Source of the DNA: a virus
Lineage: Duplodnaviria > Caudoviricetes
Length of the DNA: 35,043 bases
Strand: one strand, 5' to 3'
IMG/VR virus record: IMGVR_UViG_3300044724_007274
Span: 1-35,043 of that record
This document shows, one piece after another, positions 1-35,043 of this stretch. The notes below the pieces were generated by a model. The model saw only the letters and a program-made list of their open reading frames with translations. It searched no databases and was not told the origin of the DNA. The stretch's first letter is position 1. The number at the start of each line of letters is the position of its first letter. Both the position numbers and the translations under genes were made by a program.

Positions 1-598
1 CGATTAAGACTTGCCTAAATCTCTCAAAATCACCAACTTCGATTTCAACTGTTTCTGCTTGACCAGACACAACCTGCCCAACAGCACGCACAGCGTAAAA
101 GCTTGGCAAGCCAGTTGTTGAATCAACAATAGCCACTTCGCGTTGGTTGTTTGGGTCTTCAAAGTTTATGTCTTCTGTTAAGATAAACGAAGAACCATCT
201 TCAGTTGTTACAATTGCTCCCTTTTTAATTGTTGGAGCGTAATTTGTGTTAATTGAGGTTGGGTCTGAAGTTAAAGCTGGGATTGTTGCGAAAAAGGAAA
301 CCAAGCCTTGTGAAGAGTAGTTGTATTCAAACTTGAACCCAAGAGTTTTTGCAATTCTTACAATGTTATCAAATTCGTTAGCTGTATCTAAAAATGTCTC
401 GTTAGCTTGGTAATCTAAATAAAAAGAAAGAATGTCGCCAATGTAAGCAACATAATCAGTCATCAAAGCGCCGAAGCCTGCGTCCTGAAAATCTTTGTAA
501 GTATCGGGGTAGTATCTTTGGGCGTAGTTGATTAGAGATTGTTTGATAGTATCAAAGTCTCGGTCTGTGTATTTGATTACATTATTTTTCTTGGGCAT
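1..598 (-). CDS. Baseplate wedge protein, T4 gp6-like (N-terminal part, truncated by the window edge)
   Basis: Not in the ORF track. ATG at 598 with upstream GGAGAGGA. Translates MPKKNNVIKYTDRDFDTIKQSLINYAQRYYPDTYKDFQDAGFGALMTDYVAYIGDILSFYLDYQANETFLDTA..., a gp6-like N-terminus. Adjacent to a gp25-like gene. Confidence 0.85.
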   Translation of the reverse strand, partial: MPKKNNVIKYTDRDFDTIKQSLINYAQRYYPDTYKDFQDAGFGALMTDYVAYIGDILSFYLDYQANETFLDTANEFDNIVRIAKTLGFKFEYNYSSQGLVSFFATIPALTSDPTSINTNYAPTIKKGAIVTTEDGSSFILTEDINFEDPNNQREVAIVDSTTGLPSFYAVRAVGQVVSGQAETVEIEVGDFERFRQVLI

Positions 599-619
599 TA
601 CTGCTTCCTCTCCAATTAA

Positions 620-985
620 TTAGTTTTGGATTTTAATTTCTATACTATCTTGCAAGTTGTATGGGTCATACACGTAAAATACCTTGACCAATAAAAAGTT
701 ATCTCTAATTTCTGTTTGAACGTTTAGAAGAGTAACATCAGGGAGGTATTCCTCAAACTGTGAATCGATTCTCTGTTCTAGCTGTGGTGGCAACTGTCCG
801 TCCAGGGCGTTTTCAAACAAGAAGTCTCTCAAGCCAACGCCGAAGTCTGAAAGCATGACTCTTTCGCCGGGGGCTGTTAGCAACACGTTTTTAACATTTT
901 GCTTGATAAATTCCTTTACTTCGTCAATTGTTACAAACGTATTTGACTTTGATTTTGCTAACGGTAGTTGTACTGTAAATGACAT
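620..985 (-). CDS. Baseplate wedge subunit, gp25-like (GPW/gp25 family)
   Basis: IKQNVKNVLLTAPGERVMLSDFGVGLRDFLFE is the gp25 family signature; 121 aa. Confidence 0.9.
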   Translation of the reverse strand: MSFTVQLPLAKSKSNTFVTIDEVKEFIKQNVKNVLLTAPGERVMLSDFGVGLRDFLFENALDGQLPPQLEQRIDSQFEEYLPDVTLLNVQTEIRDNFLLVKVFYVYDPYNLQDSIEIKIQN

Positions 986-999
986 AATTTCTCTCCAAA

Positions 1000-3900
1000 C
1001 TAAGTATCACACTTCAAGTCCAAAATGGCTAATTTCTCTTGGTCTATTTCAGCTATTTCAGCTTGCAGTTTTTTAGCTTCTGGTGACTCTGGGTCAAGCG
1101 CACTTAAAATTTCTTCCCTTGTTTTCTTCTTGAGCCATTCAAAGAACTCATCTGGGAAATCTAGTCCTAGAGACTGCGCTAACATGATAAGAAAATAGAT
1201 GCCAGGGTTGGCAGCATACACAATAGATAACAAGAACGCCTTAACTGCTTCAATAACCATTTTTGGAATCATAATTAAAAACAGCAGCCATAATGGAGAG
1301 AAGCCGAGCGCGGTCTTTGGGTCTTGTGCTTTTTCAAAATCTTTAAACGCAGCTTTTGCATCAGCCAAATCAACACCCAGCGGTTGTATCCCGCCTGTGA
1401 ATCTACGCATAATCGCAGGCTTCAAAGTGAAGAAGAACTTCTTATTGGATGGCACAAAAGACTTTTCAACTATTAAGTTCAACAAAACGTCATTAAAAAA
1501 GTCTTCCTCAAAGGCATCAAAGATGTTGATGTTTTTATCGGTCTTAAGAGCGCCACTATCTAACAGTTTTTCTGGCACTGCTTGATTTGGGCTCTTAACG
1601 TAATCTTGAATTACTTCGTCTGGTATGTTTGCTTGTCCAGCAAAGCTGCCAGTATCTTTGGCAAGAATAATGTTATCATACTCAAAGGTTGTTTCAAAGT
1701 TGCCAGACGTGGTTGTGGTAAAGAAGTCTTTGTAAAAATCAACATTAGAAACTTTTACTTTTAGTTTGTCTTCATAAATGCGGAGCGTCTTAACCACAAA
1801 AACTACAAACCTAGCATAATCGTTTAAGGATTTAAAGGTCACCGTAGCTTGGTCAAACAAGAAGCTCTTGATTTTTTCTTTTGGGGCGCTGGAAGGTAAA
1901 GATTTGTCAATAATAAGCTTCAAGCCCCCTTCTATTGCCTGACCGAATACCTTCCCTTCGGTTGCCTTGTTAAATGCCAAATACCAGCCTAAAATAGCAT
2001 TATCGTTTTTAACTTCAAATAGGGCGTTTGCTGATGGGGTTGTTGTTTTCTTAATTTTCTTTTTTAGTATCTCGCTAATGCTCAAAGTGTCTTTGGTAGC
2101 AGGAGATGAAGCCTTTGACAACAATTTTATCTCTTGCTCAACCAAATCCTGAACTGTTAAACCAGCCTCGCACAAAATGTTTCTAACTGGAATCTCAACA
2201 AAATAATCTTCCGCAGCCTTTTCAATTTGATTTGAAATTTGACCAACCAAAACCTTTGTAGCACCAATCAACGCTGTTGCTTGTTCCTCTGGTAGTATTA
2301 AAAGTGCTGATGTAAAGTTTGGGTACAACTCAATCATCTGTGTGTAAGCAAAAATACGCAAGGCTTCAATACTAGCCTCTTTTGACGGGTCTGTTGAGTA
2401 GGCAACGGACTGCTCTCTGTTCTTGCTGTATTCACAGAGTTCTTCTTTAACTCTTTCTCTGCGGGGCTTGCGATAGAACTCCACAACATCTAAAACAGTT
2501 TTGTCTTTTATTGAGTTGTTAAAGTTTGTCAAAAACTCATTAAACACGTCTTTTAAGATAGACTTATAAACATCTAGGGTGGTCTTTGGCGAGGGCTGGA
2601 TGAATTGACCAGATTTACTTTTAAGGTATTTTCTTGCTACAGGGTCGGTGCTATCCTGTCCCTCGATTGACTCACCTAAAATAGCCAGTGGTGTTTTCCC
2701 ATTGTTTGTTGTAACACCCTTGTTCGGGAGGTTGTATTGTTGAAATGTTTCGATTTTGTAGCTGCCATCACCCTCGATAATAATTGAGCTAAACTGACCG
2801 CCAAAAAACCTAACCCTGTTTCCAAGTCTGTTTCCGTTGTCAATCAGGTCTGGTGCAATTGAAAGTTCTGGTATGTTGTCTGGTTCTACTTTAGCTAGCT
2901 CTGTTTTAAAGTCAATAGGGTCGACATTTTTTTTGTCCGGTGGTTCAATGCCAATTTTCCCAAGGGCGTCTGTCACTTCAGAGTCTTGTTCAATTTTGGT
3001 CAATCGCTTATCTATGTTAGTAATGTCGTCGTCAAAATTAATCTTGTACTGGTAAAGGGCATCTTGAGCCTGACGATACGCTTCGTTTAATAAGCCACTA
3101 AAATCAATGTCTGGTAGCAAATTATTTATTGCGTCCTCGGACAAAAGATTAGCTAAATCTTCAACCGTTATTTGTGGCACATCGGGAGCACCATAACTAG
3201 CGGGCACTTTTGCTGCTGTTGGGTCGTCTGTTTTTGTATCACAGTAGTCTGCTGTTGGGTCGACGTTTGGTTCTGTTTCATTTACCACTTTGCAAAAGGC
3301 TGTTCCAGTTTGAAGACCTAGTTGGTAGAAGTAGTTTGCGTAAGCATAAAGGTCGTCAAAAAATGTATCTACTTTTGTTTGCTCGGCAAATGACTGAAGT
3401 TGTAGAAGCAATAATGGCTCGGCTTGTCCTTCTAGTAGCCTGCACATCTCTTTGCCGGTCAAGCTAGAAAATGTCAAGTTGATAAAACTTTGAAACGACA
3501 CGGAGTCGTTCCCAGTAAATTCTTTTCCTAAAGAAGTCGCTGCTGTGTTTTGAAAAGCAATAGGGTCTTCAAAGAGGTCTTGAGGTTGAACTGAACCGTA
3601 GTCAAAATCACCTTCGGGTTCATTGCTGGCTAACAATAGTAGGCACTGTTGGACTAGAGTGTTAATGAACTGTCGTCCAAGCTCCAGCAAAAGACTGTCT
3701 AGCTGCTTTTTTAATTCTTTGGTAACTGCGCCCATGGGGTTTGACAAAGACTTGTTTTTCCACAGTTTTTGTATCTGCTTGTAAAAATTTTCGTATTTGT
3801 CAAACTCTACACCAAATGATTTATAGTTTTTTGTTAGTTCCTCTAGCTGTTCTGCGAGTGCTCTGGCTAAAGAAAAGTATCCTTGTGCTTTCAAGTTCTC

Positions 3901-4875
3901 AATCAAAAGAGCCGTCAAGCACTCAATCAGTGGCTTCAATCCCCACTTGTTCAGCATAAGATAAACTTTGCCAAGCTCAGAATTGACCTTTTTCAAAGTA
4001 TCCTTTAGTGCCTTTACAGATTCATTATCTGCTCCAGCAAATGATTCTGTTCCCTCTGCTACATTAGAAAGTGCTGCTGGGAAGTTGAAGAAGGCAAAGT
4101 CTCCCAAGTATTCTGCATCACGAAGAGTTTGTGAATAAACTTGATTTCTCGTAATAACTGGTGGTTCAGCGTTGTCTCTAACTGCTTGGGCTAAATCTAG
4201 ATTTACACCTGAAGCTGCTTGCCCTAAAGATTGTCCAATTTTAGAATTTACATAACTGCTTTTTTGGGCTGTTGATTTAAGGAAGTCGTTTAAGTCCTTT
4301 AAGTCTCTTATGTTCGCAATTTTTGCTATGTCAGAAAGATTGTTAATCTTGAAGTCTTTGTTTTTGCCATCGTCAATAAAGTCTTTTATTTGTTTTGAAA
4401 GTGGCTTTTGCTGTCTCTGTTGGGTGAATTTGTCATACTCAACCTGAATCTTCTCGACATTTAGTTTTGTTGAAGCGTCTTCAATTCTGTAAAGAAGGCG
4501 AACCACACCGTTTGGTCGAGGGTCGATTGTTTTCCTATCGTTCAAAAGTATGTCTTTTGACGAAGGGAGTGTCATAGGCTTTGTTGTTTCGCCAGCTATT
4601 TCACAGGTCTTGTCGCCTTTGAATTTTGGAATTGGTGTCTTAATCTCTTCGGGGTCTTTATCTACTTCAATTGTGAAAAGCTTGTTGTCAATAAAATACT
4701 GTAATGCCTGTGGGCGAAAATCGTTAAAAACCACAAACCAGTTTTTGTTTGGGTCTAACTCCGTTAAATCAGTCCAAAGGCAATAATAAACATAATCATT
4801 GGGAGCATCATAATAGGCAACCCTAAATTGTTCCCAAGTTGAATCGATAAATAATGTTGAAAGTGGATTAGGCAT
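1000..4875 (-). CDS. Large hypothetical protein, probably virion/baseplate-associated (1291 aa)
   Basis: Long ORF between spike-like and gp25-like genes, apparently helical, with a hydrophobic C-terminal segment. No family recognised. Confidence 0.6.
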   Translation of the reverse strand: MPNPLSTLFIDSTWEQFRVAYYDAPNDYVYYCLWTDLTELDPNKNWFVVFNDFRPQALQYFIDNKLFTIEVDKDPEEIKTPIPKFKGDKTCEIAGETTKPMTLPSSKDILLNDRKTIDPRPNGVVRLLYRIEDASTKLNVEKIQVEYDKFTQQRQQKPLSKQIKDFIDDGKNKDFKINNLSDIAKIANIRDLKDLNDFLKSTAQKSSYVNSKIGQSLGQAASGVNLDLAQAVRDNAEPPVITRNQVYSQTLRDAEYLGDFAFFNFPAALSNVAEGTESFAGADNESVKALKDTLKKVNSELGKVYLMLNKWGLKPLIECLTALLIENLKAQGYFSLARALAEQLEELTKNYKSFGVEFDKYENFYKQIQKLWKNKSLSNPMGAVTKELKKQLDSLLLELGRQFINTLVQQCLLLLASNEPEGDFDYGSVQPQDLFEDPIAFQNTAATSLGKEFTGNDSVSFQSFINLTFSSLTGKEMCRLLEGQAEPLLLLQLQSFAEQTKVDTFFDDLYAYANYFYQLGLQTGTAFCKVVNETEPNVDPTADYCDTKTDDPTAAKVPASYGAPDVPQITVEDLANLLSEDAINNLLPDIDFSGLLNEAYRQAQDALYQYKINFDDDITNIDKRLTKIEQDSEVTDALGKIGIEPPDKKNVDPIDFKTELAKVEPDNIPELSIAPDLIDNGNRLGNRVRFFGGQFSSIIIEGDGSYKIETFQQYNLPNKGVTTNNGKTPLAILGESIEGQDSTDPVARKYLKSKSGQFIQPSPKTTLDVYKSILKDVFNEFLTNFNNSIKDKTVLDVVEFYRKPRRERVKEELCEYSKNREQSVAYSTDPSKEASIEALRIFAYTQMIELYPNFTSALLILPEEQATALIGATKVLVGQISNQIEKAAEDYFVEIPVRNILCEAGLTVQDLVEQEIKLLSKASSPATKDTLSISEILKKKIKKTTTPSANALFEVKNDNAILGWYLAFNKATEGKVFGQAIEGGLKLIIDKSLPSSAPKEKIKSFLFDQATVTFKSLNDYARFVVFVVKTLRIYEDKLKVKVSNVDFYKDFFTTTTSGNFETTFEYDNIILAKDTGSFAGQANIPDEVIQDYVKSPNQAVPEKLLDSGALKTDKNINIFDAFEEDFFNDVLLNLIVEKSFVPSNKKFFFTLKPAIMRRFTGGIQPLGVDLADAKAAFKDFEKAQDPKTALGFSPLWLLFLIMIPKMVIEAVKAFLLSIVYAANPGIYFLIMLAQSLGLDFPDEFFEWLKKKTREEILSALDPESPEAKKLQAEIAEIDQEKLAILDLKCDT

Positions 4876-4877
4876 AG

Positions 4878-5846
4878 TTAATTTGTGTTGTTAAAGCTGC
4901 TACAAATGTAATTAGACTTTCCGGTAGAATTGAGGTATTTAAACTTAATCGTATCATTGCTGCCCACGATGGTGCCAGCGGCAAAAGAAAGCTTCTCTAG
5001 TGCAATAGCGTGGGTTATCTTTGAGGCGTTGAAGTTTGGTGACGTAGAGGTTGGAGCACCAAAAAATGGCGAGATGTGTATGTGAGCAGCCAAGTCGGTG
5101 TTTATTTTACCAATCTCCTCAATAATGCCATCCACAGCATACGAAAGGGCATCTACATTGTCCATAATTTCAGTTAAGCAATCTACAAGGCTGTTACCTT
5201 TTACTAAGGGCTGAAGTGCTAGCTCGCCGTCTGTTTGGTTGCCAGCGATAAGGTCAATACCCCTTGGGCGACCAATTGATACTTTTCTAGAGTTTTTGTT
5301 TGGTTCTGTTTTGGAAACACCGCCAACAATTTTTACACCTTCTCGACCAATGATTCTAACTGCGTCTGCTTTAATACCAATACCAGACTTGCCTGTTGAT
5401 TGCCCAACAACGCCAGGGGCTAAACCAAATGCATCGTCAATGTCGACCTTTTGAGAAATGTAAATTCTAGCGGAGTCTAAATCAAAGTTTGGTCCAGATG
5501 CAACAATTGTTTTTCCATCTACTTTATCTACCGGAACAAAACCCTGTGCGCCGACAAAAAAGTCAATCATGTGTGCGCCATCTTCGCCCATAGCGCCGCG
5601 ACCTTTATCAACGGGTGTTTCTAAAACAGTGCCGTCTTTTAAGCGGTCAGTTGTTTTGCCGATTCTATCAGTTCCCTGGATAATGTATGTGTTGCCGTGC
5701 TGTTGGAGCCTTTCTGCTCCACGCTTGACATACAATGGGTAAGGGTCAAGAGGCTGTGTTGCGTTATTAATCGAAGATAAGTTTCTGGTTAATGAGCCAG
5801 CTTGTCCGTCGTTAATCTCTATTTTTGGTTGTGTTGCTCTTGTCAT
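4878..5846 (-). CDS. Baseplate central spike-like protein (gp5/gp138-type C-terminal region)
   Basis: Beta-strand-like repeats (GIGIKADAVRIIGREGVKI) and a C-terminal HxH motif (AAHIHISP) typical of metal-binding spike tips; baseplate context. Confidence 0.6.
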   Translation of the reverse strand: MTRATQPKIEINDGQAGSLTRNLSSINNATQPLDPYPLYVKRGAERLQQHGNTYIIQGTDRIGKTTDRLKDGTVLETPVDKGRGAMGEDGAHMIDFFVGAQGFVPVDKVDGKTIVASGPNFDLDSARIYISQKVDIDDAFGLAPGVVGQSTGKSGIGIKADAVRIIGREGVKIVGGVSKTEPNKNSRKVSIGRPRGIDLIAGNQTDGELALQPLVKGNSLVDCLTEIMDNVDALSYAVDGIIEEIGKINTDLAAHIHISPFFGAPTSTSPNFNASKITHAIALEKLSFAAGTIVGSNDTIKFKYLNSTGKSNYICSSFNNTN

Positions 5847-5873
5847 AATTTATACACTTAAAATTTTTAACAC

Positions 5874-7583
5874 CTACAGTACATCTAATCGTGCTGTGGC
5901 TGGCGAAGCGGCGATGACGCGCTGTTGGTTAGCAACGCGGCGGCGTTGTTGACGGCGCTCGATTGCGGCTGATGATGACGCACCTGCGCCAACGCTCTGT
6001 CCCTTCCAATAATTAAAGTATCTTTGTTGCGCGTTTGTAAAAACTGGAATTATAGTCACCCTTGTCGGATACGGTCTGTTCATAAGTATCTTATTGTTGA
6101 CGATACCAACGGCTCCAACTTCAATTTGTTTATTGGGGTCTTGGTTGTTGGGCAGCGAGTTGTAGTGTAAAGCAGCTATCGCGTCAGTGATATCGCGGGT
6201 ATCGACTTTGCTCAGTGCCTCCTTGTCAGGAGACTTATCAAAATTTTGAAGCGGACCTGCGTTTGACAATTTCCAAGCCAAAGAAGCCAATGTTGTACTT
6301 GAGCCATCGTTTTGTTTATTTTGGTTTTCGTTAGAAGAAGAGTTTGCTGCGCCGCCAAAAGATTCACCAGCTTTGGTCTTCTTCCAGTTGTCCCAACTGT
6401 TTTTCTGTTTTTGCACCTCATCTTTAAGACCTGAAACCCTTGGGGTGGCTCCCGTACCTGCGGAAGATACATAAGGGTCAAATCCATAATACAACTGTTT
6501 AATTCTTAATCTTACAGACTTTGGAATTCTTAAGCTGGTCTCTTGATCGAGGGCGTTTAATTTCAAATTTTTAAAATCTGCGGAGCCTGCTTTTTTTATT
6601 GTTGCGTCGCCATTGGGGTCTGGATAAAAACGAACCCAGCGTTGAGTCGAAAGGGTTTTTCCCTTTCTTATTCTTAGGTCATAGTGTGGGTAGCTTCCCC
6701 TGTAAAAACCAACGACACTGTTGGTTTCTTTATAAATTTTAGGGTCAAGATACAAGCCCATTCTTTTGCTTCTCAACAAGCCGTATTCTATCATTGTTGC
6801 AACAAAAGCGTATGACTCCATTCTTCCCAGCTTCTTATTATCAATCTCTATCTCAAAATCAAAAGCGTTGCCGGTTTGATGGTTGCCATTATTACTTCCA
6901 TCCGTTGAGAGGCGTTTGCCTGACTGCACTATCAACGAAGAATTTTGAGTTGCTCCGTAATACCAGCCAGCATTTTCAGCAATGGCTTCTGCTTCACGAA
7001 TTAAAAGCTGTCGAAGACCTTTTAGTTTTCCTTTCACCTCACACTTAAAAGGCAAGCCGAGAAAGCCTCTATTGACATTTACTGGCTTGTTATCTTCTTT
7101 AATCTCTTTATCAGAGGCGTATAGCAAAAATTCACTATTAGCTGCATCGCCATCTGGTTCATCTTTACTCTCAGCCTGAGAACCGTCTCCTGTGACATTC
7201 TGACTATTAATAATGTATCCACGTCTTGTATCGACGGGATTTTCAAACGAAGCTTGAACTGGTGCGCCGACCTTTAAATAATCTCCCTTAAGGGCAATGC
7301 AGATGCAATCGTGTCGTACAACGTCTAAAGGGTCAAGGTAAGAATGCACATCGGGAATTCTTACTCTAATTTCAACATACTGATTTTGTTTTACAAAGTC
7401 TCCATAAACCCTCTTTAACTTTTCAAGCTCACCGGCTGCAACACCGGCATCTCCTAAAATTTCAAGAATGTATCCCGACTTTTTAGAAGAAAAAATTATT
7501 GGACTTGTTGCTTGTTTTTGCTTTAATTTAATCTCGGTTAATGGGCTATCAGAATACGGAGTTAAATTAGTATCGTAAAACAT
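5874..7583 (-). CDS. Baseplate hub-like protein with a peptidase M15 (Zn peptidoglycan hydrolase) domain
   Basis: N-terminal VEIRVRIPDVH resembles the gp5 OB-fold. The centre has SGKR...GNHQTGNAFD...PHYDLR, matching M15 zinc-ligand motifs. Confidence 0.6.
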   Translation of the reverse strand: MFYDTNLTPYSDSPLTEIKLKQKQATSPIIFSSKKSGYILEILGDAGVAAGELEKLKRVYGDFVKQNQYVEIRVRIPDVHSYLDPLDVVRHDCICIALKGDYLKVGAPVQASFENPVDTRRGYIINSQNVTGDGSQAESKDEPDGDAANSEFLLYASDKEIKEDNKPVNVNRGFLGLPFKCEVKGKLKGLRQLLIREAEAIAENAGWYYGATQNSSLIVQSGKRLSTDGSNNGNHQTGNAFDFEIEIDNKKLGRMESYAFVATMIEYGLLRSKRMGLYLDPKIYKETNSVVGFYRGSYPHYDLRIRKGKTLSTQRWVRFYPDPNGDATIKKAGSADFKNLKLNALDQETSLRIPKSVRLRIKQLYYGFDPYVSSAGTGATPRVSGLKDEVQKQKNSWDNWKKTKAGESFGGAANSSSNENQNKQNDGSSTTLASLAWKLSNAGPLQNFDKSPDKEALSKVDTRDITDAIAALHYNSLPNNQDPNKQIEVGAVGIVNNKILMNRPYPTRVTIIPVFTNAQQRYFNYWKGQSVGAGASSSAAIERRQQRRRVANQQRVIAASPATARLDVL

Positions 7584-7877
7584 CTACTCTTCCTCCCCGT
7601 TGTCGTTGAGGTTATCGTAGATAGCGTCAATGTCTGCTGAGGAGATAGTTTCAGTTTGCTTACTAGTCTTAGCCATAAGTGAAGCAACCTTTACTAGTTG
7701 TTCGTTGGAGCGCTGTAAGGTTTCTAGGTACTTGGCTACAATAAGACCTTGACGACCATGGTCTGCCCTTCCTTGATGAATGTCTTGGCAGATTTCATCA
7801 AGAGCAGTGTTGGTCGCCTCTCGGTCAAGTCTAATGTTTTTTATTGCTTCTTCTAGAAGTTTTTCATATTTCGCCAT
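7584..7877 (-). CDS. Hypothetical helical phage protein (97 aa)
   Basis: Tightly coupled ORF downstream of the sigma factor gene. Confidence 0.7.
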   Translation of the reverse strand: MAKYEKLLEEAIKNIRLDREATNTALDEICQDIHQGRADHGRQGLIVAKYLETLQRSNEQLVKVASLMAKTSKQTETISSADIDAIYDNLNDNGEEE

Positions 7878-8541
7878 CGTTCCAATCGGACTTAAAGCCC
7901 CTATACCTTACTTTTAGTTTTGTGAGGACGGTTGCGATTTGTTTTGTGTTCAAATCGGTAATCTCCCTCATGTATAGATAAATAGCCTTTTTATTGAAAA
8001 TTTCTATCTGGTCAGAGTGTTCAAACAGCACCTTGATGGCGTTGATGACCTTTACTTCGTTTTCTTTCTCGGCTGCTTCGTACCACTCGTCAATGTTCTC
8101 GCGAAGATGGGCGAAGAACTCTGTGCGTGCTCTTTCGTGCTCGTATGGTATGTGGTCGGTAAGGGGGTGCTCTAAGTTCTTTGACTCGTCAATGGGAGTC
8201 TCAGTTTTTAAACGCTTGGTTGTTTTCTTTACTTTGTGGATAAACCAGTTCTTGGTAACGACTGAAAAGTAAGAGAAAGCCTTAGAGCCCTTGTCGGGGT
8301 CGTACTTATCGAGAATAGTGACTAACCAAGCTTTACATTCTTCACGGAGGTAATCGATGTTTGGAAGAGTTGTGAACTTGTATGTGTAGATAATTTTATC
8401 AACAAGCTCGTCAAACGCAGGGTGAATAAACTCGATGTAGAGTTTTTCTTTTGTGTAGCGGTCTGTTGTTTTACAGTATTTAACTATGGCGTCCTCATGG
8501 ACTTTTGTAAAATACTGTCTTTTAGTTCTCTTCTTCGGCAT
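7864..8541 (-). CDS. Phage RNA polymerase sigma factor (late/gp55-like)
   Basis: Region-2-like segment ILDKYDPDKGSKAFSYFSVVTKNWF and N-terminal QYFTKVHEDAIVKY; 225 aa. Confidence 0.75.
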   Translation of the reverse strand: MPKKRTKRQYFTKVHEDAIVKYCKTTDRYTKEKLYIEFIHPAFDELVDKIIYTYKFTTLPNIDYLREECKAWLVTILDKYDPDKGSKAFSYFSVVTKNWFIHKVKKTTKRLKTETPIDESKNLEHPLTDHIPYEHERARTEFFAHLRENIDEWYEAAEKENEVKVINAIKVLFEHSDQIEIFNKKAIYLYMREITDLNTKQIATVLTKLKVRYRGFKSDWNDGEI

Positions 8542-8812
8542 TACCTATTATCTCCTCTTGTATTTGCGCTACATCTTTTAGAGTCTCCTCTATTTCGTTT
8601 GTAGCGTCAACGAGAGCCTGGATAACAGGGTCTCCGTAGTATGTTTCGCTACCATTGACCTTTTCAACAAGTTGTGTAAATTCAGAAACTTGCAATTGAA
8701 GGTCGTATAAACGTAGTTGAATGTTTTTTAGCGTCTTTGCAAAGTTGAAGCAAAGATAAGCTAGAGCAAGCGTGGTCGCTGTCAATACTATAATAAATGT
8801 CCATTCAAGCAT
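8522..8812 (-). CDS. Membrane-anchored coiled-coil protein
   Basis: ATG at 8812; N-terminal hydrophobic helix (WTFIIVLTATTLALAYLCF) followed by a heptad-rich region. Confidence 0.7.
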   Translation of the reverse strand: MLEWTFIIVLTATTLALAYLCFNFAKTLKNIQLRLYDLQLQVSEFTQLVEKVNGSETYYGDPVIQALVDATNEIEETLKDVAQIQEEIIGNAEEEN

Positions 8813-9068
8813 TTGGGTCAAACTCCCTTGTTCTAGCTTCTTCTTTCATTTGTTTTAGAACCTCGCGGTTCTCTTCGATGCCCTCTTTCGTTGCCTCGCC
8901 TACTTTTCTGTCGCCTCTTTGCTCGGTCTTCATTGTGGTGAAGTGGCTGGGGATGCGGAAAACAAAGGGTGAGTCACACTCGGTGCATTTCTCTACTGTC
9001 TCGGACATAGAGTGCCACTCGTCCCACTTGTTTTTACAGGTATTACAACGATAAGAATATTTAGGCAT
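8805..9068 (-). CDS. FmdB-family zinc-ribbon protein
   Basis: MPKYSYRCNTC...CTEC zinc ribbon; start moved to the ATG at 9068. Confidence 0.85.
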   Translation of the reverse strand: MPKYSYRCNTCKNKWDEWHSMSETVEKCTECDSPFVFRIPSHFTTMKTEQRGDRKVGEATKEGIEENREVLKQMKEEARTREFDPNA

Positions 9069-9414
9069 CTGCTCTTCCATAGTCGTCCGAAAGGCGAACA
9101 ACGTCATCAAGGTGTGGGGTACTTGCTTCGATTAGCGTAACGCCTTGGTTTTGAGGGGCTGTAAAGCGGTGAATTGTTTCTGGCTTTATTCTAAAAGATT
9201 TGCCCTCTGAAAGAATCATAATGTTGTCTTCGCTATCCGACTTTGCTAAATCGAGGTGAAGAGTTCCATCCTCTACGAAAATAGTTTCATCTTTAATCCT
9301 GTGAAACTGTCGTGAAAGACGTTGCCCAGGAGCAACATAGATTCTCTTAACAACATACAATTCAGTGTTGATTAAGATGTCTTCCCAACCCCATGGTTTC
9401 TCAATCCTATTCAT
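9061..9414 (-). CDS. Cupin, mannose-6-phosphate isomerase type II C-terminal-like
   Basis: EKPWG...RLSRQFHRIKDET...IHRF...IEASTPHLDDVVRLSDDYGR. Confidence 0.85.
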   Translation of the reverse strand: MNRIEKPWGWEDILINTELYVVKRIYVAPGQRLSRQFHRIKDETIFVEDGTLHLDLAKSDSEDNIMILSEGKSFRIKPETIHRFTAPQNQGVTLIEASTPHLDDVVRLSDDYGRADA

Positions 9415-9586
9415 CTACATCATCCTCGGGGGCTGAAACAGTTGGCGGGTTATTTACAATCAGTTCGTTATTGTCGTCTGAATTAAAATCAAATCCACGA
9501 AGAATTCCTGTAATGTCTTCTTGGTTTAGAATTGCCTTTTGCAGTGCCATCATAATTGAACCGATAGCTTGATTTGATAGTGTCAT
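9407..9586 (-). CDS. Small hypothetical protein (59 aa)
   Basis: ATG at 9586 preceded by GGAGAA; MTLSNQAIGSIMMALQKAIL... Confidence 0.7.
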   Translation of the reverse strand: MTLSNQAIGSIMMALQKAILNQEDITGILRGFDFNSDDNNELIVNNPPTVSAPEDDVDE

Positions 9587-9587
9587 T

Positions 9588-9887
9588 TTATTCTCCAAAA
9601 AACTCATTTGAGTTTATGTTTTTATCATCTATAAACAAGTCATAAACTGGCTTGCCAAATTTTAAGTCGTGGTATTTTACTCCCCACTTTTGGAATTGAG
9701 CTTCGGTAACTTCTCTCCAATCAATCCCAGACCCAGTTCCTCTGGCAGTCCAGTATACAATAGTATACCCCATTTCATAAAGATTGTTTATCTTTTCTAT
9801 TCTATCTGGAAATGGAGTTGCTTGTGCATAATCTCTTGTTTCAGGAGATTGGCAGATAGTCTCGTCTATGTCAACATAGTAAATCAT
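9588..9887 (-). CDS. Minimal HAD-superfamily phosphatase (capsule-biosynthesis phosphatase-like)
   Basis: HAD motifs VDIDET, WTARG, GKP and FIDDK. Confidence 0.85.
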   Translation of the reverse strand: MIYYVDIDETICQSPETRDYAQATPFPDRIEKINNLYEMGYTIVYWTARGTGSGIDWREVTEAQFQKWGVKYHDLKFGKPVYDLFIDDKNINSNEFFGE

Positions 9888-10525
9888 TTATCCTCTTTTC
9901 TAAATCTTTCTTTGTTATGAAACGTTCTTAAAGTTTCTTCCGTATAAAATTTATCGCCTATTCCACTGTCATTAGTGGCATCCCAGTAATAAATCTTATG
10001 ACCAAAGGTCTCTAATTTTTTAATAAGCGCAAGGTCTTCCTCAAGGCTTATTCCGCATTTTGGTCCATGTAATTCCCCATAGATTTTATCAATGTGTTTT
10101 ATAACCCCAGTATCAATTAAATCCTTAAATACTTCGTACTCTGCGCCCTCTATGTCTAACTTTAATACAATACAATCGCTCGCAGAAAAATTTTTAAGTA
10201 TAAACTCTGAAAGCTGGATAGCTTGTATCTGGGCAAGATTTACTTTTGGTGCATCTCTCTTTAATAAGGAGGAGGATTCATCGTATGAGTCATAGAAAAC
10301 AACGCTTTCTTCATTCTTGTTCCACAGAGCCTTATCATAAAGTTTAACAGTGCAGCCTACCTTTCTAGCACGTTCAGCCGCTTCTTCTAGATACTCTTGA
10401 ACTACCCCACTCGTTGTACACTCAAATGAATGAATTTCATACTCACTTGCTTCGGGATGGTGGTTAATAAATAAGTCTATAGATTGACCCTTATTGGCAC
10501 CCCCGTCAATAAACACCTTTCTCAC
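9884..10525 (-). CDS. FkbM-family SAM-dependent methyltransferase
   Basis: FIDGGANKG, SFEC, LKLDIEGAEY and ELH motifs. Confidence 0.85.
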   Translation of the reverse strand: MRKVFIDGGANKGQSIDLFINHHPEASEYEIHSFECTTSGVVQEYLEEAAERARKVGCTVKLYDKALWNKNEESVVFYDSYDESSSLLKRDAPKVNLAQIQAIQLSEFILKNFSASDCIVLKLDIEGAEYEVFKDLIDTGVIKHIDKIYGELHGPKCGISLEEDLALIKKLETFGHKIYYWDATNDSGIGDKFYTEETLRTFHNKERFRKEDK

Positions 10526-11361
10526 TAAACGACCTCCATAAAATCAAACAGCGGTTTCTTGTCGTCCGGTAAATTCTCAACCCACTTTTTTCTTGTCTTA
10601 AACAAGCGGCTAACATCGCTTTCCATGTGTACTACATAATTTAGTGTTAACATACGCCTATCTGCTTTTTCTGGCTTTAGTCCTTTGTGAAACCCTGTTG
10701 TTAGGGCAATCAACAAATCCCCAGACTTGGCTGTTAGTTTTTTAATCTTGTCCTCGCCGTAATAAGCCTTCACTTCCTCATCTGACCAGCGGTACTTGGA
10801 TAAGTGATCATAAAACTTGTTCGCATTACTCCCCTCCACAAATGTTAGTGGTCCACCGTGCTCGTCAACATCGTTCAGGTAGATAAAAAATTTCATAAAT
10901 TTTATACTATTTCTATCCGCGTGATAAAGCTGTGTTGTGGTGGCGGGGCTGTTGGTTAGTTTACTCAATCGAAAGTTTTGCGTGCATAGCGATGGAACAC
11001 ATTGAAAGAATTCGGTGGCTATCTCATAAACTAGATCGCTGGTAGCTATTTCAAACGCTGTTTTAGAGGCGTATAAAGGGTCTTGTATCATCGTAAAAAA
11101 TTCGTTGTCCTGAGAAACAAGACCGCTCGCGTGGGCTGTGTCAAAGTCCTGCCCAAGTGCCTCAATCTGCTGCTTTGTAAAAACCCCCTCTAGCTTGGCA
11201 TAGCCGTTGGTGTTTATTTCGCTTATCAGTTTGTCGTGTTTATTCGTCAAGCAAGGGTAATCCCCTCTTCTTTCGCCAATTCTTTCATTAAAGTAGTTCA
11301 CGGCTGCGAGACCACCGTGATAAAAACCAATTTGTTTTGTTGTGAGCCATTTGGTGTTCAT
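10525..11361 (-). CDS. PhyH-like 2OG-Fe(II) dioxygenase
   Basis: HxD (YHADR), KFFIYLNDVDEHGGPLTFVEGS, distal H (GFHKG) and R (RRML). Confidence 0.85.
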   Translation of the reverse strand: MNTKWLTTKQIGFYHGGLAAVNYFNERIGERRGDYPCLTNKHDKLISEINTNGYAKLEGVFTKQQIEALGQDFDTAHASGLVSQDNEFFTMIQDPLYASKTAFEIATSDLVYEIATEFFQCVPSLCTQNFRLSKLTNSPATTTQLYHADRNSIKFMKFFIYLNDVDEHGGPLTFVEGSNANKFYDHLSKYRWSDEEVKAYYGEDKIKKLTAKSGDLLIALTTGFHKGLKPEKADRRMLTLNYVVHMESDVSRLFKTRKKWVENLPDDKKPLFDFMEVV

Positions 11362-12233
11362 GCTGTCCTGCTCGCCGGGTTGGATAAGTATAGCTGATAG
11401 TCTGTCGTTAATTGTTCAGTTAAAACCTTACTAGAAAAATTGCGAGGGTGACCATGACCAAGATTATAAAATTCTATGTTGTTTCCAACGTCGTGCAAAA
11501 CATAATCCCAGAATTCTAAGTATTGCTCGTAATACTTTTTTTCTATGTTATCTTCTGTATTTCCAGATTCAATTGTGCCACTACCTCTTTTCACCCCCTC
11601 AAAAGCATGTTGGTACTTTTCCGCTTCGGCGTCTCTAACATAACCATCCATGCCAATAACTGAAATAGCTTTTGGAGACAAGTTACATAAAAGAGAAATT
11701 ATTCTAACAACTGCTCCAATCTTTGAATGGTATCTGGTGTGCGCCCAGACAACTCGGTTTGGGTATTTATCTTTAAAGTTTTTAAGTTCTTCTAAATTTC
11801 TGCCTATGTTTTCAAAGCAGAATAAGGTGTTACTATCTTCAACGTAATCTAAGAATCTGTTGCTGGAGATGTCAACCTCATCTCCGATAATAGCTAAATC
11901 AGCGCCCATTTTTGTGATTGAATCGTTTAAAAAAAAGTGATTACAACTTACAACGTAGTCATAATCTTCGCGCAATGCCGGTAGTTTGCTTGCAGAGGGA
12001 CCGCCGCCGATAACAAGAATTGATGAATTTGTAAAACTTGAAAAGAGCTTGTTCTTTTGATACATAACTTCTGCGTTTACAACTACTTCGCCGCCGCCGA
12101 GAAATGGTACTATGTTCTGCTTCACATAGTCTAGACCACGAAAGGGGTTCTTGACAAAACCAAAGCGGTCGTAAATAAAAGAACTGTTAGCTGGTGAGTT
12201 GTGTTTCCAAGTTTTTTCGCTAGTCCATCTCAT
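11358..12233 (-). CDS. Putative nonulosonic acid transferase (CstII/GT42-like or Maf/DUF115-like fold)
   Basis: VIGGGPS...DYVVSCNHFF...VIGMDGY parallels CstII AGNGPS...DVFRCNQFY...SGIDFY; directly downstream of a NeuB gene. Confidence 0.6.
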   Translation of the reverse strand: MRWTSEKTWKHNSPANSSFIYDRFGFVKNPFRGLDYVKQNIVPFLGGGEVVVNAEVMYQKNKLFSSFTNSSILVIGGGPSASKLPALREDYDYVVSCNHFFLNDSITKMGADLAIIGDEVDISSNRFLDYVEDSNTLFCFENIGRNLEELKNFKDKYPNRVVWAHTRYHSKIGAVVRIISLLCNLSPKAISVIGMDGYVRDAEAEKYQHAFEGVKRGSGTIESGNTEDNIEKKYYEQYLEFWDYVLHDVGNNIEFYNLGHGHPRNFSSKVLTEQLTTDYQLYLSNPASRTA

Positions 12234-12252
12234 AATTTTTACCCTCTAACTT

Positions 12253-13260
12253 CTATTCAAAGTCCTCATTTGTTAAAACACAATCAGCGTCGATGTCTTT
12301 AGACAATTTTTTTCCAACAATGTCGTAATACTGGTCCGCAGCTATACAATTTGATACCGCTGGACGTTTTGTGGTTATTTTATCCAAAGTTAAAACTTCT
12401 CCTGCCATAATTGGTTTTGTTGTAACGACAGAACGCATAGCATTTCTAAACTGCTGCTCGCTTTTTGAAATCGAAGTCTGGCGCTGGTATAAGGTCTGTT
12501 CAATGTCAATAATGTCACTTACCATTTTTTTAAGCTCTTCGGGCTCTAAGGCGTGTGGACCATGGTCCGGTCCTGGCAAATGGCGAGACAAAGTATAGTG
12601 TTTTTCTACTACAGAAGCGCCAAGCGCGACAGCTACTGGGGGGACTAATGTTCCAACAGAATGATCAGAAATACCAACAGAAATTTTATGCGAGTATTTC
12701 ATCTGCTTTATTCTTTGTATTTGTTGCAAGCAGACATCAGAAAGTGGTGTTGGGTAGGCGTTGTTGCCGTGAAGAAAAGTAATCTCTGGGTTTGGATTCT
12801 CCATAGCAACCCAATCAATTATCTTTTGAATAGTGACTAAATCAACACCAATAGCGGCTGTTATTATCAGAGGTAGTTTTGTTGAAGCTGCGTATCTAAC
12901 TATTCTTGGGTCAGTGGCTTCAAAGCCAGCAATCTTTAGCCTTTTTACTCCCAACTTATAAAGTTCGTCCACGGCGAGTTCATCAAACGGGGTGGACATA
13001 AACTCTATGTTTTTTTCATCACAGTATTGTTTTAAGTCGCTTTGCCACTCTCTTGGAAGTTCCAGTTCCGACATTAGATTATTTATGTCTTTGTATCCTG
13101 CAAAATTTGGAGTATTCTTGGCGTACAAGGTTTCTGAACTGTATGTTTGAAACTTAACCGCTGACGCGCTGGCTTCGACAGCAACATCTATTAGTTTAAG
13201 TGCTTGGTTAAATTTTCTATCGTGATTAGCGCCTGCCTCGGCAATCACAAATGTTTTCAT
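12253..13260 (-). CDS. neuB: NeuB/PseI-family nonulosonic acid synthase with C-terminal SAF domain
   Basis: VIAEAGANH, AVKFQ, FMSTPFD, GISDHS and VEKHYTL motifs plus SAF tail (RSVVTTKPIMAGE); ATG at 13260. Confidence 0.9.
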   Translation of the reverse strand: MKTFVIAEAGANHDRKFNQALKLIDVAVEASASAVKFQTYSSETLYAKNTPNFAGYKDINNLMSELELPREWQSDLKQYCDEKNIEFMSTPFDELAVDELYKLGVKRLKIAGFEATDPRIVRYAASTKLPLIITAAIGVDLVTIQKIIDWVAMENPNPEITFLHGNNAYPTPLSDVCLQQIQRIKQMKYSHKISVGISDHSVGTLVPPVAVALGASVVEKHYTLSRHLPGPDHGPHALEPEELKKMVSDIIDIEQTLYQRQTSISKSEQQFRNAMRSVVTTKPIMAGEVLTLDKITTKRPAVSNCIAADQYYDIVGKKLSKDIDADCVLTNEDFE

Positions 13261-13270
13261 TTTACCCTCT

Positions 13271-14605
13271 TTAAGCATGGAAATAGTTCATACTAAAATA
13301 CAAGCCGCGCTCATGCATTTCTGGTTTACGAGAAAACCTTATGTGAGAGCCAATTTCTGCATTATTCCAGTGAGCATACTTTGGACCTTTAAGTATTCTT
13401 AGCAATAACTTGTAGTCCAACTTGTACGAAACATAACGAGAATCTTGAAAATCTCTAACATTTATGATTTCAATGCCTTCTCCAGAACACGAAATCTTAC
13501 ATAATTTATCACATGGCAAATAAATGTAAATATTTGTTAGTGATTTAAAATTTATTTCTTTTCTTTTCTGCTCAAATCTACTGTAAGCTTTATCTAACAG
13601 AGATAAAACTTGTTCAAGTTTAACGTCTGGGTCATCTTCAAACTCATATCTATGTTTTATTAAAATGCTTTCAACATAGCTTATCTTTTCTTCATAGTCT
13701 ATTGGAGTGTACACAGAAGATGCTTCACTGGTTTTCAAATCAAATGAATCAAAAGAATTGAGCAAAAATCCTTTACTGTTTGCGTTGACGTGATTTTTGT
13801 AGTATTCCAACGCCTCATCTAGTTGCGGAACTGCTCTATGTCGCTCTAAAATAGCATTTTTACCTTGGAGTGTGTACGTTCCTGCAAAGGGCATGTAGTG
13901 GGATGGGTTTACTTTATTTATATATCTCAAGCCAGAATTTAAATAATGTGCCTTAAACTTTGGTGCATAAATGTTTTTCTTATCCTCTTCTGAATAATCC
14001 CAACAATGAGGATACGCGCTAGCACCAGCGTAACCGACCAATAATAAGTCTATTTTTTTATGAATTTCTAGAATTTTATCAATAGTTGTAGAAGACAGGG
14101 CGTAAGGGCAATCATTAACATTTAGGAGTGTCTTTTCATTAGTTTCAAATACTGACATTGTGTCTATGCTGGTAGAGCCAAATTTACTCTCCATCTTTCC
14201 GCAGCCAAAAAACTTAAAACAAAGTTCTGGATTGCAATTATCAGCAGCATAAATATAAATGTTTAAGCCATCACCACAATGAAACGCTTCCCCGTGGTCA
14301 AGCTCTATAACTTTTCTACCCCAACGCTCTAAGTTAGTCTTCACAAATTTTGCATCATATTTGTGAATTAAAACTGGTATGTCTGGATTTATCTTTTCTA
14401 ACGTTGCCCTGCTCATGTGGTCGGGGTGTATGTGAGAAATGTAAATATAATCTACATCATCAAATTGCGTGTAATCTATTTCTATTGGTGGATAATGAGT
14501 CCATGACCCATAATACTCATCTCCAACTATCCATGGATCGGTAAGAACTTTGGTATTCTTGTAGGATACTAGTGTTGTTGCCGATGCAATGTGTGTCAAT
14601 TTCAT
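13271..14605 (-). CDS. Metallo-beta-lactamase-fold protein related to the CMAH/UlaG catalytic domain
   Basis: LTDPW..G..YGSW, YIYISHIHPDH, DTMSVF, NVND and YMPFAG motifs; no Rieske motif seen. Confidence 0.75.
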   Translation of the reverse strand: MKLTHIASATTLVSYKNTKVLTDPWIVGDEYYGSWTHYPPIEIDYTQFDDVDYIYISHIHPDHMSRATLEKINPDIPVLIHKYDAKFVKTNLERWGRKVIELDHGEAFHCGDGLNIYIYAADNCNPELCFKFFGCGKMESKFGSTSIDTMSVFETNEKTLLNVNDCPYALSSTTIDKILEIHKKIDLLLVGYAGASAYPHCWDYSEEDKKNIYAPKFKAHYLNSGLRYINKVNPSHYMPFAGTYTLQGKNAILERHRAVPQLDEALEYYKNHVNANSKGFLLNSFDSFDLKTSEASSVYTPIDYEEKISYVESILIKHRYEFEDDPDVKLEQVLSLLDKAYSRFEQKRKEINFKSLTNIYIYLPCDKLCKISCSGEGIEIINVRDFQDSRYVSYKLDYKLLLRILKGPKYAHWNNAEIGSHIRFSRKPEMHERGLYFSMNYFHA

Positions 14606-14625
14606 GTCCTAAGTTTAACACACGA

Positions 14626-15588
14626 CTATAAGCTTGTTAAGAAATGCAGCGGCAGGTTTAAGATTAGAGGGTGCAGCCTTTCTAATACTGGCAGTGAAGC
14701 TCCGGTTGAATAATACTTCATCTTGTGCAACATCGGATAAAGACGAGATAATCCTGTCTCTTGAATTATTCTGTTAGCCTGCTCGGTCAAAGTTGTCGCA
14801 AAGTAATAAGATGATTTTTGATCATGGGGTAACAAGGTGTGTCTACAAATTAAATTTTCATAGTTCTTTTTTCTTACTTCTAATAATTCTTCATACCTTT
14901 TTATCTGAGTGAGAGCTATCGTTGCATTCAAGTTGTTCATGTAAAACTTAAATCCGCTTGTCTCTACATCATAAGTTGCCCCATCATTAACTCTACCAAA
15001 ATTTCGATACAGTAAAAAATAATCGGCAGCTTTTGAATCGTCTGTTGAAATCAACCCACCATCCGAAGTGCAGATAGGTTTGTAAGGGTGAAAAGAAAAG
15101 AAAGTAAAATCAGATTGAATTGTTGGTGTCACACAATGTGCGCTGTCAACAACAATTATTTCATCTCCCACAAGGTCAAAATTAGCAATACTGCTTACGC
15201 CACCATAAAGAATTGGCATCACTACCACTCTGTTTTTTGTTGGCTTGCGAATACTCTTATAGTGTTTAGAAGAGAACTGTAAATCTTCTTGCACATCAAC
15301 AAAAAAGAGGTTGTGCCCAAAGTGCTTTGCTGCCCAGGCTGGAGAAGTAAATCCAAGTGATGGGGTGTAAACGTCACATTGACCATGCACCTCACGCAGA
15401 TAAGCAAAAATCATAAATGCTGCTGCGGAGGCAGAGTTTGTTGAGATGTTATGCCTTTTGTTTGAAAATTTAGCGAACTCTTTTTCAAATAAGCCAACAT
15501 TATCACCGAAGCCCAACTGACCAGAAGAAACGACACTTGCTATTTTTTCGGTGTCCTCTTCATTAATCATGGTCTGAAACAACTTCAT
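14626..15588 (-). CDS. DegT/DnrJ/PseC-like PLP-dependent sugar aminotransferase
   Basis: VVDSAH and FSFHPYKPICTSDGG (PLP lysine); ATGA overlap with the upstream gene. Confidence 0.9.
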   Translation of the reverse strand: MKLFQTMINEEDTEKIASVVSSGQLGFGDNVGLFEKEFAKFSNKRHNISTNSASAAAFMIFAYLREVHGQCDVYTPSLGFTSPAWAAKHFGHNLFFVDVQEDLQFSSKHYKSIRKPTKNRVVVMPILYGGVSSIANFDLVGDEIIVVDSAHCVTPTIQSDFTFFSFHPYKPICTSDGGLISTDDSKAADYFLLYRNFGRVNDGATYDVETSGFKFYMNNLNATIALTQIKRYEELLEVRKKNYENLICRHTLLPHDQKSSYYFATTLTEQANRIIQETGLSRLYPMLHKMKYYSTGASLPVLERLHPLILNLPLHFLTSL

Positions 15589-16571
15589 TGGCACTCTAAT
15601 CCTTTGTTAATCAATGAGATTAATTTCTGTGTGTCGTGCTGTACCCAGAGACCAGAGTTGAATTCTTGACCCTCGTATTTGCTAAATTGTTGATACTTTT
15701 TATTAGTATACTGTGGTCTCACCTGTAATAGATTTGCTCCGTCGACTTCATAGGTGAATGGCAGTTCTGTTTTTGAAAGCATGTCTTCGTGGAGTTTTTC
15801 CCCAGGTCTAATACCAATAACTTTTGTGTTTATTTTAGTGTTTGTAATCTCGCCAATCGCTTCAACGCACTTTGGCAATGTGTATGAATCAATTTTTGGA
15901 ATAAACACCTCGCCGCCATAAGCATTAATTAGGGAGTCAAGAACGGTATCCACGGCATCCTCAAGTGTAAACAAGAACCTTGTCATCTCATTTGAAGTTA
16001 CATTAATTGTCTCACCTCTGGAAACTGCTGCCATCCACAATGGAATGAAAGAACCCCTGGATGCGATTACGTTACCATAACGAACTGAAGCAAAAATGGT
16101 AGAGTTTGAGTTGTGGTCGTAATTCGTAAAAATCCTTTCGGCAATGAATTTTGAAGACCCATAAACATTAACCGGCTGGCAGGCTTTGTCGGTAGAAATC
16201 AACATACACTTCTCCACCCCTGCAAGTAAAGAAGAAATGGCGACGTTTTCTGAACCTGCAATGTTGGTTTTCACACACTCATCGGGGTACAACTCCATGT
16301 CGTCAACCCTTTTTAGGGCAGCGGTGTGAATAACATAATCAGGCTTATAGAGCATCATAGAGGTCTTTAGTTTTTCTAAATCCCTTACATCACCGATTAC
16401 TCTTTTTATTTCTTTATCTTTGCCAAAATACAGGGCTTGTTTTCCCTCATCTCGGCTATAGATAATAATTTTACAGTTTAGCTTTTTTAATCTTTTGATT
16501 AATGCCCTTCCCAAAGAGCCTGTGCCACCTGTGATAAAAACAGTCTTACCAGAAAAAAAATTACTTCTCAT
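15585..16571 (-). CDS. pseB: UDP-GlcNAc 4,6-dehydratase, PseB/FlaA1-like
   Basis: ITGGTGSLG, SRDE, HTAALK, STDKA..PVNVYGSSK, RYGNVIASRGS and GIRPGEKLHE motifs; ATG at 16571. Confidence 0.85.
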   Translation of the reverse strand: MRSNFFSGKTVFITGGTGSLGRALIKRLKKLNCKIIIYSRDEGKQALYFGKDKEIKRVIGDVRDLEKLKTSMMLYKPDYVIHTAALKRVDDMELYPDECVKTNIAGSENVAISSLLAGVEKCMLISTDKACQPVNVYGSSKFIAERIFTNYDHNSNSTIFASVRYGNVIASRGSFIPLWMAAVSRGETINVTSNEMTRFLFTLEDAVDTVLDSLINAYGGEVFIPKIDSYTLPKCVEAIGEITNTKINTKVIGIRPGEKLHEDMLSKTELPFTYEVDGANLLQVRPQYTNKKYQQFSKYEGQEFNSGLWVQHDTQKLISLINKGLECQ

Positions 16572-17247
16572 TTTTTGCCGCCTTGTATAGACTTTCGCAC
16601 ATTTTAAATTGCCACTCGTAATCAATGTCCAGGCACTCTCTCTCTGCCATCGACCACAACTCTATGTCATTTGGTTTATTAAAATCTCCCATCCATACGC
16701 CTTGACCAATCTTCTCTAGCGAGCCAGCGTAAAGACAGTGTGCTGCCTCTCTAATAATCTTTGCTGTCTTGGTGTTCATAACGTCTTCTTTCAGTGGCGT
16801 TAGAAAGGTGCCGTCTTCATCCCAGAAATAATTCTTTTTGTCCATCACGGCAAACATACCATCAGTGTCAGACTTTAGGTAATCGTTAAAAAATCCCTCA
16901 ATTGTCTCTGTCTTTACAAACGGACAACAGGCATTAATCAACACAACATACTTTTGAGGAATCTCATCCCACCACTCATAAATCTCAGTGAGTGGCGTTC
17001 CCTCTGACATTGCGGATTTTTCACTTCTGTTAAAAACATTAAAAGGATACTTGGAACACAAATCCTTCAACTCTGGCTCATAAACAGAGCACCAAACATT
17101 CTGATTTGGAATACTTGACTTTTCCAGCTTTTCTAATACTATGTCCATCAAAGTTGTGTCCGCAAAAGGACGAATCATCTTTTGCGGGCATCTTTGAGAA
17201 GAAAGTCTTGCTTGAATAATAACTGCAACGTCTTCTACTTTTTTCAT
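16561..17247 (-). CDS. neuA: Acylneuraminate cytidylyltransferase (NeuA/PseF family)
   Basis: IIQARLSSQRCPQKMIRPF N-terminal motif and LDIDYEWQF. Confidence 0.85.
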   Translation of the reverse strand: MKKVEDVAVIIQARLSSQRCPQKMIRPFADTTLMDIVLEKLEKSSIPNQNVWCSVYEPELKDLCSKYPFNVFNRSEKSAMSEGTPLTEIYEWWDEIPQKYVVLINACCPFVKTETIEGFFNDYLKSDTDGMFAVMDKKNYFWDEDGTFLTPLKEDVMNTKTAKIIREAAHCLYAGSLEKIGQGVWMGDFNKPNDIELWSMAERECLDIDYEWQFKMCESLYKAAKNEK

Positions 17248-17900
17248 TTTTTACCTCTACAAAAGACTGTTTGGCTGGAACTTGCATGTACGCTATCAAA
17301 GTATTTCTTGACCATAGTCAAAAGTTCTTGTCGGTCGGATAATGGACCGTGTATTTCAAATGACATGTTGAGTATTTTATCCCACAATTTGTGTTTCTCA
17401 ATACAATCAAAAATTTCATACTCAGAGCCCTCGCAATCTAATTTTAAGAAATCGATTTTTTCTATTTTGTTTTGTTTTACAAATTGGTCAAAACTAATCC
17501 AATCGACTTTACTTTCATTCCACTCTGCTGTAAATTTTTCTCTATTAAGATAAGTTGAAGTATCAGAATCAAAAATCGGCTTATGACCACCGGGATTTTC
17601 AACGTTCTTATAAACACCAACGGGCGCATTGTCGCCAACAATAGCTAAATTTTCAACGACGACGTTATCAAAATCTTTTGTCTTATCAAGACAGAAGTCA
17701 TAATTTTCTTTTATTAGCTCAAAAGCGTGAATTTTTGATTGCGGAAACTTGTTTGCAGCCCACACAGTAAAAACACCAACATTCGCACCAATGTCAACAA
17801 TTGTTAATTCTTCTGGGTCTTCTGGGTTCCAAAATTCAAATCCATAAACATCTTTCCCGATGACCTCTTTTTCCATCTTGTTGTACCACTTTTGGTTCAT
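17244..17900 (-). CDS. FkbM-family SAM-dependent methyltransferase
   Basis: IVDIGANVG, AFE, FLKLDCEGSEY and FEIH motifs. Confidence 0.88.
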   Translation of the reverse strand: MNQKWYNKMEKEVIGKDVYGFEFWNPEDPEELTIVDIGANVGVFTVWAANKFPQSKIHAFELIKENYDFCLDKTKDFDNVVVENLAIVGDNAPVGVYKNVENPGGHKPIFDSDTSTYLNREKFTAEWNESKVDWISFDQFVKQNKIEKIDFLKLDCEGSEYEIFDCIEKHKLWDKILNMSFEIHGPLSDRQELLTMVKKYFDSVHASSSQTVFCRGKK

Positions 17901-17902
17901 TT

Positions 17903-18739
17903 TTATCCTCTTAGTTTTTTACGAAATGGAAGTTCCGTATCGGTGACTCCAATTGTCCCGTCTCCAAGAGCCTGCTCAAGCTCTCTAACGCCCCTTACAA
18001 GCTTAATAAGCCCTTGTGGCTCTACAGAAGACAATTGGTCTGTTCCCCACATTGTTCTATCAAGAGTAATGTGTCGTTCAATAATCTCTGCGCCCAACAT
18101 AACTGTAGCAACAGAAGTACCAAGACGGAATTCATGTCCACTGTAGCCAACCTTACAGCCGTAACGGTCTTTAAGGGTTTTAATGCATGACAGGTTTAAC
18201 TCGTCCACTGGAGCGGGGTAACTGCTGTTGCAATGTAATAAGGCAAATTCTGTGCCCTCTTCTCTCATCCACTCAACTGCTTTATCAATCTCCTCTACGG
18301 TACTCATACCAGTAGAAACAATTAATTCTTTGTTTCTCTCGGCAGACCACCTAGAGCTAGCCCTAATCAACTCTTCGTTTGTAAGCATAGCTGAAGGGAT
18401 TTTAATAAAGGGGATTTCGTAATTTGATAAAAATTGTAGGCTGTCCAAATCCCATGGAGATGCAGACCACTCAACACCCTTCTCTTTGCAGTATCTATCA
18501 ATCTCGTCGTACTCATCTTTCTCAAACTCTACCTTGTATTTGTACTCAAGGTAGGTCATCGTGCCCCATGGCGTCTCTCTCATTACATTTTTTTGATGCT
18601 CTGGAACACAAACGTCTGGATTTCGCTTTTGAAACTTGACTGCATCACAGCCAGCTAATGAGGCTACATCGATAAGTCTTTTTGCGTTCTCTAGCGAGCC
18701 GTTGTGGTTAATACCAATTTCTGCGATTATGTATGTCAC
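17903..18739 (-). CDS. neuB: NeuB-family nonulosonic acid synthase, short form lacking the SAF domain
   Basis: IIAEIGINHNG, AVKFQKR, SASPWD, GYSGHE and IERHITLDR motifs; 278 aa. Confidence 0.9.
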   Translation of the reverse strand: MTYIIAEIGINHNGSLENAKRLIDVASLAGCDAVKFQKRNPDVCVPEHQKNVMRETPWGTMTYLEYKYKVEFEKDEYDEIDRYCKEKGVEWSASPWDLDSLQFLSNYEIPFIKIPSAMLTNEELIRASSRWSAERNKELIVSTGMSTVEEIDKAVEWMREEGTEFALLHCNSSYPAPVDELNLSCIKTLKDRYGCKVGYSGHEFRLGTSVATVMLGAEIIERHITLDRTMWGTDQLSSVEPQGLIKLVRGVRELEQALGDGTIGVTDTELPFRKKLRG

Positions 18740-20730
18740 AATTTCTCCCGTAGAATGCCTTCATAAAGGCTACTAATGTCTGATACTATTGTAAGCGAAA
18801 TTCCACTTTCTTTTAACCAATAAAACATCTCTTTTGTTGCTGCTCTAGTGGTTTCTATTTCCCAATCAAGAATGTCACCACGATTCACAAGACCTTGTGT
18901 GTTGCCGTAAAAGTGTTTGTAATTGTCTTCATCAACTTTATTATAAGTCAAATCCCATCCCAATACAACTATTTTTTTAACACCAAGATGAACCGCAGTT
19001 TGTATTACAGTTTCATACATTATGCCTGGACCACATGGTCTTTGGGCTTCCAGTGGGTAATCTTCAAACTTTTTTGTAACAGCTAAAAACTCATTGTCTA
19101 TTTCTGTTCTTATTGGAATCTTAAAAAATAAGTCGTCGTGCTGCAAAGCTGACCATCTCATGCCCTTGTCATAATTTGAACTTCCTACGACAATTGGGTT
19201 TGATTCTTTATAATCGTAATGCACACCCGCGTTGGGGCTTGGCAGGTTTGAACAATTAAAGAAGTGAAAGTCTACCACCTCTGGGCAATACTCGTAGGCT
19301 TGCTTAACTGCGAAAACAAGCTTATCAGATAATTTTTCTTTTAACTGTTTCCTGCTATAGTCCTTCAATGAGGGACCACAGTTTAAGATGTAGCAAGTGT
19401 CGCCCTTATAAGAGTCTTTTAAAAGCGAGACTTTTTTCTCCAGACTTTCCATGGAGGAAAGCTTAGATTTCAATCGATTAGTGGTGCTTTTTGGAGAAGA
19501 GATAAGCGGTGTAGCTTTCTCAAAACTAAAAGAGTCTGTAAGGATTCTTTTTATGTTGTCCTTGCCACAATGGTCACTTAGCTTTTTAGAGTTGTTTTTT
19601 GCAATTGCAGCTAACTCTTCTCTATTGTCAAACGCATACCTCATTTTTTCCATCAAGGACAACACGTCAGGCTCATAATAGTTTGAACCACATTCATAGT
19701 TTGGAAGTTTATAGCACGGAGCCAAATGGCAACCAAACATCAATGCGTTTGGCTCTAGGTAATCTACATGACCACCCTTATCTGGAACAATTACCGGCTT
19801 GTTAAACGATGCAGCCTCGGCAATAGTTAGCCCAAATCCTTCGCCTCTTGTTGCTAGAACAAAACAATCACTAACATCGTAGAGATAATTTATTTTTTCC
19901 CTTGACAAAACATCTACAAGGACATAAACAGGGCAGGCGGGTGGTGTGTTTTTTTCATCCGTAAAGACCCCTGCTTTAATTGTTTTTATTTGGTCTGCTA
20001 TTTGCTTAAATGCTGTTGAACCCTCTTTGCTAGTGTTATCAACGTATGTTTTAATCACCAAAGCAACATCTGTCTGGCTCTTAAATTCTGAAAAGTATGC
20101 CCTCAGCAATGGCTCAAAGCCCTTGCGGTGACCCCATTGACTCATTGCAAAAAAAGTAAACTTCCCATCGAGTGAAGGGAGTTTTACAGCCTTCTTGGCT
20201 GTATTTTCAACTGGACTGATGTAGTGCGGCAAGAGTTCAGTTTCGATACCAGTTTTTTTGTAGGATTCGCAATTCCAACGTGATGGAACAAAATTAATCT
20301 TTGTGTTGTGCTTCTCTAGCACCCCTTTCCAATACGAAGGTATTTTGTCTGTTTCCCAAGTGGTAATGCTGTGATTCTCGCTACAATTATCAATAAGAGT
20401 CTTAAAGAGGCGAAATGACTCCTTAAGTTGTGGAGGCAACCTATCCAAGTTTTCCATCCATGTCATTACCGGAGGAGGCAAATGCCAAAGAACAGAATAA
20501 TCACTTTCTTGAATTTTGTCTACTATAGCCTTTGTTTTAATCTCGTGTTTTTCAATTAAATCTAGCACAGAGTCAGGTGCAGAATTTTTTTGTTCAAAAT
20601 TTATTGACAGGGTAAAAAGATTGTATCCGCTTTCCCTCTCTAATTCAGATAGAATCTCCAAATAACCTCGTGCAGCAGAAGCATAACCCGAAGCATCTCG
20701 AAATTGCCCAACAAATACTAAGTTTTTCAT
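18736..20730 (-). CDS. GT4 glycosyltransferase fused to a C-terminal Maf/DUF115/CstII-like domain
   Basis: N-terminal SGYASAAR...RKG...RGEGFGLTIAEA; C-terminal CYILNCGPSL...AVHLGVKKIVVLGWDL...HFY. Confidence 0.8.
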   Translation of the reverse strand: MKNLVFVGQFRDASGYASAARGYLEILSELERESGYNLFTLSINFEQKNSAPDSVLDLIEKHEIKTKAIVDKIQESDYSVLWHLPPPVMTWMENLDRLPPQLKESFRLFKTLIDNCSENHSITTWETDKIPSYWKGVLEKHNTKINFVPSRWNCESYKKTGIETELLPHYISPVENTAKKAVKLPSLDGKFTFFAMSQWGHRKGFEPLLRAYFSEFKSQTDVALVIKTYVDNTSKEGSTAFKQIADQIKTIKAGVFTDEKNTPPACPVYVLVDVLSREKINYLYDVSDCFVLATRGEGFGLTIAEAASFNKPVIVPDKGGHVDYLEPNALMFGCHLAPCYKLPNYECGSNYYEPDVLSLMEKMRYAFDNREELAAIAKNNSKKLSDHCGKDNIKRILTDSFSFEKATPLISSPKSTTNRLKSKLSSMESLEKKVSLLKDSYKGDTCYILNCGPSLKDYSRKQLKEKLSDKLVFAVKQAYEYCPEVVDFHFFNCSNLPSPNAGVHYDYKESNPIVVGSSNYDKGMRWSALQHDDLFFKIPIRTEIDNEFLAVTKKFEDYPLEAQRPCGPGIMYETVIQTAVHLGVKKIVVLGWDLTYNKVDEDNYKHFYGNTQGLVNRGDILDWEIETTRAATKEMFYWLKESGISLTIVSDISSLYEGILREKL

Positions 20731-21962
20731 AGTACCATTACTTGTTCTTCTGGTTCTTCAATTCCCAAACTTTCAACAAACTGACTGTTTAGCTTGCTTT
20801 CTTCAAAGGTTTCTAAAACCCACTTTTGCAAAGATTTGGAAAGCCCCTGATAGACATGATGTTCGTTTTTCATTTTACGAAGCGCCATCTTATACGAGCC
20901 CTCCCTAGCAAACGCCCATTGTGAGTTTGGTTGAATAACCCCTTCCCAATGCGCCTCTCGTTGTACAGGAAGAACATCAAAGTCCACTTTTAAGAATTTT
21001 CCTTTCTTTTTTACCTTGCCCTTCTTGTCCTTTTCTGGCACATACAAGAAGTCACATTGACCTGACCACCCGATGGTAATAATCGGTAGCCCAGCAATGG
21101 CAGCGTCAAAAAGTGGAAGACCGTATCCCTCACCGTGAGCGATGTTGATAAAAGCCTTAATTTTTTCGTGTCTGTAAAGCGCCTGCATCTCCGTTTCGCT
21201 CATGTAACCATGAAGGAGTGTCACAGAGCACTTTCGGTCCTTATACGGCGCGAGAAGAGCTTGTAGACGGTTTTGTGTGTATTGTCGGTCAATAGTGCAA
21301 TTCTTGAAAGAGTTGGTCTTTACAACAAGTCCCACTTCTTGGTCGATGTTCTCCTCAACGAACCATCGAATAGCATTCTCAAAGTTCTTTCTTGGACCCC
21401 ACTGGCTGACTAGAAGATAGTTAAAATCGTGCGGGAGGTCGAGTTCCACCTCTGTGGGGTTTTGTGGGCGAACAGGGTAGTTCACAACCTCTACCGGCTT
21501 CTCTAGTTTGTATGGGAATTTGTTACCGTTGCGGTCCTGTGCTTCCACCACAGTATTGACAAAAACGTCCTTAGAGTGGTTGCTAACAACGATTATCTTG
21601 TCCATAACCTCGTTACACTTCTGTAACCACTGTGGGGCAACCTTCGTTGTCTCAATGCCCGCTGTATAACCAATGTTGACCGGAGCCATCTTTTCAAATT
21701 CGTTTGGAATAGTAACCTGAAGGGAGATGTCAAACTGTATCTGACCAGCGTTGATGTAGTGTGCCGTTTTTTGAATTGTTTTAATTAACCACTCTCTTTC
21801 TTCGTCATCTTCGATAATGTGGTTTGACTTTCCCCATTCCAAATTCATAAGATAAATGTCGAAAAGGTCTGGTCGTGAGCGAAGTGCTCTGAGAGCAAAT
21901 CGTGTTTGTTCTCCGTATCCAGTTTGTGATAGGGCTGGACCCTTTACAATAATCTTCTTCAT
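20727..21962 (-). CDS. GT4 glycosyltransferase
   Basis: TGYGEQTR, WGPRKN and HGEGYGLPLFDA motifs; ATG at 21962 (ATGA coupling). Confidence 0.88.
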   Translation of the reverse strand: MKKIIVKGPALSQTGYGEQTRFALRALRSRPDLFDIYLMNLEWGKSNHIIEDDEEREWLIKTIQKTAHYINAGQIQFDISLQVTIPNEFEKMAPVNIGYTAGIETTKVAPQWLQKCNEVMDKIIVVSNHSKDVFVNTVVEAQDRNGNKFPYKLEKPVEVVNYPVRPQNPTEVELDLPHDFNYLLVSQWGPRKNFENAIRWFVEENIDQEVGLVVKTNSFKNCTIDRQYTQNRLQALLAPYKDRKCSVTLLHGYMSETEMQALYRHEKIKAFINIAHGEGYGLPLFDAAIAGLPIITIGWSGQCDFLYVPEKDKKGKVKKKGKFLKVDFDVLPVQREAHWEGVIQPNSQWAFAREGSYKMALRKMKNEHHVYQGLSKSLQKWVLETFEESKLNSQFVESLGIEEPEEQVMVL

Positions 21963-23221
21963 ACTGATAGTTGCTCCCAAGCCTTGTATCCTTTGCGGGT
22001 ATCCCAAGAACCATTCTCTTCAAGAACTTCGTCCATAAACTCTACCCAGTTTTTCTCAAGCTGTTCAAAGGAGTAGTTCTTCTCAACGTGCTTTCTGCCC
22101 TCTTCACCTATTTGGCGGCGAGCTTTGTGACTCTTTGACCACAGTTCATAAAGAGCGTTAACAAGGTCATCCTCGTTCATTCTATCCTCGCGGATAAATG
22201 GAATTTCTTGCGAGCCAATAATTGCTTTTGAAGCTGGCTCAATCCCAACGCCAAAAAAGTTTTTGCCGTCCGTGACTTGCTCTTGAAGACCACCCGTCAT
22301 GTTAACAACAATAGGCGTTCCACAAGCAAGGGATTCCAATGTTGCGAGACCAAAACCTTCAGCATCTGAAATGTTTACAGTTACATCACAGGCGTTGTAC
22401 AGTCTTGCAAGGGCTGCGGCTGGCATTTTTTGTCTACTAAACTTTACCTGACCGTCTGTTAAACCTAGCTCCTTAATAATCGCATCCAAGTCCTGACCGT
22501 GTGGGTCTTTAGTGTCGGTGTGCATGATAAGCACAGCCTGATCGTCTCCAACACGGTCCAAGAATTTCTTAAACCAAAAAATAAGTGAGCCAGATTGTTT
22601 ACGTCTCGCGTTTCTATTGTTCCAAAAAATTGTAAACTTATCTGCGTCTTCGCCAAAGTTTTCTTGTCTAAACTTCTGCCTTTCTTCTTCTGGGAAGAGT
22701 GAAAAGTCCGGTGGCACAGCGTGAGGAATGTACTTGCGCTTTACCTCTGGTGCTACCGTAGCAACAATGTCATCAGTAACTTTGCTGATGGTTGCAATAG
22801 CATCGTTAGAAAGGTAGAACTTTCTATTGAACTTTGGATAAGGGTAGTTGTCCCAAACATGGTAGTATACCAGAGGACAGTGTGAGCGAATCTCTTCTTC
22901 GATTTCCCACAACCAAGCCCAAAAGCGTGGGTCGGTCATAATCCAAACAGCGTCGGGTTTCTCTACCCAAAGCGCTTCTCTGACTATGTGAACGTCTCCA
23001 TACCCTTTAATTGGGTAAATGATTAAATCATCTCCCCATTCTTGAGTTTTTTGCGGCTGGTAGTTCTCATGTTGAATAGCCCCGCCAAAGCACAGGAACT
23101 TATATCGTCCGGTCTTCAGCAGGGCTTCAACGAAGTATTTGGTTTGTGTGCCGACACCCGAAGGTGACATTGGGTGGTCAGATAAGACCAATATTTTTTT
23201 CTTCTGTATGTCCTCTGGCAT
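21959..23221 (-). CDS. GT4 glycosyltransferase
   Basis: SGVGTQ, NRNARRK and AEGFGLATLESLACGTP motifs. Confidence 0.9.
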   Translation of the reverse strand: MPEDIQKKKILVLSDHPMSPSGVGTQTKYFVEALLKTGRYKFLCFGGAIQHENYQPQKTQEWGDDLIIYPIKGYGDVHIVREALWVEKPDAVWIMTDPRFWAWLWEIEEEIRSHCPLVYYHVWDNYPYPKFNRKFYLSNDAIATISKVTDDIVATVAPEVKRKYIPHAVPPDFSLFPEEERQKFRQENFGEDADKFTIFWNNRNARRKQSGSLIFWFKKFLDRVGDDQAVLIMHTDTKDPHGQDLDAIIKELGLTDGQVKFSRQKMPAAALARLYNACDVTVNISDAEGFGLATLESLACGTPIVVNMTGGLQEQVTDGKNFFGVGIEPASKAIIGSQEIPFIREDRMNEDDLVNALYELWSKSHKARRQIGEEGRKHVEKNYSFEQLEKNWVEFMDEVLEENGSWDTRKGYKAWEQLSV

Positions 23222-23228
23222 GTTTATC

Positions 23229-24011
23229 CTATGTACAATGTGGAGTATTGAAGAACTCGCACTTTTGACAAGATAAACGGTTCTTCATATGGTTTTGTGT
23301 ATTCACATTGTACAAGGCTTTTTTCAACAAGTTAAGTGCATTTGTGGTTTTTCTTGGACCGGAAGTCACACGGAAAATTTCCACCTTTTGTCCAACCTTT
23401 GCTGTGCGTTTCAGCAGGGCAAAGTGCGTCTCAATCTGGTCAAGTGGAATACCCATTTTCTGCGACCAGTAGCGCTTGTACAATGTGAGTTGGTAAGTCA
23501 CCATACGGTCAGAACGCTTCTTTGCATCCCAACCCCAAGAGCAAGACTTATAATCAATAATGTGATACTTGCCGTCCTTGGTTTTGATGATAAGGTCGAT
23601 GTACCCCTTGAACTTATAATCAGCATCAGTGAATTCACCAATGCCTTCCATAAGGGTATCTTCTGCTTTTACAAACTCAAAGTCAGTTCCAAAGTATTTG
23701 TCAAAGCCAGCATCAAGTTCTTCGGTGATGGCAAGACCTTGGTTGTAAAAATCTGTGATTTGTTTCTCGGTAAACTTCTCACCGTTCTTCTCTAAGGTTT
23801 TTAACTGCTTGCGGAACGCCTCTCCAAAGAAAAACTTTTTATCTAGTTCTCGACCAGACTCAAAATACTTTTCACAGACGGAGTGAATAGCAGAGCCAAA
23901 GCCGGTAAAAATGTTGCCTTTGAACTTTCTAACTTTATCCTCGTAGATAAGTTTACGAGCGTAAGGACAGAAATCCCACTTAGCGAGTTCAGAATACGAA
24001 ATGTGAGCCAT
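23229..24011 (-). CDS. Cas4/RecB-like PD-(D/E)XK exonuclease with a probable Fe-S cluster
   Basis: ISYS...CP, GYIDL, IIDYKS, QLTLY and C-terminal CQKCEFFNTPHC (four Cys in total). Confidence 0.85.
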   Translation of the reverse strand: MAHISYSELAKWDFCPYARKLIYEDKVRKFKGNIFTGFGSAIHSVCEKYFESGRELDKKFFFGEAFRKQLKTLEKNGEKFTEKQITDFYNQGLAITEELDAGFDKYFGTDFEFVKAEDTLMEGIGEFTDADYKFKGYIDLIIKTKDGKYHIIDYKSCSWGWDAKKRSDRMVTYQLTLYKRYWSQKMGIPLDQIETHFALLKRTAKVGQKVEIFRVTSGPRKTTNALNLLKKALYNVNTQNHMKNRLSCQKCEFFNTPHCT

Positions 24012-24035
24012 GTATACCTCTTCTGTTGTGCTAAC

Positions 24036-24064
24036 AATATAACACCACAGGAGTGCGTTGTCAA
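24036..24064 (-). promoter_or_regulatory. Sigma70-type promoter for the nuclease and glycan-island genes
   Basis: TTGACA-17 nt-TATATT with an extended TG; AGAAGAGG SD before the ATG at 24011. Confidence 0.8.
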
Positions 24065-24315
24065 GGGTTTTTGTCTAAATCTTTGAATGCTTGTGCGTAG
24101 CCTCTAATAAAATTTTCTTCTGCCACGACTGAAAGGAACTCTGGAAACTCATCTGCGAAGATTTTTACTATGTCTTCAACAGTGACTTCAGGTTCTTGTG
24201 GGTGGAGTGTTTCACCAATGTAATCAACAATGAGTTCTTTTAGCTTTGTCTCTCTCTTGACAAAAACGTGTTTGAGGTCGTTTTCTACAACCTGCTCTTC
24301 TGTTATTGTTTCCAT
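24061..24315 (-). CDS. Hypothetical phage protein (84 aa)
   Basis: Coupled to phoH; ends EFPEFLSVVAEENFIRGY... Confidence 0.75.
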   Translation of the reverse strand: METITEEQVVENDLKHVFVKRETKLKELIVDYIGETLHPQEPEVTVEDIVKIFADEFPEFLSVVAEENFIRGYAQAFKDLDKNP

Positions 24316-25637
24316 TATAATACCTTTGAAGCAAGGGTTGCTACTTTGGAGCGTTCGCCCTTTTGCAGCGAGATGTGTCCTGCTAACTCATAAGGCTTGA
24401 ACTTTTCAAGTGCATAAGTTAGACCGGATGAGCGTGCATCGATGTAAACGTTATCGATTTGCTCAACGTCGCCTGTGAGAACTATTTTTGTTCCCTCGCC
24501 AACTCTGGTTATTATAGTCTTTAACTCATGTATTGTTAAGTTCTGGGCTTCATCGATAATGATGAAGGCATTTGCGATAGAACGACCGCGAATGTAGGTG
24601 AGTGCTTCTATCTCGATAAGACCGCGTTCAGAGTACATTTCCAGTGCTACACGGTCATCTCCCATTAGGAACTTCAAATTATCTTGGATAGGAGCAAGCC
24701 ATGGAGCCATTTTTTCTTCCAAGGTTCCCGGTAGGAAGCCAATATCCCTTCCCATAGGCATAACAGGTCGGGATACAACTAATTTTTTATAAATAGGCTC
24801 GTATTGACCCTCGTCGAGAGTCTGTTCCATACCTGCTGCGATGGCTAGTAGAGTCTTGCCGCACCCTGCTGCGCCTACAAGAGAGACAATCGGGACGTTG
24901 GGGTCCATAAGTAGGTTCAAGGCAAAAGCCTGTTCCTTGTTTCTTGGTTTTACGTCCCAGATTCCGTGTTTGTACTCATCCACTCTTACAAGTGGTTTGT
25001 TGTAACTTATAAAGCGAGATAGAGCGGTCTTCTTATCATTGGAAGAAGAAACAAGCATTACAAACTCATTGGGAAGTAATTTTTTTTCTTCTTTGTCGAT
25101 AAAAAGCTTCTCGCCTTGGTAGAAGTGGTCGATGGTCTGGTCATCGACTAAATGTTTGGTAAAGCCTGTGTAAATGTTCTCTTCGCGCTTTACGACTTGG
25201 TTTTCATCGTATCCCTCACAGTCAATACCCAGCGCATCACAACGTACACGCAGGTTGATGTCGAGAGAAACAATAATAACTTTTCTTGTTGGGTTGTTTT
25301 GCTTTTCGTTTAGAGCGGCTGCAATAATAATGTTGTCAGGGTCTCTCTTATCCATTTCTGGTGGAAGAGCAGATACATCTGAATAAACAGCCCTAATGAT
25401 GCCAAAACCTTTGTCGATTCGGATACCTTTGTGAAGGTTTCCTTTTGCACGAAGTTCGTCAAGAAGACGAATAGTGTGTCGGGCGTTTGCACCTACGCCG
25501 TCCTGTCTTTTTTTGTGTTTATCGATTTCTTCAAGAACTTTGAGTGGCAGTATAATGTCGTTTCTGCCAAACTTTTTGAAGCAGTGCGAGTCGGTTAGAT
25601 AAACATTTGTGTCGAGCACATAAGTTCGCTTTGCCAT
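24315..25637 (-). CDS. phoH: PIN-PhoH protein (N-terminal PIN domain plus PhoH ATPase)
   Basis: VLDTNV...EEID (PIN); GAAGCGKT, GFLPG, YIRGRS, IIDEAQN and GDVEQ (PhoH). Confidence 0.93.
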   Translation of the reverse strand: MAKRTYVLDTNVYLTDSHCFKKFGRNDIILPLKVLEEIDKHKKRQDGVGANARHTIRLLDELRAKGNLHKGIRIDKGFGIIRAVYSDVSALPPEMDKRDPDNIIIAAALNEKQNNPTRKVIIVSLDINLRVRCDALGIDCEGYDENQVVKREENIYTGFTKHLVDDQTIDHFYQGEKLFIDKEEKKLLPNEFVMLVSSSNDKKTALSRFISYNKPLVRVDEYKHGIWDVKPRNKEQAFALNLLMDPNVPIVSLVGAAGCGKTLLAIAAGMEQTLDEGQYEPIYKKLVVSRPVMPMGRDIGFLPGTLEEKMAPWLAPIQDNLKFLMGDDRVALEMYSERGLIEIEALTYIRGRSIANAFIIIDEAQNLTIHELKTIITRVGEGTKIVLTGDVEQIDNVYIDARSSGLTYALEKFKPYELAGHISLQKGERSKVATLASKVL

Positions 25638-25642
25638 TATTA

Positions 25643-25653
25643 TAAATAGTTCC
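25643..25653 (-). promoter_or_regulatory. Candidate phage late-promoter motif GGAACTATTTA
   Basis: Identical 11-mer at 30614-30624; both copies follow a terminator and precede a gene. Confidence 0.55.
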
Positions 25654-25654
25654 C

Positions 25655-25686
25655 AAAAAGAAGAAGGGAGGCTTTCGCCTCCCCCC
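25655..25686 (-). terminator. Rho-independent terminator
   Basis: GGGAGGC-GAAA-GCCTCCC followed by TTCTTCTTTTT, downstream of the lipoprotein gene. Confidence 0.85.
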
Positions 25687-25715
25687 TAAATGCATATTCA
25701 GTTTTTATTTTTTGT

Positions 25716-26009
25716 TTAGCTGTCGCTATCTGTTGCAGCGTCAGGAGCAGCAACTGCGTCGGAAACATTTGGGAAACCGTCTCCCAGAATGTCTGCTACC
25801 GCTGTTGCGTCGGCTGGAGTGGATGCAGCATCATCGACAGTTGCGGTATCCTCAACGGTTGTTGCGTCTTCAACCGGGGTCGCATCTGGTGATGCTGCAT
25901 CTTTCTGCTCAACGACAGAGGTGTCACTTGTGGTGGTATCCTCCTTCTTGGTGTCGCAAGCAGCAAACACAACAGCCATAAAACTCAAAACAATAATAAA
26001 ATCTTTCAT
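25716..26009 (-). CDS. Lipoprotein with an acidic, low-complexity D/A/T-rich tail
   Basis: Signal peptide II MKDFIIVLSFMAVVFAA|C; EDATT/EDTAT/DAT repeats; SD GGGAGAGG. Confidence 0.8.
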   Translation of the reverse strand: MKDFIIVLSFMAVVFAACDTKKEDTTTSDTSVVEQKDAASPDATPVEDATTVEDTATVDDAASTPADATAVADILGDGFPNVSDAVAAPDAATDSDS

Positions 26010-26019
26010 TTTCCTCTCC

Positions 26020-26229
26020 CTAAGTTACGTTTGTATCTTGTGATTCTGGCGATACTTCTCGCCCGGTGGCATAAGACCAGAAACGTGTTTTCTTTTGTTT
26101 CTTTTTATCGTGTGTAACAACGTACCAAACAAGTGGGTTGCCCGATACTGGTTGTCCTTCTAGACCTGTCTTTGGACAGTGTGTGACGTTTTTACTAATG
26201 CGGTTATAGAACTCAACATAGTTAGTCAT
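26020..26229 (-). CDS. Hypothetical protein (69 aa)
   Basis: ORF with GGGTGA SD; preceded by an AACTACTTA motif. Confidence 0.65.
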   Translation of the reverse strand: MTNYVEFYNRISKNVTHCPKTGLEGQPVSGNPLVWYVVTHDKKKQKKTRFWSYATGREVSPESQDTNVT

Positions 26230-26232
26230 TTT

Positions 26233-26397
26233 TCACCCTTTAAGTAGTTGCTTATTTTCGCTAAGGTCTTTCTTTTTTTCTTGAAGCTCTTCCTCGTGCA
26301 GAAGGGTCTTTAGGTCGGGGTATTTCTCTAGAACCTCGACCGTTGTTAGCCCTTCTGTCTCAGAAATGTTCTTAATAACTTCTTGAACCTTTGTCAT
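26233..26397 (-). CDS. Small hypothetical protein (54 aa)
   Basis: Not in the ORF track; MTKVQEVIKNISETEG...ENKQLLKG*; fills the gap with TAATG coupling. Confidence 0.65.
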   Translation of the reverse strand: MTKVQEVIKNISETEGLTTVEVLEKYPDLKTLLHEEELQEKKKDLSENKQLLKG

Positions 26398-26567
26398 TAC
26401 CAGCAGTCCTCATTGTCGTAGTCGTCCTCGTCGTCATCATAGCTGTCGAAGAGGTTAGTGTCATCGTCTCGTCCGACGCCATAGTCGTTGTCATAAAACG
26501 AATCACGGGTTGAGTAATCAAAGCTAACACCAGCGGGAAGCAAAACGCTAAACTCCATGTCATCCAT
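26397..26567 (-). CDS. Small highly acidic protein (56 aa)
   Basis: AAGGAG SD before the ATG at 26567; Asp-rich C-terminus (DSYDDDEDDYDNEDCW). Confidence 0.6.
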   Translation of the reverse strand: MDDMEFSVLLPAGVSFDYSTRDSFYDNDYGVGRDDDTNLFDSYDDDEDDYDNEDCW

Positions 26568-27096
26568 CTTTGAACTCCTTTTCACGGTTGATTTTCTTCA
26601 ACTCTTTTAGGGACCACTTTGAATAGTAGTCTGTTTTACGAAGGGTATTATACCCACTTTGGAAGTCTTTGTCAAGACCTACATTCAACATTGGGTAAGG
26701 CGAACAACGAGTTTTTACACCACCGATACTGTAAGGGTGGTCAGGGTGAAAAACTATTGCCGACAAACCCAACTCCTTTACGAAGCGCTTAAAGTGTCTC
26801 CCAAACGCTTCAGTCTCTTTATACCCTATTTTGGAGAAAGGGTCAAGTATTAAAAGCGACTTTTTTTCACTTTTTTCTAAAAAAGTTATTAAGACTTGTA
26901 AAAGTTTCTCATCTGGCTCGTCAATAATGATGCGTTGAGCGTGCCACATAATACTGTCGTTAAGTCTTTCTTTTCTCGCAAAGGGGCAAGGCGCAAACCC
27001 CGCAAAAGCGGGGTCTGGCTTCTCAACAACTTGTTCAAGATAAACTTTTGTTGCCTCGATGGCTTCGTTTATCTTTCTAGAGTAAAGGTGATTCAC
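26560..27096 (-). CDS. DUF1415-like protein
   Basis: PCPFA, FHPD and RCSPYPML motifs. Confidence 0.6.
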   Translation of the reverse strand: MNHLYSRKINEAIEATKVYLEQVVEKPDPAFAGFAPCPFARKERLNDSIMWHAQRIIIDEPDEKLLQVLITFLEKSEKKSLLILDPFSKIGYKETEAFGRHFKRFVKELGLSAIVFHPDHPYSIGGVKTRCSPYPMLNVGLDKDFQSGYNTLRKTDYYSKWSLKELKKINREKEFKDG

Positions 27097-27248
27097 TTCT
27101 TTGTTTCTTCTACAAGTCGCTTCATGTCCTTTGCTACTGCTGACTTAAACTGTCTAACGTCAGCTTGTGTGGAGCGTAGTTCGTCTACAAGGTCGGTAAT
27201 TCTTGCTTGTAGTTTGTCAATTTGCTTTTGTTGTTCTTTCAGTGTCAT
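27093..27248 (-). CDS. Small coiled-coil protein (51 aa)
   Basis: Not in the ORF track; AGGAG SD; MTLKEQQKQIDKLQARITDLVDELR...; GTGA overlap with the next gene. Confidence 0.7.
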   Translation of the reverse strand: MTLKEQQKQIDKLQARITDLVDELRSTQADVRQFKSAVAKDMKRLVEETKK

Positions 27249-27257
27249 TTTTTTCTC

Positions 27258-27749
27258 CTAGCATTCAATCTCAAGACGACCCAAGTCAGTGTAGACCTCT
27301 GCGGTCCAACCAAAAAGCTGATTATCTCCAGCCTCAAGGACAGTCTTTACGTTTGTGTTTACAGTACAGGTCACAGTAGCCATAGCACGCTTGTGGTCCA
27401 TTTGGTCCATCTCTACCTCAATCCAGCCCTCATTGTAAGCTAGACCGTCTTGCTGAAATACTCCCGCAAGGTGGTCGGCAAACTCACCAGAGCCACGGTA
27501 GTAACCGCCCATTAGTGACTCATCGCGAAGTGAGTCAATAACGTTGCAAGCTCCTCGTGAAGTAAATGGTTGAACTGCCACAGTCTCAGCTAGAGTATGA
27601 TAAGAACCTAGCTCTTTGAGAGCCATGTCTGTACCCTCGCCTGTGTGCGTGAAAACAGAAGTTTTATCCTTATGAGTTAGTGTGACTCGCTTATTAAAGT
27701 CATTACCAACAGCCTCAGTCAACTTATCCTTCCAAGAAACAATTTCCAT
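27258..27749 (-). CDS. Hypothetical protein (163 aa)
   Basis: ATG at 27749 with AGGAG SD. Confidence 0.7.
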   Translation of the reverse strand: MEIVSWKDKLTEAVGNDFNKRVTLTHKDKTSVFTHTGEGTDMALKELGSYHTLAETVAVQPFTSRGACNVIDSLRDESLMGGYYRGSGEFADHLAGVFQQDGLAYNEGWIEVEMDQMDHKRAMATVTCTVNTNVKTVLEAGDNQLFGWTAEVYTDLGRLEIEC

Positions 27750-27750
27750 T

Positions 27751-28215
27751 TTACTCTCCTGTGCTTCCGAGGGCACCACTGCCCCTATTTGAAATGGTTA
27801 GTGGGTCGTTGTAAAGCTCACCCTCGTGAACCTCGCAAGCTCGCCACTGAACAACAGGAACAAGAACCAATTGAGCAATCTTATCTCCTTCCTGTACCAA
27901 CTTCTTTGTTTTACCCACGTTGTGTAGGTTTACAAAGATTTCTCCGCTGTATCCAGAGTCTACGACACAAGCTCCAACTAGAAGATTCTTTTTAGCAGCC
28001 ATGCCAGAACGGTTTTTTACTTCTAGCATGTATCCGTGTGGAACCTCTACTTTGAGACCCGTTGGCAGAACAACTGAATCACCTGGGTCTAAACGAACAA
28101 AGCTAAAATGACCTTCTTCGCTTGGACAATAAAAAACATCTGCGCCTGCGTCAGATGGGTTAGCCCGTGAGGGCAGTTTTGCGTTAGGGTGTGTTTTAGA
28201 AACTTTTAGTAGCAT
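27751..28215 (-). CDS. dut: Trimeric dUTPase
   Basis: AGAD, RSG, VVDSGYSGE, KIAQL and RGSGALGSTG motifs; start at ATG 28215, after the tRNA. Confidence 0.95.
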   Translation of the reverse strand: MLLKVSKTHPNAKLPSRANPSDAGADVFYCPSEEGHFSFVRLDPGDSVVLPTGLKVEVPHGYMLEVKNRSGMAAKKNLLVGACVVDSGYSGEIFVNLHNVGKTKKLVQEGDKIAQLVLVPVVQWRACEVHEGELYNDPLTISNRGSGALGSTGE

Positions 28216-28233
28216 CTCCCCTCCTATATTAGT

Positions 28234-28309
28234 TGGTGCCGAAAGAGGGACTTGAACCCCCAACCTACCGCTTACAAGGCGGTTGCTCTACCAGTTGAGC
28301 TATTCCGGC
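28234..28309 (-). tRNA. tRNA-Thr(UGU)
   Basis: GCCGGAA...ACCGC-CTTGTAA-GCGGT...GTTCAAGTC...TTTCGGC-A-CCA; 76 nt. Confidence 0.95.
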
Positions 28310-28325
28310 GTTTATTTACTTATGT

Positions 28326-28353
28326 AGTATAACAGGTTTTACGAGTTTGTCAA
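28326..28353 (-). promoter_or_regulatory. Sigma70-type promoter for tRNA-Thr and dut
   Basis: TTGACA-16 nt-TATACT with an extended TG. Confidence 0.75.
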
Positions 28354-28907
28354 CTCTTTTCTTTGGACTCGTTGCTCGCATACTTCACACCCATGATAGT
28401 TCCTATAATACTGAAGGAGTTAGTGAGAAGGATGCCGAATAAGTTTGACCAAGCATTGCCAATTAGAGTTGTGTCAAACTTCGTAATCATCGCAAAGATG
28501 TAGAGGGCAGTGGTTGTCACTCCTACGCCCATAATGACCCACAGAGCGACGGAAACTATCTTGCCTATGAGTTCAAACTGAGTGCGCTTTTGCAGCACGT
28601 CTAAGTCATTCTGTGCTGTTTTCTTTGCTTCCTCTGCAAGACCGAGGGCTTCTTTAAGTTCGTCCATGAGAGTGTCATTTTTTTCTTTTTCCTCAAGGAG
28701 TTCTTTATATTGTCGCTGGACTTGCTTGGTTATCTCCAACCTTTTCTTGCGGTTGTCTGTGTCTTGCTCTTTTGCCTTTTTAAGATAGTCGGCAAAAGCT
28801 TTATCGTCTTCAGCATCTATTATCTTGATAATGTTACCTTCAAGATAAATGTTTCTTTTCTCGGCAACTTCTATAAGTGCCGACTTCATTTCTTGTGAGA
28901 ACTTCAT
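28350..28907 (-). CDS. Coiled-coil protein with two C-terminal transmembrane helices (third gene of the two-component operon)
   Basis: Charged heptad N-terminus, then IVSVALWVIMGVGVTTTALYIFAM and LFGILLTNSFSIIGTIMGV; ATGA-coupled to the receiver gene. Confidence 0.8.
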   Translation of the reverse strand: MKFSQEMKSALIEVAEKRNIYLEGNIIKIIDAEDDKAFADYLKKAKEQDTDNRKKRLEITKQVQRQYKELLEEKEKNDTLMDELKEALGLAEEAKKTAQNDLDVLQKRTQFELIGKIVSVALWVIMGVGVTTTALYIFAMITKFDTTLIGNAWSNLFGILLTNSFSIIGTIMGVKYASNESKEKS

Positions 28908-29335
28908 TTGTAGACCTTGAATGGTGCTTTTCTGTCCTTATAACCTGCGTAATCTCTACGGAACTCTTCAAGGCGTGGTTCGATTTCATCTGACTTTACA
29001 ATCCAAAACTGAGCACCTGCGGAAACTGCTTTTGTTATTTCTGCTTCGTCGGTTGAAGATGAGATGATGCCAATAACAACTCCGTTGCCGTACTCGTAGT
29101 TAATTTTACGAATAAGTTCAATGCCATCGAAAGATGAACCAATAATGTTTAGGTCAACAAAAACACACTCTGGTTTATCTTCTGGGTGACCTTTCCAATC
29201 CTCAAACATCTTTGCTGCTTCGTCTGAGGAAGAGATACTTTGCAAGTCTAGCGTGATGTCCAATAGAGAGCAAGCATCCTCAAAGACGAGATGGAAAAGG
29301 TTTTCGTCATCAACTAATAGAATAGAGTTAATCAT
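28904..29335 (-). CDS. Stand-alone response regulator receiver (CheY-like)
   Basis: LLVDDE, phosphoacceptor FVDLN, ISSS and WIVK; no output domain. Confidence 0.9.
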   Translation of the reverse strand: MINSILLVDDENLFHLVFEDACSLLDITLDLQSISSSDEAAKMFEDWKGHPEDKPECVFVDLNIIGSSFDGIELIRKINYEYGNGVVIGIISSSTDEAEITKAVSAGAQFWIVKSDEIEPRLEEFRRDYAGYKDRKAPFKVYK

Positions 29336-30585
29336 TTTATTTTTATCCTCATCATGGTTCCTGTTTCTTGTTTCTTTGCAGAAACTTCATAACCGTGTTC
29401 TTTCAAAATGGCGGTTGTAATAGATAGTCCTAATCCTGTGCCTTTCTCTTTCTGGTCTTGCTTTCTGAGATAAGGTTTAGAAAGTTCTTCAAAATCTTCT
29501 TGAGACATTCCTCTGCCGTTGTCTATTACAGCAAGGGTCTCATCATCGACCATTTTGATCATAATCATTTTTGTTTTTGAGTCGTTGTACTTCAAGCCAT
29601 TGCGAATCATGTTATCGATGGCTGTACAAAAAAGTGCTTCATTTACTTCCAGAACTGGTAAGTTTCCGTCAATAACAACTTGGTCAGAGTAAGAAGTCAA
29701 ACTCAAGTAGTTTCTCAAAATTTCTTTTGTGTCGTGAGGCTTTCTATTGAGCGAGGCATCTTTGCGAACCAAGTTGGTAAACTCAAAGACACCGCTATAA
29801 ACCTTCTGTGTGTGTGCCAGACCGTCTTTTATTAGTTTTAGAGGCATGGATAGGTTTAGCTGCTTTGCGACGTCTGGCTTCTTTTCTAGCCGTCTTTCTA
29901 AGGACTTGATGCCTCTTGGTAGATAAGTGTTGATGCCTGAGTGCATGTCGTGTCGCAAAATCTTTGCGGCATGTTCCAGATAGTCATTCTTTTTATCTAC
30001 TTGTTGTAATGTTTCTACAAGGTTGGTTACATCTTGTCTAACTGAAAGGAAGCCTGAAAGCTTACCTTGGTCATCAAAGTTCGCCATAATCCATGTCTTT
30101 ACATGGTAAAGGCTACCGTCTTTCGCTCTGTTAGTCACAATGTCATGCCAAATGGACTTGTACTTGACTGTGACGGTATACATGTTTCCCCAATAAGAAC
30201 GGGGTTGTAAGCCTGAGTTTAGGAGTTTGTGGTCTTGTCCTAAAAGTTCCTGTGCTAAATAACCTGAAACCTCGCAGAACTTATCGTTTACTTCTGTGAT
30301 TCTGCCTTGGCGGTCTGTTCGTGAAACAAGGCAAGATTCATCTAAAATTCTTTCTAATGCTTTTTTCTTTACTTTATCTCGCTGATACCTTCCTATTATC
30401 TCCATTAAGATAACACCGAAAGGCATGATAAATAAAGAAATGCAGGCGGTTCCAAAGTGAATCACATGGTGAGTCAAAGGAAGCGCGCCTGCCTCTAACA
30501 TGACTTGCATAACAAAGTAGCAAGACATAATGAAAGTACAAACGAATAATGATATTTTACTTTTTAGTGAAAACTCTGCGAACAT
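29332..30585 (-). CDS. Membrane PAS-domain sensor histidine kinase
   Basis: Two N-terminal TM helices; PAS (TDRQGRITEVNDKFCEVSGY...NRAKDG); H-box LRHDM; N-box NMIRNGLKY; DNGRGM; GTGLGL. Confidence 0.92.
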   Translation of the reverse strand: MFAEFSLKSKISLFVCTFIMSCYFVMQVMLEAGALPLTHHVIHFGTACISLFIMPFGVILMEIIGRYQRDKVKKKALERILDESCLVSRTDRQGRITEVNDKFCEVSGYLAQELLGQDHKLLNSGLQPRSYWGNMYTVTVKYKSIWHDIVTNRAKDGSLYHVKTWIMANFDDQGKLSGFLSVRQDVTNLVETLQQVDKKNDYLEHAAKILRHDMHSGINTYLPRGIKSLERRLEKKPDVAKQLNLSMPLKLIKDGLAHTQKVYSGVFEFTNLVRKDASLNRKPHDTKEILRNYLSLTSYSDQVVIDGNLPVLEVNEALFCTAIDNMIRNGLKYNDSKTKMIMIKMVDDETLAVIDNGRGMSQEDFEELSKPYLRKQDQKEKGTGLGLSITTAILKEHGYEVSAKKQETGTMMRIKIK

Positions 30586-30613
30586 GAAGAACTATTCTCT
30601 TGGAATGCCTTAC

Positions 30614-30624
30614 TAAATAGTTCC
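30614..30624 (-). promoter_or_regulatory. Candidate phage late-promoter motif GGAACTATTTA upstream of the kinase
   Basis: Identical to 25643-25653; lies just after a terminator. Confidence 0.55.
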
Positions 30625-30634
30625 TCATTTTAAG

Positions 30635-30665
30635 AAAAAAGGACTCTGCCCAAAGAACAGAGTCC
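30635..30665 (-). terminator. Rho-independent terminator
   Basis: GGACTCTG-9 nt-CAGAGTCC followed by TTTTTT, downstream of the Hc1 gene. Confidence 0.85.
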
Positions 30666-30701
30666 CGCATCGCTTCGTAGTCTGAGCGACCTTTATACAT
30701 C

Positions 30702-30890
30702 TTAGTTATCGCTGTTGCGAACTTCAAGAACCTGCTTACGAAGGGTCTTTAGCTCATTGACAGCAAACTGCGCGGTCTTACGCACACGAGTTCCAGCAGC
30801 CTTGTTGCCAGAGTCAGTCTTCTCTGCGTCAGCAAGAGCCTGTGTGAGTTGGTCTACAACTGTTTGTAGTGTGGTTGTCACTGTACTCAT
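30702..30890 (-). CDS. Histone H1-like Hc1-family DNA-binding protein
   Basis: DAEK..SGNKAAGTRVRK...LKTLRKQV signature. Confidence 0.8.
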   Translation of the reverse strand: MSTVTTTLQTVVDQLTQALADAEKTDSGNKAAGTRVRKTAQFAVNELKTLRKQVLEVRNSDN

Positions 30891-31213
30891 TTTTTCTCCT
30901 TTTCTAATTTATTAATCAAATAATCCAGATACCATCTGGCTTTCTTCAAGTCGCCAAGGCGAGAACTTTTGTGCCTTGAACGAATAACATACTTGACAAC
31001 ATTACCTTCAATGAAGTCAAGCCCCCAATCAAGAATAGCATCGATAGCTTCGATTTTACCTTGGTTGTAATGGGCTGGGTGGTCAACTAGTTCTGAGTAT
31101 GCTTTTAGTTGACTGCGTTCTGTGTTTGGTGAATATCCACCATTTGGAAGTTGTGTTTCTGTTGGCATTTCAAATGGGTCTACTTTATCAAGTGAATAAA
31201 CTTTTCTAATCAT
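30887..31213 (-). CDS. DUF3310 protein (T7 gp1.7-like nucleotide kinase family)
   Basis: VDHPAHYNQGKIEAID...GNVVKY..R..HK...DLKKARWYL. Confidence 0.85.
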   Translation of the reverse strand: MIRKVYSLDKVDPFEMPTETQLPNGGYSPNTERSQLKAYSELVDHPAHYNQGKIEAIDAILDWGLDFIEGNVVKYVIRSRHKSSRLGDLKKARWYLDYLINKLEKEKK

Positions 31214-31214
31214 C

Positions 31215-31289
31215 TGGTACTCCCGAGGGGAATCGAACCCCTGCCACCGGAGTGAAAATCCGGTATTCTGACCGTTAAACTACGGGAGC
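31215..31289 (-). tRNA. tRNA-Glu(UUC)
   Basis: GCTCCCG...CCGGA-TTTTCAC-TCCGG...GTTCGATTC...CGGGAGT-A-CCA; 75 nt. Confidence 0.95.
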
Positions 31290-31492
31290 GCATTTTCAAG
31301 AAAGTCTAGGACTTCTTGAGCGTGGGCACCTGCTTCGGCAGCTTTTATAATCTCTTCCGTGATGTTTGGGTGCTCACCGACGCCAACCGGAACAGTTGTG
31401 TATAAATTTATTTTTGCTTCGGCGTCAGAGATATCTGCTAATAGCTTCTTCTTTGCTGCTTCTACAAAAAGGTGTCCTACGTTGTCTTTCAT
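31280..31492 (-). CDS. Hypothetical phage protein (70 aa)
   Basis: Contains PVGVGEHPNI; stop codon lies inside tRNA-Glu. Confidence 0.7.
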   Translation of the reverse strand: MKDNVGHLFVEAAKKKLLADISDAEAKINLYTTVPVGVGEHPNITEEIIKAAEAGAHAQEVLDFLENALP

Positions 31493-31498
31493 AATGTT

Positions 31499-31526
31499 AT
31501 TATACCGCTTTTAGGCGTTCAGTTAA
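31499..31526 (-). promoter_or_regulatory. Probable sigma70 promoter giving a leaderless mRNA
   Basis: TTAACT-16 nt-TATAAT-6 nt-ATG (31492); no SD. Confidence 0.55.
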
Positions 31527-31620
31527 GGATTAAGTTATAAATTCCGGGTATCATACGATACAAACATAAGGCAACGAATGTAGTGCCAAGAATACCGTAA
31601 AACAATTCCTTTGTGGTCAT
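31519..31620 (-). CDS. Small membrane peptide (33 aa)
   Basis: Not in the ORF track; MTTKELFYGILGTTFVALCLYRMIPGIYNLILN*. Confidence 0.5.
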   Translation of the reverse strand: MTTKELFYGILGTTFVALCLYRMIPGIYNLILN

Positions 31621-31621
31621 T

Positions 31622-31735
31622 TTATAGTCCATTACCCAAGTAAAGAAAAAGACCAGCGGTAGCGGCGAAGGCTACAACAAAAGCCCAAAAAACACGGGCG
31701 GCTTCTTTCTCAAAGTGTTTATCATCTACAAACAT
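31622..31735 (-). CDS. Small membrane peptide (37 aa)
   Basis: Not in the ORF track; SD AGAGAGGT; MFVDDKHFEKEAARVFWAFVVAFAATAGLFLYLGNGL*. Confidence 0.6.
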   Translation of the reverse strand: MFVDDKHFEKEAARVFWAFVVAFAATAGLFLYLGNGL

Positions 31736-31756
31736 TGTTACCTCTCTTTGTTGTGT

Positions 31757-31833
31757 TGGTACGGGTGGTGAGGCTTGAACTCACTATCTCTGCTTTATAA
31801 GAACAGTGCATTTACCAGTTATGCTACACCCGC
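31757..31833 (-). tRNA. tRNA-Ile(UAU)
   Basis: GCGGGTG...CTGTT-CTTATAA-AGCAG...GTTCAAGCC...CACCCGT-A-CCA; 77 nt. Confidence 0.9.
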
Positions 31834-31834
31834 A

Positions 31835-31911
31835 TGGCGACCCCAGCAGGACTTGAACCTGCAACCCTCGGTTTAGAAGACCGATGCTCTATCCAGTTGA
31901 GCTATGGAGCC
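31835..31911 (-). tRNA. tRNA-Arg(UCU)
   Basis: GGCTCCA...TCGGT-CTTCTAA-ACCGA...GTTCAAGTC...TGGGGTC-G-CCA; 77 nt. Confidence 0.95.
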
Positions 31912-31916
31912 GTATC

Positions 31917-32141
31917 TTAAATTTCGTCGGCGTCGTATTCTTCTCTTTTCTTCAGTGAAATAATAAGTACCCGAAGACCGTTCCAGCGTCTTGGAAGTTT
32001 CCCCCTCAAATACTGTGCGTGGGCTTCGGGTACAAGAATGTCTAAGGACTTGCCATGGTCATCTTGAGCAAATGTGTATTCATAATCATCGCTCAAAAGA
32101 AACTCTTCTTTGAAGTCTTTGATGGCTTGTTTCTTTTTCAT
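31917..32141 (-). CDS. Hypothetical protein (74 aa), probably leaderless
   Basis: Start moved to ATG 32141 (MKKKQAIKDF...), 6 nt after TATAAT. Confidence 0.7.
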   Translation of the reverse strand: MKKKQAIKDFKEEFLLSDDYEYTFAQDDHGKSLDILVPEAHAQYLRGKLPRRWNGLRVLIISLKKREEYDADEI

Positions 32142-32147
32142 GCCCTC

Positions 32148-32176
32148 ATTATACTGCGTTTTAGAGCTTGTGTCAA
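32148..32176 (-). promoter_or_regulatory. Perfect-consensus sigma70 promoter
   Basis: TTGACA-17 nt-TATAAT. Confidence 0.9.
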
Positions 32177-32715
32177 GTGTTTTTGTGCATGTGATGTGTA
32201 TGTTCTTTACAGCGTGGTTCGTAGTCGCCTTTACCACCCACAGATACTTCATCTTTTACATCAGTTAGTCGAATGGAATAATAAGCGTCTTCGCCACAAA
32301 AACAAACTGCTGGACATACTTCTATTTTTGTAGCATAGGGAAATATCTTTGTCATTTCTTCAAAGGGTTCTCCCACCGAAGAAAGCTGAAGAGAAGAGAC
32401 ATAAACTGTTTTGCCATCTTTGTACAGGTTGATAAGAATGTCGGCTACGTTTGGAATCATAAACGCTTCATCAACTGCTATTACATCTGCTCTACCGAGG
32501 TGGTCTAGAATGTCTTCTCCAAGCTCAATGTTTGTAGAAGTCCAACGGTTACCATTGTGAGAAATAACAGACTCAGTTGAATAGCGTGTATCCATTTTTG
32601 GTTTGAACAGCTTGATAACTTTTTTTTGATACTTGGCTCGCTCTAAGCGCGAGAGCATTCGCGAAGTTTTGCCGCCAAACATAGGACCAGTAAAAATAAC
32701 AAATTCTTGTTTCAC
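32173..32715 (-). CDS. tdk: Thymidine kinase (type II)
   Basis: GPMFGGKTS, DTRY, VDEA, C.CG and VGG...YEPRC motifs. Confidence 0.93.
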   Translation of the reverse strand: MKQEFVIFTGPMFGGKTSRMLSRLERAKYQKKVIKLFKPKMDTRYSTESVISHNGNRWTSTNIELGEDILDHLGRADVIAVDEAFMIPNVADILINLYKDGKTVYVSSLQLSSVGEPFEEMTKIFPYATKIEVCPAVCFCGEDAYYSIRLTDVKDEVSVGGKGDYEPRCKEHTHHMHKNT

Positions 32716-32915
32716 TTTCCAACCTTTGAAATAAAGCCTTCCTTCGATAGAATGTCGGTGCGAACAACCATAATAACACCGTGTTTAGTGTTGCGAATGT
32801 GGAGAAAACAATTTTCTTTTTTCTCGACAACTCCATAGAGTACCCATTCACCATTTTTGTGCTCGTAAAGATGCTCGCCCACTTCGTAATCACAGAGTCT
32901 AAAAATACCTTTCAC
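32712..32915 (-). CDS. Hypothetical protein (67 aa)
   Basis: GAGGTG SD, GTG start, GTGA-coupled to tdk. Confidence 0.6.
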   Translation of the reverse strand: MKGIFRLCDYEVGEHLYEHKNGEWVLYGVVEKKENCFLHIRNTKHGVIMVVRTDILSKEGFISKVGK

Positions 32916-32923
32916 TTTTCACC

Positions 32924-33436
32924 TCAAAAAATGTAGTCTAACCAAGTTTTTGGAATGTTTCTGCCAAACTTTTTACTATTCTCAACAACCAACTCAACTG
33001 GCGTGTCTGGCTTACGCCGAAGTTTCATGCCTGCTTGTTTCAAGGACTTGTTGCCTTTTTTCTGATTGCAGCGCCTACAACAAGCCACTATGTTGCTCCA
33101 AACCTTCTTACCGCCCTGTGAGGACGGAATAATGTGGTCTAGGGTGAAGTTAGCCTTTGTCATTTCAATGCCGCAGTATTGACACTGCCCTTCATCACGA
33201 ATAAAAACATTTTCTCGGCTGAACTTTACAACTCGGTTGAAGCGAAACTTCTTTATGACATTGCCCACAAAACGAACAATGGATGGGACCGGAATAGCCT
33301 CATCCACTGTTTTTATTTTTTTGTCCTCGTAGACTTCTACGATTTCAACACGTCCTGCGAACCACATAGAGATGGCTTTTTGCCAAGAGACTTGAGCCAT
33401 CGGCTGGTATGCTGATGATAGAACAAGGGTGTCCAT
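32924..33436 (-). CDS. HNH endonuclease (McrA-like)
   Basis: RDEGQCQYCG...TLDHIIP..QGG...WSNIVACCRRCNQKKG. Confidence 0.92.
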   Translation of the reverse strand: MDTLVLSSAYQPMAQVSWQKAISMWFAGRVEIVEVYEDKKIKTVDEAIPVPSIVRFVGNVIKKFRFNRVVKFSRENVFIRDEGQCQYCGIEMTKANFTLDHIIPSSQGGKKVWSNIVACCRRCNQKKGNKSLKQAGMKLRRKPDTPVELVVENSKKFGRNIPKTWLDYIF

Positions 33437-33443
33437 ACTATAA

Positions 33444-34094
33444 CTATACTATTTCATCGACTAAGCCCCACTTTACGCACTTCGCAGAGTCGAGCCATAG
33501 GTCGTGTTTCAAAATCTCGTCCAGTTCCTTTTTTGGAATGGAACAATGTTCCTTGTAAATGTCCTTGATGCGGGACATTAGCATGTCCAAGTTTTCCATT
33601 TCATCCTTGAACTCTTCGTACTTGCCCCACATAACTGATGACAGTTGGTGGATAAGCATGAAAGAGTTTTGGTGAATGAAGCGCTTGTCTGCAACTACTG
33701 AAATAAGTGTAGCAGCGGAAGCGGCAGAACCGTCAATATAGGTGTGAACGGGCGTGCCGAGAGACTTAATCGTATCAACCGTTGAGAAGCCAGCAAAAAT
33801 GCTTCCTCCATAAGAGTTGATGTAGAGTTTGATAGGTACTTGGACTCCATACTTCACCTTTACTACTTGTAGGTCTTTATCCATTGTGCGGAGGGCTTTG
33901 TTGAGCAACTTTGCGTTGTCACCATTTACCTCTCCGTAAAACATAATGCAGTTGTCGTGAGAATCAACTGCGATGCCGGGGGGAGGACCAGAGGGTCCGT
34001 CATTTACAATAAAAATTTGAGGCTGTTTCTCCTCTGCTTCCTCTTGCTCTTTCTTTTTTTGGGTCTTACTATCTGCCCAATAATAATGTGTCAT
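33444..34094 (-). CDS. clpP: ClpP-like serine protease
   Basis: LYINSYGG, AASAA (catalytic Ser), FMLIHQ (His) and DLWL...GLVDEI. Confidence 0.88.
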   Translation of the reverse strand: MTHYYWADSKTQKKKEQEEAEEKQPQIFIVNDGPSGPPPGIAVDSHDNCIMFYGEVNGDNAKLLNKALRTMDKDLQVVKVKYGVQVPIKLYINSYGGSIFAGFSTVDTIKSLGTPVHTYIDGSAASAATLISVVADKRFIHQNSFMLIHQLSSVMWGKYEEFKDEMENLDMLMSRIKDIYKEHCSIPKKELDEILKHDLWLDSAKCVKWGLVDEIV

Positions 34095-34126
34095 TCAGTT
34101 GTTTCCTTGCTTTGAGTTAGCTTGTT

Positions 34127-34197
34127 GAGACACCTTTTACCCCGTGCCTCCCTGTGGGTTAGCCCAGACCTAATGGAAATCACCCCCTTGGCGGTCT
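34127..34197 (-). other. Putative structured RNA element in the clpP leader
   Basis: Three adjacent stems: AGACC/GGTCT, TGGG-CTAA-CCCA and GAGGCAC/GTGTCTC. Confidence 0.4.
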
Positions 34198-34204
34198 TGA
34201 TGGA

Positions 34205-34408
34205 CTAAGAAATTGCTTTTGAGGGGTCGATGTCGCAGTCATCAGAGATACTGCATATATACCAGTTTACACCAGTGCTGCCCATTAGTTCATGGCATTT
34301 TTGATAAGACCAAGAAGCACATTCGGCAAATGTCTTATCTTGTAATACAAAAATTTTTTTCTCTTCTCGTTTGAGTGTCGAAACAACAATGGTGTACTTT
34401 TTTTTCAT
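34205..34408 (-). CDS. Hypothetical protein (67 aa)
   Basis: ATG at 34408 with TAATG coupling; MKKKYTIVVSTL... Confidence 0.65.
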   Translation of the reverse strand: MKKKYTIVVSTLKREEKKIFVLQDKTFAECASWSYQKCHELMGSTGVNWYICSISDDCDIDPSKAIS

Positions 34409-35043
34409 TAGAACCAATTCTTTCCAAATACACAGTCTTTTGACTGCTTCCAGTAAATGAATCTCTTGCACTTATCTAGAGAATAAACTTTTAGAAGCTC
34501 GTCTCCAAAAGTTGATTCACCTTTGGTTAGACCTCTTTCATACTGAAAGTGCCACCACTCTGCTCCACCGTATGAGCCACCTCTGAAAAAAGAGCTACGA
34601 GCGCGGATAGAATGGAAACCGTGTTTTAGTGCAAGTGCTGTAAAGTCTACAAAAGTCCCTGTGACTTCTTTTTTGTTTAGTTTGGTCTTGCCACCAGAGC
34701 GGGTCACGTATGTGCCCTCGATGGTCATTTCCTCGCCTTCATCACAGCGCATCCAAACTCGCCAACGACGACCACCAATGTCTTCAATGACATAAGGGTC
34801 TTTGTCTGGCTTGTACATGCCTGTTGGAAGAGCCATGTCAAACGCTAGACCAACATAGTGCATAGACTTTTTAGAACGTGCTGCGCCTGACTTTGACGCC
34901 AAGCCTCTTCGACCACCAGCGGAGGTTAGATAACCACCAAGGTCTTGAACCTCTTGATAAAGCGCGTTATAAGCCTGTGCTGCGTCCGTGCGAAGTGTTA
35001 CACGAGTGTAGCCAGCCCTACCGGGGAACTTATCTGCTGGACA
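34408..35043 (-). CDS. Peptidase M15 (VanY/L-Ala-D-Glu type), endolysin candidate; N-terminus beyond the window
   Basis: Frame is open to the window edge (...LRTDAAQAYNAL...LTSAGGRR); SMHYVGLAFD and EWWHFQ zinc motifs. Confidence 0.85.
   Translation of the reverse strand, partial: CPADKFPGRAGYTRVTLRTDAAQAYNALYQEVQDLGGYLTSAGGRRGLASKSGAARSKKSMHYVGLAFDMALPTGMYKPDKDPYVIEDIGGRRWRVWMRCDEGEEMTIEGTYVTRSGGKTKLNKKEVTGTFVDFTALALKHGFHSIRARSSFFRGGSYGGAEWWHFQYERGLTKGESTFGDELLKVYSLDKCKRFIYWKQSKDCVFGKNWF

Follow-up and report, generated by a model that had tools for sequence, protein, structure and literature searches.

The 35,043-nucleotide stretch of viral DNA analysed here (the window), from an uncultured T4-like phage, carries on its minus strand three overlapping genes, for a sensor histidine kinase, a stand-alone receiver and a membrane protein of 185 residues, which on balance likely form a redox-sensing relay owned by the phage, made late in infection and tuning the timing of host lysis. 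The third protein has so far been found almost only in viruses. If this reading is true, the trio would be the first two-component system encoded by a phage for the control of lysis, and its mechanism would differ from those of T4 lysis inhibition and arbitrium; phages would measure the condition of the host with sensors of their own and act on it without transcription, and a membrane switch gated by a receiver or by a PAS domain would be a new signalling output. The phosphorelay occurs in hundreds of aquatic viral contigs, yet in none of 50,697 deposited phage records, in which the third protein and the receiver had no match and the kinase was matched by single domains only. Searches of the literature on phage-encoded kinase-receiver systems, covered mainly as open-access titles and abstract openings, gave no description of such a module. 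The term "two-component" does not occur in the available text of a 2026 review of phage communication (PMC13389391), and neither "kinase" nor "two-component" occurs in the main text of the moraphage paper (PMC12619734), whose supplements may list such genes. The parts of the trio are small and testable in E. coli, and a one-piece PAS-hairpin form offers a single-gene test.

Organization of the three-gene unit and its predicted late promoter

The features of the window that bear on the unit are as follows.

29332-30585, minus strand: sensor histidine kinase, 417 aa (ORF call)
28904-29335, minus strand: stand-alone receiver, 143 aa (ORF call and Response_reg)
28350-28907, minus strand: third gene, membrane protein of 185 aa and no known family (ORF call)
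30025-30336, minus strand: PAS domain of the kinase, MmoS/Aer/NifL type, predicted to bind FAD (best PDB matches 3EWK, E 1.5e-27, 8DIK and 2GJ3)
28692-28907, minus strand: N-domain of the third protein, residues 1-72, predicted input module and receiver dock (fusion evidence, model)
28380-28574, minus strand: membrane hairpin of the third protein, residues 112-176, two hydrophobic helices (hydropathy)
30614-30624, minus strand: predicted phage late promoter, core ACTATTTA at 30621-30614, 28 nt before the kinase start
30640-30666, minus strand: intrinsic-terminator-like stem-loop between the upstream Hc1-like gene and the trio (12 pairs, 6 G-C, U-rich tail; consensus match only)
28326-28353, minus strand: sigma-70-like promoter, 11/12 with TG, overlapping the stop codon of the third gene, aimed at tRNA-Thr and outside the relay
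28234-28309: tRNA-Thr, downstream of the sigma-70-like site
34408-35043, minus strand: peptidoglycan-binding endolysin, 3' part, truncated where the window ends; it lies some 3.8 kb upstream of the kinase, beyond the terminator
7864-8541, minus strand: gp55-like late sigma factor, likely reader of ACTATTTA (phrog_234, E 9.7e-6)

The three open reading frames are present on the minus strand at the positions claimed by the earlier note, and both of their junctions are ATGA overlaps, as it had described. The note had further proposed that a terminator upstream and a promoter downstream bound the trio as its own transcription unit. The stem at 30666-30640 was found, as was the 11/12 sigma-70 site at 28353-28326, but this promoter points at tRNA-Thr and would not terminate transcription of the trio. 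As a search for a terminator past the third gene gave none, the unit is supported at its 5' end only. A 9/12 sigma-70 site inside the kinase start was set aside, being at chance level (15 such sites found, 10.7 expected). Marine metatranscriptome contigs about 96-97% alike over most of 28366-30595 were likewise not taken as proof of expression, since they came from one study, as contigs alone, and the dataset had been selected because it contains this region.

Among the genes of the window, itself a 35-kb virus record, are those for a baseplate wedge and a late sigma factor of the gp55 type, and its 141-kb relative G002, the kinase of which is 98% identical, has T4-type terminase, portal, protease, capsid, neck, sheath and tube genes. 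In place of a sigma70 promoter, the earlier note had put a phage motif before the unit. The full motif, GGAACTATTTA, has two exact copies in the window, at 30614-30624 and at 25643-25653 before PhoH, but with two mismatches it is at chance level there (10 found, 13.7 expected). The conserved and informative part is the core, ACTATTTA, and the closest relatives do not keep both Gs. In G002, 17 of the 18 ACTATTTA sites lie on the coding strand and 11 of the 18 are found no more than 60 nt upstream of an ORF start, where chance would place about 4% per site; among them are the sites before the capsid/head, neck and sheath operons, the endolysin pair and the kinase. Judged from this placement, ACTATTTA behaves as a phage late promoter. 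The arrangement is that of T4-type late units, with a single short motif before late genes (in G002) and a gp55-like sigma factor (in the window). Separately, TATTTAT was seen at the same place in many distant relatives.

The kinase and its PAS sensor

The kinase contains all four boxes claimed for it, the H box as RHDMHSG with H212, the N box at residues 324-330, G1 at 355-359 and G2 at 382-387. Pfam places PAS at residues 84-187 and HATPase_c, over the cut-off, at 319-416, and residues 10-62 hold two hydrophobic helices by hydropathy, by which the protein is membrane-anchored. Since Pfam HisKA itself had no match in the window kinase, its DHp domain is regarded as divergent. In a pattern search of 166 distinct kinases of the family, the H box and G1 were present in all 166, G2 in 142 and the N box in 138.

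Among the solved structures, MmoS, Aer and NifL are the closest relatives of the phage PAS domain. In Aer, the residues H53, N85 and R115 belong to the flavin pocket and are common to MmoS, according to the available text of PMC9668731, and they align with H119, N152 and R183 of the kinase, so that the pocket residues are kept. The Trp that stacks on the FAD adenine in Aer (W70) is replaced by Tyr136, and Tyr was found there in 45 of the 45 family PAS domains parsed, which is a conservative change. FAD-based redox sensing by the window kinase is thus likely on alignment grounds. In contrast to the MmoS, Aer and NifL proteins, the phage kinase has Tyr at the W70 position, and its predicted output is a phage receiver and not chemotaxis, NifA or a transcription regulator. 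Redox is not the single input of the family, because all three flavin-pocket motifs were found, by pattern, in only 52 of the 166 kinases; in other members the sensor is a GAF domain, a PAS of a different type or an extracytoplasmic part, and 14 of 80 loci contain a second kinase, often with an extracytoplasmic N-part.

The receiver

The earlier description of the receiver, with the DD/D/S/K residues kept and no DNA-binding domain, was confirmed, Response_reg being the sole domain over the cut-off and the catalytic residues being intact. Residues D9, D10, D61, S92-S94 and K114 were invariant in 44 of 44 aligned relatives, at a mean column identity of 77%, and D61 is the predicted phospho-Asp. 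With the kinase boxes on one protein and the acidic pair, phospho-Asp, Ser/Thr and Lys on the other, kinase and receiver have the sequence marks of a class I two-component system. The receiver also has a conserved C-terminal tail (F139, Y142) and a Trp at the aromatic switch position, and its PDB matches were 3ILH, the best, which is a bacterial regulator, and 4ZYL.

Single-domain response regulators can act by protein contact, as CheY does on the flagellar switch and as the Rcp1/RphyB-like receivers do. The phage receiver resembles CheY and Rcp1/RphyB in having intact catalytic residues and no output domain, but differs from them in being encoded by a virus and paired with a class I kinase of its own and a dedicated membrane protein. 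Mirror-distance correlations over 83 thinned triads were tried as a guide to the docking site (DHp-receiver 0.43, receiver-N-domain 0.38, receiver-hairpin 0.34, ATPase-receiver 0.13); their intervals overlap, so that they do not locate this site, and they are not used as evidence.

The third protein joins an N-domain to a membrane hairpin

The 185-residue protein matched no Pfam, PHROG or NCBIfam family. Its structural model consists of a helical cap (residues 5-29), a long helix (36-142) and a return helix (146-184), with pLDDT 85.5 and pTM 0.38, and the N-domain modelled alone reached pLDDT 92. Fold searches with the full model gave generic helical matches, the sole match in BFVD being an uncharacterised homologue from an uncultured phage, and the N-domain alone likewise gave generic helical matches with a best Z of 5.9. 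In the ESM Atlas the protein falls into unnamed virus-only clusters, and nothing informative was obtained there for the N-domain kinase. Several labels were rejected: the automatic ESM Atlas name "GLE1-like", which had no Pfam support; JGI labels on homologues, FlhF and FlaF among them, which are coiled-coil noise; and a Hymenobacter plasmid match at 25.6% identity, which is annotated as a hybrid receiver-kinase.

Recurring fusions alone were counted as fusion evidence; single-copy fusions to FecCD, RNA polymerase, glycosyltransferase, SOUL, TsaD and others were treated as probable chimeras. At one end of the protein, the N-domain is the only input domain of four HisKA-HATPase kinases (P0247, P0251, P0257 and P0259); a metagenome scan for such kinases gave trio loci and ordinary kinases and not their context. 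At the other end, the hairpin is the only output behind PAS, PAS-PAS or GAF in five proteins (P0121, P0122, P0164, P0175 and P0179) and in 80 viral loci. The one-piece PAS-PAS-hairpin form fills all 80 loci kept of 253 relatives, and neither kinase nor receiver was found in the flanks examined of any of the 80, as expected of a one-piece substitute for the relay. In a midpoint-rooted tree of 59 hairpins and 92 columns, with rough support, the fused hairpins nest inside those of the trio. The second helix of the hairpin has a nearly invariant face of small and polar residues, N155, T162, N163, S166, G169, T170 and G173.

Between conserved anchors, the linker measured 45, 52, 59, 66, 80 or 87 residues in 133 of the 137 proteins parsed (163 examined), so that it varies in whole heptads, its length being free and its helical phase fixed. 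Free length with fixed helical phase is a trait of signalling coiled coils. The earlier note had named the two-helix membrane protein as the output of the circuit; the domain fusions and the heptad-wise conservation of length support this as a prediction, because the N-domain heads kinases, the hairpin sits behind sensors and the linker comes in whole heptads. The simplest reading of these arrangements is a signal flow from the receiver to the N-domain, along the coiled coil and into the hairpin.

Distribution and conservation of the trio

Relatives of the kinase were found in at least 629 IMG/VR stretches among the 636 matches listed, and 80 loci were kept. The order kinase, receiver, membrane protein was present in 76 of these 80 kinase-anchored viral loci; the exceptions were two contig ends and two orphan kinases (L063 and L069), with the other genes absent in the roughly 6 kb downstream. 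When 80 viral loci were anchored on the membrane protein, kinase and receiver lay upstream of it in 75, and the other five contigs start less than 400 bases from the gene. The two sets share loci and together give 47 receiver lineages at 88% identity. Conservation of the third gene with the pair, which the earlier note had set as a test of its proposal, was thus borne out in reciprocal scans (76/80 and 75/80). Wherever the DNA covered both genes, the receiver was followed directly by the third gene or by it after one inserted gene; a further orphan kinase lies on the opposite strand in L099. Homologues of the third protein make up 4,046 clusters among 4,356 candidates. The trio contigs span about 26% to 67% GC, which suggests unrelated hosts. 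Within the lineage of the window phage the module is accessory, being present in 1 of 22 PhoH-related phage records and in neither of the two near-complete ones.

A search of 185,579 prokaryote genomes, one pattern of which is present in 135 of 158 family members, gave three trio loci, all in metagenome bins, and this answers the earlier note's concern that the trio might be a common bacterial operon. A profile search in two of the bin phyla returned the bin itself only (1 of 124 and 1 of 301), and an 89-kb contig of the Bdellovibrionota bin has proteins in common with viral contigs. None of the three bins gave a match to capsid or sheath profiles, so a viral nature is not proven for L082 and L083; the GC-rich receiver of L082, used as a query in a scan, gave no matches.

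Association with lysis genes

Lysis timing, exclusion and membrane state had been put forward as possible outputs, and lysis alone of the three has genomic support. The midpoint of a lysin gene lay within 1.5 kb of the trio in 14 of the 47 lineages, and in 30 of the 47 no recognised lysin was present in the flanking DNA examined. The near flank held 15 lysin genes in 135 kb and the far flank 3 in 242 kb, 1.8 times more DNA (binomial p 5e-5, the lineages being not fully independent). The adjacent lysins, which lie upstream or downstream, are of four types, GH19, amidase, lysozyme and M15; the last is assigned by a motif and the others by Pfam labels. Around the one-piece form, a lysin was found within 1.5 kb in 60 of the 80 loci and in 6 of 8 lineages. 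PhoH, used as a control, had a lysin near it in 0 of 39 lineages, a comparison that is biased in that the profiles were built from the neighbours of the trio and PhoH phages may use other lysins. The chance that a lysin adjoins the trio by accident is low, because PG_binding_1 had only 0 to 2 matches in each of four large carrier genomes.

In the closest copies, the endolysin of the window phage can be followed further. In L001 the gene is complete, and its 307-aa product matches PG_binding_1 and endolysin PHROGs; in L001 and L003 the late motif is absent from the examined DNA upstream of the endolysin, and no other clear holin lies beside that gene. In G002 a separate holin-like gene precedes the endolysin, and at the one-piece loci other small membrane genes adjoin the fused hairpin gene. 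The likeness of the third protein to holins and antiholins, small membrane proteins encoded beside the endolysin, is equivocal: it has two membrane helices, and a lysin gene is adjacent in 14/47 lineages and 60/80 one-piece loci, but not in the window phage. The hairpin matched no holin family in Pfam, PHROG or NCBIfam and gave no fold match to known holins or antiholins, fold searches being uninformative for helical hairpins. Since the module is accessory and has other holin-like genes beside it, it is more likely to regulate lysis than to be the holin itself.

Proposed mechanism and relation to known systems

The three proteins likely form a closed His-to-Asp relay, with synthesis predicted for the late phase of infection. 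The FAD-type PAS domain would probably sense the redox or energy status of the infected cell and thereby set the activity of the kinase, other family members using other sensors. The kinase would then very probably phosphorylate D61 of its own receiver. It is quite probable that the receiver, which lacks an output domain, uses the N-domain of the 185-aa protein as its docking site, and just as probable that the resulting change passes along the coiled coil, the register being fixed, to switch the hairpin. Somewhat less firmly than for the sensing step, the hairpin would be an accessory regulator of holin triggering, which may bind a holin or change the membrane potential, and not the sole holin. 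As a tentative generalisation, large aquatic phages may carry a self-contained and exchangeable phosphorelay, in three parts or in one, by which the state of the infected cell is sensed (redox in the window phage; in its relatives GAF, other PAS and periplasmic inputs) and a virus-specific membrane hairpin is switched to decide when lysis occurs; the N-domain would be a new receiver-docking input module, present also in cellular-type kinases, and the whole a new kind of phage lysis control.

The time of lysis sets burst size and phage fitness, and to our knowledge the means by which strictly lytic phages are known to adjust it is lysis inhibition by holin and antiholin. In T4, as given in the available text of PMC11413866, lysis inhibition works through the holin T and the periplasmic antiholin RI, which binds the holin. 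The relay proposed here is similar in that a lytic phage would adjust lysis time to a sensed condition via membrane-associated proteins of its own making, whereas T4 does so without kinase, receiver or phosphorylation; the hairpin had no sequence or fold match to T or RI. In Firmicutes, LytSR controls the holin/antiholin-like LrgAB and CidAB. The likeness to LytSR would be that of a two-component system tied to membrane state and governing holin-like proteins. LytSR, however, is bacterial and transcriptional, while the phage receiver has no DNA-binding domain and its control is predicted to be post-translational.

Alternative explanations

The relay might be closed as proposed and its output still not be lysis, the hairpin depolarising or remodelling the membrane so as to bring about superinfection exclusion, abort a competing phage or hold the energy state of the host, with the lysins as part of a shared late, envelope-related neighbourhood. 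We regard this as unlikely, though a serious competitor. The 30 of 47 lineages without a nearby lysin and the 3.8 kb between trio and lysin in the window phage fit it, as do the polar stripe on helix 2, which suits a small pore, and the second kinase in 14 of 80 loci with its frequent extracytoplasmic N-part. Yet the lysins concentrate beside the cassette and are not spread evenly over the flanks (p 5e-5), the one-piece form stands by lysins in 60 of 80 loci, and a late promoter would fit exclusion poorly. An improbable variant would make the 185-aa protein a signal-gated holin or pinholin, the hairpin of which is freed by the activated receiver to oligomerise into holes. Its two membrane helices, the small-residue stripe including G169-x3-G173, the adjacency to endolysins and the lack of another clear holin by the endolysin in L001 and L003 would suit such a protein, but the module is missing from both near-complete related phages, G002 has a holin-like gene of its own and the one-piece loci have other small membrane genes alongside.

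The preferred reading, a relay acting on lysis through its own hairpin, can also be set against two explanations in which the trio has no such output. Kinase and receiver might act on host signalling, as a phosphate sink or by cross-talk with a host regulator, the third protein being a mere anchor or upstream input; stand-alone receivers often act as sinks, and the orphan kinases of L063, L069 and L099 (the last on the opposite strand) agree with this. We consider it about as improbable as the gated holin, given that a hairpin fused behind sensors replaces the whole relay, that the third gene always follows the receiver directly or one inserted gene later where DNA is available, and that the 26% to 67% GC range suggests unrelated hosts. 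That the trio is instead a common bacterial operon, captured recently and without phage function, is very improbable and already largely refuted. The three matches in bacterial metagenome bins and the bacterial regulator 3ILH as the receiver's best PDB match would agree with capture, but three loci in 185,579 genomes are few for a search pattern present in 135 of 158 family members, those examined by profile were singletons in their phyla (1/124 and 1/301), the Bdellovibrionota-bin contig has proteins in common with viral contigs, and the trio stands behind a phage late motif with a GC content of 0.401, against 0.408 for the window.

Other genes around the trio in the window

In addition to the trio of kinase, receiver and third protein, the window contained the following features.

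9884-23221, minus strand, 13-kb glycan cluster (domain matches)
24315-25637, minus strand, PIN-PhoH gene (domain match)
30702-30890, minus strand, Hc1 histone-like protein gene (domain match)
31757-31833, minus strand, tRNA-Ile with a TAT anticodon (tRNA prediction)
33444-34094, minus strand, ClpP gene (domain match)

The PhoH gene was preceded by the same late motif as the kinase, and a terminator-like stem lay ahead of this PhoH motif. The glycan cluster encoded two NeuB synthases, a PseB-like dehydratase, a DegT aminotransferase and a cytidylyltransferase, as well as three family-4-type glycosyltransferases and two FkbM methyltransferases, and its products are likely nonulosonic-acid sugars for modifying the virion or DNA. 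The corresponding place in G002, a 141-kb relative of the window phage, held another, different sugar cluster. The TAT-anticodon tRNA-Ile is seldom found in bacteria; ATA represented 167 of the 718 Ile codons in the minus-strand ORFs of the window.

Variant loci and recurrent neighbours of the trio

At seven loci (L031, L032, L039, L040, L042, L070, L079), one receiver was preceded by two kinases. The gene between the kinases encoded a conserved protein of 200 aa that had a signal peptide and belonged to no family; this protein is possibly a periplasmic input. At five others (L024, L028, L053, L062, L064), YceI-like or patatin genes were located between the kinase and the receiver, or just upstream. 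The trio of L008:6001-8239 was unevenly identical to that of the window (kinase 54%, receiver 82%, third protein 92%), reflecting either a chimeric contig or a module that phages have exchanged with one another.

The trio was also observed on a 67% GC contig, not proven viral, of a Gemmatimonadota bin (L082, G010:C75), surrounded by pentapeptide-repeat-like genes with a leader sequence in common. A different neighbour recurred as follows.

L080:5059-5667 and relatives, 200-aa protein with no Pfam or NCBIfam family (recurrence)

This protein adjoined the trio and also lysins, in 11 lineages, and was left out of the lysin counts. Its His...Ser-x-Gly-Cys sequence pattern may resemble that of L,D-peptidases.

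Third-protein modules in other proteins

One-piece PAS-PAS-hairpin proteins were found at 80 viral loci (L171-L250), mostly within lysis clusters holding several small membrane genes, and the retrieved flanking DNA of these loci contained neither kinase nor receiver. Four cellular-looking HisKA kinases (P0247, P0251, P0257, P0259) had the N-domain of the third protein as their sole input; their genomic context was not found in the metagenome scan for N-domain kinases. These kinases probably represent the origin, or a second use, of the N-domain as a predicted docking module.
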